Assembly: GCA_036507075.1 (NCBI GenBank) | Contig: DASXQR010000017.1 | Span: 1 to 64,000, forward strand | From: Acidobacteriota bacterium | GTDB taxonomy: Bacteria; Acidobacteriota; UBA6911; JACQSX01 | Length of the DNA stretch: 64,000 bases | Reading direction: 5' to 3' | Shown here: positions 1 through 64,000 of the stretch, one piece after another | Layout of the letters: each line of letters starts with the position of its first letter | Position numbering within the stretch: position 1 is the stretch's first letter | Notes under the pieces: model-generated | The model's database searches: none | Seen by the model: the letters and a program-made list of their open reading frames with translations, nothing else | Told to the model about the DNA's origin: nothing | Program-made: the position numbers and the translations under genes

Positions 1-120
1 AACATCAGCATGGAAATCGAGTTGATCTCGCCCATCGCGATGGAAAAAGGACTGCGCTTTGCCATCCGCGAAGGAGGCAGGACGGTAGGAGCGGGCACGG
101 TAACCGATGTAGTTCAATAA
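1..120 (+). CDS. tuf: Elongation factor Tu, C-terminal fragment (runs off window start)
   Basis: Frame 1 reads [39 protein letters not shown], the canonical EF-Tu C-terminus; lies upstream of rpsJ. Confidence 0.97.
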
Positions 121-146
121 AAATCAGTTGAGGGTCGACGGAAAAA

Positions 147-384
147 GGTTGCGGGAAAAAAGTTACAGGTTACGAAAAAAAGTTTCGGGTTACGGGTTGA
201 CGGGTTACGGGTTCTTTAATTCGGCACATGGCAGATGTAACTGAAAACCCGGAAACGCGGAACCAAGAAACCCGGAACCAAGAAACCCGGAACCAGGAAA
301 CCCGGAACCAGGTAACCCGGAACTTGGTAACCCGGAACTAGAAAACCCGGAACTAGAAAACCCGGAACCCGGAAACCCGAAACT
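147..384. repeat. Inverted short-tandem-repeat element (GGGTTAC / AACCCGG family)
   Basis: Left arm agtttcgggttacgggttgacgggttacgggtt (181-213); right arm nine ~15-nt units such as AACCAAGAAACCCGG (246-380). Confidence 0.9.
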
Positions 385-397
385 AGAAGATAAAGAG

Positions 398-724
398 ATG
401 ATTAACGAAAAAATCCGAATTCGGTTGAAGGCTTACGATTACCGCGTGCTCGACCAGTCGGCCGCTGAAATCGTAGATATTGCCAAGCGCACCGGGGCGC
501 GGGTCTCCGGTCCGATTCCTCTGCCCACGGTCAAGAACCGCTACACGGTTCTGCGCTCGCCGCACGTGGACAAGAAGTCGCGCGAGCAGTTTGAAATCCG
601 GACGCACAAGCGGCTGGTGGATATTCTGGAGCCGACTCCCCAAACCGTCGACCAGTTGATGAAGCTGGATCTGCCGGCGGCGATCGATGTTGAGATCAAA
701 GCCTTCGGGGCGGAGCACAAGTAA
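398..724 (+). CDS. rpsJ: 30S ribosomal protein S10
   Basis: [10 protein letters not shown]...GPIPLPT...[21 protein letters not shown]. Confidence 0.99.
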
Positions 725-733
725 GGAGCCCCA

Positions 734-1360
734 ATGCCGGATGGTTTGATTGGAATAAAAGTCGGTATGACGCAGGTCTTCGATGCGGAGGGAAATTTTG
801 TTCCCGTAACGGTGATCAAGGCCGGACCCTGCGTGGTCGTGCAGCGTAAGACAGCCGACAAGGATGGGTACGAATCCGTTCAGGTCGGTTTTGTGGAAGG
901 CAAAAAGATAAAGAATGTAAGCCGCGCCAAAGATGGTCATTTCAAAAAGGCCGGCGTGCCGCCGGCCAGAGTGTTGCGTGAATTCAATTACTCGAACCTG
1001 GCCGACCTCAAGGTGGGGGACCAGTTGCTGGTCGGCAACTTGTTCAAGGCCAATGATGTGGTGAAAGTCAGCGGCATCAGCAAAGGCCATGGTTTTGCCG
1101 GGGTGGTCAAGCGTCACGGATTCCGCGGTGGTCGCGCCACTCACGGATCGATGTTCCACCGCGCTCCGGGGTCCATCGGCGCTTCGGCATTTCCTTCACG
1201 CGTGCTTCCGGGGATGAGGGCTGCCGGTCGCATGGGAAACGATAAGGTGACGGTTAGCGGCCTGCGTGTGGTTGATGTCGATGCGGAGAATAATCTGCTT
1301 TTGGTCAAAGGGGCAGTTCCGGGTCGCAAGGGTGGATACGTGCTCATTTCCAAGCAGTGA
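734..1360 (+). CDS. rplC: 50S ribosomal protein L3
   Basis: [27 protein letters not shown] motifs; operon order. Confidence 0.99.
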
Positions 1361-1380
1361 AAGCAGCAGCGAGAAACATT

Positions 1381-2010
1381 ATGCCGGTCATCGAAGTCAA
1401 GAATTTGCAGGGTAAGTCGGTCGGAAATCTGGAACTGGCCGATGAAATCTTCGCCGTCCCTGTAAATCGGGCCCTCATCTGGGAAGCGGTGCGGCACTAC
1501 GAAGCGGCCCAGCGCCAGGGCACCGCCGACACAAAGACGCGCGGCGAGGTTAGCGGGGGAGGCAAAAAGCCGTGGCGACAGAAAGGCACCGGCCGCGCCC
1601 GCGTGGGCAGCAGTCGAAATCCGATCTGGGTCCATGGGGGAACGGTGTTTGGTCCTACTCCGCGCGACTACGATTATGCGTTTCCCAGGAAGAAGCGGCG
1701 CGGCGCGCTGCGGGCCGCGCTTTCCGGAAAGCTCCAGGACCAGAAGCTCGCCGTGGTTGAAAACTTTTCGCTCGACAGCGCAAAAACCAAAGATTTTCGA
1801 CGCGTGCTGGACGGATTTGAAGCGCAGCGTAAGGTCCTGATTGTCAATCACGACCGCGATAACACCAACCTGCTGAGGAGCGCGCGCAATCTGCGCGATG
1901 TCAAGCTGGTGCAGAGTTCCAGCCTCAATATCTTCGACGTCATGTTCTACGACACGGTCCTGTTTACGCGGGATGCCATTCTTCAGTTGCAGGAGGCATT
2001 GAAGAAATGA
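1381..2010 (+). CDS. rplD: 50S ribosomal protein L4
   Basis: TKTRGEVSGGGKKPWRQKGTGRARVGS; ATG 1381 preferred over GTG 1357. Confidence 0.98.
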   Translation: MPVIEVKNLQGKSVGNLELADEIFAVPVNRALIWEAVRHYEAAQRQGTADTKTRGEVSGGGKKPWRQKGTGRARVGSSRNPIWVHGGTVFGPTPRDYDYAFPRKKRRGALRAALSGKLQDQKLAVVENFSLDSAKTKDFRRVLDGFEAQRKVLIVNHDRDNTNLLRSARNLRDVKLVQSSSLNIFDVMFYDTVLFTRDAILQLQEALKK

Positions 2011-2300
2011 AGACAAAGTTCAACGTCCTCGAGAGCCCGCATATGACCGAGAAGGCGACGCTGCTGAAGGAGAATACCGGCGTGCTGGTTTTCAAAGTGC
2101 GCCGCAAGGCCACCAAAGACGACATCAGGTCGGCCGTGGAGAAACTGTTCAGCGTGAAAGTCGCAACCGTGCGCACCGCCAACTTTCACGGCAAGAAAAA
2201 GAGGATGGGAAGATACGCCGGCCGCCGATCGGACTGGAAAAAGGCGTTTGTTACGCTGCAGCCCGGAGAGAAGACAATCGAGTTCTTTGAAAACGTATAG
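2007..2300 (+). CDS. rplW: 50S ribosomal protein L23
   Basis: TEKAT...AVEKLFSVKV...WKKAFVTL; ATGA overlap with rplD. Confidence 0.98.
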   Translation: MKTKFNVLESPHMTEKATLLKENTGVLVFKVRRKATKDDIRSAVEKLFSVKVATVRTANFHGKKKRMGRYAGRRSDWKKAFVTLQPGEKTIEFFENV

Positions 2301-2309
2301 GCTCACGAG

Positions 2310-3137
2310 ATGGCAATAAAGACATTTAAGCCGACATCACCCGGACGCCGCTTTCAAACGGTGCAGACCAGCGAAGGTCTCACCCCGGTCCGCCCGCTCA
2401 AGAGCCTGACGCGATCGCGCAAGCGATTGAGCGGCCGCAACAACATGGGCCATTTAACGGTGCGGCATCGAGGCGGAGCGCACAAGCGGAATTACCGGAC
2501 GATCGATTTCAGGCGAGAAAAGGAAAACATCCCGGCTAAGGTGTTTTCAATCGAGTATGACCCGAACCGCTCGGCGCGCATCGCCCGGCTGCACTACGTC
2601 GACGGAGAAAAGCGGTACATCATCGCGCCTCTGGGCCTGGCAATCGGCGCCACGGTCGTTTCCAGCCCGGATGCAGACATCCTGGTAGGAAACTGCCTGC
2701 CGCTGATCAATATTCCCGTGGGCACGGTTGTTCATAACGTCGAGATGCGGCAGGGACGCGGCGGGCAGATCGCCCGGGGCGCCGGCGCCGGAGTGCAGGT
2801 GGTGGCAAAAGAAGGGAATTACGCGCAACTGAGGCTTCCTTCCGGCGAGACACGCATGATCGACATCCTGTGCCGCGCCACCATCGGCCAGGTGGGGAAC
2901 CTGGAGCGCGAGAACGTGGCGGTGGGAAAGGCCGGCAGGAGTCGCTGGCTTGGCAAGCGCCCCACGGTTCGCGGAGTGGCCATGAATCCGGTGGATCACC
3001 CGCATGGAGGCGGAGAAGGAAAAACCTCGGGTGGGCGTCATCCTGTTTCTCCCTGGGGAACGCCGACCAAGGGATACAAGACCCGAAACAACAAGCGCAC
3101 CCAGCGGTTCATTGTTCGCCGCAGGGGTCAGAAGTAA
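2310..3137 (+). CDS. rplB: 50S ribosomal protein L2
   Basis: [29 protein letters not shown]. Confidence 0.99.
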
Positions 3138-3146
3138 GGAGCAGCC

Positions 3147-3470
3147 ATGCCTCGTTCAGTAAAAAAAGGGCCTTTTGTGGATGTGCACCTGAGAAAAAAG
3201 GTGGACAACCTCAACCGGAGCAATGACAAGACGGTCATCAAGACCTGGTCGAGGCGCTCCACCGTCATTCCCGAAATGGTGGGCCACACGATTGCGGTGC
3301 ACAACGGGAAAAAATTCATTCCCGTCTATATTTCGGAAAATATGGTGGGGCATAAGCTGGGAGAGTTTTCGCCCACGCGCACTTTCCGCGCGCATTCAAC
3401 CAAGGCGGAAAAAGCCGTGCAGGTGAAAGCCGCCGCCGCTGCCGCCGCTCCGCCGCCGCCGACACCGTAA
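3147..3470 (+). CDS. rpsS: 30S ribosomal protein S19 with Ala/Pro C-terminal tail
   Basis: [31 protein letters not shown]. Confidence 0.99.
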
Positions 3471-3487
3471 CGGCGGTAAAGGAAAGG

Positions 3488-3613
3488 AACCGCAAAGAAC
3501 GCCAAGAGCGCAAGAAGATTCAGGCCGACATCCTGCCGGATCGAATGAAAAAATGCAGGATGATGACGCCACGGGAAATGAGGATCTTGGCGATCTTGGA
3601 GTTCTTGGCGGTT
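3488..3613. repeat. Inverted 9-mer repeat element (AACCGCCAAGAAC family)
   Basis: aaccgcaaagaacgccaagagcgcaaga ... tcttggcgatcttggagttcttggcggtt. Confidence 0.85.
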
Positions 3614-3631
3614 TGTTTGGTTAAGGAAATC

Positions 3632-3991
3632 ATGGAAGCAGTCGCTAAAGGCAAATACATAAAAGGGTCGCCGCAGAAGGCACGGCTGGTGATCGATCTG
3701 ATCCGCGGAAAGCGGGTGGACGAAGCGCTGGCGATCCTGAGAACGACCAGGAAACGCGCGGCCGACCCGATCGCCAAAGTGCTCAAGTCGGCGGTGGCGA
3801 ATGCCGAGCAGCAATCGCCTTCCGCCAACGTCGACGATTTCGTCGTGTCGCGTGCCTACGTGGATCTGGGGCCGACAAAGTTACGACGCCGCATGCGTCC
3901 CGCCCCGATGGGTCGGGCTTACCGCGAGCGGCGATGGTCCAGCCACATTACTATTCATGTCTCGGACGGCAGCGCCGGCCAGGAGGACTAA
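3632..3991 (+). CDS. rplV: 50S ribosomal protein L22
   Basis: [28 protein letters not shown]; start moved to ATG 3632 after SD TAAGGA. Confidence 0.97.
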
Positions 3992-3992
3992 C

Positions 3993-4895
3993 TTGGGTCA
4001 GAAAGTTCATCCCTTCGGATTTCGTTTAGGCTACAACCGGACCTGGAAGTCTCGCTGGTTTGCCAAGAAGGACTACGGCAAGCTGCTGCACGAAGACCTT
4101 CAGATCAAGAAGAACCTGAAAAAACGCTTCTCCCATGCCGGGGTTTCGAGGATTGAAATCGAGCGGGCGGCCAACAAGCTCACCATCTTTATTTATACGT
4201 CACGGCCCGGAATCATCATCGGCCGCAAGGGAAGTGAAATCGACAAGCTGAAGACCGACCTGCAGGCGGCAACCGGCCGCGAAGTCTTTATCAATATCCA
4301 GGAAATCAACAAGCCCGAACTGGATGCGCAACTGGTGGCCGAGAGCATCGCTCAGCAGCTTGAGAAGCGTGTTGCTTTCCGGCGCGCGATGCGCCGCGCG
4401 GTGGACACCAGTCTTCGATTTGGCGCCCGTGGAATCAAGGTCCGCTGTGGGGGCAGATTGAATGGGGCGGAGATTGCCCGTTCTGAATGGTACCTGCACG
4501 GCCAGTTGCCGCTCCATACGCTGCGGGCCGACATCGATTATGGCTTTGCCGAGGCCCACACGACTTACGGAGTCATTGGAGTGAAGTCGTGGATCTATAC
4601 CGGTGACATCTTTGATGTTGCCCGGGACGATACGCGGCCGACGCGTGACAAGGGGCGGGAGCGCCGTGAAGAACGCCGCGAGGGCCGTCCTCGTCCTTCG
4701 CCCGAATCCGGAGGACCTGCCGGTGGGCGCGGCGGCAGAGCGGCATCTCCGCCAAGAACTGCGGCAACGCCGGCTGCCGCGCCGGCTGGACCTGCTGTCG
4801 AGAAAGAGCGCGCCGCGCCGGTTGTCGAATCTCCTGAGCCGGACGTCGCGCCGCCGGAAGCGGGAAGCGGTCCCGGGGAAGGTGAAAAGAGCTAA
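3993..4895 (+). CDS. rpsC: 30S ribosomal protein S3 with long low-complexity C-terminal tail
   Basis: TTG start after [48 protein letters not shown]. Confidence 0.98.
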
Positions 4896-4910
4896 GTGAT
4901 CTTTTCTGGC

Positions 4911-4964
4911 GTAGCGACGCGGCATGCCGCGTCTGAGCTCTGACGCGACATGTCGCGTCTCTAC
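4911..4964. repeat. GTAG-type REP doublet
   Basis: GTAGCGACGCGGCATGCCGCGTC-tgagctct-GACGCGACATGTCGCGTCTCTAC: two palindromes bounded by GTAG and CTAC. Confidence 0.8.
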
Positions 4965-4997
4965 GGGCGCGCCGGACTGAGTTGAAGAAGAACCGTT

Positions 4998-5414
4998 ATG
5001 TTGATGCCGAAGAAAGTTAAGTATCGCCGCCAGCAGAAAGGGCGCATGAAGGGTCTGGCCACCCGCGGCAATACTGTGGATTTTGGATCGTACGGTTTGA
5101 AGGCACTGGAGCCCGGCTGGATTTCGGATCGCCAGATTGAGGCGAGCCGGATTGCCATGACCCGCTTCATCAAACGTGGTGGAAAAGTCTGGATCCGAAT
5201 TTTCCCGGACAAGCCCATCACCAAGAAGCCGGCAGAAACCCGCATGGGGAAGGGAAAGGGAGCACCGGAGGGATGGGTGGCGGTGATCAAGCCAGGACGC
5301 ATTCTGTTTGAAATGGACGGAGTTCCCGAGGAAGTGGCGCGCGAAGCGATGCGCCTGGCGGCCAACAAGCTCCCCATCCAGACGAAGTTTGTGGTGAGAT
5401 TTGGAAAAGGATAG
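4998..5414 (+). CDS. rplP: 50S ribosomal protein L16
   Basis: [38 protein letters not shown]. Confidence 0.99.
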
Positions 5415-5423
5415 AGGGTAGAG

Positions 5424-5663
5424 ATGAAAGCGGCGAAATTGAAGGAAATGTCCGTCGCGGAACTCAGGGAAGAGGAGGGTAATTTGTCCGACGAACTCTT
5501 CCGTCTGCGTTTTCAGAGCGCTACCGGCCAGTTGGAAAAGTTCTCCAGGATCGCTCAGGTGCGCAAGGGCATCGCACGGGTCAAGACGATAATGTCTGAG
5601 AAAATGAGAGAAGGAAATGAATCAGGTACAGCCGCAAACAGGCGAGCGCAAACCAAGAAATAG
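5424..5663 (+). CDS. rpmC: 50S ribosomal protein L29
   Basis: [15 protein letters not shown]...RKGIARVKT; 3' end overlaps rpsQ by 47 nt. Confidence 0.95.
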
Positions 5664-5898
5664 AAAAATTGGAGTTGTGGTCAGCAATTCCATGAAGAAG
5701 TCGGTGATGGTGGCGGTGAATCGGCAGGTGCCGCACCACTTGTACAAGAAGTTCGTGCGCCGCACGCATAAATTTTTGGCGCACGACGAAGAGAACCGGT
5801 GTGGTGTCGGAGACAGGGTCGAGATTGAAGAGACCCGGCCGATGAGCAAGCGCAAACGCTGGGTGGTCAGGCAGATTCTTTCGAAGGCAACGGAGTAG
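5617..5898 (+). CDS. rpsQ: 30S ribosomal protein S17
   Basis: [29 protein letters not shown]. Confidence 0.97.
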
Positions 5899-5903
5899 GA
5901 ATC

Positions 5904-6272
5904 ATGATTCAGATGCGCACCATCCTGGAGGTGGCTGACAATTCAGGAGCCAAGAGGATCGCCTGTATATTGCCGCTGGGCGGATCTACGGGTGCGGTGG
6001 CTCATCTGGGAGATGTGATCACAGCGTCGGTTAAGGAAGCGAGCCCGGACGGCACCATCAAGAAAGGCGCCGTGGTCAAGGCGGTGATCGTGCGGACCAC
6101 CAAGGAAACGCGGCGCAAGGACGGCACTTACATTAAATTTGATCAGAATGCGGCAGTGTTGATCAACGAGGCCAAAGAGCCGATTGGAACCCGCGTTTTT
6201 GGTCCGGTGGCGCGCGAGCTGCGTGATCGTCAGTTCATGAAGATCGTTTCGCTGGCGCCGGAGGTTTTGTAG
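5904..6272 (+). CDS. rplN: 50S ribosomal protein L14
   Basis: [30 protein letters not shown]. Confidence 0.99.
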
Positions 6273-6274
6273 CA

Positions 6275-6601
6275 ATGTCCAGGTTGCATGTGAAGAAAGA
6301 AGATCAGGTTTTTATCCTGACAGGCAAAGACCGTGGGAAGACCGGGCGCGTGCTGAGGGTGTTTCCGGCCGAACATGAGGCGATTGTCGAAAATGTCAAT
6401 TTCGTGAAACGCCATACCCGGCCCAATCCCCAGAAGAACATCAAGGGTGGCGTGGTGGAAAAGGAACGTCCCATTGACCTTTCCAATGTCCAGGTTGTGT
6501 GCCGCTCTTGCGGCGAGCGCACGCGCGTGGCCTTCGAAAAGCTCCAGGACGGCCGCAAGGTGCGCACTTGTAAAAGGTGCCGCGCCGCAATTGACAAGTA
6601 G
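6275..6601 (+). CDS. rplX: 50S ribosomal protein L24
   Basis: GKDRGKTGRV, VENVNFVKRH, PIDLSNV. Confidence 0.98.
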   Translation: MSRLHVKKEDQVFILTGKDRGKTGRVLRVFPAEHEAIVENVNFVKRHTRPNPQKNIKGGVVEKERPIDLSNVQVVCRSCGERTRVAFEKLQDGRKVRTCKRCRAAIDK

Positions 6602-6960
6602 TTGTCCGTTGTCAGTGGTCCGTTGTCCGTTGCTGGAAGGCAGAAGGCGGAAGGCGCAAGGCAGGAGGCGGGAGGCAGGAGGCAGAAGGCGGAAGGCAGG
6701 AGGTAGCAGGCAGGAGGCAGGGGCAGGAGACAGGAGGCACGGTTGACGGTGCAGTACCGCGATCCGGCGTGCGTAGATACCATCAGTACCGCGATCCTTG
6801 AGGTCGCGGCGGGGGATTTAAGTCGACTCGCTACCGCGGCAGAAGGCAGAAGGCTGAAGGCGGAAGGCGGAAGAGACTGACAGACTGACGGACTGATGGA
6901 CTTGAAGAACGCTCGCGAATGAGCAATGCCAAGCCGACCACTGACCACTGACGACAGACA
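6602..6960. repeat. Composite intergenic element: GTTGTCA/TGACAAC outer arms, GGCAGRA 7-mer arrays, conserved ~55-nt core
   Basis: Outer arms 6602-6627 and 6936-6961 are complementary; same architecture as 7846-8160. Confidence 0.9.
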
Positions 6961-7527
6961 ATGAGCAGACTCAGAGATCAATACAAGAAAGAAATCATGC
7001 CGGCGCTGGTAAAGAAGTTTAACTACACCAGCTCGATGGCCGTTCCCAGGCTCGAGAAGATTGTGATCAACATGGGTCTGGGCGAAGCGATCCAGAATGC
7101 GAAAGTCCTGGACAGCGCCGCCGAGGAAATAGCAGCCATCGCCGGTCAGAAGCCGGTCATCACGCGCGCCAAGAAGGCGATTGCGGCTTTCAAGCTGCGC
7201 AAGGGGATGCCAATCGGGTGCATGGTCACGCTGCGGGGTGACCGCATGTATGAGTTTCTGGATCGACTGATCAACATAGCCTTGCCGCGGGTGCGTGACT
7301 TTCGTGGAGTAGCAACCCGCTCGTTCGATGGCAGGGGTAATTACACAATAGGATTGAAGGATCAGCTCATTTTTCCTGAAATCGACATTGGGAAGTCCGA
7401 AAAGATTCGGGGATTGAACATCACGATTGTGACCACAGCCAGGACGGACGAGGAAAGCCGCGAGTTGCTGGCGCAATTTGGGATGCCTTTTGTGAAGCGT
7501 GCGCAAGCCGGAAGCACGGCAGCGTGA
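6961..7527 (+). CDS. rplE: 50S ribosomal protein L5
   Basis: [27 protein letters not shown]. Confidence 0.99.
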
Positions 7528-7544
7528 AAGCTGGAACCGCGAAG

Positions 7545-7603
7545 CCATCAGTACCGCGATCCGTGAGGTCGCGGCGGGGAATCTAAGTCGACTCGTTGCC
7601 ACC
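7545..7603 (+). repeat. Stand-alone copy of the conserved ~55-nt core
   Basis: CCATCAGTACCGCGATCCGTGAGGTCGCGGCGGGGAATCTAAGTCGACTCG; near-identical at 6780 and 7923. Confidence 0.9.
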
Positions 7604-7657
7604 GATGAATCGAAGGCGGAAGCCGGCGGGCGGGAGGCTTAGAAGTTATGGAGAGAC

Positions 7658-7843
7658 ATGGCAAAAACATCGAGCATTGTTAAAGCAAACCGGAAACCAA
7701 AGTTCTCATCGCGGCGCTACACCCGCTGCAAGCGATGCGGCAGGGCACGTGGCTATTTGAGGCGCTTCGAGCTTTGCAGAATCTGCTTCCGCGCGCTGTC
7801 GCTCTCGGGCGAAATTCCGGGAGTGACGAAGGCGAGTTGGTAA
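7658..7843 (+). CDS. rpsN: 30S ribosomal protein S14, short zinc-binding type
   Basis: 61 aa; RCKRCGR...[18 protein letters not shown]. Confidence 0.98.
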
Positions 7844-7845
7844 CT

Positions 7846-8160
7846 TTGTCCGTTGTCAGTGGTCCGTTGTCGGAAGGCAGGAGGCAGGAGGCAGGAGCAG
7901 GAGGCAGCAGGCGTGATCGACTCCATCAGTACCGCGATCCGTCAGGTCGCGGCGGGGGGATGTAAGTCGACTCGTTACCACGGCAGAAGCAGGAGGCAGA
8001 AGGCAGAAAGCAGGAGGCAGAAAGCAGAAGGCAGAAGGCAGAAGGCAGAAGGCAGAAGAGACTGACAGACTGACAGACTGAGGGACTAACGAACGCGCGT
8101 GGATGAGCAATAGCCAAGTCAACCACGGACAACTGACAACTGACAGCTAACAACCGACAA
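7846..8160. repeat. Composite intergenic element, sister of 6602-6960
   Basis: ttgtccgttgtcagtggtccgttgtc + ggcagga arrays + core + gactgaca units + acaactg arm. Confidence 0.9.
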
Positions 8161-8162
8161 CT

Positions 8163-8561
8163 ATGACCGACCCAATTGCAGATCTTTTTACCAGAATCCG
8201 GAATGCAATCCGTTCGCAGCACACGACGGTGAATATTCCCGCGAGCAGCTTGAAAATCAGTGTTTTGAAGATCCTCAAGGAAAATGGCCTGATCGAAAAC
8301 TTCAAGGTTAGCCGCGAGAAAGAGGAAATCCAGGGCAAAGTCACCGTTCTGCTCAAATACGATCAGGAAGGCCGTCCTGCCATCACCGCGCTGCAGCGAA
8401 TCAGCAGGCCGGGCTGCCGGGTCTATCTGAAGAAGAAAAACATACAGCCGGTGTTAAATGGCCTGGGCATCAGCATTATTTCGACCTCGAAAGGACTAAT
8501 GACCGGCGATCGCGCCACGCAGGAAGGAATCGGCGGCGAGATCCTGGCCAATATTTACTAG
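8163..8561 (+). CDS. rpsH: 30S ribosomal protein S8
   Basis: MTDPIADLFTRIRNA, RISRPGCRVY, STSKGLMT, GGEIL. Confidence 0.99.
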   Translation: MTDPIADLFTRIRNAIRSQHTTVNIPASSLKISVLKILKENGLIENFKVSREKEEIQGKVTVLLKYDQEGRPAITALQRISRPGCRVYLKKKNIQPVLNGLGISIISTSKGLMTGDRATQEGIGGEILANIY

Positions 8562-8563
8562 TT

Positions 8564-8695
8564 CAAGTGAACAGTTGGCAGGGGCATCAGTTACCAGTGA
8601 GTGAATATTGACAATTTGAGAAACATTAATGGAATGGGGCAAAAAGCCGGTAATTAGAAAACTGGTAAAACTTGCCCCTGATAACTGAAAACTTG
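8564..8695. repeat. Long imperfect inverted repeat spanning the rpsH-rplF gap
   Basis: caagtgaacagttggcaggggcatcagttaccagt pairs with actggtaaaacttgcccctgataactgaaaacttg. Confidence 0.8.
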
Positions 8696-8696
8696 T

Positions 8697-9257
8697 ATGT
8701 CGCGAATTGGCAAGAAACCGATTGCAATTCCCAAGGACGTGAAAGTCAACGTGGGAAAGACCGAAGTTGAAGTGCAGGGTCCGAAGGGAAAACTTGTAAC
8801 GCCGCTTCCTTACGGAATCACCTGCAGCGTTGAGGATGGCCGGCTGCTGGCGCACCGCGCCAATAACAGCAAACCGCAACTGGCTCTTCACGGTCTGGTG
8901 CGCAGCCTGCTGTCGAACGCGGTTACGGGCGTGACCCAGGGTTTTCGCCGCGAGTTGGACATCGTGGGGATCGGGTTCAAGGCCGAAGTAAAGAAGAATG
9001 CCGTTCTGTTTTCGCTCGGCTACTCACACCCCATCGAGTATCCCATTCCAGAGGGAATCAAGGTAAGCGTGGAGAGGGGGACAAAGCCGATTCAGAACTA
9101 CGTCGGCACCATCACCGTTGAAGGAAGCGATCGTCAGAAAGTAGGCCAGATTGCCGCCAACATCCGGTCGCTGCGCAGCCCGGATCCTTACAAGGGAAAG
9201 GGAATTCGTTACGTCGAGGAACAGATCAAACTGAAAGTCGGTAAGAAGGGGGCCTAG
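8697..9257 (+). CDS. rplF: 50S ribosomal protein L6
   Basis: [27 protein letters not shown]. Confidence 0.99.
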
Positions 9258-9259
9258 GC

Positions 9260-9628
9260 ATGCTGCAGAAGGAAACGCACAACAGGCAGCGCAAGAAGGT
9301 TCATCTGCGCATCAGAAAAACGCTGCGTGGCACCGGCGAGCGCCCCCGGCTCAATATCTATCGCAGCCTGAATCATATTTACGCGCAGTTGATCGATGAC
9401 AGCCTGGGACGCACTCTGGTATCGGCGTCTACACTGTCACGGGATGCGAAAGCCGGCGTCAAACGCGGCGGCAACGTTGAAGCGGCCAAGACGGTGGGTA
9501 AATTGATTGCACAACGCGCCCGGGCCAAGGGTGTGGAAAGCGTGGTCTTCGACAGAAGCGGCTATATTTATCACGGCCGGATCCGCGCGCTGGCGGAAGC
9601 CGCTCGAGAAGCAGGGCTCAAATTCTAA
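9260..9628 (+). CDS. rplR: 50S ribosomal protein L18
   Basis: [39 protein letters not shown]. Confidence 0.99.
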
Positions 9629-9638
9629 AGGAGGAAGG

Positions 9639-10169
9639 TTGGAAAAGATCGACGTCAATGCTCTCGACCTGAAGGACCAGGTGGTTGCCATCAACCGGGT
9701 CACCAAAGTCGTCAAGGGTGGAAAGAATTTGAGCTTCAGCGCTCTGGTGGTGGTCGGCGACCACAACGGGCATGTGGGCTATGGTTCGGGAAAGGCGAAA
9801 GAAGTGCCGCAGGCGATTCGAAAGGCAATTGAACGCGCCAAGAAAAACCTGATGACGGTGCCGCGCGTGGGCACCACCATCCCGCACGTGGTGGTGGGCC
9901 GCTTTGGCGCCGGTCGGGTGCTGCTGAAACCGGCCAAGGAAGGCACCGGCGTCATTGCCGGAGGGCCGGTGCGCGCGGTTGTTCAGTCGGCGGGAATTTC
10001 CAATGTCGTGACCAAATCGCTCGGCTCGGCCAACCCTCATAACGTGGTAAAGGCGACCTTTGAGGGTCTAAAGGCGCTCAAGGTACCCTTGGCGCCGGCC
10101 GACTCGAAGTCTCGGCGCGCCGAAGCCGCCGGCGAGCGCGAGACCGAAGAAGTGCAAACACAGGGCTGA
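9639..10169 (+). CDS. rpsE: 30S ribosomal protein S5
   Basis: TTG start after [27 protein letters not shown]. Confidence 0.98.
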
Positions 10170-10239
10170 AAGTATCTCGCCCAAAAAACGGGAGCTGCGT
10201 GGCACATCGGCAACATCTTGGTTTTTTAGCGAAGTTTTT

Positions 10240-10376
10240 CAAAGCCGTCTACGTGCACGAGCACGTCAAGGTCCACGCCTACGTCTACGTTTTCGCTCGA
10301 TTTGACGGGGATTGGTTGTCGTGATTGTGGACGTGAGACGTGGTCGTTGACGTGCTCGTGCACGTGGACGGTTTTT
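10240..10376. repeat. Inverted 6-mer-period element (CAAAGCCGTCTACGT family)
   Basis: 10241-10269 is complementary to 10347-10375 at 27/29 positions; the same left end recurs at 52997 and 62728. Confidence 0.85.
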
Positions 10377-10467
10377 GGGGTGCGGCCGGCTGCCGGGTTG
10401 TGACTCTGCGGTGAAGCAAAGTAGAAGATCGGCAGCGAATGTGGATGAATCGGAAGAAAACAACTGA

Positions 10468-10677
10468 ATGGCAAAAGCAAAAAAAACAACCCCGGCAAAT
10501 CAAACCGTGCGCGTCCAGTACGTGCGCAGCTCGATTGGTTTTACCCGGCGGCAAAAGGAAACGGTTCGTGGCCTGGGATTAACCAGGCTTAATCAGATAG
10601 TGGAGCTTCCCGACAATCCCCAGATCCGCGGAATGGTCAGAAAAGTCCCGCATCTGGTGCGAATCGTAGAGGCATAG
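10468..10677 (+). CDS. rpmD: 50S ribosomal protein L30
   Basis: VRSSIG...TVRGLGL...IRGMVRKVPHLV. Confidence 0.97.
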   Translation: MAKAKKTTPANQTVRVQYVRSSIGFTRRQKETVRGLGLTRLNQIVELPDNPQIRGMVRKVPHLVRIVEA

Positions 10678-10680
10678 ATC

Positions 10681-11130
10681 ATGGCTTTAACGTTGAATTC
10701 ACTCAAACCGCCCCGCGGGGCCACCCGCACCAGGAAACGTGTCGGCAGGGGACCTGGTTCCGGTCTGGGCAAAACGGCCGGAAGGGGGCACAAGGGACAA
10801 AAATCGCGCACCGGTTATTCCCACCGCCCCGGATTCGAGGGCGGCCAGATGCCTTTGTATCGCCGCCTGCCCAAGCGGGGATTCAAGAATATCTTCAGGA
10901 AAAATTACGCGGAAGTGAATCTTAATCTATTGAACCGGTTTAAAGCCGGCGCCACGGTCACGCCCGAAATTCTGCTCGAGCAGAAGCTGATTCGAAAGAA
11001 CAGCGACGCAGTGCGTGTGCTGGGAAATGGAGAGCTGGATCGCGCCCTTACCATCAAGGCGCACCACTTCAGTAAAGGCGCTCTTGCCAAGATCCAAAAG
11101 GCCGGCGGGACTGCCGAGGTAATTGTCTGA
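10681..11130 (+). CDS. rplO: 50S ribosomal protein L15
   Basis: [42 protein letters not shown]. Confidence 0.99.
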
Positions 11131-12545
11131 TGAGTTCGAATGTAAATCCCATCCTGGGAAGTATCAAGAATATCGCCAGCATTCCGGATCTGCGGAAGCG
11201 CATCCTGTTCATGCTCATGATGCTGGCCGTCTATCGCGTCGGATCTTACATTCCCACTCCGGGCGTCGACAGCGCGGCTCTCGAGCAGCTCTTTGCCCGC
11301 CAGAGCAATACAATTTTTGGCTTCCTGAATATGTTCTCGGGCGGCAATTTGAGCCGGCTGAGCATTTTCGCGCTGGGGATCACGCCCTACATCACCGCAT
11401 CGATCATTCTGCAGTTGCTTACCGTGGTCTGGCCCTATCTGGAAAAGCTGTCAAAGGAAGGAGAGCTGGGGCGCAAAAAGATTACGCAATACACGCGTTA
11501 CCTGACGGTGGCTCTGAGCCTGGTTCAATCATTCGCGACCGCCATCGCTTTGGAGAAAACAGCCGGGGGCGGCGGGCCACCGATTGTTCCCAACCCCGGT
11601 TGGATGTTTCGATTGATTACCGTCATTACGCTGACCACCGGCACGGCTTTCATCATGTGGGTGGGAGAACAGATCTCCGAGCGCGGTATCGGCAATGGTA
11701 TTTCGCTGATCATTTTTGCCGGCATCGTGGCAGGACTGCCGCATGGAATCCTTGATCTGTCCACCAAAGTTTCCAGCCGCACCATGAATCCCCTCACCGT
11801 GGTGGCGCTGATAATATTGATGGTGCTGGTGATAGCCGCCGTCGTGTTTGTCGAAAGAGGCCAGCGGCGGATCCCGGTGCAGTATGCCAAAAGGGTGGTG
11901 GGAAGAAAGATGTACGGAGGCCAGTCGACCCACCTTCCTCTGCGGGTTAATTCGGGGGGAGTTATCCCGGTGATTTTCGCGGCTTCCATCGTGGCTTTTC
12001 CGTCCACGCTGGGAGTGGTTTTTAAGTCTCCCGCCTTCCGATGGCTCACCCAGCAGTTGCAGCAGGGATACCCGCTCTATAACTTGCTGTACATCCTCGG
12101 CATCATCTTTTTCTGCTTTTTTTACGTGGCGATCATTTTCAATCCCGACGAAGTGGCCGATAACATTCGCAAGTATGGCGGGTTTATTCCCGGCATCAGA
12201 CCCGGCAAGAAAACCTCTGAATATATCGACAAAGTCCTCACGCGCCTTACCTTCGCCGGCGGCGTTTATCTGGTGCTGGTTTCACTGCTGCCGGAGTTTC
12301 TGATTACCGGTTTCAAGGTGCAGCCGATCCCCTGGATCGGCCCCACCCTTGACAACTTCCTGAATCGGGTGCATCTGGACGTGATCACCACCGGCATGGG
12401 TTTAACTTTTTATTTCGGAGGCACTTCGCTGCTGATCGTAGTGGGCGTTGCGATGGATACCGTGCAACAAATTGAAAGCCAATTGATCATGCGTCACTAT
12501 GACGGCTTCTTGAAGAAAGGAAGAATTCGGGGAAGACGAGCCTGA
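11130..12545 (+). CDS. secY: Preprotein translocase subunit SecY
   Basis: SIFALGITPYITASII, GIGNGISLIIF, IPGIRPG, GGTSLLIVVGV. Confidence 0.99.
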   Translation: MSSNVNPILGSIKNIASIPDLRKRILFMLMMLAVYRVGSYIPTPGVDSAALEQLFARQSNTIFGFLNMFSGGNLSRLSIFALGITPYITASIILQLLTVVWPYLEKLSKEGELGRKKITQYTRYLTVALSLVQSFATAIALEKTAGGGGPPIVPNPGWMFRLITVITLTTGTAFIMWVGEQISERGIGNGISLIIFAGIVAGLPHGILDLSTKVSSRTMNPLTVVALIILMVLVIAAVVFVERGQRRIPVQYAKRVVGRKMYGGQSTHLPLRVNSGGVIPVIFAASIVAFPSTLGVVFKSPAFRWLTQQLQQGYPLYNLLYILGIIFFCFFYVAIIFNPDEVADNIRKYGGFIPGIRPGKKTSEYIDKVLTRLTFAGGVYLVLVSLLPEFLITGFKVQPIPWIGPTLDNFLNRVHLDVITTGMGLTFYFGGTSLLIVVGVAMDTVQQIESQLIMRHYDGFLKKGRIRGRRA

Positions 12546-13189
12546 TGAGCAAAGTGATTGTGATGCTTGGCCCGCCCGGCGCAGGGAAGGGGACACAGGC
12601 GAAAAAACTCTCAGCGGATTTGGGTGTGCCGCACATTTCAACGGGAGATATGCTGCGGGACGCGGTCGCGCAGGGAACCGAACTGGGCAAGCAAGCCAAA
12701 GCGGTAATGGAATCAGGAAAGCTGGTCCCCGACGAACTGGTGGATGGAATCGTCGCGGACCGGTTAGAGCGTCCGGACACGAAGAGTGGATACATCCTTG
12801 ACGGTTATCCGAGGACCATTCCGCAGGCCGAGTTCCTGCAGAAGATCATCAACGGTCATCGGCTGGTATCGGTAAATTTTGACGTGGACGATGAAGAGCT
12901 GGTTCGCAGGTTGTCGGGCAGGCGGACCTGCAAGGCGCAGGGACATATTTTTCATGTGATGTTTAATCCTTCGAAAGCGGGCGACGTTTGCGACAAAGAC
13001 GGATCGCCTTTGGTTCAAAGAGCGGATGATCGCGAGGAAGTAATCCGCCAGCGGCTCAGTGTCTACCGCCGGGACACCGCGCCAATGGTGGAACATTTGA
13101 GGAAGAAGTCCGCATTTTATCAGATCAACGGCAACCGGCGGCCCGATGAAGTTCACACCGAGCTTCTCAGGATCGTGGAATCTGAATGA
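12545..13189 (+). CDS. adk: Adenylate kinase
   Basis: GPPGAGKGTQ, HISTGDMLR, LDGYPRT, QRADD. Confidence 0.99.
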   Translation: MSKVIVMLGPPGAGKGTQAKKLSADLGVPHISTGDMLRDAVAQGTELGKQAKAVMESGKLVPDELVDGIVADRLERPDTKSGYILDGYPRTIPQAEFLQKIINGHRLVSVNFDVDDEELVRRLSGRRTCKAQGHIFHVMFNPSKAGDVCDKDGSPLVQRADDREEVIRQRLSVYRRDTAPMVEHLRKKSAFYQINGNRRPDEVHTELLRIVESE

Positions 13190-13935
13190 TCGTGTGCAAG
13201 ACGCCTGAAGAATTGCAGAAAATGCGCCACAGTTCACTGATCGTGGCCGAAGTGCTCGAGGAGGTTAAGAAGGCAGTGGCGCCAGGTGTCAGGACCAAGG
13301 ACCTGGATGCGCTGGCCGAGGAGCTGATCTTGAAACGAGGGGGCAAGCCGGCGTTCAAAGGGTACAACGGCTATCCGGCCACGCTGTGCACTTCGATCAA
13401 CAGCCAGATCGTACACGGCATCCCCGGAGACTACAAGTTGAAGGAAGGCGACATTCTGAGCATCGATTGCGGGGTCTGCTGCGAGGGTTTCTTCGGCGAT
13501 TCGGCGGTGACGGTTCCGGTGGGCCCGATCAGCCAGCGGCTGGCGACCCTGCTGCGGGTAACTGAGGAGTCGCTTTATCGGGCCATTGAGAAGGTGCGAC
13601 TGGGGAACCGGGTTTCGGATATTTCGGCTGCCGTGCAGACGCATGTCGAATCGTTCGGGTTTTCTGTGGTGCGGGAATTTGTCGGTCATGGGATCGGAAA
13701 ACAATTGCACGAAGAGCCGCAGGTTCCAAATTATGGCCCGCCCGGTCGCGGCCCCAAGCTGGAGGAAGGAATGGTGTTGGCCATCGAGCCCATGGTCAAC
13801 ACCGGCGGCCCCGCGCATCGCACGCTGCCGGACGGCTGGACGGCGGTCACGGTGGACGGCGGATACTCGGCTCATTTTGAGCATTGTGTCGCCGTGACGT
13901 CGAATGGGCCCTGGATACTGAGTCAGAAGAACTGA
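13186..13935 (+). CDS. map: Methionine aminopeptidase type I
   Basis: IVHGIP, GHGIG..LHEEP, AIEPM, SAHFEH. Confidence 0.99.
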
Positions 13936-13936
13936 T

Positions 13937-14155
13937 ATGTCCAAGGAAGACGCCATAGAAGTCGTGGGGACAGTCATCGAGACTCTGCCCAATGCCATGT
14001 TTCGGGTAGAGCTTGAGAACAAGCACCAGGTTCTGGCGCACATATCGGGAAAAATGCGAAAGAATTTCATCAGGATTTTGCCCGGTGACAAGATCCTGGT
14101 GGAACTGTCGCCCTATGATCTGACGCGCGGGCGGATCGTTTACCGGTACAAATAG
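13937..14155 (+). CDS. infA: Translation initiation factor IF-1
   Basis: [27 protein letters not shown]. Confidence 0.99.
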
Positions 14156-14478
14156 GTTGCGGGTTGGCGGGTTGGCGGGTTCGCTGGTTCCGGGTTAGCG
14201 AGTTTCGGGTTGCGGGTTGACGGGTTGACGAGTTGCGGGTTGGCGAGTTACGGGTTGGCGGGTTGACGGAATGCGGGGTGACGAGTTGACGAGTTACAGG
14301 TTGACGGGTTGCGGGTTGACGAGTTGCGGGTTGACGAGTTGCGGGTTCGGAGTCGCGGGTTACAGGGTCCAAGTTGCGTTTTGGGTTAATGGATTTGGGA
14401 TTCAGAATTCCGGGTAAGACTGGATGCCGGATTAGGTTAAAGCGGAACCCGCAACCCGGAACCCGAAAACCCGTAACC
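14156..14478. repeat. Inverted GGGTTGC/GGGTTGAC tandem array (same family as 147-384)
   Basis: About 210 nt of (GG/GA)GTT(G/A)C units starting at the infA stop; short complementary arm aacccgcaacccggaacccgaaaacccgtaacc. Confidence 0.9.
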
Positions 14479-14500
14479 GTGGAATGAGACGAGGGAAGAG

Positions 14501-14614
14501 ATGAAAGTTAGAGCTTCAGTAAAAAAAATTTGCGACAAATGCAAGATCATACGGCGGCGCGGCGTGGTTCGTGTGATCTGCAGCAATCCCAAGCATAAGC
14601 AGCGTCAGGGATAG
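14501..14614 (+). CDS. rpmJ: 50S ribosomal protein L36 (absent from ORF track)
   Basis: [45 protein letters not shown]. Confidence 0.98.
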
Positions 14615-14626
14615 GAGAGGGTTGTA

Positions 14627-14995
14627 ATGGCCAGAATTGCGGGAGTGAATCTCCCTGAAAACAAGAGAATTCAGATTGCGCTCACTTATATTTTCGGCAT
14701 CGGCCGGCCGCGGTCGACTCAGATTCTGAAAGAGGCCAGCGTAAATATGGATCGCAAAGTCCGCGAGTTGACCGAGGACGAGCTGTCGCGGATACGGCAG
14801 GTGATTCAGGACCAGGGCCGCGTGGAGGGCGATCTGCGCAAGGAAGTTCAGTTGAACATCAAGCGTCTGATGGATATCGGGACCTATCGCGGCCTGCGTC
14901 ATCGCAAGAATCTGCCCGTTCGCGGACAGCGCACGCACACCAACGCGCGCACGCGCAAGGGTCCGCGCAAGACCGGCAGATTGAAGAAGAGATAA
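14627..14995 (+). CDS. rpsM: 30S ribosomal protein S13
   Basis: [36 protein letters not shown]. Confidence 0.99.
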
Positions 14996-15007
14996 AGGGA
15001 GCTGTAC

Positions 15008-15448
15008 ATGGCGAAAGATAAACCGGAAGCCCCATCGGATGCGGTAACCAAAAAGCCGACCACCAAGAAGCGCGTCGGCAAGAAGAAGGAAAAGCGGATT
15101 GTGCCGCATGGAATCGCGTACATCCAGGCGACGTTTAACAATACGCTGGTGACCATCACCGACCAGGAAGGAAATCTCTGCACGTCTTCCAGCGCCGGAG
15201 CGATGGGTTTTCGCGGCTCGCGCAAAGGCACGCCTTTTGCGGCCCAGCAGGCGGCCTCGACAGCCGCCAGCGGAGCGCGCGAGAACTTTGGGATGAAGTA
15301 TGTGGATGTGCGCGTCAAGGGGCCGGGGGCGGGCAGAGAATCGGCGATTCGCGCGCTGCAGGCGGCGGGAATTGAAGTGCGCTCGATTCGCGATGTCACC
15401 CCCATCCCGCACAACGGCTGCCGGCCGCCGAAGCGAAGAAGAGTGTAG
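15008..15448 (+). CDS. rpsK: 30S ribosomal protein S11
   Basis: [35 protein letters not shown]. Confidence 0.99.
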
Positions 15449-15458
15449 GTAATTCTTA

Positions 15459-15515
15459 GTGGCCTTTGTGTCTTTGTGGTGGAATTCTTTTTCACCACAA
15501 AGGCACAAAGGCCAC
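15459..15515. repeat. Near-perfect 23-bp hairpin of 9-mer CACAAAG units
   Basis: gtggcctttgtgtctttgtggtg ... caccacaaaggcacaaaggccac. Confidence 0.85.
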
Positions 15516-15533
15516 AAATGAGGAGGAATTAAA

Positions 15534-16163
15534 TTGGCAAGATATCGTGGATCCGTTTGCCGGCTTTGCCGCCGCGAAGGGATGAAGTTGTTCCTGAAAG
15601 GCCAGCGGTGCTTTTCTGAGAAATGCGCCGTTGAAAAAAGGAGCTGGGCCCCCGGGGAGCATGGGAAGGACACTCGCAGCAAGACTTTGGGTTATGGCCT
15701 TCAATTGAGAGAAAAGCAGAAGGTGAAGCGGCTCTATGGCATCCTGGAGAATCAGTTTCGAAATTATTTCGAGAAGGCCGTGCAGCAGCGCGGGATCACC
15801 GGCGAGCGGCTTCTTTCTTCCCTGGAACGCAGGCTTGACACGGTGATATTGCGCTCCGGACTGGGGAGCTCGCCGTCGCACGCCAGGCAAATCGTGCGCC
15901 ACGGACATGTTCTGGTCAACGGCAGGAAGGTCAATATTCCCAGCTACCTGGTGGCCAAAGGGGATGTCATTACACTCAAACCCAAGGCGCAGAAGAATCA
16001 GCAGATCCATCTTTCCGTGGATCTGGCGAGCGGGCAGGGATTTCCCGAGTGGCTGGAAGTTGACAAAGAGAATTTGAAGGCCACCGTGCGCGAGTTGCCC
16101 AAGCGCGAAGACATTCGTTTGCCGATCGAAGAGCAATTGATCGTTGAACTTTATTCCAAATAG
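15534..16163 (+). CDS. rpsD: 30S ribosomal protein S4 (zinc-ribbon type)
   Basis: TTG start after GAGGAGG; CRLCRREG, QLREKQK, LERRLD, IVELYSK. Confidence 0.99.
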   Translation: MARYRGSVCRLCRREGMKLFLKGQRCFSEKCAVEKRSWAPGEHGKDTRSKTLGYGLQLREKQKVKRLYGILENQFRNYFEKAVQQRGITGERLLSSLERRLDTVILRSGLGSSPSHARQIVRHGHVLVNGRKVNIPSYLVAKGDVITLKPKAQKNQQIHLSVDLASGQGFPEWLEVDKENLKATVRELPKREDIRLPIEEQLIVELYSK

Positions 16164-16280
16164 TCAGTTGTCCGTAGTCCGTTGTCGGTGGTCAGTTGTC
16201 CGTAGTCAGTTGTCCGCTGTTCGATTCGCTGATAACTGACAACAACCGACAACTGACAACTGACAACTGACAACTGACTA
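16164..16280. repeat. Inverted GTTGTCM / ACAACTG 7-mer array
   Basis: tcagttgtccgtagtccgttgtc... and (acaactg)n. Confidence 0.9.
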
Positions 16281-16303
16281 ATGCCTACAGGGGAGTTAAA
16301 TAG

Positions 16304-17287
16304 ATGAAAGGTTTTCAAAAACCGAAAAGACTGGCTTGTACCACCGAAACACTGACCAAAACGTATGGTCATTTTTATGCCCAACCTTTTGAGCGGGGAT
16401 ACGGGACGACGATTGGAAATGCGCTTCGTCGGGTGCTGCTCTCCAGCATCGAAGGAGCCGCCATTACCGCGGTCAAGATCGAGGGCATCCTGCACGAATT
16501 CTCTTCCATTCCGGGAGTGGTGGAAGATGTCACCGACATCATCATGAATCTAAAGACTGTTCCGATCCGGCTGAACGTGGATCATCCAAAAACGCTTTAT
16601 CTTGAATCGAAGGGACCGGGTCCGGTGATGGCAGGTAACATCAAACCCGACCCGGACGTTGAGATCCTCGATCCATCCATCCATCTGGCGACGGTGGGCG
16701 GCGAGGGAAAGCTGTCCATGGAAATGCGGGTCAAGAAGAGCCGGGGTTATGTTTCCTCCGATGAGAACTTTGATCAGGATCTTTCGCTGGGGTATATCCC
16801 GATTGACTCGGTGCACTCGCCGGTGCGCAAGGTGAACTACTACGTGGAGGCGGCCCGCCTGGGACAGGCGACAGATTATGATCGCCTCAATCTTGAGATC
16901 TGGACCAACGGCTGTATTACCCCGCAGGAAGCAACGGCGCGGGCGGCCAAGATTATCAAGGACCATATGTTCATTTTCATCAACTTTGAAGAGGAGCCTG
17001 AGACGGAAGAACCGCAGGTGGATTCCAAACAGGAGGCGATTAACGAAAATCTGCAGAAATCGGTCGACGAGCTGGAGCTTTCAGTCCGCTCGTATAACTG
17101 TCTGAAAAATGCCAACATCAAGACGATCGGCGAGCTGGTGCAGAAGACCGAAGCGGAAATGCTCAAGACCAAGAATTTCGGCCGCAAGTCTCTGAATGAG
17201 ATCAAGGAAATCCTCCAGGATATGGGCCTCCATTTTGGAATGAAGCTTGACGACCTGGGACGCCCGATCCGGGATGAAGTAGCTTAG
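16304..17287 (+). CDS. rpoA: RNA polymerase subunit alpha
   Basis: [44 protein letters not shown]. Confidence 0.99.
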
Positions 17288-17374
17288 TTAGTCTGTTGTC
17301 AGTTGTCCGTGGTCCGTTGGCCTGAAGTCGAAGGTCGATAAGTCGCTGACAACTGACAACTGACAACGGACAAA
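17288..17374. repeat. Inverted GTTGTCM / ACAACTG 7-mer array
   Basis: gtctgttgtcagttgtccgtggtc pairs with gacaactgacaactgacaacggac. Confidence 0.9.
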
Positions 17375-17378
17375 ATCA

Positions 17379-17813
17379 ATGCCACATCAGGTAGCAGGAA
17401 GAAAACTGGGGCGCACGACCAGTCACCGGAAGGCGCTTTTCAGGAATATGGTCACCGAGCTGTTCGACAAAGAACATATCGTTACCACTCTGTACAAGGC
17501 GAAGGAACTCCGCCCCGTCGCAGAAAAAATGATCACACTCGGCAAGCGCGACACGCTGCATGCCCGCCGCCAGGCGCTTGCCTTCATTAAGAGCAAGGAT
17601 GTCGTCTACAAGCTCTTTGACACGATCGCGCCTCGTTTCTCGGATCGAAGCGGCGGGTACACGCGAATCATCCGGCTCGGATTCCGCAAAGGTGATAGCG
17701 CGGAAGTTGCACTGATTGAATTGCTCGGCAGTGAATACAAGCCAAAAACGGAGAAGAAGGCCAAAAAGGGCAAAGGCGAAAAGGGCAAGGCAGGAGCTCC
17801 GCCCGAAGAGTAG
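17379..17813 (+). CDS. rplQ: 50S ribosomal protein L17
   Basis: [27 protein letters not shown]. Confidence 0.99.
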
Positions 17814-17831
17814 CGTAATCAGGTATGAGTT

Positions 17832-17980
17832 GCACCACAAAGACACAAAGATCACAAAGCAAGACGAGGGGCAGGCAGAGTCCGGTCAGGTCGCAGAACA
17901 CGCTGGCGCTTTTTATTTTACGACCTGACCGGATCCTGCCTGCCCCTCGTCTGACTTTGTCCTTTGTGTCTTTGTGGTGC
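17832..17980. repeat. ~150-nt hairpin after rplQ (CACAAAG 9-mer arms plus ~31-bp inner inverted repeat); may mark the operon end
   Basis: gcaccacaaagacacaaag...ctttgtgtctttgtggtgc; inner gacgaggggcaggcagagtccggtcaggtcg / cgacctgaccggatcctgcctgcccctcgtc. Confidence 0.85.
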
Positions 17981-18007
17981 GAAGCTCTAAATCGACAAAG
18001 GCCTCAA

Positions 18008-18514
18008 GTGAAAAAAAATCTCATTTTGGTCGGCTTGCTTCTCCTTGGCGCAGTGCCGGCTTATCCCGCAGACCTGAAAGAGAGCGAGGCCGGTTTTGTT
18101 TTCAGCGCCACCCGCCTGGACAAAAACATCCGTCCCGGGTATGGCGGGCGCCTGCTTCATAATTACAATCCGATCTGGGCGTTTGAGATGCAGGGCTCGT
18201 TCTACCCTGTGAACCAGGCACTCAACGTCTTTACCGGCACATTCGATTTCAAAGGCACCTGCCGGCTGGAAGATCGTTATAAAGTCAACTTGTTCGGCCT
18301 TCTAGGGCCGGGGATTTTCATTGCGGATCCCGGCAAGGGAATCCCGGACGGGCGCAACCATTACCGCTTTGCTGTCAACGCCGGCGGCGGGTTTGAGGTA
18401 GTGCCGGATCCGAAGATCGCTATCCGGGCCGATTTCACCGACCTGATGGTGTTTCACAAGGGCGAAGGCAACCACAACCTCGACTTCAAACTCGCGTTGA
18501 TGTACCGCTGGTAA
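18008..18514 (+). CDS. Small outer-membrane beta-barrel protein (OmpA-membrane-domain-like)
   Basis: GTG 18008 gives signal peptide KKNLILVGLLLLGAVPAYPA; amphipathic strands, NAGGGFE, C-terminal LALMYRW. Confidence 0.7.
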   Translation: MKKNLILVGLLLLGAVPAYPADLKESEAGFVFSATRLDKNIRPGYGGRLLHNYNPIWAFEMQGSFYPVNQALNVFTGTFDFKGTCRLEDRYKVNLFGLLGPGIFIADPGKGIPDGRNHYRFAVNAGGGFEVVPDPKIAIRADFTDLMVFHKGEGNHNLDFKLALMYRW

Positions 18515-18522
18515 CGGCGAAG

Positions 18523-18622
18523 TGGAGCACGAATTTTCACGAATGACACGAATTTCACGAATTCACGGATCTTTTAAATTAGCTTCGTGAAATTCGTGAA
18601 ATTCGTGTAAATTCGTGCTCCA
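18523..18622. repeat. Inverted CACGAATTT element
   Basis: tggagcacgaattttcacgaat...attcgtgtaaattcgtgctcca; relatives at 25414, 28591 and 57029. Confidence 0.9.
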
Positions 18623-18623
18623 G

Positions 18624-20285
18624 ATGCCGGTCACCGCAGTTTTCTTCCTGCTTGTTGCGCTGTTCTCCTTTCAATTAAGCAGTCGATCTGAACGCTCCTC
18701 CCGCCGGCCCAATGTCGTGCTGATCATTACCGACGACCAGGGTTATGGCGATCTTGGCCTGCACGGCAACGACCGCATCAAAACGCCGAATCTGGACCGG
18801 CTGGGACGGGAAAGCGTAAGGCTAACCCGCTTTTATGTCAGCCCGGTATGCGCGCCCACGCGCGCCAGCCTGATGACCGGTCGATACAATTACCGCACCG
18901 GCGTTGTCGACACCTTCCTGGGACGCGCCCTCATGTACAACGAAGAAGTTACGCTGGCCGAGATGCTGCGCGGGGCGGGATATCGGACCGGCATATTCGG
19001 CAAATGGCATCTCGGTGACAATCATCCGCTGCGGGCGATAGATCAGGGATTCCAGGAGGCGCTCGTCTGTACCGGAGGAGGGCTGACACAGCCGTCCGAT
19101 CCGGAAGGCAACAGTTACTTTGATCCTATCCTGCAGCATAACGGCCGGCCGGGCCGCTACCAGGGGTACTGCACCGATATTTTCACGCGCGCCGCCATCG
19201 ACTTTATCCGGCAAAACCGCGCCCGTCCTTTCTTTGCCTATCTGGCAACCAATGCGCCGCACACCCCTCTCCAGGTTTCCGACAAATATGTGGAACCATA
19301 CCTGGCGATGGGACTCAATGAGACCACCGCCAGGATTTACGGCATGGTAGCCAACATCGATGAAAACGTCGGACGTCTGCTGGACGAGCTGCGTTCGCTC
19401 GATCTTCAGGACAATACAATCGTTGTATGGATGACGGACAACGGGCCGCAGCAGCAGCGTTATAACGCCGGCCTGCGCGGGCTCAAGGGAAGCGTGTACG
19501 ATGGCGGTATCCACGTGCCATGTTTTGTTCGCTGGCCCGGACGCCTGAAGCCGGGAGCTGTGGATGCCGTGGCCGCGCACATTGACCTGGCGCCGACTCT
19601 GCTGGCCGCCTGCTCTGTACGCAGGCCGGCTGGGATCCCCTTTGATGGAAGCGACCTGATGCCCCTGCTGCGCGGAGAAAACATCTCCTGGCCCGAGCGA
19701 ACCTTGTACTTCCAATGGCATCGTGGAGATCAGCCTGAGTTGTATCGAAACAGCGCAGCCCGTTCCTCCAGATTCAAGCTGGTCGACGGAAAGGAGTTGT
19801 ACGATCTTGTCGCGGATCCCGGCGAGCAGAAAGATATCGCGGCCGACCATGCCGGGATTGTGAATCAGATGCGCCGGGACTACGAACGCTGGTTTCGCGA
19901 CGTCAGCGCGACGCGCGGTTATGATCCTCCCCGGATTGATCTTGGGTCAAAGCAGGAGAACCCCGTTACCTTGACGCGCCAGGATTGGCGGGGGCCGCGG
20001 GCCGGCTGGAATCCCGATTCTCTGGGCTACTGGGAAGTCAACGTAGCAGAAAAGGCTTCCTACCGAATCAGATTGGAGTTTGCGGCTGCCAAGACTCCCG
20101 TTGATGTCCACCTCAGGATCAGTGAAATAGATCTCAAGAAAACCATTGATGAGGGGACGGCGACGGCCCTGTTCAGCAGTGTTCCATTGAAAAACGGACC
20201 GGCGCGGTTCGAGGCCTGGACGGAAACGCCAGGGCGAAGCGTGGGTGTTAAATACGCGTATGTTCAGCGTGCAGGCCGCCGTTAG
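18624..20285 (+). CDS. Arylsulfatase (S1 family, Cys-type), exported
   Basis: PNVVLIITDDQG, CAPTRASLMTG formylglycine motif, GKWHLG, TDNG; N-terminal hydrophobic signal. Confidence 0.93.
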   Translation: MPVTAVFFLLVALFSFQLSSRSERSSRRPNVVLIITDDQGYGDLGLHGNDRIKTPNLDRLGRESVRLTRFYVSPVCAPTRASLMTGRYNYRTGVVDTFLGRALMYNEEVTLAEMLRGAGYRTGIFGKWHLGDNHPLRAIDQGFQEALVCTGGGLTQPSDPEGNSYFDPILQHNGRPGRYQGYCTDIFTRAAIDFIRQNRARPFFAYLATNAPHTPLQVSDKYVEPYLAMGLNETTARIYGMVANIDENVGRLLDELRSLDLQDNTIVVWMTDNGPQQQRYNAGLRGLKGSVYDGGIHVPCFVRWPGRLKPGAVDAVAAHIDLAPTLLAACSVRRPAGIPFDGSDLMPLLRGENISWPERTLYFQWHRGDQPELYRNSAARSSRFKLVDGKELYDLVADPGEQKDIAADHAGIVNQMRRDYERWFRDVSATRGYDPPRIDLGSKQENPVTLTRQDWRGPRAGWNPDSLGYWEVNVAEKASYRIRLEFAAAKTPVDVHLRISEIDLKKTIDEGTATALFSSVPLKNGPARFEAWTETPGRSVGVKYAYVQRAGRR

Positions 20286-20354
20286 TTGCTGTTATGTTAC
20301 GGTAATGCACTTGTGTTTTCCCGTCTGAATCGAGCATGTAGCACCGATGACAAA

Positions 20355-23300
20355 ATGAAAAAGCATCACGCACTCGATTTATCATTGACCGCAGGAGGCC
20401 GTCCCATCCTGGGTTACACCCTGCTTCTCGTTCTCCTCGCCGCGCAATCGCTCCTCGCCCAAACTATCACTGGTTCGATCGTGGGAACCGTCAAAGATGC
20501 CAGCGGTCTTCCGGTGACCGGCGCCGGTTTGACGCTGCTGCAAATCTCGACGGGAGCAGAACGGCAAACGAAGACCGGCGATCGCGGAGATTTTTTCTTC
20601 GGCAGTCTCCAACCGGGTGAATACAAGATCAGCGTTGTTCAGCCAGGATTCAGGAGAACTGAAAAGCAATCGATCATGCTTTCGGCGTCCGAGAGATTAT
20701 CGATCGGGGATTTGATTCTAGAAGTAGGCGGCGCGGCAGAAACAGTCACGGTCACCGCCGCCCAGGGTGCCAGCGTACAAACTGCCAGTGCGGAGCGTTC
20801 CGGCTTGATCACCAGCGAGCAGGTTGAAAACATCCTGATCCGCGGCCGCAACGCAACATCGCTGCTGCAACTGTTGCCCGGAGTCGTCGATCTGGGGGAG
20901 ACCGAACAGATCGGGCGGAACTGGGAGCTCTATGTGCAGGGCAACCGGCGCAACACCAACTCCGTTTCGCTGGATGGCATGACCTTAAACGCGATTGGGA
21001 ACAACTTTAACGGTGTAGTAAATGTGAGCCAGGATGCCGTGGCGGAAGTAAAGGTGCTGCTCAGTAACTACCAGGCCGAATATGGCCGCATGTCGGGAGC
21101 CAATATCACCCTGGTAACCAAGTCCGGCACGCGGGATTTTCACGGATTGGTCTCTTACTTCAAACGACACGAGCAGTTCAACGCCAACAACTTTTTCAAC
21201 AACCGGCTCAGCATTCCCAAACCCCGCTATCGATTCAACACCTGGAACTACAATATCGGCGGGCCGGTCTTCATCCCCGACAAGTTCAACAAGAACCGGG
21301 ACAAGCTGTTCTTCTTCTTCTCTCAAGAATACTGGCCGATACGGGTTCCCCAGCCGCTGGCACAACTGACCGTGCCCACTGAACTGGAACGTGGCGGTGA
21401 CTTCTCCCAATCTCTGGATTTAAATGGAAGACTGATTGCCGTCGTGGATCCGGTGACGCGCCAGTCATTCCCTAATAATCGGATCCCCGCCAACCGGATC
21501 GACCCGAACGGTCAGGCCCTGCTGAAGGTTTTCCCAGCGCCCAATTTTCTGGACAGAACAATCTCGGCGGGGCGCTACAATTATGTTTTTCAGACCGAAA
21601 GCAGCACTCCGCAACGAACCGAAACTCTTAAACTGGATTACAACATTAACTCCAACAACCTGTTGTTCTTCAACTTCACCGCTTATTCGGATCTGCAGAA
21701 CAACACGATTGCGGGGGCAAATTGGCCGCAGTTGTTCAAGAACACCACCACCAAAGGCAAGGCCTATATTTCGCGCTATCAGCGCATCTTTTCTCCCACC
21801 TTGATCAACGAATTGAATGTCGGTTTCAGCCATCGGCCGCTAAATGACCAGGTCATTGAGGACGAGCTGCAACGCAATCAACGCGACCGGGTGGGCTATA
21901 CTCTGGGGCAGTCCAATCCCGGCATCAATCCGTTGAAGCTCATCCCCAATGCGACCTTCGGCGGGGTCACCAGTGCGGCCAACTTAAATATAGAAGGCCG
22001 CTTCCCGCTGGTAACCGGGCACGATATTTTCACCTTGACCGACAGCCTGACAGAAAGCTACGGGACACACACGCTTAAAGCGGGCGTCTACATTGACCGG
22101 GTTTACGCGGAAAACCAGAATGCGCTCAGCTTCAACGGGACTCTCGACTTCGGCCGCTCCGCGAACAATCCCTTCGATTCCGGGTATGCATATTCGAACG
22201 CGATCCTGGGGGTTTTCAACTCATACACGGAGGCCTCTGCGCGGCCGTTCCCGCGCGCTCTGGCTAGAAACACAGAATGGTTTCTACAGGACAATTGGAG
22301 AGTTAACCGGCGTTTAACTCTCGATTATGGAATGAGGTTCTACTGGATTCCCCCATCTTACGAGAAGGATTCGCTGGTTTCAGGTTTTGTGCCGGCACGT
22401 TTCGACCCAAAGCAGCAGGTGCGGCTGATTGAGCCCGTGCGGTTCAACAACCAGCGTGTAGGAATAAATCCGATCACCGGTCAAACTTACTCTGCCAGTC
22501 TGATTGGCGCTATTGCCCCGGGATCCGGCAACCCCGTTAATGGAATGGTGGTTCCAACCCAGGACAAGGATTATCCGAGCGCTCTGGTAGCGAACAGGGG
22601 CGTGCATTATGCGCCGCGCATCGGATTCGCCTACGACCCGTTCGGAAACGGGAAGACCGCGATTCGCGGCGGGTTTGGAGTTTTCTACAACCGCGAGGCT
22701 CAGGGAATGTCACTCTATCCTTACACGACCCAGCCCCCCATCGTTAACAACCCGGTCATTAACTTTGGAACATTAGCGACTCTGCTTGCCTCTTCCAGCC
22801 TGCTGAATCCATCGAACGTCCTCGGATTGGATCCAATTGGAAAGGTTCCGACGGTGATGAACTTCAGTCTTTCCGTCCAGCGAAATATCGGCGCCGGCAC
22901 GGTGGTCGATGTCGGCTATGTCGGTTCGCTCGCCCGGCACCTTCTGTGGCAAAAGAATCTGAATGCGATTCCGTTCGGCGCAAACTTCGATCCGCGCAAT
23001 GCCGATCCGACCAACCCTTCGGTGCCGCTCTCGCCGGCCTTTCTTCGACCCTTCAAAGGATACGGCAATATCAATTTTCGAGAATGGGCGTCGTCTTCCA
23101 ATTACCACTCGCTTCAAGTCTCGGCGAATCGCCGCTTCACGCGCGGGGTCCAGTTTGGAGGCTCCTGGACATGGTCCAAAGCGATGGATTTTAACGACCT
23201 GGATTCAGACACGGTGAGCACGCTGATTCCGGTGCGCGTGTGGAATTATGGGCTGGCCGCCTTTGATCGAACTCACGTTTTAAAGATCAATTGGCTTTGG

Positions 23301-23825
23301 AGCCTACCCAAGGCTCCATCGGACAGTTTGCCCCTGAAAGCGGTCTTGAACAACTGGCAGGTATCGGGCATCGCCAGTTTTGTCAGCGGCGCCCCCCTTG
23401 GTGTCGGCTTCTCTACGGTAACCGCGACAGACATTACAGGTTCGCCAACCGACGGCGCCCGCGTTGTCGTCAAGGGCGATCCGGTGCTGCCAAAGAGCGA
23501 GCGGACCTTCAGCCACAACTTCCGCACTGAAGTGTTCGCACTGCCGGCGCGCGGGACTTTTGGCAACGCGGCCAAGACGGTGATCCGCGGCCCCGGCATC
23601 AACAACTTCGATATTGCCATTTTTAAAGCTTTCCCGATTCGGGAGTCGATGCGAGTCCAGTTTCGCTGGGAGTTGTACAACGCCTTCAATCATACTCAAT
23701 TCAGCGGGCTGGACACAGCCGCGCGCTTTGATGCCGCAGGCAATCAGGTGAATACCCGCTTTGGGGAATTCACCGCGGCGCGCAATCCCCGGCAGATGCA
23801 GTTTGCCTTGAGGTTTTACTTCTGA
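20355..23825 (+). CDS. TonB-dependent receptor with N-terminal carboxypeptidase-regulatory-like domain (Oar-like)
   Basis: AQTITGSIVGTVKDASG, AEYGR...TKSGTRDFHG, QDNWRV, APRIGFAYD, C-terminal RQMQFALRFYF; start approximate. Confidence 0.9.
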   Translation: MKKHHALDLSLTAGGRPILGYTLLLVLLAAQSLLAQTITGSIVGTVKDASGLPVTGAGLTLLQISTGAERQTKTGDRGDFFFGSLQPGEYKISVVQPGFRRTEKQSIMLSASERLSIGDLILEVGGAAETVTVTAAQGASVQTASAERSGLITSEQVENILIRGRNATSLLQLLPGVVDLGETEQIGRNWELYVQGNRRNTNSVSLDGMTLNAIGNNFNGVVNVSQDAVAEVKVLLSNYQAEYGRMSGANITLVTKSGTRDFHGLVSYFKRHEQFNANNFFNNRLSIPKPRYRFNTWNYNIGGPVFIPDKFNKNRDKLFFFFSQEYWPIRVPQPLAQLTVPTELERGGDFSQSLDLNGRLIAVVDPVTRQSFPNNRIPANRIDPNGQALLKVFPAPNFLDRTISAGRYNYVFQTESSTPQRTETLKLDYNINSNNLLFFNFTAYSDLQNNTIAGANWPQLFKNTTTKGKAYISRYQRIFSPTLINELNVGFSHRPLNDQVIEDELQRNQRDRVGYTLGQSNPGINPLKLIPNATFGGVTSAANLNIEGRFPLVTGHDIFTLTDSLTESYGTHTLKAGVYIDRVYAENQNALSFNGTLDFGRSANNPFDSGYAYSNAILGVFNSYTEASARPFPRALARNTEWFLQDNWRVNRRLTLDYGMRFYWIPPSYEKDSLVSGFVPARFDPKQQVRLIEPVRFNNQRVGINPITGQTYSASLIGAIAPGSGNPVNGMVVPTQDKDYPSALVANRGVHYAPRIGFAYDPFGNGKTAIRGGFGVFYNREAQGMSLYPYTTQPPIVNNPVINFGTLATLLASSSLLNPSNVLGLDPIGKVPTVMNFSLSVQRNIGAGTVVDVGYVGSLARHLLWQKNLNAIPFGANFDPRNADPTNPSVPLSPAFLRPFKGYGNINFREWASSSNYHSLQVSANRRFTRGVQFGGSWTWSKAMDFNDLDSDTVSTLIPVRVWNYGLAAFDRTHVLKINWLWSLPKAPSDSLPLKAVLNNWQVSGIASFVSGAPLGVGFSTVTATDITGSPTDGARVVVKGDPVLPKSERTFSHNFRTEVFALPARGTFGNAAKTVIRGPGINNFDIAIFKAFPIRESMRVQFRWELYNAFNHTQFSGLDTAARFDAAGNQVNTRFGEFTAARNPRQMQFALRFYF

Positions 23826-23914
23826 GGGGCGAAGATCTTTTCACCGCGAAGGAGCGAATCACGCTAAGCATTCAAGTTTACAGGCGTGGTGCCGCTTTGA
23901 GCTAATGGCGAGCC

Positions 23915-25417
23915 ATGATTTCTCGTGATTCCCAAAAAGCTATGTTTTCCAGGCTTCAGCCGATGATGGCCGTGCTGCTGATTTCTTTGTCCCTCCTGAG
24001 CCTCAGGCAAATCAGCGGAAGAGCCAAACCTGCTTTACCGCACCTTCCCAATATTCTCTTTCTGATGGCCGATGAGTACCGCCATGACGCACTGGGCGTC
24101 GCAGGTCACAAGATTGTCAAAACTCCCAATTTTGATCGGCTGGCACGCCAAGGCATCCGTTTTACCCGCGCCTACACAGCTTCGCCGGTTTGTTCTCCCT
24201 CACGGGCATGCCTGTTTACGGGCCGCTACCCGCAGATCCATGGCGTCGTGCAGAACGACCTGCCGCTGAATCCAGATGAAGTGGCGCTTCCCCAATTACT
24301 CAAACGGTATGGCTACATGACCGGCATGGTCGGGAAGCTGCATCTGCCGCCCGATGGTTGGTTTGACAGGCAGTGGATCGTCAACCGCGGGATCGGAGAT
24401 GTATATGGGGACTTCCTGAAAAAAAAGATGCCCGACTTTCGCGGCCATCCCGAGAACGAGGCAGTGCCGGGCACTCTCATTGGGCCGCCGCGAACATCCC
24501 TCAGAATCGGCACTTCGGTTCTTCCTGAGAACCTGTATGAAGAGGCATTTGAGGCCGATCGTGCCATTGACTTCCTGAGAGCCCAAAAGGGAAGCGATCA
24601 GCCCTGGTTTCTCTTCCTGAGCATGCTGAAACCACACAGCGAATTCGTTATTCCGGAACCTTATGCCACCATGTACCGGCCGGCGGACATGCCGCTTCCA
24701 GCCACCTTCCAGCCCGGAGCGAAAATGCCGGAGGATATAGAGACGCGCGTTGAAAACAAAAACCAGCAGAAGCGAAAGTACATCAGTGATCCTAACCTGT
24801 TGCGCGCGGTCATTGCTCATTACTATGGCGCAGTCACCCTGGTGGACAGGCAGATGGGAAGAGTACTGGATGAGCTCGAGAACCTGGGAATGAGCGGCCA
24901 TACCATCGTCGTCTTTACCGCGGACCATGGCAATATGCTGGGCGAGCGGAATCACATGTTCAAAGGAGTGATGTACGAAGGCTCGGCGCGGGTGCCGCTT
25001 TTGCTGCGCGCCCCAGGAAAGTTCTCTCAGGACAAGGTGGTGAATGCGGTACTGGACAATACTTCGGTGATGCCCACGTTGCTTGATCTTGCAGGGATTC
25101 CCATACCGGCTGGATTGCAGGGAAAATCATTGGCGCCGTTGCTCGGTGGTGACGCATCCGGTTGGCAAGGGATGGCCTTTTCAGTACTTCGCGACCGGAT
25201 GGTATGCAACGGTGAGTGGAAACTCATCGAGCCGCTGACCAATCGCGATCACGTCCAGGGGGAACTCTATCATCTGGTCAAGGATCGCGAAGAGCAGAAA
25301 AATCTGCATGGAAAACGGGAGGCAGCCGCGATTCAAGGCAAATTGCAACACGCTCTGGAAGAGTGGTGGAAACAGAAGCCGGTCCCGGTCGCTCTCCCGG
25401 CAGCACCTGCTAATTGA
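23915..25417 (+). CDS. Sulfatase (S1 family, Cys-type)
   Basis: PNILFLMADE, CSPSRACLFTG, GKLHL, TADHG, YEGSARVPL. Confidence 0.92.
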   Translation: MISRDSQKAMFSRLQPMMAVLLISLSLLSLRQISGRAKPALPHLPNILFLMADEYRHDALGVAGHKIVKTPNFDRLARQGIRFTRAYTASPVCSPSRACLFTGRYPQIHGVVQNDLPLNPDEVALPQLLKRYGYMTGMVGKLHLPPDGWFDRQWIVNRGIGDVYGDFLKKKMPDFRGHPENEAVPGTLIGPPRTSLRIGTSVLPENLYEEAFEADRAIDFLRAQKGSDQPWFLFLSMLKPHSEFVIPEPYATMYRPADMPLPATFQPGAKMPEDIETRVENKNQQKRKYISDPNLLRAVIAHYYGAVTLVDRQMGRVLDELENLGMSGHTIVVFTADHGNMLGERNHMFKGVMYEGSARVPLLLRAPGKFSQDKVVNAVLDNTSVMPTLLDLAGIPIPAGLQGKSLAPLLGGDASGWQGMAFSVLRDRMVCNGEWKLIEPLTNRDHVQGELYHLVKDREEQKNLHGKREAAAIQGKLQHALEEWWKQKPVPVALPAAPAN

Positions 25418-25498
25418 GCCCGAATTCCCCACGAATTTTACGAAGTTAAACTTAGAAGATTCGTGAAATTCGTGTCATTTGCGTAAATTCGTGCTCAA
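25414..25498. repeat. Inverted CACGAATTT element between convergent genes
   Basis: ttgagcccgaatt...aattcgtgctcaa; supplies the last codons of the PAP2 gene. Confidence 0.8.
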
Positions 25499-26497
25499 CT
25501 TCGTGATCGATTTCGTGCCCAACTGCCACGCCACAATGGCTGCCAGTTCGCCGGCGAGCAGGTCGAAGACGTAATGTTGATTCAGAATTACACAAGCGAC
25601 TGACATGAGAACAGCATAAGCGACCGTTGCGATCAGGGCCGGGCGGCTGAGATGATTTACTCCCAGTAAGGCCAGCAGCACGGGATAGGCGCTGTGCAGG
25701 GAAGGCACGGCACCGAACCAATAAGGCGCTGTCTGAATCATCCCTTGAACAATTCGTCCATCCATTGCCAGAGACAGCCGGGAAGTGGCAATCAGCGACT
25801 GGGTCGGCTGCGACATGCCGTGCAGCGTGACCCACCAGGGAGGGGCGACCGGCAGCAGCAGGTAGCCGGCCAAGCCGATTGCATTTAGCCAAGTGAAAGC
25901 GTACAGACAGCGCCCAAACCAGTGCCGGTACCATTCGCTGGGCTGAGCAGATCCGCTGTCGAATCCGGGCTCGGGAGGCGATTTTCTGCCGTCGATAACA
26001 TGATGCTGATTTTGCCGCCGCCGGTTTCCCAGCCACCACCACAGCAGCATCAATGCGGGCACGGCAAAGATTTGCGACAGGTAAACAAATTGCGCCAAGT
26101 CAAAGAGCGCGTCTGCCCAGATGCTGCCCGAATGCGCGCGCATCCATTCTCGCGCGGCGTGGGGGGGAACGCTGCCAGGCGACATCCATCCAAAGAGGCG
26201 CCGCTCAAAGTCATATGGCCATTTCACGGCCACGCGACCAAGCAGTAATGGTTGAACAAGGCGCAAGCGGTCGTAGGAAATCCAGAAGACAAAGAGGGGA
26301 AGCCAATCCAAAAAGAATCTGCGCCCGCGCTCGCCGGAACACATCGCGGCTGGAACCAGCAGCAGCGTGAACCAATGGTAAACGCGCAGCGTGTTGGTTG
26401 CCGCGTTCAAAAGAAGATAGGCGCCAACGCAAAGGAAAACGACGATATGCCAGTACCGGATCGGGTTTTTCAAGGAAAGACTTTGTTGCACCACCAT
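25475..26497 (-). CDS. PAP2-superfamily membrane enzyme, Aur1/inositol-phosphorylceramide-synthase-like
   Basis: PVAPPWW, GAVPSLH, HYVFDLLAG motifs; multiple transmembrane segments. Confidence 0.8.
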   Translation of the reverse strand: MVVQQSLSLKNPIRYWHIVVFLCVGAYLLLNAATNTLRVYHWFTLLLVPAAMCSGERGRRFFLDWLPLFVFWISYDRLRLVQPLLLGRVAVKWPYDFERRLFGWMSPGSVPPHAAREWMRAHSGSIWADALFDLAQFVYLSQIFAVPALMLLWWWLGNRRRQNQHHVIDGRKSPPEPGFDSGSAQPSEWYRHWFGRCLYAFTWLNAIGLAGYLLLPVAPPWWVTLHGMSQPTQSLIATSRLSLAMDGRIVQGMIQTAPYWFGAVPSLHSAYPVLLALLGVNHLSRPALIATVAYAVLMSVACVILNQHYVFDLLAGELAAIVAWQLGTKSITKLSTNLRK

Positions 26498-26689
26498 CTG
26501 GATGCAAACAGGCTGCCATAACCCGGGCCAAAAGAGCGCGCGGCGGTCTGATACGGGGGCAGTTTAGCGTGGTTTTTGTGTGACGCCGTTTGTCGCGATC
26601 GAGTGCCCCGGAGATGGGCTGGCAGGCGAAATAAGATCAAGTTATTTGAAGATTGAATTTAGCATGCGACAGATCCCGTCACGTCACGA

Positions 26690-26900
26690 GGGAACCGCCA
26701 AGAAAGTGAACCGCCAAGAACGCCAAGAGCGCCAAGGATTAAATGGATCTAACCCCCTAAGTGCGAGCAGACAGTTTAAGATTGTCAGACGACTGCAATG
26801 TGGACCGGATTTCGCCAATGTGTTCTTTATAATCTTGGCGTTCTTGGCGTTCTTGGCGGTTCCCTTTGGCGCTCTTGGCGTTCTTGGCGGTTCACTTTCT
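26690..26900. mobile_element. MITE-like element, copy 1 (AACCGCCAAGAAC arms with conserved core)
   Basis: Inverted 9-mer arms around the core actgcaatgtggaccggatttcgccaa, shared with 28169-28337. Confidence 0.65.
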
Positions 26901-26911
26901 GAGCGGTCCCC

Positions 26912-28132
26912 TTATCCCCCCATTCGCTCGCGCGCGCTCAGGCGCGTTAACTGCTGGATCGCTTTTCGCGGTACCCCGGGAGGAATTCGCAGCGGGTAAT
27001 GTCGAAGGTATTGTGGAGTCAAGTCGTGCTGCAGTTCCGGATTTAACTCTTGCAAATCATCCAGTTCCACCTTGAGGCGCCGTGCCACTACTTTCAACGA
27101 AATGGGCCGGTCCAACGTAATCGTTTCGAATCTGACGGGCGGAGTGCGTTCAATCGGAAGGCCGAATTCAGCGGCGTTTTTCGAGATTATGGCGATGGCG
27201 AGAATGAGTGGAACAAACTGGCGCGTGGCGAGGGCAACCAGCTTGCGGTCTGAGATTGTCCAGAAATCTCTGAGGCCCTTCTGGGCCAGCGGGATAATGC
27301 GCCCTTCGCCCGTGTTGTATGAGGCAAGCACCAGATACCAGTCTCCCAGTTGCTCATGAAGCGATTTCAAATACCTTGCGGCAGCTTTCGTGGCCTTGTA
27401 GGGATCAAGCCGCTCGTCGACCCACCAGTCCATTTTAAGTCCGTATCGCATCGCCGTGTCGGCGACAAACTGCCACATTCCCACTGCGTTGGCGGTGGAA
27501 ACCGCGTTTGGAAAAAAATTGCTTTCCAGTTGGGCCAGGTAAATCAGGTCGGTTGGTATACCTTCTTTTCTGAACGTCTCTCGAATGTGATCTTCGTACA
27601 AGCCGATCCGCTCAAAGCCGATCATCATCAGCTTTCGCCCGTGCGGGTTCTTGAGGAAAAAATCCATCGCTCGCAGTACATCGCTGTTCAGCACAACGGG
27701 AAGGTCATAGCGGGCCCGCTGCAGGTTCTTTTTGACGTGTGAAGAAAGCTGCGCCGATACCTGTATGGAATGCGCGTACAGGTCGATTTTGGGGAGTTCC
27801 TGTGCGACTGCCGGCACTTCTTTCTTCGCGGGAGGAGCGACAATGATGGCAATCTTGTGGATTGCCTGAAGCTGTTCGAATGTTTCCTGCAACCGCCGGA
27901 TAAACTGATTCAGGTCGGGATCTTCAGGGAATTTGCGATGGACTTCAGAGGCCAGCTCAAACGCTTTGGCAAAGGCGCTTTCTGCTTCGCTCATTTTCCC
28001 GGCCAGGAGCGCGGTCTCGCCCTTGACGTACTGCTTGCGCACTGCGGTCAGTTCCTCGCCGAGGTCCGGTGTCTGGGCAAAAACAGCCCTTGCCATCACG
28101 GGCAAAAACAGCAGAATACTTCGTCGCAGCAT
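26912..28132 (-). CDS. Lytic murein transglycosylase, MltD-like (SLT plus LysM-like domain)
   Basis: YLAQLES catalytic Glu, AVGMWQF, DERLDP, ASYNTGE, LQELNPEL; signal peptide. Confidence 0.9.
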   Translation of the reverse strand: MLRRSILLFLPVMARAVFAQTPDLGEELTAVRKQYVKGETALLAGKMSEAESAFAKAFELASEVHRKFPEDPDLNQFIRRLQETFEQLQAIHKIAIIVAPPAKKEVPAVAQELPKIDLYAHSIQVSAQLSSHVKKNLQRARYDLPVVLNSDVLRAMDFFLKNPHGRKLMMIGFERIGLYEDHIRETFRKEGIPTDLIYLAQLESNFFPNAVSTANAVGMWQFVADTAMRYGLKMDWWVDERLDPYKATKAAARYLKSLHEQLGDWYLVLASYNTGEGRIIPLAQKGLRDFWTISDRKLVALATRQFVPLILAIAIISKNAAEFGLPIERTPPVRFETITLDRPISLKVVARRLKVELDDLQELNPELQHDLTPQYLRHYPLRIPPGVPRKAIQQLTRLSARERMGG

Positions 28133-28168
28133 GCCAGGACAGTTTAGCAGGAGAGCGGTTGAGGGGAT

Positions 28169-28337
28169 AAGTGAACCGCCAAGAACGCAAAGAACGCCAA
28201 GGTTTAAATAGATCTAACCCGCTAACTCCGAGCAGACGATTCAAGATATGAGACAACTGCAATGTGGACCGGATTTCGCCAACGTGTTCTTAATAAATCT
28301 TGGCGTTCTTTGCGTTTTTGGCGGTTCCCTTGGCGTT
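28169..28337. mobile_element. MITE-like element, copy 2
   Basis: Same arms and core, same orientation as 26690-26900. Confidence 0.65.
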
Positions 28338-28344
28338 ATTGGGC

Positions 28345-28563
28345 TTATCGCAGTCCCCGCAGGACTTCCTCGTCGTAGTCGCAGATCAGTTTGTCGGCGT
28401 CCTTGTTGTCGAAGGCTTCCCGGTCCAGCCAGATCTGAATTCTGCCTTCCTGGGAGACGCACACAATGCGGTCGTAATAGACGTAGTTTCCGGTGAGCTG
28501 GCCATACTCGTTGAAAATATAATTGGGTATCAAATGTCGAATATCTTTGAAATCAATTAACAT
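28345..28563 (-). CDS. Small acidic hypothetical protein
   Basis: 72 aa, ATG preceded by GAGAG, protein-like composition, fills an otherwise empty gap. Confidence 0.5.
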   Translation of the reverse strand: MLIDFKDIRHLIPNYIFNEYGQLTGNYVYYDRIVCVSQEGRIQIWLDREAFDNKDADKLICDYDEEVLRGLR

Positions 28564-28666
28564 TGCAACTCTCTGGACTCAATTAACCAGATTCACGTAA
28601 TTCGTGTAATTCGTGTTCGTGCTCAACTAGAAAACAGTAGCCCCTAATTTACCAGAACATATAAGC

Positions 28667-30595
28667 ATGCGCACCGGGCGAATCCTTGGCTTTCTGATTA
28701 TTCACTGTTGTTTGCCGTTGTCTGCCCAGACTCGCGCTCTTCACTGGCGTTCCGTGGATGTGCAGGCAAGACTGGACTCGGAAGGACGCCTTCATGTCAA
28801 GGAACGCCAGGCCATTGTTTTTACCGGTGACTGGAACGGCGGCGAGCGAATCTTCAATATAAGGCTGGGGCAGGAACTCCAATTGAATCGATTGACGCGG
28901 GTTGATCCGGAAACCGGCGCCAGCCATGACTTGATTCGAGGAGGCCTGTGGCGGGTTGATCACTACGATTGGACCGGCAGCCACACGCTGCGCTGGAGGA
29001 GCCGCCTGCCGTCCGAGCCGCTGTTTAACGAAACGACCCTCGTTTACCTGATTGACTACACGCTTTCGAATATCCTGGTGCCGCAGGCGGAAGGATACTG
29101 GCTGGATCACGACTTTTGTTTTGCTGATCGTTCCGGGGTGATCGAAGAATTCACGCTGGACCTGCAACTGGATCCGCTGTGGCGGGCAGCGGGCGGCGTG
29201 TCTCAGCGACTGCACCGCGCATCCCTTCCGCCGGGAGCGGGGGTGCCTGTGTTGCTGTATTTGGATTACCTGGGACGGAGAGATCCGGCCGGCGTCCGGA
29301 AAGGCGCCTCAGCGCCGGTGCGTTATGTATTGATCGCGGTGCTGGCGGCAGGCATGGCGTATTTGTTTGGCGCGCTTTACGTGCGGGAGAAATCGCAGGG
29401 CCGATTCCAGCCGCTCCCGGCTGCCTCCTCAATCGATGAGTCCTGGCTGAACATGAATGTCTTCAGCATGCCTCCCGAAGTGGTCGGCGCAGCCTGGGAC
29501 AGCAAGACATCAGCCTCGGAAGTGGCGGCCGTGATCGCTCGAATGGTATCGGAAGGGAAGCTTCACAGCTCTGTTCGCGAGTCCGGATCGTTTTTTAAGA
29601 AGGACGTCCTGCAGTTGAAGCTACTCGTGGCTATGGAATCGCTTTCGGGTTATGAAAGGAGCCTGGCGGCGTCTCTTTTTGTTGCGGGCGTCAGAACCGA
29701 CACGGAGCTAATCAAAAAGCATTACCAGAGCCGCGGGTTCGATCCTGCTCAAAGGATAGCGCCGACTCTGCACAGCAAGGTCAAATCTCTCATCAAGCCT
29801 TCCCCTGGACGAAAGCCGCCTCCGAGGAAACGCAGTCTGGGGCTGTTGTTGTCGGCCCTGGCTTTGCTTGTCGGCGGAAGTTTGTTTGGGTCCGAGCAGA
29901 GTGTGGCTGCGACCGTGATTGCCGGCATTGCCGTGGTCCCATACCTGTTTGCGCTGCTGGCGGCCTCCGCATGGCAAACGGCGATGGTTCGCCTGTTTGC
30001 CCGCGCGCTGCTTTTCCTGCTTCCGCTAATCTCCTTCTGCGGAGTAGTGATCTATCTGCTTGTTTCGGGGGCTTGGCGGCTGAACACGGGAGTACTTTCG
30101 GGCCTGACGCTTCTTTCTCTGGCAATCGCGAACAGCGTCGCGAACATGGCAGGCAGCAGGGAGGAACCGGAAAGAATCGCGCTGCGTCGACGACTGATCG
30201 GTGCTCGACGGTATTTTCAGCAGGAGTTAAAAAAGCCTAATCCCGGGCTGAAGGACAGTTGGTTCCCGTATCTGATTGCTTTCGGCCTGGGGCGTAATGT
30301 GGACCGCTGGTTTCGGGCCCATGGGCCCCCGGCGGGGACGTCGAGCGGGGGTGACTCGACCTGGGGAACTTCCGCATCTTCCACTTCGAGCGGTCACAGC
30401 CCGGGGAGTGGTTGGACCGGTGGCGGCGGCGCGTTTGGCGGCGCGGGGGCGAGTGGAACGTGGGCGGCGGCAGCTGGATCCTTTGCTTCCGGAGTTTCAT
30501 CTCCCAGTTCCGGGGATTCCAATTCCGGGGACTCAGGAGGAGGGAGTTCCGGTGGTGATAGTAGTTCCGGCGGCGGGGGCGGAGGTGGTTGGTAA
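28667..30595 (+). CDS. DUF2207 family membrane protein
   Basis: Signal peptide, soluble N-domain, transmembrane bundle, FPYLIAFGL, Gly/Ser tail ending SSGGGGGGGW. Confidence 0.85.
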   Translation: MRTGRILGFLIIHCCLPLSAQTRALHWRSVDVQARLDSEGRLHVKERQAIVFTGDWNGGERIFNIRLGQELQLNRLTRVDPETGASHDLIRGGLWRVDHYDWTGSHTLRWRSRLPSEPLFNETTLVYLIDYTLSNILVPQAEGYWLDHDFCFADRSGVIEEFTLDLQLDPLWRAAGGVSQRLHRASLPPGAGVPVLLYLDYLGRRDPAGVRKGASAPVRYVLIAVLAAGMAYLFGALYVREKSQGRFQPLPAASSIDESWLNMNVFSMPPEVVGAAWDSKTSASEVAAVIARMVSEGKLHSSVRESGSFFKKDVLQLKLLVAMESLSGYERSLAASLFVAGVRTDTELIKKHYQSRGFDPAQRIAPTLHSKVKSLIKPSPGRKPPPRKRSLGLLLSALALLVGGSLFGSEQSVAATVIAGIAVVPYLFALLAASAWQTAMVRLFARALLFLLPLISFCGVVIYLLVSGAWRLNTGVLSGLTLLSLAIANSVANMAGSREEPERIALRRRLIGARRYFQQELKKPNPGLKDSWFPYLIAFGLGRNVDRWFRAHGPPAGTSSGGDSTWGTSASSTSSGHSPGSGWTGGGGAFGGAGASGTWAAAAGSFASGVSSPSSGDSNSGDSGGGSSGGDSSSGGGGGGGW

Positions 30596-30704
30596 CGCGC
30601 GTGGTTCCCTTTGGGCCTCTGTCTTGAGAAAATGGAGGCTGTAATGACTGGATTGGGATCGCCGGGAGGATGTCGGCGAAGGTTTCTGCCAGGCGGTCAA
30701 TTGC

Positions 30705-30792
30705 TTCACCGCACAGCCGCTGAGGCGACAGAGTTTACGCAGAGATAACAAACTCGGCGGAAACTCGGCGGACTTTGCGGCTCTGCGGTGAA
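30705..30792. repeat. Degenerate inverted CGCAGAG-type 9-mer element
   Basis: ttcaccgcacagccgc...gcggctctgcggtgaa. Confidence 0.7.
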
Positions 30793-30805
30793 TACGATTG
30801 AGGTC

Positions 30806-31819
30806 ATGCAGAGCCGATCCGGTCCAGCTTCGCTGTTACAGGCAACCGGTTCCAAAGGCGCCGACCAAATGTCAGAAGCCCCGCAAAGTCCGGACGAGCG
30901 AAACCTGTTTCAATCTTTTCGCCGCCTTGACAGCTTCAGACCCGACTATCGCTTGCGCGTAGCCGGTTCATTGCTGCTCCATCTGGCATTGATCCTCGCC
31001 GTCTTCACAATCGAATTCATTCGCATCATGCTTCCGCCGGATCCGGATGAAGACATATTGACCATGGTGAGACTTCCGCCGCTGCGTGTTCCCGCGGCTA
31101 TTCGGAGTATCAAGACGCGGCAAAGAGAGAAAGGAATGCCGCTTCCTTTACCCACAGCGGATGCTTCTTCTCAAACGGCGCAGAAAAGGCCGGAGCCGCT
31201 TAAGAGTGAAAAGGCAAAACCCCCCGCAACAAATCGGCAGCAGGATGCGGTGCTGGCTGATTTGGAGAATGTCCAGGAGTTCCTGGATCCAAAGCTTGAA
31301 CCGTCTCATATTGCCGAAGTGATCCGATTCTACCTGGGAATACTGGGGCGCCGCCCGGAGCCCGGTGGATGGACGACCTGGACCGATGTATTGATTGAAT
31401 CCAATTGCGCCGGAGCGAGCTGCGACAAAGTCCTGCTTGATATTTCCGAGTATTTCGTCAGCTCGGAGGAATTTCGATTGCGGTTTGGCGGGGTTCGTTC
31501 CAACCAGGAGTTCGCCGATCTGATTTATCACAACGCTCTTGGGCGCTCTCCTTCAGCGTCAGAAGCGAAGAAGTGGCTGGAAGCTCTGGACACCGAGCAC
31601 ACCACCCGCGGCCAGATGGCGCGCGCGGTAGTGACATCGCCAGAGTGCGTGGAGCATTACAAATTCGATGTGATGGTGATTCTGGCGTACATTGCCGTGC
31701 TCCATCGCATGCCTGAAGAAAACGAGTTCAATGGTTGGAGGCGAAATCTTGCCTCGGGCAATCTGGATTTCCCAACTTTGCTGCAGACTCTGAGCAATCT
31801 GGCGGTGAGAAGTGGTTAA
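30806..31819 (+). CDS. Membrane-anchored DUF4214-domain protein
   Basis: Transmembrane SLLLHLALILAVF; repeats YLGILGRRPE..G...W, FVSSEEF, YHNALGRSP, YIAVLHRMPE; start uncertain (30788/30806/30869). Confidence 0.7.
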   Translation: MQSRSGPASLLQATGSKGADQMSEAPQSPDERNLFQSFRRLDSFRPDYRLRVAGSLLLHLALILAVFTIEFIRIMLPPDPDEDILTMVRLPPLRVPAAIRSIKTRQREKGMPLPLPTADASSQTAQKRPEPLKSEKAKPPATNRQQDAVLADLENVQEFLDPKLEPSHIAEVIRFYLGILGRRPEPGGWTTWTDVLIESNCAGASCDKVLLDISEYFVSSEEFRLRFGGVRSNQEFADLIYHNALGRSPSASEAKKWLEALDTEHTTRGQMARAVVTSPECVEHYKFDVMVILAYIAVLHRMPEENEFNGWRRNLASGNLDFPTLLQTLSNLAVRSG

Positions 31820-31867
31820 GCGGAGGTGGTTGGCGGTCTTGGCGCCTTGGTCGTCAAAAACAAAAGC

Positions 31868-32032
31868 TTGAACCGCCAAGAACGCCAAGAACGCGAAGAA
31901 ATTTGGGTTAGATGGCGGAGATTAACCATTTCTGACGATTGGCTGAATTGAACAACTGGACCGTCCAACGAGCAGTTGCGGGATCAAGGGAAATTAAGGG
32001 CCTTTGCGTTCTTGGCGCTCTTGGCGGTTCAA
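31868..32032. repeat. Inverted AACCGCCAAGAAC element between convergent genes
   Basis: ttgaaccgccaagaacgccaagaacgc...gcgttcttggcgctcttggcggttcaa. Confidence 0.88.
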
Positions 32033-32051
32033 TCCCTTTAAATACTCGTGC

Positions 32052-33464
32052 TCAGCGCCCCCCGACAATATCCTCTAACCTCAAGGGGCCATCGCGGTCC
32101 CGGTCCTTTGTCTTGTCGTGATAAGAGTGGCATTCCGTGCATCCGGAGCGGACACGCGTGGAAGAATTGTGGCACCGCAGGCACTCTGCCCGGCCGGGCA
32201 AGAGGACATCACGCGTCTTCGTGCTCTCTCTCGCGCCACTGTGGCAGGAAATGCACTGAAGCATCCTGTGCGGTCCATGCGCGAATCGACTGTGGTCGTA
32301 CCAGCGCACGCGAATTTCCGGATCCAACACTTGCGGCAGCCTTGCTGAGGCCCGGCTGGTGTCGCGGATAGGTGCGGCAGTCCTGTAATCCCGGCCGGGA
32401 AGATTCTCCAGTAGATGGCATTCCCGGCAGCGGACGCTGAACAAATATCTTTCGGCTGAGGCGATCTGCCTTTCCATCCATGCCGGCAGGTTGCGCGGCG
32501 CTTCTTCCACCATCATGCTGAGAATGGAAAGCTGGCGGGCGCGATTCCAGTCAACAGGACGTCTCCATTCATTGGGATTCTTACCCGCGTACTTTGAAAA
32601 CGCGATTCGGATAAAAGCGTCCACGATTTCTGGTTTGCTGTGCGGCGCCTGCTCGTCGATGCGTTCCTCAAAGGCGAGGGAGTGGCACGTTTGACAGTCG
32701 CGCTGGAAATTGACCGGAAGCATGTACGCTCTCCGGGCATCCAGGTGATGGCAGGCAACGCAATCCAGTTTTACCGGGCCATGCGGCCCGCGCAGGTCCG
32801 GCCGAAGATGCAGTTGGTGGTTCAGCTTTATCTTGGCAAGATCGGCTGTCTTGTCGCGAAGGAGCCGAAATTCCGGATGATTGGCCTCAAAGCTGGTAAT
32901 CGATTTTTCATACCCGAGGACGGGGCGAACGGGCGGCGCGACGGGTGACGAATTCCGCATTTGGAATGCGCCGGCAGTGGTGGATTTGGATTGGCCGGGG
33001 GCATCGCCGGCGACAATCGGCGCAGTCTTAAGCGAACTATGGCACTGCGTGCAGTTCTGGTCGGAGGCCTGTTTTAACTGGGATTCGCCCTTGTGCTCCA
33101 CGTGGCAACTGGCGCACGGCGGCTGTGCGCCCGCTGCGCCTTGGTATATCTGGTTGATGTGGTGGATGGGTCCCGCATGACATTTTTCGCAGGCCTGGTC
33201 ACTGACAGGGCGGTGGAAGCGCTCCTTCCTCGCGCCGGTGTGACAGGAAGCGCAGTCAGATTCTAAAATGGAATGTGCTGTAGAAAGGGGACCTGGGTTG
33301 TACAATTTATCGTCGCGCATCAGAGCGTAGGCCAGCAACCACACCATTGCCGCGACGAGTGCCGCAATCGATAACCATCGCTTCCAGTTGCGAAACGGAT
33401 GGGGCTTCTGGAAATAATTCAGTTCGATTCGCTGGGCAATCTGTTTGGTTGTTCGCTTGCGCAT
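32052..33464 (-). CDS. Membrane-anchored decahaem c-type cytochrome
   Basis: 10 CxxCH motifs (CASCH, CEKCH, CASCH, CTQCH, CVACH, CQTCH, CRECH, CISCH, CLRCH, CTECH); one N-terminal transmembrane helix. Confidence 0.92.
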   Translation of the reverse strand: MRKRTTKQIAQRIELNYFQKPHPFRNWKRWLSIAALVAAMVWLLAYALMRDDKLYNPGPLSTAHSILESDCASCHTGARKERFHRPVSDQACEKCHAGPIHHINQIYQGAAGAQPPCASCHVEHKGESQLKQASDQNCTQCHSSLKTAPIVAGDAPGQSKSTTAGAFQMRNSSPVAPPVRPVLGYEKSITSFEANHPEFRLLRDKTADLAKIKLNHQLHLRPDLRGPHGPVKLDCVACHHLDARRAYMLPVNFQRDCQTCHSLAFEERIDEQAPHSKPEIVDAFIRIAFSKYAGKNPNEWRRPVDWNRARQLSILSMMVEEAPRNLPAWMERQIASAERYLFSVRCRECHLLENLPGRDYRTAAPIRDTSRASARLPQVLDPEIRVRWYDHSRFAHGPHRMLQCISCHSGARESTKTRDVLLPGRAECLRCHNSSTRVRSGCTECHSYHDKTKDRDRDGPLRLEDIVGGR

Positions 33465-33480
33465 TTACCGAGCCCGAGAC

Positions 33481-34371
33481 TTACGTATATCGCAGCGCTG
33501 CCACCGCATGGACCGCCGCCAGAACCAGCAGCGCGAAAGAGAGGGGTACATGCACAAGGAGCCACCCGTGAAGAAGGTGATGCAGTCGAACTTGCCGCAG
33601 CAATTGACGTCGCTCTTCCACCATGAGCTGCAAATCTTCCAGTTGCTGGTGAAGCTCCGGAGGCAGGATCTTGCGTATCTGATCAAAAACATTCTCCGCG
33701 TTCTGCCTGGTTGAAAGTTTCCCTTCCGCGCGGGCCTGGTCGTGCAGAAACGGCTTTACTTCTTGCAGATAAAAATCGCGCAATGCCGCGTCCGCGGGAG
33801 TCTTTTCAGTCGGGATAGTCACAGTCTTTGGGCGAGCGGACGCGACCTCCATCACAAAAGCCTCGGCTGTGTTCTTTTCCACGATGGCATTAACCAGGTC
33901 ATCCGCTTCCTTCCGCAATTGGTCCAGCACATGATCAATCTGTTCGTAGATGGATTCCATCGGCAGTTGCTCGAGCATTATTCGGGGTATGACCTGCTGT
34001 AATGCGAGGCCTGCAACGCCGCTGATCACAATCACGGTGAACAGAATCATCAGTATTGTTGTAAGCGGACCACCCAGGGAAAAACCCGCATGGAAAAGGA
34101 TCATTGGATAACTGAGCAAGCCCAGCCAGACGTGCCCCTGCATCCAGGTGTAGAGCCGGCCTACCCGCATGGTGGGCTTTTTCTTGCGGGCGTTAAGCAG
34201 CAGCGCAAATAACATCATCGCCGACCCGACGGCGCCATAAATCAAACCCGGCTGGCTCCCGCCCGAAGGGCCCGAAGCGCTCCTGGAATAGGGAATATAC
34301 AGCACGCCTGCAATCGCAAGGATAATCAGGCTGGCCGTGATCCAGGGCTTGCTGTCTCGGTTGATGATCAC
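33481..34371 (-). CDS. Integral membrane protein, probable di-haem b (ferric-reductase-like)
   Basis: Two helices each with His pairs 14 apart (HVWLGLLSYPMILFH; HVPLSFALLVLAAVH); GTGA overlap with upstream gene. Confidence 0.7.
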   Translation of the reverse strand: MIINRDSKPWITASLIILAIAGVLYIPYSRSASGPSGGSQPGLIYGAVGSAMMLFALLLNARKKKPTMRVGRLYTWMQGHVWLGLLSYPMILFHAGFSLGGPLTTILMILFTVIVISGVAGLALQQVIPRIMLEQLPMESIYEQIDHVLDQLRKEADDLVNAIVEKNTAEAFVMEVASARPKTVTIPTEKTPADAALRDFYLQEVKPFLHDQARAEGKLSTRQNAENVFDQIRKILPPELHQQLEDLQLMVEERRQLLRQVRLHHLLHGWLLVHVPLSFALLVLAAVHAVAALRYT

Positions 34372-36545
34372 TGGCGTTCATGCTTGGCAGACGCAAATTG
34401 CGATCCGATGAGCTGCACGTCGAAAAATTCCTGCGGATCCACGCGGTGGGCGGCGTCATGCGGGCAGGCGTAGACACAACTGGGCTCCTTGTGGTCGGTG
34501 CAAAGATCGCAAGCAGTCGCCTTTTTTCTGATTGCAGTGCGGGTCTCACCGGTCACCGGATCTTTTTCCTTTACTTCGAACGGGTGCATGTTGATGTTGC
34601 CGTAGGGGCACTGCTGCGCGCACAAACCGCAGCCAATGCACCAGTCTTCAATGATAATCTCGAGGGACTCCTTGCGATGAATCGATCCGACCGGGCACCC
34701 CACCATGCAAAGCGGATCGCGGCACTGGCGGCACGAAGTCGCCACCAGATATTTGTCAAATCTCAAGCCATCCCGGATCAGACGCGTCACGCCGTCGTGT
34801 GCCGCCGCGCACGCGCGCACGCAGTCATCACAACGGACGCACTTCTCGAGATCCAGGATCAACAGGCTCTGCGCCTCCATCAGGCCCTGGCCGAGAAAGT
34901 CATTCAGCGACGCCGTCTTCAGGAGTGTGGCTTGCTGGCGATTGGACTCCGTGCGCTGGCGCGCGATCGCTTCCAGTTGACGGCGAATATCAGGGAAGCG
35001 CTCCAACATACTGTTAAAATCCTCTTTGGAAATGCGCAGCACTTCCACGTGGTCCAGCGCCGTACAGGTGGCGGTGCGGACCCCCTCTGCCAGCAGGCCG
35101 ATTTCGCCGAAGTATTGTCCGCGCGCGAGATAGGAAAGCACCAAGTCTCCACCCTCGTAATTCTGCGTGACCTTCACATGTCCGATGCGCAACAGGAAGA
35201 ATGACTCTGAAACATCCCCCTGCCGGCAAATGACCTCGCCCGGCTCAAAGCGGAGCAGCTCCACGCGATCTCTCAGGTAGTCTATGAACTCCAGGCTGAG
35301 GTTGCGAAACATAGGGACGCTCCGCAGGTGGTTATCCAGTGCGCGCTGGCGGTATGCCGCGTCCAACTGTGCCTTGAACTGCCGGTTCTTCTGCAGGATC
35401 TGCAAGACATTGCGCAGCATCTCCAGAACCACGCAGTCTTCAGCCGCGCGCGCGGTGGCAGACCTGGGATAGAAATTCAAGCAGGTCATCTCGCCGAACA
35501 GATCTCCCTCTCTGAGTTGAGCCACGGGATTGTCAAGCGGCAGGTCCACGGTGGCATCAACCGGGATGTAGGACTGGGCTGCCGCGTCCGATCTGGGATG
35601 GGCATCGGGGCGGGCGAGCAGGCTGGTCATCTTCTTGAACCAACTTCCCGGCCGGTCACGCTGTGTTCTTACATGCGACAGGGGAGTCTCCACAAAAATG
35701 TCCACCGTTCCGTGAAGAATATAGAAGGCAGTCGAGCCGAATTCTCCCTGCCTGCATATGATTTCCCCTTTCTTGAGGCTGCGCCTGACAACACCGCCTT
35801 CATTGCGGGCGAGAAACGCGCTCGAGATGCCCGAAAAAACCGGATATTCGAGCAGCTCTTCCGCACCCAGCGACTCGCCTTCTTCCAGTCTGGTCCCGAT
35901 CAGTTTGCTGGCCGTAATGGCCCCTGTGGGACAGGAGACCATGCATTCGCCGCAGTTTACGCAACTGGATTGGCCCATGGGCTTATCGTTGTCAAAGGAG
36001 ATGCTGGTAAAGTATCCCTTGCCCATGCGTCCGATTACGTCATTGTGTTTGACATCGGTACAGGCGCGCACGCAGCGGTCACAAACAATGCAGGCGCTGT
36101 GATCGATGGCAATTGTTGGATTGGAGCGGTCGCCTCCTTTGGAATAAGCACGCGGCGAAAATGAAGGGTGCTCGATCCCCATTTTTTGCGCCAGCACTTC
36201 GAGTTCGCAGTCGCCGTATTCTCTATGACGTTCACAGGGAACGGGGTGATCGGCCAGCAACAGTTCCACCAGTGTTTTTCGCGACTGCTCCACGCGGTCG
36301 CCGCGCGTGTACACCTTCATGCCGTTTTCAGCCTGACGGACACATGAAGCCGCAAATACGCGGGCGCCTTCCACCGCCACGACACACACCCGGCACACCC
36401 CCACGGGAGCGAGGTTTGGCTGGTGACAGAGCGCTGGTATGGAAATGCCCAGAGCCAGGGCGGCTTCCCACAAAGTTGTTCCTTCAGCGACGGTAACCGG
36501 TTTGTCGTCTATTGTCAGGCTGATCGTCCGCGCTTCCGTGCTCAC
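34368..36545 (-). CDS. Fe-S/cyclic-nucleotide-binding fusion protein (NuoG-like N-terminus + 2 cNMP domains + 4x[4Fe-4S] domain)
   Basis: IPALC..GVCRVC..ASC; CIVCDRCVRAC, CVNCGECMVSCP; FGEM..PRSAT, FGEI..VRTAT; four C-terminal 4-Cys groups. Confidence 0.9.
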   Translation of the reverse strand: MSTEARTISLTIDDKPVTVAEGTTLWEAALALGISIPALCHQPNLAPVGVCRVCVVAVEGARVFAASCVRQAENGMKVYTRGDRVEQSRKTLVELLLADHPVPCERHREYGDCELEVLAQKMGIEHPSFSPRAYSKGGDRSNPTIAIDHSACIVCDRCVRACTDVKHNDVIGRMGKGYFTSISFDNDKPMGQSSCVNCGECMVSCPTGAITASKLIGTRLEEGESLGAEELLEYPVFSGISSAFLARNEGGVVRRSLKKGEIICRQGEFGSTAFYILHGTVDIFVETPLSHVRTQRDRPGSWFKKMTSLLARPDAHPRSDAAAQSYIPVDATVDLPLDNPVAQLREGDLFGEMTCLNFYPRSATARAAEDCVVLEMLRNVLQILQKNRQFKAQLDAAYRQRALDNHLRSVPMFRNLSLEFIDYLRDRVELLRFEPGEVICRQGDVSESFFLLRIGHVKVTQNYEGGDLVLSYLARGQYFGEIGLLAEGVRTATCTALDHVEVLRISKEDFNSMLERFPDIRRQLEAIARQRTESNRQQATLLKTASLNDFLGQGLMEAQSLLILDLEKCVRCDDCVRACAAAHDGVTRLIRDGLRFDKYLVATSCRQCRDPLCMVGCPVGSIHRKESLEIIIEDWCIGCGLCAQQCPYGNINMHPFEVKEKDPVTGETRTAIRKKATACDLCTDHKEPSCVYACPHDAAHRVDPQEFFDVQLIGSQFASAKHERQ

Positions 36546-38224
36546 TGCAGGCTTCCCTCCGCTTTAAAGCAGGTTCCGGAAGGACACGTGCGTCGCACCA
36601 TGTGCTCTTCGACTTCCTGGGGAAAATGTTTGATCACCGAAGTAATCGGATTGGCGACCACCTGGCCCAGGCCGCAAATGGAAGTCATCAATAAAGTGTC
36701 GGCAAGCCGGTGGATGGTTTCCAAATCCTCTTTCGTTCCGCTTCCGTGGGTAATGCCGTAAATGATATCCACCATTTTCTGAGAACCAACGCGGCAGGGA
36801 ACGCACTTACCGCACGATTCATTGCGGTAAAAACGAACCTCGTTGAGAGCCAGATCGATCATGCATGTGCCTTCGGCAATCGCCACGATTGCGCCCGATC
36901 CAAGCATCGCTCCGGCCTGTGCCAGTGTCTTAAAATCGAGCGGGATATCGGCCATCGATGCAGGCAAGAATCCAGAGGAAGGTCCTGACGGGGCAAAGGC
37001 TTTCATTTTTCTGCCGCCTGAAATACCGCCGGCCAGTTCGAAGATCACGCGAGAAGCCGGCGTGCCCATCGGAATCTCAAACACCCCGGGGTTATTAACA
37101 TGTCCGCTGACCGCCACCCACTTCAATCCGGTGAAATCTGGTGCTCCCTGTGCCTTGAACCATTCGGCGCCCTTGATCAAAATAACGGGCACATAGCAGA
37201 GAGTCTCCACGTTGTTGATCACGGTCGGCTTGTTCCACAAACCGTTGGTTACCGGGAAGGGTGGCTTGTTGCGTGGCTGTCCCCGCCGGCCTTCGATCGC
37301 TTCCAGCAGCGCGCTCTCTTCGCCCTGGATGTATCCTCCCGGACTGACGAAGACTTCCAGATCAAAATTCATTCCTGACCCCAGAAGGTTCTTTCCAATC
37401 AATCCATCGCCCCGGGCACGAGCGATTTCCTGCTGCAGTATCTCTATCTGTTCTTCGTATTCGTGGCGGATATAGATGATCCCTCGCTGGGCGCCGGTCA
37501 CCACGCCTGCTGCGATCATTCCCTCGATCAGCAGATAGGGAAGATTTTTCATGATTTCGCGGTCTTTGAAGGTTCCCACTTCGCTTTCGTCTGCGTTGCA
37601 AATGACGTACTTTTCTCCGGCGGAGGCGTTGCGAACCAATTCCCATTTCAATCCTGCCCCGAAGCCCGCGCCTCCCATACCTTTCAAGTTGGCCGCCTTC
37701 AACTTTTCGATGGTTCCGGTAAGGTCACGTGAAGAAATCAGCGTTTTCACAGCGCCATACCTTTCACGTTCGTCTGCATAAGGGTCGGTCAGAAATCTGC
37801 GGTTCAGGGGGGGGAATTTTTGAGGTTCGGGAAGGTTGCCTCGGATGGCTGCGCCGGCGAGTTCCAGCGCTTCGTCGATTGATTTCCGCGCGTAGATATG
37901 ATCATTGACGGCAAAGGCGGGGGCCCCGTCGCACTGGCCCAGACACGAGACCGGACGCACCACTACTCCTTCGGCATGCTGATCGCGTACCATCTGGTTT
38001 ACCTGCCGGCGCAGTTGGTCGCAGCCGTGGAGGTGGCAAGGCATGTCGGCGCAGATGTGGATCTCAACCGGAGGCGGAGGCTGCAGGCGAAAATGGGGAT
38101 AAAAGCTCGCCACGCCGTACAACTCATAAACGGGAACGCGGATCCGGGCAGAAAGCTGCTGAAGCTCCTTCTCGGGAATGTAGCCAAATCTATGCTGGAT
38201 GGCCCGGAGCTCGTTAATGATCAT
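36542..38224 (-). CDS. NuoE-NuoF (HoxF-like) diaphorase fusion with [2Fe-2S], FMN/NAD(P)H site and [4Fe-4S]
   Basis: VASFYPHF, CADMPC, CLGQC, GMGGAGF..GLKW, CNADESE, GEESALLE, ESCGKCVPCR, SICGLG; ATG 38224 preferred, ORF open to 38287. Confidence 0.9.
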   Translation of the reverse strand: MIINELRAIQHRFGYIPEKELQQLSARIRVPVYELYGVASFYPHFRLQPPPPVEIHICADMPCHLHGCDQLRRQVNQMVRDQHAEGVVVRPVSCLGQCDGAPAFAVNDHIYARKSIDEALELAGAAIRGNLPEPQKFPPLNRRFLTDPYADERERYGAVKTLISSRDLTGTIEKLKAANLKGMGGAGFGAGLKWELVRNASAGEKYVICNADESEVGTFKDREIMKNLPYLLIEGMIAAGVVTGAQRGIIYIRHEYEEQIEILQQEIARARGDGLIGKNLLGSGMNFDLEVFVSPGGYIQGEESALLEAIEGRRGQPRNKPPFPVTNGLWNKPTVINNVETLCYVPVILIKGAEWFKAQGAPDFTGLKWVAVSGHVNNPGVFEIPMGTPASRVIFELAGGISGGRKMKAFAPSGPSSGFLPASMADIPLDFKTLAQAGAMLGSGAIVAIAEGTCMIDLALNEVRFYRNESCGKCVPCRVGSQKMVDIIYGITHGSGTKEDLETIHRLADTLLMTSICGLGQVVANPITSVIKHFPQEVEEHMVRRTCPSGTCFKAEGSLQ

Positions 38225-38399
38225 TTGTCCCTTTCGTGACGCTTCTTTAACTCTTGCGATCCGGTAAGTGTGGGAGAAGCAGGTCAAGCCAATAAAGGAA
38301 AACTACGCCGCCACTACCGAGCGAGTTTGACAGAAGTAGCTGAATTTTATCGCAAAGCAAGCACCACGTATGTAATAAAAATAGCGGAGGAAAACCAGC

Positions 38400-39746
38400 T
38401 TGGTTGTTCATCGCACCCTGAACATCGCCGCACGATGGATCATACTGTCTGCGATCGTCGTGTTTCCGCGTTTCCTGCTTTCTGAAAGTACTGAATACCG
38501 TAACACCGAACCTCAGACTGCCGGAGCCGCGGTGGCTTACACGGGAGCCGGGTCGTGTACGTCCAGTAACTGCCACGGCAGCGTGTGGCCCAGGACTGGA
38601 AGTCGCATCAAGCAGAATGAATACAAAATATGGTCAGGCAAGGACCGGCATGCCAAGGCCTACAACGTGCTTCTTGAGCCTCGCTCCAAGCTGATTGCGC
38701 GCAACCTGGGAATTGATCGGGCCGAGACCGCAGGCAAATGTCTCGACTGCCACGCGCTGAACGTTCCCACGGGCGAGCAGGCGAAGAGCTTTGATCTTTC
38801 CGACGGTGTAAGCTGCGAGTCCTGCCACGGGCCTGCGGCCGGCTGGCTGGGGCCGCACACAACACGAGGGCAGACCCATCAGCGGAACCTTGCCCTCGGA
38901 ATGTACGAGACAAAAGATCTGCCCAAGAGGGTAGAGCGTTGTCTTTCCTGCCACATAGGCACCGAGAAAAAGACTGTCGACCATGAAATGATTGCTGCCG
39001 GACATCCTGACCTCATTTTCGAATTGGACACATTCAGCGCCCTGATGCCGCCTCACTGGGAGGAGCCAAAGAGCGCCTGGCAGGGAATGCGCCGATGGGC
39101 TGTGGGCCAGGCAGTGGCGCTGGGAGCGTCAATGGAGCAGTTGGAACGCAGGGTTCGCGGAAGTCCCTGGAACGGCTGGCCCGACTTTGCTGACTTCGAA
39201 TGCTTTTCCTGCCACCATAATCTGGTGCTTCCGAGCGCGCGCCAGGCCCGCGGCTACCCGGGACGCGCTGGTATTCCTCTGTGGAATCCATCGCGTTACA
39301 TGGTATTTCGGCAAGTCGTGGCGGCCATCTCTCCCGCAGAGCGGCGCATTCTGGATCAACTGATCGAAGAACTGAAGCAGCGCCTTCAAAACGCCGGATC
39401 AGGCCGAACGTTTGTGGCGGAAACGGCATCGCGGATTGCGCAGTTGATGGATAACCTGGTTCCGCAACTGGGAAAGGCTTCATACAGCGAATCGCTCGCC
39501 CGCACCGTTATGCGGGCCATCGCTGCAGATGGTGACGCCATTTCCAACGCTGGAATGCGCTCCGCCGAACAGGCCACGATGGCGCTGGAAGCTCTGTACA
39601 ATTCATACGAACAAACCACGGAAAAAAACAACAAACCGCTCAACGCTCAAATCAGCCGCCTGTATGAAACGCTCCAGTCCACTTCAAGATATGATCCCGA
39701 ACAATTCGCAGCGCAATTGAAGCAAGTGCGCAACCTCATCCCTTAG
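38400..39746 (+). CDS. Exported multihaem cytochrome c (c554-like N-domain, helical C-domain)
   Basis: YTGAGSCTSSNCH (CX4CH), CLDCH, GVSCESCHGP, CLSCH, CFSCH; TTG start after GGAGG. Confidence 0.88.
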   Translation: MVVHRTLNIAARWIILSAIVVFPRFLLSESTEYRNTEPQTAGAAVAYTGAGSCTSSNCHGSVWPRTGSRIKQNEYKIWSGKDRHAKAYNVLLEPRSKLIARNLGIDRAETAGKCLDCHALNVPTGEQAKSFDLSDGVSCESCHGPAAGWLGPHTTRGQTHQRNLALGMYETKDLPKRVERCLSCHIGTEKKTVDHEMIAAGHPDLIFELDTFSALMPPHWEEPKSAWQGMRRWAVGQAVALGASMEQLERRVRGSPWNGWPDFADFECFSCHHNLVLPSARQARGYPGRAGIPLWNPSRYMVFRQVVAAISPAERRILDQLIEELKQRLQNAGSGRTFVAETASRIAQLMDNLVPQLGKASYSESLARTVMRAIAADGDAISNAGMRSAEQATMALEALYNSYEQTTEKNNKPLNAQISRLYETLQSTSRYDPEQFAAQLKQVRNLIP

Positions 39747-39758
39747 TGGGTTCTAGAA

Positions 39759-40003
39759 GCGTCATTCGTCACGCGTCATTGGTCATGCGTCATTGGTTAC
39801 GCGTCATTGGTCACTGGTTGTCGACATCGGCCGTCCGTTGTTCGTGATGGTTGCTTACCAATTGAAAATCTTCCAAAACCCTCGGCGATATTGGACGTCA
39901 TTGAAACCGCCGCACTGCGCATTTGAGCAACCAGATTATATTTTTCTTCTGCAGGAAAAGTTGATGTGACTTCATATGACGAATGACATATGACGAATGA
40001 CGC
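39759..40003. repeat. Inverted GTCATTS / ATGACGA 7-mer array
   Basis: gcgtcattcgtcacgcgtcattggtca ... tgacgaatgacatatgacgaatgacgc. Confidence 0.8.
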
Positions 40004-40054
40004 TGTTGTCTGACCTCCGCTCTAGCTCCTGCCTCCCGCCTCCTGCCTCCTGCT

Positions 40055-43000
40055 TCACGGAGAAGCATCGGTCACCGTGTAAAGTTTCCCGTCGCGCAGA
40101 TACATTCGCTGCATCTCCTTCAAATTCAGGGGACGTGCTCCACGGCGGCCAAAGACCGCGATCTGGTTGCCGCTTTCGTCTGCGGCGCGATCGCGGTCCA
40201 AGCCCTTTGATAATGCCACGGCGGGGCCTCGTGTGCGGTATGTGGCGATCAGTTCGGGAGCGGGCGCCGGGCTGAAGCCGTAGTTGCCTTCTGTTCTGGC
40301 CGGGGAGGTCAATTGCAGTACACGCAATCCGTTTTGGCCGTCAGCGATGTAAGCGTAAAGGCTGGCACTGGTCATGGCCACTTTCACCGCATGAGCATCG
40401 TTGATTTTTCCGCCGGCGTTGTAAGTCAAAAAGAGCCTGGGAAATTCCGGCCTTTCGATGTCGAGAATCACCAACCCGTTTTTGCCGGCAGCGACATAGG
40501 CATACGTCCGTGCCAGGTAAATATCGCGGGCATCTTCAAGGCGCACCGTCCCGCTTTCCACGGGATGCGCTTTTTCAGGAATAGTCACATCGACCACCTT
40601 CAGCCCCTGGTCGTCTATTATGAAAGCGTAGCGAAATTGAATCGCGACCGCTTTGGCCTTCGAGAGAAATGGGCCTTCGATGATGGATGCCACTCTTGGT
40701 TTCAGGGGATCTGTCAGGTTCAGTATCGCCAAGCCGCGATCGCAGGTGATGTAGACATAGTTTCCCGCAATCGCCAGATTGCTCGCGCCGTTGAGCAGGC
40801 CATTGGGATTGTAGGTGAGTGAGCGTTCCAGGAAGTTGTTGGTTGGGTCTCCGTCCAGCAGAGTCGCGGCGCCAACAAGGATCAATCCTTCGTACCTGTC
40901 TGTAAAAAAGATGTACCCGTAAATCGGCGCGGGAAGTTGTTCGTCGTTTTCCTGTCTGTGACTTCGCGCCGGATCCACTGCCAGGGTAGAGGGCGCGGCC
41001 ACGGCGGTCGCGAATTTGCTTTTCACGTAAAAGCGCTGACCCGCCGGCGAGACCGGCGCTGACACCATTCTTTCTGAAAACCCCTTGTGGTCGATCTGCG
41101 CCACGTCGAAAACTTCAAGCCCCCCCGGGCCGTTCGCCGTGTAGAGATATTCCCCGCGCAGCTGCAGGCCGGCGGTTTCGCCGTGGTGATGATAGGCTTC
41201 TTTTAGCTGCTCGCCACGCTGCCTGTGTTTCCGGTAGTTCTCAGGATAGGCAATGCGATGCAGCTCGCTGCCGATGACTGCCTGCGGCTCGTCCCGCTCG
41301 GTGACGACGACAGCCTCGAACCCGTGTTTCTCTTCTCCCACATAGACGAACCTTCCCATGAAATTCACAAAATTGGTTCCCTGCATCAGCAACTGTGCCA
41401 TCACGGCATTGTTGTCGTTGTACTTTGAAACGTGGCAATCCGTGCAGGTCTTTGTCTCCGCGGCCCTCACTGTGTGCGGCACGTGGGTGCTGAACGCCTG
41501 GCCGCTGAAACCTTCGGCTGAGACAGTTTGCTGTTGTGAATAAACCCACTCGCGATTCCCCGTCTGTGAGGCAACAAGAACCGCGCTGCGTGATGCCGCG
41601 GGCGCCACACGGTGGCCGGTTACAGTGCCGTCGATTCCCAGCATATAGACATCGTCGCGAACGACTTGAAAGTTGTAGGAAGTCCAGTTTCGGGTGGTCT
41701 GTCCTTCGTTGTGCAGCATCGGTCGTTTCTTGTTTGCAGTCATCGACAGGTGGCACCCAAAACATCCGGTCATCCATGAGGAATGGCACGCGTAGCAGGT
41801 CATGCTGGAGTTGGGATGCGCCAGCAGTTTTTCATCTGCAGGTACTCCCCAGGTGGTTCCGTCCTTCTGAAGAGTTTTGGCCAGCCGGGACTTCTCACTG
41901 TAATGAGACAAACCGGGCGTGACCGAGTCCAATGTCTGCACGATTTCCCACTCCTGCCCCTCCTTGACCATGGAACGCTGGATTATCCTGTCTCCGATGA
42001 CCTCAAAGCGTTTCCGGCCCCAGGGAGTACGCAGCGTGCTCAGGTTTGTTCCCTGAGGCGGCGCCGCAAAGCCGCTGGTCTTGAGCGTGGTACGCTGCGT
42101 CACGGTCCCGTGGCAGTCAGTGCAGTCGATTTCAATGGCGCCACGCGGCTCGTTATAGAGCTTGCCGTTGCCGTGTGCGTCCTGCTCAAAGTGGCAGTCG
42201 ACACAGTGCATTCCTTTCTCCAGATGGATATCCTTCAAATGCACTGCCTTTCTGAATTTGTCAGGATCGCTATGAGGAACAATCTTGCCGTCTTTATCAA
42301 GCAGGTTGCCCTTTCGATCCTGTTTGTATACGGCGCGAAAGACCCAGCCATGCCCGTGGAAATCGGCAAATTGCGTGCGCTTCAGTTGCGGATTGAGATT
42401 GGTAAGATCCGCCAGGAATTGGGGATCGGACCAAAGGCCCCGGATTGCCGAGCCTTCAGGATTGCGCTGCTGAATCTCGGCCACCTGGTTGGGCGAAAGT
42501 TTCTTTTCCCTGGACGGATACATCAGTTCGCCATCGGTCTCGTTGTCCCACCAGGTGTATCCGAAGTAGGTGCTCACCATGTTCGTGCCCGGATGCATAT
42601 GACACACCATGCACTGGCTGGAGGGGATGGAGCGGGTCAGGCGATGGCGTATCGGATGCCCGGATTGATTTTTGGGAATAGTGGGATCGGGATTTGCCGT
42701 GCGTCCTGAATTTCCATAGACCGCATAAGCGCCCGAATGCAACGGCGAACGATCGTTTGCGTAGATGACGTGGCATGCAGTGCAACCGCTGTGTCGGTAA
42801 TCGCCGGGCTGATCGTTCGTACCCGGAAAATGCAGTATCGGATCGAGCAGTCTGGTCTTCTGCAATCCGAGGAATACCGGGTCGGTGCGATTGGCGGTTC
42901 CGAATCCCCGCACACTGAGGTTTTTGTCCGGCTTGCCGGGCTCTTCCTCCGGATTTGGAATCCCAATATCCGGCACCCGCAAGCCGCCGCGTTCAAATAC

Positions 43001-43813
43001 GCGGAGCACGTTTCCCGGCTGGGAGATTCCCCACTGCGATAGCGGATCCAGGTAAGGGAGAATCCCCTTCGCGCGCGTTTCCTCCGGTGTCGGGGGCGGA
43101 ACAGTTTGAATCCGCTGCGGCGTGCCGTCGCGTGCGTAACTCTCACCGAAGTGAGCATCCTTGAGCGGATAAGCGCCGTTGTTGTACAAAGCCGCTCCCC
43201 AAAGCATCGCGCCATGGGTCATCATGCTCTTTCGCACGTTGTAGGCTTCACGCGTATGACATCCTGCCGATCCACAGGTCTGATCCAGGACTCGAAGGTC
43301 GCCGGGGTTGTTAAAGCGGACAAATTCCTCGCTTTCCTGGTTCCACTGCGCGCCGATGCGAACGGGATTGGCGCTTGTCTTGAAAAAATCCTTCGATCGT
43401 GGCTGTGGATGCGCCTTCTCCTTCGCGCTGGTATCAGCGTTGCCGCCATGGCAATCGGTACATCCAAGGCGTACGGTTTCCTGTGCATGCATCGGTTCCA
43501 CGTTGGTGTGACAACCGGTGGAAGTGCATCCTGCACTCTTTCTGTCGGCTTCCTGCTGCGTTTGAAAGAGCAGGCTTTCTCGAAGGTCTGAAGAGGCGCG
43601 GATCTGAGAGAAAGTATTATAAGACCCGGTTTCGGGGCCCTTCTTGATCACGGACTGCCGGCCCGCCAGGGCCTCGTGCCGCGTTTGTGGCGAAGAGTCG
43701 CGAGCAACCTCTACAGGATCCAAAGCCGGCCGGAGCCCGGCGTTGCCCAGCGCGATAATTGCCGCACCGCCGATCAACGCAAGAATTCTCAGCGCCATCA
43801 ATCCTTGTTGCAT
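40055..43813 (-). CDS. Large exported multihaem cytochrome with C-terminal LVIVD beta-propeller repeats
   Basis: 8 CxxCH + 2 CX4CH; repeats [45 protein letters not shown]; signal peptide. Confidence 0.88.
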
Positions 43814-46083
43814 CAGTACGTTACCGCCAGTCCGACGAAAGTCGAGAAAAGTGTTTTCGACGTGAAAATGTCCCGGAAGCCGCGGCCCGGAATAAATGCT
43901 CCTACGCCGCCATTGATGATGAAGTTATTATTCAGCCATGGGCGCCACTTGACTCCGAGGCTCGCATCCATGCCGACAAAGCGGCGGATTCCGGACTGAA
44001 AAAGCAGGGCCTCCAAAACTTGAGTATGTGCAAACCACATCACGTTGACGTTGGCTGAGCCTCGTAATTTCGGAGTGACTTCTGCATCCATTCCCAGACC
44101 ACCCAGGTACAGTCCCGGGTTGACATAATTAGCCTGGCCTTCATCCTTGCTGCTTCGCAGACTTGGATTCAAGCTGAACCTTTGAGTGAGCCCCAAGCCC
44201 GTTCCCGTGAGCCGAAATCCTTGTCGCGTCCAAAAGCTGTTGCCCGCTCCGGCAAAGTTCACGTTATCGAAAATACTGTCGAAACCGCGCGAGCGATTGT
44301 CATTCGGGTTATCGTCGCCCGACACGTAGAAGAAAGACGCCTTATACCGCTTCCAGTCCCTGTCCAGTGACAACTCCAGAGCCGCCAGTTGCGCATTGAT
44401 GTCGGAATTGAGCGGCGCGAAGACCGCGTTTTGACCTGCAATCTGGCTGGGGATTTCCTGGCCCAGCACCTGGTAAAAGGCATGATCAATATTCCAGGAT
44501 CCGAAGTGGCCGTCTCCGGTCCATCCGAGGTAAACCGCGCTGATACTTTTGGGAATGACGTTCCCCACCTGGGCGGGACGAACCAGAAAACCATTCTCGT
44601 CAAAATGTACGCTGGGCCGGTCATGATTGAAATGAGCGCTGAATTGCGCCGTATAGCCGAGCGCGCCCAGGAAATCCTGGATGTAATAATTTGCGATTAA
44701 CACTTCCTGGCGTCTTTGCCTGAAAGTATTCAACCCGCTGTTAGTGTCCTTTTCCAGCATGTTGAAATAGGCCAGATTGTACTGGTGCTTGTTGGCTTTA
44801 AAGTTGCCAAACAGGCGTACGCCCGGCTCATTGTCCGAGAAGACAAAACCGCGAAAATCACTGGTGAACCCCTGCGTGCCCACCCGCAGCGACGCGAAGT
44901 CATAGAAGGGACTGGTCTCGGCCAGACGCGCTTCCACAAATGCCTCCTGCAGGGCGATGTGGGAATCGCTTCGCGTGTTGAAACGGCGCACATCGATATT
45001 CACCACCGCGTTTTCGCGGGCCTCAAGATAATTGACATTGAAAACGGGTGTGATGCGAAACCGAATGTCCACCGGCTTGAAAGTAGAGTAACCGCGAAAC
45101 AAGTCTGCCGACAGGATGAAATTCTGGTTGAACAGAAATGTTTCTCCGCGCGCGAAGAACTCCGGATTGTTCGGCTGCAAAGAACTGGGAGGACTGGGAA
45201 CGGGAAAACGCCGGTATTCCTCCAGGGAATCGCTGATGGCGCTGAAATTCAAAAACCAGCGATTGCCGAAAATCGGGTAATCGCCCTTCAGGACATTCTG
45301 GTTGAACGGGTCCCACCAGTGGCCGCGCACATAAGGATAGTCTCCATTGGCGGAGCGATACGGGGTGTAGCGATCCCAGCCGGGAAAGCCGATGCGCCAC
45401 CGATCAGCCACCGGAATGAAGTCTTCAGTCGCCTCCACGCGCGGGCGGTTGGAAACACGGCCGGCGTATCCAAGTGGCTGGTACTGGGAGGTGCGTGACG
45501 GATGCGCCACGTTTTCGACTGTTTCTGCTTCTTCAACCTGAGGCACGGGCCTGCGAAATGCCGGCGCAGTCTGGCTGGTCTCGGGTAGCTCCGGCTCTGC
45601 TTCCTTTGCGCCGGGTTCCTCCTGACCGGGGCGCCGGCGCAATCTTCGATCCGGGGGTACGCTCTCTTCGACCTTCATTTCTAAATTGAGCGTATATCGG
45701 TCGCGCAGAATAATTTCCCTGACTGACAGAGTCGGAAATCCGCTGCGCTCAGCAGTCAGGTCGTAAGTCCCCGGCTGAAGATTTTCAATCAGGAAGTTTC
45801 CTTCATTTCCGGTAACGGCTCCTTGCTGTTCTCCTGTTTGTCTGTTTATGACAGTGATGATGACCTGCGACAGGGGCGCGCCGGCAGTGTCGCGCACAGT
45901 CCCCTGCAGACGCGCTTGTTCGGACAGCCCCGGGCGTTCAGGGCGCCGAATCTGTGGCCGTGCCGCTTCCTTTCCCAACAAGGAAGAAAGGAAGCAGGAA
46001 AAAACAACCACGAGCGGAAGAAGTGTGTACCGCAAGCAGCCAACTGACCCGATCAAGCGCCCTTCTCTGGAGATCAAATTCAA
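43813..46083 (-). CDS. Outer-membrane beta-barrel with N-terminal carboxypeptidase-regulatory-like domain
   Basis: [26 protein letters not shown]; aromatic amphipathic strands, LQEAFVE, C-terminal VGLAVTY; stop overlaps next start. Confidence 0.75.
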
Positions 46084-46088
46084 CGGAA

Positions 46089-46115
46089 GTAGAGACGCGA
46101 TATTATCGCGTCTCT
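46089..46115. repeat. GTAG-type REP palindrome in the divergent intergenic gap
   Basis: GTAGAGACGCGATATTATCGCGTCTCT. Confidence 0.75.
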
Positions 46116-46195
46116 GTGTTCGAATTGCAAAACTCTCCCCGTTGTGTAAAAATCTCCATCCTTTCCACTCCCTTCAATGCGTGTTTGAGCTCACG

Positions 46196-47890
46196 ATGAC
46201 GCGACGCGACTTGGCATTTGTTTTGTTTCTCTTTGCCCTTTGCTGTTTGACCAGCCGGGTCTCGGCTCAGACCGGGACCATCCGGTTTATTCCGCCCCGA
46301 GTGCCGGCTGCGGTAGAAGAGACGGTAGCAGAGAAGGTGTCGGACTCAAGCATTCTCACTGCCAGTGAAGTGGACTTGACAGTAAAGGGCGCCCTGCAGG
46401 CAGCCGGCGTTCCGGGATACTCCGTTGTTGTAGTAGACAGGGCTGGAAGAATTCTCGCGGTCTGGCAGCAGCCCGGAGCCACTCTGGAAACCGCCGAGCG
46501 GGCCCTTTCCCTGGCTCGAACGGGCGCTTTTTTCAGCAACGATCAAGCGCCGCTCTCTTCTCGAACGGTGCGCTTCATCAGCGGCATTCATTTACCGCCG
46601 GGAATTCGGCTGCAGCCGAACGCAGACCTTTACGGGATTGAAAATACCAATCGGGGCTGCGATTTCAATGCGCAATTCAACGAAGGCAAGTTTGTCCCGC
46701 GCGCCAAGTCGCTTCTGGCATTGCTGCGCGATGAGAATCCGCAACTTGGCCCCTCGCTTCCCTGCAATGCTTTCGACCAAAGTGGATGCGGAGTTGGAAT
46801 CAGCACGGGCAAGTACTCAGGACGCTTTGAAGAGGGCCGCTTGATTGACATCGAGCTTGACGAGAAGTTGGATCAAAAGCCGCTGCAGGTGGACGGAGGC
46901 GGCATACCGTTATTTAAAGACTGCCGCGTAGCCGGCGGTATAGGTATTTTTGGTATTCCGCCGGCGCAGGCAGAATTTGCAGCGCTGGTGGGAAGTATTT
47001 CAGGTGGGCCTTCATTTGGGCCGCTTTCCTGCCTCCCGCCGCCCGGTGCTGTTTTCCTCGCCGGATTACGGCTTCCTTTCATTGGGCCATTGGCAGCGCA
47101 ATTGCTCCAGTCTGGAAAGACTACTTTGCCGGGAACCAGCCCGGGAACGTCCGTGGGCGCGTATCTCGTGCTGCCGCGTGATGGCGTCGTCGCTGCGGAT
47201 GGATGGCTGGTTGGGGGGCCTGATAATCCAAAAAACAGCGCTGAACTGTCAGCTTCCGAAGTTCAGACCATTGTCCAGCAGGCGATTGATCAGGCAAATA
47301 AGACGCGCGCAGCGATTCGGCTGCCGCCTGGCAGCCGCACCCGTATGGTCATTGCCGTTTCTGATGTGCGCGGCAATCTGCTGGGCCTGTATCGGATGAC
47401 CGATGCCACCGTGTTCAGCATCGATGTGGCTGTGGCCAAATCACGTAACGTGGTTTACTTCAGTAGTGAGCGGCTCGACCCGCGTGATTTACCCGGCGTC
47501 ACGCCGGGCACAGCCGTGACCAATCGAACCATTAGCTTTGGATCCCAGCCGCTGTTTCCCCCGGGCATTGATTCTACCCTCCATGAACGGGGTCCCTTCT
47601 TTGACCTTTTTTTGCGCGACCTGGCCAGTCCCTGCTCTCAGGGATTCGACACGGAAAACAAGGAGAACGTTAACGGGATTGTCTTCTTTCCTGGCAGCGC
47701 GCCCCTTTTCAGAAATGGAAAGCTGATCGGAGGACTGGGGATCAGCGGCGACGGCGTGGATCAGGACGACGTGGTCACCGCTGCTGGAACCATCGGCTTT
47801 GAGGCGCCGCTTTCCATTCGCGCCGATCAATTTCTTTTGCGCAGCGTGCGCTTGCCCTATATAAAGTTCAATCGGAACCCTGAGAACTGA
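46196..47890 (+). CDS. Exported tandem GlcG/HbpS-family haem-binding protein
   Basis: Two domains: VVVVDRAGRIL...GGGIPLFK..VAGGIG and IAVSDVRGNL...SIDVAVAKSR...PGSAPLFRNGKLIGGLGISGDGVDQDD; signal peptide from ATG 46196. Confidence 0.8.
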   Translation: MTRRDLAFVLFLFALCCLTSRVSAQTGTIRFIPPRVPAAVEETVAEKVSDSSILTASEVDLTVKGALQAAGVPGYSVVVVDRAGRILAVWQQPGATLETAERALSLARTGAFFSNDQAPLSSRTVRFISGIHLPPGIRLQPNADLYGIENTNRGCDFNAQFNEGKFVPRAKSLLALLRDENPQLGPSLPCNAFDQSGCGVGISTGKYSGRFEEGRLIDIELDEKLDQKPLQVDGGGIPLFKDCRVAGGIGIFGIPPAQAEFAALVGSISGGPSFGPLSCLPPPGAVFLAGLRLPFIGPLAAQLLQSGKTTLPGTSPGTSVGAYLVLPRDGVVAADGWLVGGPDNPKNSAELSASEVQTIVQQAIDQANKTRAAIRLPPGSRTRMVIAVSDVRGNLLGLYRMTDATVFSIDVAVAKSRNVVYFSSERLDPRDLPGVTPGTAVTNRTISFGSQPLFPPGIDSTLHERGPFFDLFLRDLASPCSQGFDTENKENVNGIVFFPGSAPLFRNGKLIGGLGISGDGVDQDDVVTAAGTIGFEAPLSIRADQFLLRSVRLPYIKFNRNPEN

Positions 47891-47908
47891 GCAAATTCTC
47901 CGAATGCC

Positions 47909-49333
47909 ATGGCCAAAAAGAAATACGATCTGATCGTCATTGGTTCAGGACCTGCCGGAGAAAAAGGCGCTGCACAGGCGGCTTATTTCGGAAAAAAAGT
48001 AGCCCTCATTGAAAAGGAGCCTGTGCTCGGGGGCGCCGCTGCCAACACGGGGACTCTTCCTTCTAAAACATTGCGAGAGACTGCTCTCTACCTGTCCGGT
48101 TTTCAACAACGCGAATTGTACGGCGTCAATATCGGAATGAAGGAAAAACTAACGGTTCCAGATTTTTTGTTCCGGGAAAGACTGGTAAAGGAAAATGAGA
48201 GAGCCAGGATCATGGAAAATTTGAAGCGCCACAACGTGGAGCTGTATATGGGGATCGCCTCCTTTGTCGACCCGCACACGGTCTTGATCCATCCAGCCAG
48301 ATCCGCGGATGTGCAGATTCAGGGGGCGGTCATTCTTATCGCCACTGGTTCATATCCTCATCGGCCGCCCATTTTTCCATTTCATGATCCGCGCATTTAT
48401 GACTCCGATTCCATTCTTACCATGCACAATATGCCTCCCACGATGGTGGTGGCCGGCGGAGGCGTGATCGGCTGCGAATATGCGTGTATGTTTGCGGCTT
48501 TCGGTATCGATGTTTCGCTTGTGGAAGTACGAGAGACGTTAATGGGTTTTTTGGATCCGGAAATCTCCGACATGCTGCGCGTGAGAATGGAGGCGATGGG
48601 AATTCACATGAAGATGCCTGACTCCATAGAGACGGTTGAGCCGGGCGCTGAGACCATCGAAATCCGGCTACAGTCGGGCTCTGTGCTCAATGCGCATACG
48701 ATTTTGGTCGCCTCCGGGCGCAGTGGCAACACTGAGACCCTGGCTTTGCAGAAAATCGGAATTGCGACCGGCAAACGTGGACAAATAGAGGTGAATGAGA
48801 ATTATCAGACCAATGTGCCAAATGTGTATGCCGTCGGGGATGTCATCGGCTTTCCGGCCCTGGCCTCTACCTCGATGGAACAGGCCCGTGTTGCAGTGGT
48901 TCACGCATTCGATTTGAAGTACAAAACACAACTGGCCAGCGTGCTGCCTTACGGAGTCTTCACCATTCCGGAATGTTCCATGGCTGGCGAGACGGAAGAC
49001 ACCCTTAAGGAGAAAAAGATACCCTATGTCGCGGGTAAGGCGCTCTATTCCGGCAACGCCCGCGGACAAATCATTGGTGACAACACGGGCTTTCTAAAAC
49101 TCCTTTTCCGCGAGGAAGACATGAAGCTCTTGGGTGTTCACATAATCGGCGAGCAGGCAACCGAAATTATTCATGTGGGTCTTAGCGCCCTGCTGCTCGG
49201 CGCCGGAGCCGACCTTTTCATTCAGACCTGCTACAACTACCCCACCCTCACTGAGATGTACAAATACGCCACCTATGACGCGCTCGGGCGCAAGGCGGCG
49301 AGACGCAAAAGCAAGGTCGCAGCTCAAGCGTAA
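47909..49333 (+). CDS. sthA: Soluble pyridine nucleotide transhydrogenase
   Basis: YDLIVIGSGPAGEKGA, GTLPSKTLRE, GDVIGFPALASTSMEQAR, NYPTL; lacks the lipoamide dehydrogenase CxxxxC. Confidence 0.9.
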   Translation: MAKKKYDLIVIGSGPAGEKGAAQAAYFGKKVALIEKEPVLGGAAANTGTLPSKTLRETALYLSGFQQRELYGVNIGMKEKLTVPDFLFRERLVKENERARIMENLKRHNVELYMGIASFVDPHTVLIHPARSADVQIQGAVILIATGSYPHRPPIFPFHDPRIYDSDSILTMHNMPPTMVVAGGGVIGCEYACMFAAFGIDVSLVEVRETLMGFLDPEISDMLRVRMEAMGIHMKMPDSIETVEPGAETIEIRLQSGSVLNAHTILVASGRSGNTETLALQKIGIATGKRGQIEVNENYQTNVPNVYAVGDVIGFPALASTSMEQARVAVVHAFDLKYKTQLASVLPYGVFTIPECSMAGETEDTLKEKKIPYVAGKALYSGNARGQIIGDNTGFLKLLFREEDMKLLGVHIIGEQATEIIHVGLSALLLGAGADLFIQTCYNYPTLTEMYKYATYDALGRKAARRKSKVAAQA

Positions 49334-49412
49334 GAGTTTCTTGTCAAAATTGAAAATTCGCGCCTTCGCGGTGAACCTCAGCGAGCAAGCCAAAACCGCC
49401 AATCCGTAGCCT

Positions 49413-50522
49413 TTAGTTCGGCTTTTTCGTCATCTTCACCTTCAGCTCCACTTCCTTTGTCGGCATCATCTGAGGCGCACCCGGACCCTTCATACCAGCA
49501 TAGGCCTGCAGCTCGCGGATTTTTTCCATCAGTTTCGTCGAGAACCCGTTGATCTCTGCGGGAGTCGCACCGGCTGCTTCAAACGCCTTCCTGAACTGCG
49601 GCTCACTCAATTGTCCTGCCAGATTGGCAAACCAACGCGCATGCTCGGTAGGCACTACCCCGACGGAAGCCTTGCCTCGATAATGCAGTTTAATCTCGTT
49701 GCCATTATTCAAGTAGCGATCGATGAATTTCTGGCGCCGGAAGTCTTCCAGATCCCAGCGATTTTTATTCATCGGCAGCACGGCCATTTTTCCGAAAGTG
49801 GCGCCCAGGTCGGAGATGATGTACCAGTCTTCAATCTCACCGCTTTCCTTCTTTGTCTCGATGATGTCGTTGTTGCTGCTCTTTGTATCCCAGTTATTAA
49901 GCATGGTCATCAGGATCTTTAACCCCGACAGTTCCCTGGTCCCGGCGAACGGATTGTCATCCCACTTCCATTGATAACCGAGATGATGCCGAGCCGGGGA
50001 CTTGTTTTTGAAGCGCGCGTTTGTGAAATTGCCGTCTGCGCGCAGAGATGAGTTCTTCTCGCGCTTCAATTTCCCGATGCCCTCAATGCGGCCTGATGGG
50101 ACAAAGTAGGTCTCGTCGACCATGTAGCCCAGAGACCATAAGATCCGGCCAGCGGCGACCTCGGAATGCACTTCATTGGTGCTGGATTCAAACTTGACGC
50201 CCCATTTGACGCCGCCTGCGTCCGTTACTTCGACTTTGGGGTTGCTGCCGCTGAGATCTTCCTTGATGAATTGAAAGGGCGGCTTGGGGGCACTCGCCGG
50301 ACTCCCTATTCCCCAGTAAAGGTCTTTGGAAGCGATGTCCCCCGGATCCTGCCAAAGCCTGGCTGTCCCGCTCGGTTTAGGTATCTCCTTGGTCTGCTTC
50401 GGTTTTTCAGCCGCGAACGAAGAAACACTGCAAAACGCAAAAACGAGCAGCCACAGCACCAACGCCGCTCGTCGCACACTCTCGTTGTAACGCATCATTT
50501 GACCCCTCTCAGTTCTGCTCAC
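49413..50522 (-). CDS. Exported protein with atypical kinase-like motifs
   Basis: Signal peptide ending SSFA; WGVKF, SEVAA, NWDTKSSNN, SDLG; start may be ATG ~50498. Confidence 0.6.
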   Translation of the reverse strand: MSRTERGQMMRYNESVRRAALVLWLLVFAFCSVSSFAAEKPKQTKEIPKPSGTARLWQDPGDIASKDLYWGIGSPASAPKPPFQFIKEDLSGSNPKVEVTDAGGVKWGVKFESSTNEVHSEVAAGRILWSLGYMVDETYFVPSGRIEGIGKLKREKNSSLRADGNFTNARFKNKSPARHHLGYQWKWDDNPFAGTRELSGLKILMTMLNNWDTKSSNNDIIETKKESGEIEDWYIISDLGATFGKMAVLPMNKNRWDLEDFRRQKFIDRYLNNGNEIKLHYRGKASVGVVPTEHARWFANLAGQLSEPQFRKAFEAAGATPAEINGFSTKLMEKIRELQAYAGMKGPGAPQMMPTKEVELKVKMTKKPN

Positions 50523-50672
50523 CTGATTTCAGGATACCAAAGACGATAAGCCAGTCCGCCCTGGAGGCCGAAAATTTTTGACATTTTCGGCCGCGCTGCA
50601 AGGCGGCGCTTCGAGCCAATTGCACCAATGGCAGAGCCCGTTGCGTTAGCAACCGGCCCTGCATGTTGCAAG

Positions 50673-50748
50673 CGGAGAGACGGCCTGAGGGCCGTCTAAG
50701 GGAATCTTCCATTTTGTGAGATGAGACGGCCCTTAGGCCGTCTCTCCG
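50673..50748. repeat. REP doublet, left of transposase relic
   Basis: CGGAGAGACGGCCTGAGGGCCGTCT ... AGACGGCCCTTAGGCCGTCTCTCCG. Confidence 0.88.
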
Positions 50749-50805
50749 ATCATCCCGATCATCTTTTTTTTTCGCAAAATCGCTTCCTGTCCGGTTATGT
50801 CCTGC

Positions 50806-51064
50806 ATGACTCTTTTTCGTAACTATTACCGAGTTGAATCCGCCAGACTGCAGCATTGGGACTATCGGTCTGGTTGTTATCACGTCACTGTCAATACCAG
50901 AGAAGGAAAGCACTGGTTTGGTGCCGTCAAAAGAAGTGAATCAATCTTTTCAATGGCAGGAAAGATTCCGTGATCAAGTTGTCCACAGCGAGAAACAGTT
51001 GAACGAGTTTAGAGAATATCTCGCGTTGAACCCGAGCAGATGGGAGATGAAACGGCAGAGGTAA
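50806..51064 (+). pseudogene. Internally deleted REP-associated tyrosine (IS200/Y1-type, RAYT) transposase
   Basis: Frame A (50806-50973) MTLFRNYYRVESARLQHWDYRSGCYHVTVNT...WFG; frame B FQWQERFRDQVV...EYLALNPSRW; no HUH core. Confidence 0.8.
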
Positions 51065-51067
51065 GCC

Positions 51068-51147
51068 AGCGGAGAGACGGCCTAAGGGCCGTCTCCGCCG
51101 CGATGTAAATTGCCAAGCTGAGACGGCCCTCAGGCCGTTTCTCCGCT
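51068..51147. repeat. REP doublet, right of transposase relic
   Basis: AGCGGAGAGACGGCCTAAGGGCCGTCTC ... GAGACGGCCCTCAGGCCGTTTCTCCGCT. Confidence 0.88.
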
Positions 51148-51177
51148 CCCACGGCGGGCGGTGTGGATCACACGATT

Positions 51178-52857
51178 CTATGCCAGAGTGAATTGGAGGC
51201 GAGTTACCGAGGCAGGCGCGAATCGGTGGATGGCTGTTTTGCCGTTGACGGCCAGATCTGCGCTGGTCGGGATAAGAGCGGTCGGGTTGGCGAAGCTGTT
51301 GTGGGCATGAATATCCGAGGCAGACAGGGTCTGAATCTGGCACGATCGCAGGGAAGCTCCGGCGACGGATATTTCCGTATCGCGGCTTTCGCTCGCATGG
51401 GGATTGACCAGAGTCAGCAGCAGCGTCTTTCCCTGCAGTGAGGCCGAACCAGCCAGGCCCCACAGGCTGGCTGGTTTTTCCGCTCGCTGATAGGACACGC
51501 GTGGCGCAGAGATCACGGTTCGCACCGCTTGGGCGCCCTGGTGGGCGGCGTACATTTCAAAGACATGGAAATTGGGCGTGGCGACAAAGCGGTCCTCGTG
51601 GGCGACAAAGAGGGAGTGGATGGTGTTGATCAACTGGGCCACGTTTGCCATCACGATTTTGTCGGCGTGGCGGTTGAAAGTATCCAGAGTGAGAGCGGCA
51701 ATCAGCGCATCGCGCAGTGTGGGAAGATAACCGAACAAAAATGCAGCCGGAACGTCCTGAGACTGCGCGTGCCAGGCTCCCCATTCGTCCACGATCAGCT
51801 TGACGCGGTGTTCCGGGTCTGCTTCTCCCATGGCCAGCCAATGCTGCTCGACCAGAGCTTCCATTCGGTCCGCGCGGTTTAGCAGTTCGTACCAGTCTTC
51901 CAGCGTAAAATCGATCGACTGGCGCTTGCCGACTGTTCCGCAGTAATAATGAAGCGCCCAGCCATAAAGATTGTTAAGTTGCCCTCTGCCTTTCTCGACC
52001 ATGTTGGCAAAGAAACGGCGAGTCCAGTCCACGCTTCCATTGGGTGAGCCACCGTTTGGCCCGGCCGCGATAAAAGAGGGCATCCGTCCGTAGCGAGGAA
52101 CCCAACTGATGAATTTGCGGTACTCTGTCGCATAATCCTCGGGTGTAAAATTTCCTCCACAGCCCCAGGGCTCGTTTCCGACCCCCCAGAAGCGAACGTC
52201 AAAGGGGGCGGTGTCACCATTGGCTGACCGCAGATCGGAAAGGCTGGTCAATCCGGAAGGGGCGTTACAATACTCAACCCACTCGTAAAAGTCCCTGGGC
52301 GTAAGGCTGCGGACGTTGGCCGCCAGATAAGGCTGTGATCCGGTGAGCCTGCAGAAACGCATGAATTCGTGAGTGCCGAAATGGTTCGGATCGTATTTCT
52401 GAGGCCCGTTCGGGGCATTATTCATCGAACCGGCCCAGAAATTCGTGCGCCGCGAACGCGCCTCACGCGGCCCGATGCCATCGCGCCAGTTGTAACTGTC
52501 GGCAAAGCAGCCGCCTGGCCACCGAACCACCGGCGGTTTGATTCTACGCATGTACTCGATCAACTGGCTGCGAATGCCGGCCTGATTTGCAATCTTCGAG
52601 TTTTCACCTACCCAGACGCCGTCATAGATTACCCCTCCCAGATGCTCGATGAAGTGCCCGTAAATGTCAGGTGTAATTGTGCCGATCGGTTCGTTGATCA
52701 GAACTTCAATCCTGGAATCGGCCGAGCGGGCGCTGCGGGGCGCCAAAAGAGCGGCGGCGGCGGCAAGCGTCGAGGCCAGGAACTGGCGGCGGCCTGCTGC
52801 GGTGGGACGGCGGTTGTTGCGGTTTTGTGATTGCACTATGGTTGTTTTCAAGTCCAT
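51178..52857 (-). CDS. Alpha-L-arabinofuranosidase (GH51), Tat-exported
   Basis: GRRQFL Tat motif; YGHFIEHLG, RWPGGCFAD, WGVGNE, VDEWG, MANVAQLIN. Confidence 0.93.
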   Translation of the reverse strand: MDLKTTIVQSQNRNNRRPTAAGRRQFLASTLAAAAALLAPRSARSADSRIEVLINEPIGTITPDIYGHFIEHLGGVIYDGVWVGENSKIANQAGIRSQLIEYMRRIKPPVVRWPGGCFADSYNWRDGIGPREARSRRTNFWAGSMNNAPNGPQKYDPNHFGTHEFMRFCRLTGSQPYLAANVRSLTPRDFYEWVEYCNAPSGLTSLSDLRSANGDTAPFDVRFWGVGNEPWGCGGNFTPEDYATEYRKFISWVPRYGRMPSFIAAGPNGGSPNGSVDWTRRFFANMVEKGRGQLNNLYGWALHYYCGTVGKRQSIDFTLEDWYELLNRADRMEALVEQHWLAMGEADPEHRVKLIVDEWGAWHAQSQDVPAAFLFGYLPTLRDALIAALTLDTFNRHADKIVMANVAQLINTIHSLFVAHEDRFVATPNFHVFEMYAAHQGAQAVRTVISAPRVSYQRAEKPASLWGLAGSASLQGKTLLLTLVNPHASESRDTEISVAGASLRSCQIQTLSASDIHAHNSFANPTALIPTSADLAVNGKTAIHRFAPASVTRLQFTLA

Positions 52858-52874
52858 GTCAACCGAGCCGGGAA

Positions 52875-53094
52875 CCGGTGAAAGAATCTACCACAGAGGC
52901 GCATCCCGGCCCTAGGCCGCAAACAAACGCGTCATCGGTCATCAGTCATTGGTCATTAGTAGAATTTTGCTAAGAATTTTTTTAACAAGGGTTCTCCAAA
53001 GCCGTCTACGTCCACGAACGTGCACGTGACCGTCTTCGGCTTTTTGTTTGGTTGCGGCCTACGGCCGCCCTTCGGTGGTGAATCTTTTCACCGG
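52875..53094. repeat. Nested composite of several repeat families
   Basis: Outer ccggtgaaaga / tcttttcaccgg; GGCC-N-GGCCGC palindromes; gtcatt 7-mers; caaagccgtctacgtccac end at 52997. Confidence 0.7.
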
Positions 53095-53112
53095 CTCTCC
53101 CGGGCGGCTGTC

Positions 53113-54564
53113 TTACGGGAAAATTCCCAGTTCGCCGTAGGAGCGTTCAATCTTGCCGATGGCCAGGACATAGGCTGCCGTCCTGAGGCTTTTTAAATTC
53201 TGCTTGCGATAAATGTCCAGGATGGCCTGAAAAGCCTGGATCATGGTTCCTTCCAGCCCGGAGTTGACCAGTTCGATTTCGTCCGGTCCGTGCACCAGCA
53301 GGTTTCGCGTACCCGGTGAAATGGGCGCGTGCAGGCACTCCTCGAGGGCTTTCACGACGGTGTCGCCGCGAATTTCTTCCAGCCGCTTTTCCATGCGGCC
53401 ATAGCGCATGTGCGCTAGGTTTTTCCCCCATTCGAAATAGGAAACAATGACGCCGCCGGCGTTCAGGTAAATATCGGGAATGATCCAGACGTCACGCTTC
53501 AGAAGCTCTTTCTCCGCCTCAACCGTAGTGGGACCATTGGCCGCTTCCGCCAGGATCCGGCATTGCACGCGTCCCACGTTGTCCAGAGCAATCTGGTTTT
53601 GCAATGCCGCAGGAATCAAGATGTCGCACGGCACCTCAAGGCAGCCCCTGGATCCATCGAATGTCTTGGCGCCGTCGAAATTCCGAATGCTGCCCTGCTT
53701 GTCGCGATGCTCTTTCAGTTTCGCTATGTCCAGCCCCGAAGGGTTGTAGATCCATCCGTCAAGCTCCCCGACGGCGATGATCCGGCAACGATCTTCTTCC
53801 CAGAGGAAGCGCGCAGCGTGATAGCCGACGTTTCCGAATCCCTGGATCACCACCGACTTGCCTTCCAGTCCGGGAGCAATCTTGCGCCTTTTCAACTCGT
53901 CTGTCTGGCGCATCGCTTCCCGGAGCCCGAATTGGACCCCTCGCCCCGTGGCTTCGGTCCGGCCGCGGATCCCGCCCTGAGTCACGGGCTTGCCGGTGAC
54001 ACAGGCCATGTTGTTGATGCCACCCGGGAAAAAAGCATCATACGTATCGGCGATCCAGGCCATCTCGCGCTCGCCGGTGCCCATGTCGGGAGCCGGGACA
54101 TTGATTCCCGGACCGATGAATCCCTTGCGGATCAGCTCGGCTGTGTACCGGCGGGTGATTTTTTCAAGCTCATCAGGTGTGTATTCTCGCGTGTCGATTG
54201 CCACGCCGCCCTTCGATCCCCCGAACGGCACGTCTACGATGGCGCACTTGTAGGTCATCAGAGCCGCCAGCGCCATGATCTCGTCCTGGTCAACAGTGGG
54301 GCTGAAGCGGATCCCGCCCTTGAGCGGCTTGCGATGGTGGGAGTGCTCCGCCCGCCAGCCCTGGAAGATCTGGTACCGATTCCCGAACTTTACCGGGAAC
54401 TGCATGAAAAACACGTTGTCGCAGGTCTTGATTTGAAGCGCCAGGTCCCTGGGAATTTTCATGTGGGTGGCCGCTTCGTCAAACTGTGCTGAAACGATCC
54501 GATTCAAATTGAGGTCTTCGGTGAGCGCTCCGTGGCGCGGTTTCTTCGGTGCTGTCGCCTTCAT
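53113..54564 (-). CDS. gdhA: Glutamate dehydrogenase (Glu/Leu/Phe/Val dehydrogenase family)
   Basis: KGGIRF, MTYKCA, PFGGSKGG, VPAPDMGT, QGFGNVG, EAANGP, NAGGVIVSYFEW. Confidence 0.93.
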   Translation of the reverse strand: MKATAPKKPRHGALTEDLNLNRIVSAQFDEAATHMKIPRDLALQIKTCDNVFFMQFPVKFGNRYQIFQGWRAEHSHHRKPLKGGIRFSPTVDQDEIMALAALMTYKCAIVDVPFGGSKGGVAIDTREYTPDELEKITRRYTAELIRKGFIGPGINVPAPDMGTGEREMAWIADTYDAFFPGGINNMACVTGKPVTQGGIRGRTEATGRGVQFGLREAMRQTDELKRRKIAPGLEGKSVVIQGFGNVGYHAARFLWEEDRCRIIAVGELDGWIYNPSGLDIAKLKEHRDKQGSIRNFDGAKTFDGSRGCLEVPCDILIPAALQNQIALDNVGRVQCRILAEAANGPTTVEAEKELLKRDVWIIPDIYLNAGGVIVSYFEWGKNLAHMRYGRMEKRLEEIRGDTVVKALEECLHAPISPGTRNLLVHGPDEIELVNSGLEGTMIQAFQAILDIYRKQNLKSLRTAAYVLAIGKIERSYGELGIFP

Positions 54565-54690
54565 TTGTTGTCCTTTGTCACGGGGTCCTCAGCCGCGTAG
54601 AAACCAAGCTCAGGCTGAAGAAGAAAATACATCACTTTGGCTGGCGATATGAACAAGGTTTCACAACATCTTGAAAAAATTAGGTTTTCG

Positions 54691-54714
54691 ACTGTACCTG
54701 TCCTATGGTACAGT
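54691..54714. promoter_or_regulatory. Candidate operator palindrome between divergent gdhA and the radical SAM genes
   Basis: ACTGTACC-N8-GGTACAGT in an AT-rich intergenic region. Confidence 0.45.
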
Positions 54715-54952
54715 TCAATCAAAAATTTGAAGCTGTCCCCCTTTCACGGGGTTTGGCCGCTTGATCTCGACGATTTTTAGTGCAAGACTGCCAGCCTCTA
54801 AAAGATCTCTTGAGCAACGTTTGGAAAACAACCGTTTTCATTAGCTAAGGTTTACGAGGCGAGAGACGAAGGAAGGGGCTTCGTATTTGGCCATCGGACA
54901 GTCAGTCCCCGCGCCTGTCATTTTCGCTAATCCAGTTCATAAGGAGGGAAGA

Positions 54953-57028
<2,076 letters not shown>

Positions 57029-57120
57029 GAGCACGAATTTTCAAGGCACGAATTTCACGAATTTCACGAATTCTTTAAATAACTTCGTGAAATTCGTGGA
57101 AATTCGTGAAATTCGTGCTC
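57029..57120. repeat. Inverted CACGAATTT element
   Basis: gagcacgaattt...aaattcgtgctc, beginning right after the stop codon. Confidence 0.9.
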
Positions 57121-57252
57121 AACTGCCCGGGTCCGCTCCGCTTTTTTTCTCCCGTCCATCTTCAACCAGCCTAAAATAGAACGTGCTGACGTTCACAGGG
57201 GTGCGGATAACCCGACTTCCCGTGTCTGCGTCTTAGGGCTGTCTTGCCGCTT

Positions 57253-58698
57253 ATGAATCTGCGTGAACCGGGTGCCGTGTTGTTGATTTCCTGTTACGAG
57301 CTTGGGCACCAGCCTGCAGGCATCGCATTTCCAATGGCGTTTCTCGAGGCAGACGGGTACCGCCCGCACGCCCTGGACATCGCCGTGGAGAATTTTGACG
57401 CCGCCAAGGCCGCCGCCCTCTTTGTCGGTATTTCCGTTCCCATGCACACGGCGCTGCGTTTGGGAGTCAGGGTGGCCGAGCGTGTGCGCAGCGTCAATCC
57501 GAATTGCCACATATGCTTCTATGGCCTGTACGCGGCTTTGAACAGCGATTATCTTCTGACCACCGTCGCCGATTCGACGATCGGAGGGGAATTTGAAACT
57601 TCGCTGATTGCGCTTTGCCAGGCTTTGCAGGAAGGCACCCGACCCGAAATTGAAGGTGTCAGTTATCGCGACGGCTTCAGGTCAGGACCGAGGCTGAAGA
57701 AATCTTTATTCCCCACTCCTCGCCGTGGCCATCTTCCCTCGCTGGAACATTATGCCCGCCTGGAATACCGGGGAAACAGAGAGCTGGCTGGTTACGCAGA
57801 AGCAACCCGGGGCTGCCTGCATCATTGCCTCCATTGTCCCTGGCCTCCGGTGTACGACGGGCGCTTCTTTGTCGTTCCGGCGCAGACGGTCATTGCCGAT
57901 GTACGAGGCCAGATAGAGCAGGGCGCGCGTCATATCACCTTCGGAGACCCTGATTTCCTGAACGGACCGGCGCATTCACTAAGGATCGCGCGCCTGCTGC
58001 ATGAGGAGTTTCCGCAACTGACCTTTGATTTCACCGCCAAGGTGGAGCACCTGTTGAAGCACCAATCGTTGCTTCCCGAAATGGCGAGACTGGGCTGCCT
58101 TTTCATTGTTACTGCGGCCGAGTCTTTGAGCGCCGCGGTGCTCAAAAACCTGCACAAGGGACACACGCCTGCCGACGTTGTCGCGGCCCTGGAAGCTGTC
58201 CGGCGCGCAGGTATTTGTTTCCGGCCCACATGGGTCGCGTTCACGCCATGGACCGGGCTGCAGGATTACCTGGAGATGCTCGATTTCATCGAGCGAGAAG
58301 ATTTAATAGACCACGTGGACGCGGTTCAGTATTCCATCCGCCTGCTGGTGCCGCCGGGATCCAGGCTTTTGCAGCAGCCGGCAATGAAGCCTCATTTGCT
58401 TGAATTGGACCAGGCGTCATTCAGTTATCGTTGGAAGCATCCTGACCGTCGTATGGAACAACTCTACTGTTGGGTAACGGAATTGGTGCGACGGGAGACA
58501 GAGCGGTCTTCACCAGCCATCGACATCTTTCATCAAGTTCAAAAACGAGTGTTCAAGATTTCGGGCGCCGGAAGGAAGCGTGATGCCGGATTTTCCTCCC
58601 TGTCGGTTATCCGAGAGCAGGCTGCGCGACTTACCGAACCATGGTTCTGCTGAGCGGAGCCGACAGAGAGCCAGTTTGGCTCTCTTGGCCGGTTGTGA
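57253..58698 (+). CDS. CUAEP-tail B12-binding radical SAM selenoprotein (UGA at 58651 read as Sec)
   Basis: SCYELGHQP N-domain, RGCLHHCLHC, ITFGDPDF; reading through TGA gives LTEPWFC-U-AEPTESQFGSLGRL*. Confidence 0.85.
58658..58694 (+). other. Candidate bacterial SECIS hairpin
   Basis: Perfect 9-bp stem AGAGAGCCA/TGGCTCTCT (58665-58685) with G-containing loop 20 nt after UGA; lower stem AGCCG/CGGTT. Confidence 0.7.
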
Positions 58699-58699
58699 G

Positions 58700-58857
58700 T
58701 AGTCAGTTGGCCGTAGTCCGTTGAAGTCTAGAAGTCGAAAGTCAAAGGTCGAAAGTCGAAATTCAGACTTTTGACTTTCGACCTTTGACCTTCGACTTTC
58801 AACTCCAACTGACAACGGACAACGGACGATTGACTACTGGCAATCGACTACGGACAA
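58700..58857. repeat. Nested inverted 7-mer arrays (outer GTTGTCM/ACAACKG, inner AAGTCGA/TCGACTT)
   Basis: agtcgaaagtcaaaggtcgaaagtc / gacttttgactttcgacctttgaccttcgactt inside tagtcagttg...ggacaa arms. Confidence 0.88.
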
Positions 58858-58872
58858 AATCAGGAGGTTAAA

Positions 58873-59469
58873 GTGAACGACGAGATAAAAATTACAGCCG
58901 AGGTCGACAAGCTGAATATTTCAACTTGTAGATTTACCGTCGACCGACCTGTGTACACGGGCAGGGCGACGTTCAACAACGCTGAAGAAGCCAAAGGGAA
59001 TGCATTAGCGGAGCGGCTTTTCCGGATTGAAGAGGTCGTAGGTGTGGAGCTTTTGGGAAGTATCGTGGTGCTCACCTGCCTGGGCGGCCGCGGGTGGAGA
59101 GAGATCGGCCCGCAGGTGGGCTCCGCCATCCGGGAGTTTATTGCATCAGGCAAGGCGCCCAGCGAAGAACAATATAAAGCCAGCTTGCCGGATCCGGCTC
59201 TGCTGCGGGAAAAAGTGCGGGAGCTTCTTGAGCTTCAGATCAACCCTGGCGTGGCATCGCATGGAGGCTACGTGGAGTTGATTGATGTAAAGGATCACAA
59301 CGCATACGTGCGGATGGGTGGGGGCTGTCAGGGTTGCGGCGCCGCCGACGTTACACTGAAGCAGGGAATCGAGACCCTGATTCGCGACGAGGTTCCCGAG
59401 ATTTGGCAGGTCATCGACATCACCGACCACGCCGCCGGCACCAATCCGTACTACGAGGCGGCGAAGTAA
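58873..59469 (+). CDS. NfuA/NifU-family Fe-S carrier (Nfu_N + NifU domains)
   Basis: GTG after AGGAGG; LAERLF, INPGVASHGG, MGGGCQGC, TLKQGIE, TDHAAGTNPYY. Confidence 0.9.
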   Translation: MNDEIKITAEVDKLNISTCRFTVDRPVYTGRATFNNAEEAKGNALAERLFRIEEVVGVELLGSIVVLTCLGGRGWREIGPQVGSAIREFIASGKAPSEEQYKASLPDPALLREKVRELLELQINPGVASHGGYVELIDVKDHNAYVRMGGGCQGCGAADVTLKQGIETLIRDEVPEIWQVIDITDHAAGTNPYYEAAK

Positions 59470-59472
59470 TTC

Positions 59473-59752
59473 GTTGTCCGTTGCCAGTTGTCCGTTTTCA
59501 GTTGTCCGTTGTTAGTTGTCCGTTGTCAGTTGTTCGTTGTCCGTTGTCAGTTGTCCGTTGTCGGTTGAAGTAAACGCCCTCAAAGTTGAAGGCCGGTTGT
59601 CGGAGCGTTGAACTCCAAGATGGTGTTGGGATGTTTGACGTGCGGACCTTCGGCCTTTTAATCTTCGACCTTCGACAGACCACTGACAACGAACAACTGA
59701 CAACGGACAACTAACAACTGACAACCGACAACGGACAACGGACAACTGACAA
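59473..59752. repeat. Long inverted GTTGTCM / ACAACKG 7-mer array
   Basis: Long gttgtcc/gttgtca run (59473-59566) and complementary acaactg/acaacgg run (59680-59752). Confidence 0.92.
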
Positions 59753-60973
59753 ATGCGCGTACTATTACTCCTTCCCGGCACTTCTTATCGTAGCGGCGCG
59801 TTCCTGGCCGCTGCTCAAAAACTTGGCGCTGAAATCGTGGTGGCAAGCGAAGAGAAGAACGCACTGGCCGGGTTGAATCCGGCAGGGCTCCTGACGCTGG
59901 ATTTCGACGCTCCCGACGCTTGCGCCGCGCAGTTGGCCGCGCAGGTGCAGCCGGCAATCGACGCCGTAATTGGCGTCGATGAGCGAACAGCCGTCGTCGC
60001 CGCGACGGTTTCTGCGAAGCTGGGGCTTCGCCACAATCCGATTGAAGCTGTGGTGGCTGCGGGCGACAAGCTTAAGATGCGCCGGAAACTCTCAGAGAGT
60101 GGAATTCCGGTCCCCCCATTCGAGTCTTGCAGCCTGTCAGAAGATCCCACGCAGTTGTCCAAACGGGTCGCCTATCCATGCGTGCTGAAGCCGTTGAATC
60201 TTTCCGCAAGCCGTGGCGTAATACGCGCCAACAACGAGGCCGAGTTCATTCAAAGTTTTCTGCGGGTGCGGTCAATCGTGCAGGGCCCGGCGTCCGGCAA
60301 CGGGAATTCCACCTCCCGCAACATCCTGGTGGAACAGTATTTGCCCGGAAAGGAAGTTGCCGTGGAGGGTCTTCTGCTTGATGGAAATCTTCACCCGCTC
60401 GCGATCTTCGACAAACCCGATCCTCTGGAGGGTCCGTTCTTTGAAGAGACCATCTACGTCACGCCGTCGCGACTGTCGCACGATCAACAGGGATCGATCA
60501 TAGCCGCGGCAGGCCTCGCCGCCGGCGCGCTGGGCCTGCGGCACGGGCCGGTGCATGTGGAGCTGCGGATCAATGAGCGCGGGCCGTGGATTTTAGAAAT
60601 CGCAGGGCGTTCCATAGGCGGCCGCTGCTCGCGGGCGCTGCGGTTTGGAGACGGCGTCTCCCTGGAAGAACTGACTTTGCGGCACGCCCTGCGGTTGCCC
60701 TTGATGCTGGAAAGAGAGCGCGCGGCGTCGGGAGTTATGATGATTCCGATTCCACGAGGCGGCATTTTGCGCGAAGTGCGGGGCCTGGATGAAGCCCGGT
60801 CCGTGCCGGGAGTGGATGAGGTCAGCATCACGGCGCACCGGGGCCAGCGGCTGGTCCCCTGGCCGGAAGGCTCGCAATACCTGGGTTTCCTGTTTGCACG
60901 CTCCCAGGAACCGGAACAGGTGGAGGCGGCGCTGCGGCTTGCTCACAGCCGGCTGGAGATAGTTTTCGAATAG
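59753..60973 (+). CDS. ATP-grasp domain protein
   Basis: DKLKMR, YPCVLKP..SASRGV, LVEQYLPGKEVAVEG, HVELR, EIAGRSIGG. Confidence 0.9.
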   Translation: MRVLLLLPGTSYRSGAFLAAAQKLGAEIVVASEEKNALAGLNPAGLLTLDFDAPDACAAQLAAQVQPAIDAVIGVDERTAVVAATVSAKLGLRHNPIEAVVAAGDKLKMRRKLSESGIPVPPFESCSLSEDPTQLSKRVAYPCVLKPLNLSASRGVIRANNEAEFIQSFLRVRSIVQGPASGNGNSTSRNILVEQYLPGKEVAVEGLLLDGNLHPLAIFDKPDPLEGPFFEETIYVTPSRLSHDQQGSIIAAAGLAAGALGLRHGPVHVELRINERGPWILEIAGRSIGGRCSRALRFGDGVSLEELTLRHALRLPLMLERERAASGVMMIPIPRGGILREVRGLDEARSVPGVDEVSITAHRGQRLVPWPEGSQYLGFLFARSQEPEQVEAALRLAHSRLEIVFE

Positions 60974-60985
60974 CCTCGGCCGGTT

Positions 60986-61115
60986 TTTGCCACGAAGACA
61001 CTAAGGATCAGGAATCTATCCAGTAGTGACACTTCTCGAATCAACCACGATCGAGCAAGAGTGTCAGTTCTAACTAAATTATTAAATCTTTGTGTCTTCG
61101 TGTCTTCGTGGCAAA
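60986..61115. mobile_element. MITE-like element (GCCACGAAG arms), copy 1
   Basis: tttgccacgaagacac...gtgtcttcgtggcaaa with core agtgacacttctcgaatcaaccacgatcg. Confidence 0.65.
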
Positions 61116-62560
61116 GAACCCTCGGCATAGATTTCCGTACGGTTGCGGCCCAGTTCTTTTGCCTTGTACAGGGCTCGATCGGCACATTCGATCAGCTCTC
61201 GCACATCCTTGGCATGCTCGGGAAAAGTTGCCACCCCTGCGCTTAGTTCAATCATGCCGCACGGTGCGGGATGGCACTGGAGTTCATTTCGCAGTCTATC
61301 TATGAGCATCTTTGCGCGCGTGGGATGGGTTTCCGGCAGCAGGATGGTGAACTCGTCGCCTCCGTAGCGGGCCAGGAGATCGGTTGAGCGTGTGGTCCGT
61401 TTCAATAGCTGGGCAACATAAGCTAAAACCTTGTCTCCCTCGGCATGTCCCTGAGTGTCGTTTACCTGTTTGAATTGATCCAGGTCCAGCATCACGATGG
61501 TGCATTCACGGTGCTTGCGGCGTGATCGCTCTATTTCGTCTTCAAGACGCTCGTAGAAGTAGCGGCGGTTGTAGAGCTCAGTCAAGCCGTCAGTGCGGGC
61601 CTGGTTTTCTATGGTCTTGAAAAGCTGCGCCATTTGAAGAGCCACTGCAGTTTGCGTGCCCAGAAAATCAAATTTAAGCTGTTCCTCTTCTGTCCAGCGA
61701 TGAGACTCTTTGTGATAGATGCGGAGTTCGCCGAAATCCTGAGCGTCACTCTGAAGTCGTGTCACCAGTCGTGAGTGGAATGAAAGCTCCCCCACGGGAG
61801 ACTGCTTCATGTCCGCCGAGCAGAAGAGTCCCGGATTGGTCGAACCATCGAAATCGGTCGAAGAGTCATCGACGCAGAAGGCGCCCATACGCACGGTTTG
61901 GCCTTCCATTACCAGGAGTTCCACCGCATCGCACTTCATGATGTCTCGGACCGCTCGCGGGCATCTGGAGACAATCTGCGCCTCATTGAGAGAGCGGGTC
62001 AGATGTCGTCCGAACCCGACAAGATCCTGAGTGAAACCGATGGATCGCCGCGTGAGCGGAAGGTGCCGGCTGGGTCTGGAAACGAGCGCGGCGACGATTG
62101 AGGAAAGACAAAAAAGTAAAACAAGGCGCAATGAAAAATCGGCCTTATCCGCCCATGCTTCGATTGCGAAGTAGGCGGCCAGACCAACATACAGAATCAT
62201 GACTGCCGAAATCGCTATCATAGCCAGCCGATAGCCGGGAACAAAACCGGCCACGCCGAGTAAAAACAGCAGTACTGCAAACGGCGCAGTGTTTGAGAAT
62301 GGGAACAAATAAAGGGCGGCAGCGGCGGCGATATTGACCGTCGACAAGCGCAGCAGCAGCGATGGATTAGTGAACAGAGTGGAGCGGTTGACGGTTATAA
62401 AAGTTGAGATCCCGATGAGTGCCAGAGAGGCTAGAAGGTACGGCAGATAGTACGCATGTTCGCGGGACAGGTAAACCAGACAGACAGCAGTCCCTGACAT
62501 TGCCCATTGCGGCAATAGGATATAGAGATCACCTGAAGAAAGGTATCGCTGCCTCGCCAA
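61082..62560 (-). CDS. Membrane diguanylate cyclase (transmembrane + GAF-like + GGDEF)
   Basis: DGLTELYNRR, DLDQFKQVND..GH..GD, RSTD I-site, ARYGGDEF, ADRALYKAK..GRN. Confidence 0.92.
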   Translation of the reverse strand: MARQRYLSSGDLYILLPQWAMSGTAVCLVYLSREHAYYLPYLLASLALIGISTFITVNRSTLFTNPSLLLRLSTVNIAAAAALYLFPFSNTAPFAVLLFLLGVAGFVPGYRLAMIAISAVMILYVGLAAYFAIEAWADKADFSLRLVLLFCLSSIVAALVSRPSRHLPLTRRSIGFTQDLVGFGRHLTRSLNEAQIVSRCPRAVRDIMKCDAVELLVMEGQTVRMGAFCVDDSSTDFDGSTNPGLFCSADMKQSPVGELSFHSRLVTRLQSDAQDFGELRIYHKESHRWTEEEQLKFDFLGTQTAVALQMAQLFKTIENQARTDGLTELYNRRYFYERLEDEIERSRRKHRECTIVMLDLDQFKQVNDTQGHAEGDKVLAYVAQLLKRTTRSTDLLARYGGDEFTILLPETHPTRAKMLIDRLRNELQCHPAPCGMIELSAGVATFPEHAKDVRELIECADRALYKAKELGRNRTEIYAEGSLPRRHEDTKI

Positions 62561-62624
62561 TGATTAACATGTTATAAATAAAGGCCTTCGACCGCAAGCA
62601 GTCTTTGATTACCGAAAGATCTTC

Positions 62625-62881
62625 TGCCACGAAGCCACGAAGACACGAAGATTTAACAACTCAATTGGAATTGGCACTTCTGCACGAAATGATGATTGAT
62701 TTGAGAATTGTTTTTTGGCAAGTTTATCAAAGCCGTCTACGTCCACGAGACGTCCACGACTACGTCCAACGTCCACGAGGGACGGCCACGTCTACGATAA
62801 CGTCTACAATCTGGTGGAGTGCAGCCTGGGTTGCAGGCAATTGAAGCTGATCATCCTGCGTGCCTTCGTGGCTTCGTGGCA
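62625..62881. mobile_element. MITE-like element, copy 2 (inverted core, interrupted by a 6-mer-family element)
   Basis: Arms tgccacgaagccacgaag / cttcgtggcttcgtggca; 62645-62710 resembles the reverse complement of the copy-1 core; insert starts caaagccgtctac at 62728. Confidence 0.6.
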
Positions 62882-62889
62882 AACTCCGG

Positions 62890-63480
62890 CTAGAGCAGGT
62901 GGCCCAGTTTTTCCCGTTTGGCTCTCATGTAGGACTCGGCCCGTTTTGAATGGTCGACTTTCAACGGCAGCATGGTCGGCACGGCGATGCCTTCACGCTC
63001 CAGTCCTTTCTTCTTTGCAGGGTTGTTTGTGAGCAATCTTATTTCGTGGACGCCCAGATATTTGAGAATCTCGGCGCAGAACTGATATTGCCTTTGATCG
63101 GCTGCAAAACCGAGGCGCTCGTTGGCTTCCACCGTGTCGACACCCTGGTCCTGAAGCTCATAAGCCATCAGCTTGTTGATCAATCCAATCCCCCGACCCT
63201 CCTGCATCTGGTAAAGCAGGATGCCCGCCGGAGTGGAAGCGATCTCCTTGAGTGCGGCTCTCAGTTGCGCTCCGCAGTCGCATCGATGCGATCCGAACAC
63301 ATCACCCGTAAGGCACTGCGAGTGAATACGCACCAGCGGTATACCGGAAAACGGGACGGCGCCATGCACGAGCGCAACCGCTTCTTCACCCGATGTGGTA
63401 TCTTCGAAGCCATAAATGGTAAATGTTCCGGTATCGGTTGGAAGAGTCGATCTCGGTATTCTGGTCTTGTTTAGAGCCAT
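62890..63480 (-). CDS. ribA: GTP cyclohydrolase II
   Basis: VRIHSQCLTGDVFGSHRCDCG, QEGRGIGL, RLLTNNP, KLGHLL. Confidence 0.96.
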   Translation of the reverse strand: MALNKTRIPRSTLPTDTGTFTIYGFEDTTSGEEAVALVHGAVPFSGIPLVRIHSQCLTGDVFGSHRCDCGAQLRAALKEIASTPAGILLYQMQEGRGIGLINKLMAYELQDQGVDTVEANERLGFAADQRQYQFCAEILKYLGVHEIRLLTNNPAKKKGLEREGIAVPTMLPLKVDHSKRAESYMRAKREKLGHLL

Positions 63481-63530
63481 GCAGGAAAGTATAACACTCG
63501 CTCACTGCGCGGTTGCGAGTTACGGGTTCT

Positions 63531-63647
63531 TTGCCACGAAGCCACGAAGGCCAGGGTTTACCGTACAGTGACACTTCTCAAATCAACCACGATCGCGCAG
63601 GAGTCGCACGTCTAACTGAATTGTTGATCTTCGTGGCTTCGTGGCAA
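63531..63647. mobile_element. MITE-like element, copy 3
   Basis: ttgccacgaagccacgaag...cttcgtggcttcgtggcaa with core agtgacacttctcaaatcaaccacgatcg. Confidence 0.65.
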
Positions 63648-63663
63648 CCCCCCCCGCAAACTC

Positions 63664-63999
63664 TTAGGGGAGGCGAAGATCGTCGGCGGTGTCAGGTTTC
63701 CGGTCGGGGCCGTTGGAGATGACTGCGAATCCACCGGCCTGCCGCTGAATTCGGAATTCGGAATTCCACGCGTCAAGGCGAATCACTTCGGGCAGATAAC
63801 CCGGCGAAAGCTTGTCCACCAGGTCGACAAAATCCACTGCGGCCGGATAGGCGCCGTTCACCTGCCGGTACTTTTCGGCGGCCTGCAGAATAGTCTTCAT
63901 TTCCCCCTGCGTGCGGCGGCGCAGTATCTGATCGAGAGCCTCCTTCAGGTCCTGCACCCTGATCCATTGCATTTCGGCCAGCCTGATGTCCTTTAGAAC
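63664..63999 (-). CDS. GspG-like (type II secretion pseudopilin C-terminal domain) protein, partial
   Basis: AAEKY...GAYP, DAWNSEF, VISNGPDRKPDTADDL; frame stays open to the window edge. Confidence 0.65.
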   Translation of the reverse strand, partial: VLKDIRLAEMQWIRVQDLKEALDQILRRRTQGEMKTILQAAEKYRQVNGAYPAAVDFVDLVDKLSPGYLPEVIRLDAWNSEFRIQRQAGGFAVISNGPDRKPDTADDLRLP

Positions 64000-64000
64000 C

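Follow-up and report, generated by a model that had tools for sequence, protein, structure and literature searches.

A predicted cyclic nucleotide-controlled iron-sulfur conduit from NADH to periplasmic multihaem cytochromes in a soil Acidobacteriota bacterium and its relatives

In the Tmc and Hmc complexes of sulfate reducers and in NOX/MsrQ-type proteins, electrons pass from a cytoplasmic source through two stacked b haems to a periplasmic acceptor. The diaphorase modules of HoxEFU, NuoEFG, HydABC and FdsABG combine NuoE and NuoF with a HoxU-like Fe-S module, and are followed by a hydrogenase, a molybdopterin enzyme or the complex I Q-module. Control by cyclic nucleotide-binding (CNB) domains is represented by the tandem in the regulatory subunits of PKG and PKA, by mycobacterial Pat and by family 2B encapsulin, and the roles of the residues in the Gly-Glu...Arg-Ser/Thr-Ala phosphate-binding cassette are known from work on PKA and CAP. 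In other proteins, domains of the CNB fold also bind ligands other than cyclic nucleotides. A literature search found no described precedent for CNB control of an Fe-S electron wire. For the family described here, the only relevant source was the ptd preprint (bioRxiv 10.1101/2023.11.21.568154); the accessible parts of a Tenderiales preprint and of a Desulfuromonadia cytochrome survey were not relevant. According to the accessible part of the ptd preprint, PtdE (cyclic-nucleotide-binding and 4Fe-4S), PtdF (a ferric-reductase-like membrane protein) and PtdG (a periplasmic decahaem protein) are encoded within ptdABCDEFG and have a "completely unknown" function.

A comparable set of genes was found in the window analyzed here, the first 64,000 nucleotides (forward strand) of contig DASXQR010000017.1 (GCA_036507075.1) from a soil Acidobacteriota bacterium. 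The Fe-S/CNB gene (P0001; 34368..36545, minus strand) reads from 36545 to 34368 with a GTG start and encodes a cytoplasmic protein of 725 residues, whose sequence contains neither a signal peptide nor a transmembrane segment of note. The interval had been located correctly in a preliminary description of this DNA; a plus-strand reading was ruled out, as stops interrupt that frame. The protein consists of a HoxU/HydA-N/NuoG-N-type module, two CNB domains and a HycB/HydN-type four-cluster ferredoxin, in this order. Pfam searches and alignments to solved structures bore out this domain reading, which the preliminary description had already given, and the strings quoted there (FGEMTCLNFYPRSAT, FGEIGLLAEGVRTAT and HPVPCERHREYGDC) all occur in the protein. 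With its 16 C-terminal cysteines and its CNB cassette residues conserved, the architecture is real and far above chance. No Pfam or NCBIfam model for a molybdopterin or H-cluster catalytic domain matched the protein, which scores far below the cut-offs of the full-length NuoG, FdhA and HydA models. The existing Atlas model is poor (pTM 0.36). The reading that we favor, with moderate confidence, assigns this protein to a set of four that would carry electrons from NADH across the membrane to periplasmic cytochromes under second-messenger control, probably without quinone; within this set, it would serve as the Fe-S subunit on the cytoplasmic side.

As far as the preprint describes it, the PtdE-PtdF-PtdG trio has the same gene content and order as the Fe-S/CNB, membrane protein and decahaem genes of the window, and the tetrahaem PtdD near the trio has its counterpart in the 448-residue tetrahaem protein encoded here. 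Within the same limits of that description, the two systems differ in that only the protein encoded here carries the HoxU-like [2Fe-2S]/2x[4Fe-4S] module as an N-terminal fusion, in that a NuoE-NuoF gene takes the place of the FAD/NAD(P) oxidoreductase PtdC, and in their source, which is marine for ptd. Four C-terminal clusters were counted here, compared with two named for PtdE in the accessible text. Among the Pfam-scanned open reading frames at window positions 18615-52857, no pentahaem/porin pair resembling PtdA/PtdB was recognized.

The first ~210 residues match HoxU (171 bits), the N-termini of group A6 [FeFe]-hydrogenases (207 bits) and NuoG (127 bits), and align to FDH alpha and HydA1 structures with E values of 1e-42 to 1e-36. 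A [2Fe-2S] domain at residues 6-80 (36306..36530, minus; Pfam Fer2_4, E 5e-19) carries C40, C51, C54 and C68, and a ferredoxin-type 2x[4Fe-4S] domain at residues 146-211 (35913..36110, minus; Pfam Fer4_9/Fer4_Nqo3, the Fer4 dicluster/Fer4_Nqo3 match covering residues 143-211) carries C152/155/158/162 and C195/198/201/205. Each of these twelve cysteines is kept in 53 of 54 aligned full-length rows. Between the two domains lies a degenerate form of the His-ligated [4Fe-4S] site (residues 89-127; 36165..36281, minus), recognized by a weak match to NADH-G_4Fe-4S_3 (PF10588; 27.9 bits, just above the cut-off of 27) and by alignment to HydA1 (7q4v_A), where H107 faces the second cysteine of H-x3-C-x2-C-x5-C. 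The site thus departs from the canonical motif and reads H100-x3-C104-x2-H107-x5-C113. The preliminary description had taken it for an unusual 2His/2Cys cluster, a proposal that it was prepared to give up if the Cys-to-His change were not conserved in homologs. Position 107 is Gln in 28, His in 12, Glu in 5 and Gly in 3 of the 54 aligned full-length homologs, and Gln in 106, His in 17, Glu in 2 and Pro in 1 of 126 motif-scanned proteins; with Gln prevailing, the proposal fails by its own condition. Of the 54 rows, 11 lack C104 and 11 lack C113, and the site is likewise degenerate in FoDH1 alpha (7vw6_A), the best relative with a solved structure, where none of these cysteines is present.

Relatives were found at 58 of 59 genome loci examined, the full architecture is present in more than 120 protein clusters, and the family comprises 1,615 representatives at E <= 1e-30 with only generic annotation. 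For the following counts, a locus with the N-terminal module only (L057) was left out and one with a split match (L015) was taken as full-length. Next to the 34 full-length genes, NuoEF adjoins in 32 cases, the remaining two genes lying at contig ends, while the membrane protein is adjacent in 30 and the decahaem protein in 29. At 24 of the 59 loci the CNBx2 plus four-cluster unit stands alone; here the same membrane protein adjoins it in 21 cases and the same decahaem protein in 20, but NuoEF in none. These shorter forms mostly have no adjacent NAD(P)H-oxidizing gene; at one of them (L041) a SthA-like gene lies directly upstream. In Gemmataceae the same four genes occur in permuted order. A quick tree placed all full-length forms on one side of a single branch (SH-aLRT 84). 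On the basis of this tree and of the 24 stand-alone units, the HoxU-like NADH-input module was most likely fused onto a pre-existing CNB-ferredoxin protein. A single NuoE-NuoF-HoxU-CNB-Fer4 mega-protein (P0189) may be an artefact of gene calling or a frameshift. A search for longer fused forms gave none, turning up only a formate dehydrogenase, and an apparent fusion (1309 or 1314 residues, in G009) proved to come from an open frame that overlaps a distinct NuoEF gene. Atlas clusters combining Pyr_redox_2, CNB and Fer4 (156 and 81 members) provide a lead only.

These distributions bear directly on the model of the preliminary description, in which a NuoG/FdhA/HydA-type protein carries CNB domains in place of its catalytic domain, with nucleotide binding altering the gap between two Fe-S arrays and an unusual cluster at the His site. 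The model agrees with the domain order, with the alignment of H107 to the missing cysteine and with the presence of His in the nearest relatives (P0003-P0006). The idea of a replaced catalytic domain nevertheless fails on the stand-alone units. Forms without the first Fe-S array also keep both CNB domains, so that separating two arrays is not the purpose of these domains. HoxU, moreover, is itself a stand-alone module with nothing after it (the match covers positions 4-209 of the 238-position model). Together with the scarcity of His at position 107 and the losses of C104 and C113, this makes the model very unlikely.

The two CNB domains occupy residues 233-400 (35346..35849, minus; Pfam, alignment and genome scan) and 401-530 (34956..35345, minus; Pfam at residues 432-516, 83 bits in the genome scan). 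The cNMP_binding model (PF00027) matched with an E value of 2.3e-40 and 136.9 bits against a gathering cut-off of 27.5, in three stretches that correspond to two domains, the first being split by a conserved insertion of ~60 residues. Intact cassettes had been claimed for both domains, and this holds: they are canonical (G351-E352...R361-S362-A363-T364 and G480-E481...R490-T491-A492-T493) and conserved in 58-65 of 65 rows. In the first domain G351, E352 and T364 are kept in all 65 rows and R361 in 61; in the second, G480 is kept in all 65, E481 in 59 and R490 in 58. At the level of whole domains, conservation is 0.63-0.68 for the CNB domains, 0.68 for the [2Fe-2S] domain and 0.48-0.50 for the linkers. 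The PKG tandem could be aligned over a stretch of 205 residues (326-530; E 2e-21), and the likeness to PKG/PKA regulatory subunits lies in the canonical cassettes and in this tandem alignment. The second domain was also matched by the models of mycobacterial Pat (E 2e-19) and encapsulin 2B (E 9e-19); in contrast to these CNB-controlled enzymes, the controlled module here would be an Fe-S electron wire.

Judged from these sequence features, a regulatory role of both CNB domains is plausible, and it is supported by relatives with further signaling domains: FHA domains are present in P0151, P0160 and P0175, and a complete PilZ domain lies inside the CNB2 cassette of L033 (E 4e-13). The source genome encodes three class III nucleotide cyclases. 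Alternatively, the tandem could be purely structural, a scaffold for dimerization or for docking of the Fe-S modules to the membrane subunit that binds no regulatory ligand. Rigid inter-domain spacings (80 residues between the CNB domains and 72 from CNB2 to the HycB-like module in most rows) would suit a structural part, and the conserved insertion in CNB1 could form an interface. However, a pure scaffold need not retain its nucleotide-binding residues, which are conserved here across several phyla, and the FHA and PilZ additions, the latter within a cassette, also argue against it; a role as scaffold alone is therefore considered unlikely.

The C-terminal part (residues 561-705; 34431..34865, minus) was assigned as a HycB/HydN-type ferredoxin with four [4Fe-4S] motifs from model match, conservation and an end-to-end alignment to HycB3 (7qv7; E 1e-15), with Fer4 motifs found by Pfam at residues 569-698. 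The HydN model gave 57.6 bits over residues 561-706, below its equivalog cut-off of 260. The four 4-Cys groups expected from the preliminary description are present at C569/572/575/579, C605/608/613/617, C636/639/642/646 and C679/682/690/694, each cysteine being kept in 59-65 of 65 aligned homologs, and His583 and His696 are invariant in the alignment. The 16 cysteines in four motifs are shared with HycB/HydN/DmsB subunits, such as HycB3 and HycB4 of hydrogen-dependent CO2 reductase (7qv7). Unlike in these, the module is fused behind two CNB domains and contains the two invariant histidines, and whereas these subunits pair with a catalytic subunit, the partner here is a putative haem-binding membrane protein.

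The neighboring genes are tightly packed. A fused NuoE-NuoF of 581 residues with intact N1a, FMN and N3 motifs (36542..38287, minus) precedes the Fe-S/CNB gene, its stop overlapping the start of the latter (GTGA); the same overlap (GTGA) joins the Fe-S/CNB stop to the start of the gene for a 296-residue membrane protein (33481..34371, minus), and a gap of 17 nt separates this from the gene for a 470-residue decahaem cytochrome c (32052..33464, minus). The NuoE-NuoF partner and the HoxU-like N-terminus are shared with the diaphorase systems; in contrast to them, no hydrogenase, molybdopterin or Q-module follows, and the output would be the HycB-like module and the predicted haem membrane protein. 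A hydrogenase reading, suggested by automatic names such as "HndC family", was rejected because the operon contains no hydrogenase catalytic gene. Scans of the window gave no Rfam match and no tRNA, so that no riboswitch or RNA control was found, and predicted promoter and terminator sites were no commoner than in shuffled sequence. In a soil RNA run, five short contigs map to the operon at 97-99.5% identity; these give neither strand nor level and are a weak hint of transcription, with DNA carry-over being possible.

The 296-residue protein has about five hydrophobic segments, the last two separated by a large loop; the histidines of its two conserved H-x13-H pairs (H80/H94 and H274/H288) are each present in 46-49 of the 50 rows. 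Two His pairs some 13 residues apart on two transmembrane helices are the generic pattern of di-haem b proteins, from whose spacing we infer haem binding. No Pfam family matched this protein at E values up to 10. Assignment to the ferric reductase domain superfamily, for which the only hints were automatically given cluster names and a similar-looking model (TM 0.72), was rejected: besides the absence of a Pfam match, the ferric-reductase model (PF01794) did not hit it when the genome was scanned with E values up to 1, and no profile similarity was detected to the genome's own ferric-reductase fragment (hhalign probability 0.75%). The decahaem protein carries ten CxxCH motifs, as do 40 of 41 homologs, and an N-terminal membrane anchor (residues 31-49), with Pfam support, and shows faint matches to TmcA (E 6e-7) and NrfH (E 0.007). 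The proposed overall logic resembles that of Tmc/Hmc and NOX/MsrQ, with the TmcA match as a faint echo, but the operon shows no sequence membership in these groups, no ferric-reductase match and no HdrD-like CCG subunit. Two further multihaem proteins are conserved neighbors, namely a divergently encoded, cytochrome c554-like tetrahaem cytochrome c of 448 residues (38400..39746, plus) and an LVIVD-repeat protein of 1252 residues with eight CxxCH motifs (40055..43813, minus), which accompanies both forms and is possibly the periplasmic end of the electron chain.

The same genes could also be read as working inward or through quinone, with periplasmic donors such as Fe(II) or reduced humics feeding NAD+ or another cytoplasmic acceptor, or with the membrane protein acting as a quinone-reactive cytochrome b in an NADH:quinone or quinol:cytochrome c oxidoreductase. 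Known enzymes can run their NuoEF/HoxU modules in either direction, the NrfH-like match of the decahaem protein points the same way, and forms without the N-terminal module have no evident cytoplasmic donor. On the other hand, reducing NAD+ with electrons at haem c potentials would have to work against the membrane potential, which is energetically unfavorable without coupling, and the operon contains no coupling subunit; nor was an NrfD-type or other quinone-site family found in it. We regard this reading as quite improbable.

In the outward conduit that we favor, NADH would be oxidized at the FMN of NuoE-NuoF, translationally coupled to the Fe-S/CNB protein, and electrons would pass along the Fe-S chain from the HoxU-like module (one [2Fe-2S] and two [4Fe-4S]) to the HycB-like module (four [4Fe-4S]), then to two b haems of the 296-residue protein and on to the ten periplasmic c haems; from these, the tetrahaem and octahaem LVIVD proteins may lead to a further acceptor. 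The CNB tandem, which immediately precedes the HycB-like module at a constant distance in all forms of the family, would respond to bound cAMP or cGMP by switching or tuning this flow. The cell would then open this outlet for reducing power, which dissipates energy, only upon a second-messenger signal. The CNBx2-HycB part would represent the ancestral core, matching PtdE, and the HoxU-like module with NuoEF one of a number of modules, for input or for control, that became attached to it. Quinone independence, direction of flow, haem binding and cyclic nucleotide gating are all parts of this scheme that we infer. A more specific version, in which cAMP or cGMP directly gates the NADH module onto a quinone-independent b-haem/decahaem path while sister lineages use phosphothreonine (FHA) or c-di-GMP (PilZ) control, is possible but rather doubtful.

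Sequence comparison reveals a widespread, predicted four-protein machine. If nucleotides gate it as proposed, it would be the first Fe-S electron relay known to be under such control, in which a second messenger acts on the electron wire itself instead of on transcription, a new control principle in bioenergetics and a natural ligand-gated electron switch usable in synthetic biology. It would also mean a new, regulated route by which soil Acidobacteriota, Planctomycetota and Verrucomicrobiota, which to our knowledge are not known as electrogens, could pass electrons out of the cytoplasm. These abundant soil and freshwater phyla would then hold a dedicated, quinone-free route from NADH to multihaem cytochromes across the inner membrane, and the family would offer an entry point into the extracellular or periplasmic electron transfer of all three.

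The Fe-S/CNB gene, with its two cyclic-nucleotide-binding (CNB) domains, lies at 36545..34368 on the minus strand as a single ORF with a GTG start, encoding 725 aa; the plus-strand frame over 34368..36545 contains many stops and is not open. Every motif string quoted for this gene in the preliminary description was found in the translation. In Pfam, residues 6-80 form a Fer2_4 [2Fe-2S] domain (E 5e-19), and residues 89-127 weakly resemble the His-cluster region of NuoG (PF10588, 27.9 bits, cut-off 27). A ferredoxin-type dicluster domain follows at residues 143-211, and additional 4Fe-4S motifs lie at residues 569-698. The cNMP_binding match (E 2.3e-40) falls into three stretches that correspond to two domains, the first being split by an insertion. 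Residues 8-214 score 207 bits with NCBIfam models for the N-terminal part of NADH-dependent [FeFe] hydrogenases, 171 bits with HoxU (model positions 4-209 of 238) and 127 bits with NuoG, and residues 561-706 match HydN. Among solved structures, HydA1 and the alpha subunits of FDH resemble the N-terminus (E 6e-42 to 2e-36), PKG resembles residues 326-530 with its CNB tandem (E 2e-21), and the hydrogen-dependent CO2 reductase contains two subunits, HycB3 and HycB4, with which the C-terminus aligns over its full span (E 1e-15). For this protein, the ESM Atlas offers a model of low quality (pTM 0.36).

Four genes of the same orientation form an operon in which this one comes second, with GTGA start/stop overlaps at both of its junctions. 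Upstream, a 581-aa fusion of NuoE and NuoF (NuoEF) retains intact N1a, FMN (GMGGAGF) and N3 motifs. Downstream, a 296-aa membrane protein with about five hydrophobic segments carries two H-x13-H pairs (H80/H94 and H274/H288), and a gap of only 17 nt separates its gene from the last one of the operon, which encodes a cytochrome c of 470 aa that is anchored at its N-terminus and bears ten CxxCH motifs. The membrane protein matched no family in Pfam or NCBIfam; its membership of the ferric-reductase superfamily, suggested only by automatic names and a model look-alike, was not demonstrable. Divergent to the operon is the gene of a 448-aa tetrahaem cytochrome. One soil RNA library contains five short contigs that match the operon, a faint hint of its transcription.

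Relatives of the Fe-S/CNB protein are widespread. A word-indexed search yielded 4,116 proteins at E <= 0.001 among 8,000 candidates scored, and 1,615 of the 50%-identity representatives reached E <= 1e-30 in an exhaustive search. The best 120 clusters of the former are all 714-749 aa long, with 60-70% identity at a query coverage of 96-100%, and are named, if at all, 'cyclic nucleotide-binding domain-containing protein' or 'CRP-like cAMP-binding protein/Fe-S-cluster-containing dehydrogenase component'. From species-representative genomes, 59 loci were fetched, belonging to Acidobacteriota, Planctomycetota, Verrucomicrobiota, 'Deltaproteobacteria', Pseudomonadota and Cloacimonadota MAGs. Within the phylum of the window, 17 of 301 sampled genomes had a match at E <= 1e-80, a count that takes in the window's own genome, where the gene is single-copy, and one genome flagged unpublished (G049); four of these matches are full-length and 13 start at about residue 213-236.

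Two main forms, with or without the HoxU/HydA-N/NuoG-N-type N-terminal part (N-module), were distinguished by scoring the 59 loci with tblastn. The counts apply after removal of L057, a locus with an N-terminal module only (37% identity, no CNB), and after L015 was moved to the full-length form, its match being split but the whole gene and NuoEF present. NuoEF adjoins the gene in 32 of the 34 full-length loci, the remaining two being cut by contig ends; the membrane protein is present in 30, the decahaem cytochrome in 29 and the tetrahaem cytochrome in 21 of the 34. For the 24 loci lacking the N-module, including two cut at the contig start and not assignable to a form, the corresponding numbers are 0, 21, 20 and 12; the proteins of this form start some 20-30 residues ahead of CNB1. 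Gemmataceae retain all four genes in permuted order. Of the 50 rows aligned for the membrane protein, 46-49 retain each of its four His, and of 41 decahaem homologues near full length, 40 have exactly ten CxxCH motifs. A quick maximum-likelihood tree was built from 53 rows of the shared region after six short ones had been dropped; in it, the full-length forms all lie to one side of one branch (SH-aLRT 84), so the fusion of the N-module may have had a single origin.

The sole relevant paper found by full-text literature search is a preprint naming a ptdABCDEFG cluster in marine bacteria, the function of which 'remains completely unknown' (10.1101/2023.11.21.568154). There, PtdC is an FAD/NAD(P) oxidoreductase, PtdD a tetrahaem protein, PtdE a cyclic-nucleotide-binding 4Fe-4S protein, PtdF a ferric-reductase-like membrane protein and PtdG a periplasmic decahaem protein; PtdD, PtdE, PtdF and PtdG fit the operon of the window, a correspondence of descriptions and not of compared sequences. 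No description of the form coupled to HoxU and NuoEF was found in the full-text literature, and Tables S7 and S8 of the preprint might include forms from Acidobacteriota or forms linked to NuoEF. Altogether, the observation at 34368..36545 was real and well read, and its interpretation as a NuoG with its catalytic domain lost or replaced needs revision: the operon is instead an NADH-coupled variant of a widespread, uncharacterised transmembrane electron module of the PtdEFG type.

Relatives also carry other domain combinations. A 1,483-aa protein (P0189) unites NuoE, NuoF, the HoxU-like module, CNB and Fer4, and three others (P0151, P0160 and P0175) have one or two N-terminal FHA domains before the CNB tandem and the four-cluster ferredoxin. 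P0194 bears a C-terminal NUDIX domain, and several relatives possess 260-400 N-terminal residues matching no assigned domain. A 'Deltaproteobacteria' gene (locus L033, 5953-7860, plus strand) contains a complete PilZ domain, the c-di-GMP receptor fold, at residues 289-388 within the phosphate-binding cassette of CNB2 (E 4e-13, model positions 1-99 of 102). In locus L041, the gene of an SthA-like flavoprotein (4553-5968), 52% identical to the SthA of the window, is located directly upstream of a CNB/Fe-S gene without the N-module; SthA-related genes adjoin the module in 4 of the 59 loci. Clusters combining Pyr_redox_2, CNB and Fer4 (156 and 81 members, Pseudomonadota) in an ESM Atlas listing are a lead only. 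From these variants and the partner genes, the constant unit is therefore the CNB tandem and the C-terminal four-[4Fe-4S] ferredoxin (HycB-like module) together with the membrane protein and the decahaem cytochrome, and the variable N-terminal part is either an input that oxidises NAD(P)H or an additional signalling domain. Two verrucomicrobial genes without the N-module (L044, 6043-7965; L054, 6028-8334) have long Ala/Pro-rich insertions between the third and fourth ferredoxin Cys motifs, this segment reaching 178 aa in the alignment versus 34 aa in the Fe-S/CNB protein.

Past the tetrahaem gene, the minus strand encodes a 1252-aa LVIVD-repeat cytochrome with eight CxxCH motifs (40055-43813), which may be the periplasmic end of the chain. 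It adjoins the module in 16 of the 59 loci, in both forms, is 61% identical to a Cloacimonadota protein (locus L027) and weakly matches the ExtM cytochrome model (E 5e-22, far below cut-off). The start of its gene abuts the stop of a gene for a 756-aa protein with a CarboxypepD_reg domain (43813-46083, minus strand), and the latter is overlapped by the listed start of a 680-aa ORF (45848-47890, plus strand). The true start of this ORF is probably further downstream, because its homologues align only from about residue 143-193 on; it has a C-terminal HbpS-like domain (PF03928) and recurs in 15 of the 59 loci (Acidobacteriota). At 47909-49333, the plus strand encodes an SthA equivalog, a Si-specific NAD(P)+ transhydrogenase that scores 558 bits where the cut-off is 465. 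A GGDEF diguanylate cyclase gene is located at 61082-62560. Part of the ribosomal-protein/SecY/Adk/Map/RpoA cluster also lies in the window (1-17300), so the module sits in a chromosomal core context and not in an obvious island.

The His that had been reported to replace the second Cys of the NuoG-type site is indeed found opposite that Cys when the H-x3-C-x2-H-x5-C of the query is aligned with the canonical H-x3-C-x2-C-x5-C of HydA1 (7q4v_A). As a conserved 2His/2Cys site, the claim fails: of 54 aligned full-length homologues, 28 have Gln at position 107, 12 have His, 5 Glu and 3 Gly, and a motif scan of 271 fetched proteins gave Gln in 106, His in 17, Glu in 2 and Pro in 1 of the 126 bearing the site. 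C104 and C113 are each absent in 11 of the 54 homologues, and none of the Cys of the site is present in the alpha subunit of FoDH1 (7vw6_A), the best relative with a solved structure. A site-differentiated cluster, with Gln, His or Glu at position 107 as an O or N ligand, would be another way to read these substitutions, and nothing supports it; the simplest reading is a cluster site in decay.

Each CNB domain has a canonical phosphate-binding cassette, strongly conserved among 65 aligned homologues that span several phyla. For CNB1, G351, E352 and T364 are each kept in 65/65 and R361 in 61/65; for CNB2, G480 is kept in 65/65, E481 in 59/65 and R490 in 58/65. In PKA and CAP, the cassette Glu contacts the ribose 2'-OH and the Arg the phosphate, and CNB-fold proteins for other ligands usually lack this Glu/Arg pair. 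The mean top-residue frequency is 0.63-0.68 in the CNB domains, 0.68 in the [2Fe-2S] domain and 0.48-0.50 in the linkers, which puts the conservation of the CNB domains on a par with that of the [2Fe-2S] domain and clearly above that of the linkers. Spacing is constant in most rows: CNB1 lies 33 aa after the last N-terminal Cys, CNB2 80 aa after CNB1, and the first C-terminal Cys 72 aa after CNB2. Three class III nucleotide cyclases are encoded in the genome, which also has ten cNMP-domain matches beyond the three stretches in the Fe-S/CNB protein. As ligand sensors, the CNB domains are very likely functional. Outside the cluster motifs, C264 (57/65 rows) and C494 (52/65) are well kept, as is C355 within the CNB1 cassette helix (61/65), and H583 and H696 of the HycB-like module show little or no variation; these residues could serve as a thiol switch or form an additional metal site.

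The sequences themselves establish the cofactor motifs, the operon with its conservation and the conserved signature of nucleotide binding. That the gene products form the complex as described is highly probable. Electrons from NADH would enter at FMN and N3 of NuoF, then pass through the [2Fe-2S] and two [4Fe-4S] clusters of the HoxU-like module and the four [4Fe-4S] clusters of the HycB-like module to two predicted b haems in the membrane protein and on to the decahaem cytochrome with its ten periplasmic c haems, from where the tetrahaem or the octahaem LVIVD protein would relay them to a further acceptor. Such outward flow from NADH to the cytochromes is somewhat favoured, and its control by cyclic nucleotides has close to an even chance. 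The CNB domains are hypothesised to gate electron flow: the tandem could shift the position of the HoxU-like module relative to the HycB-like module, govern docking onto the large loop of the membrane protein, or govern oligomerisation. Moving electrons outward while the protons of NADH are kept inside dissipates membrane potential. As an energy-dissipating outlet, the system should be under tight control, which would fit a second-messenger sensor built into the wire itself and the recurrent addition of FHA and PilZ domains.
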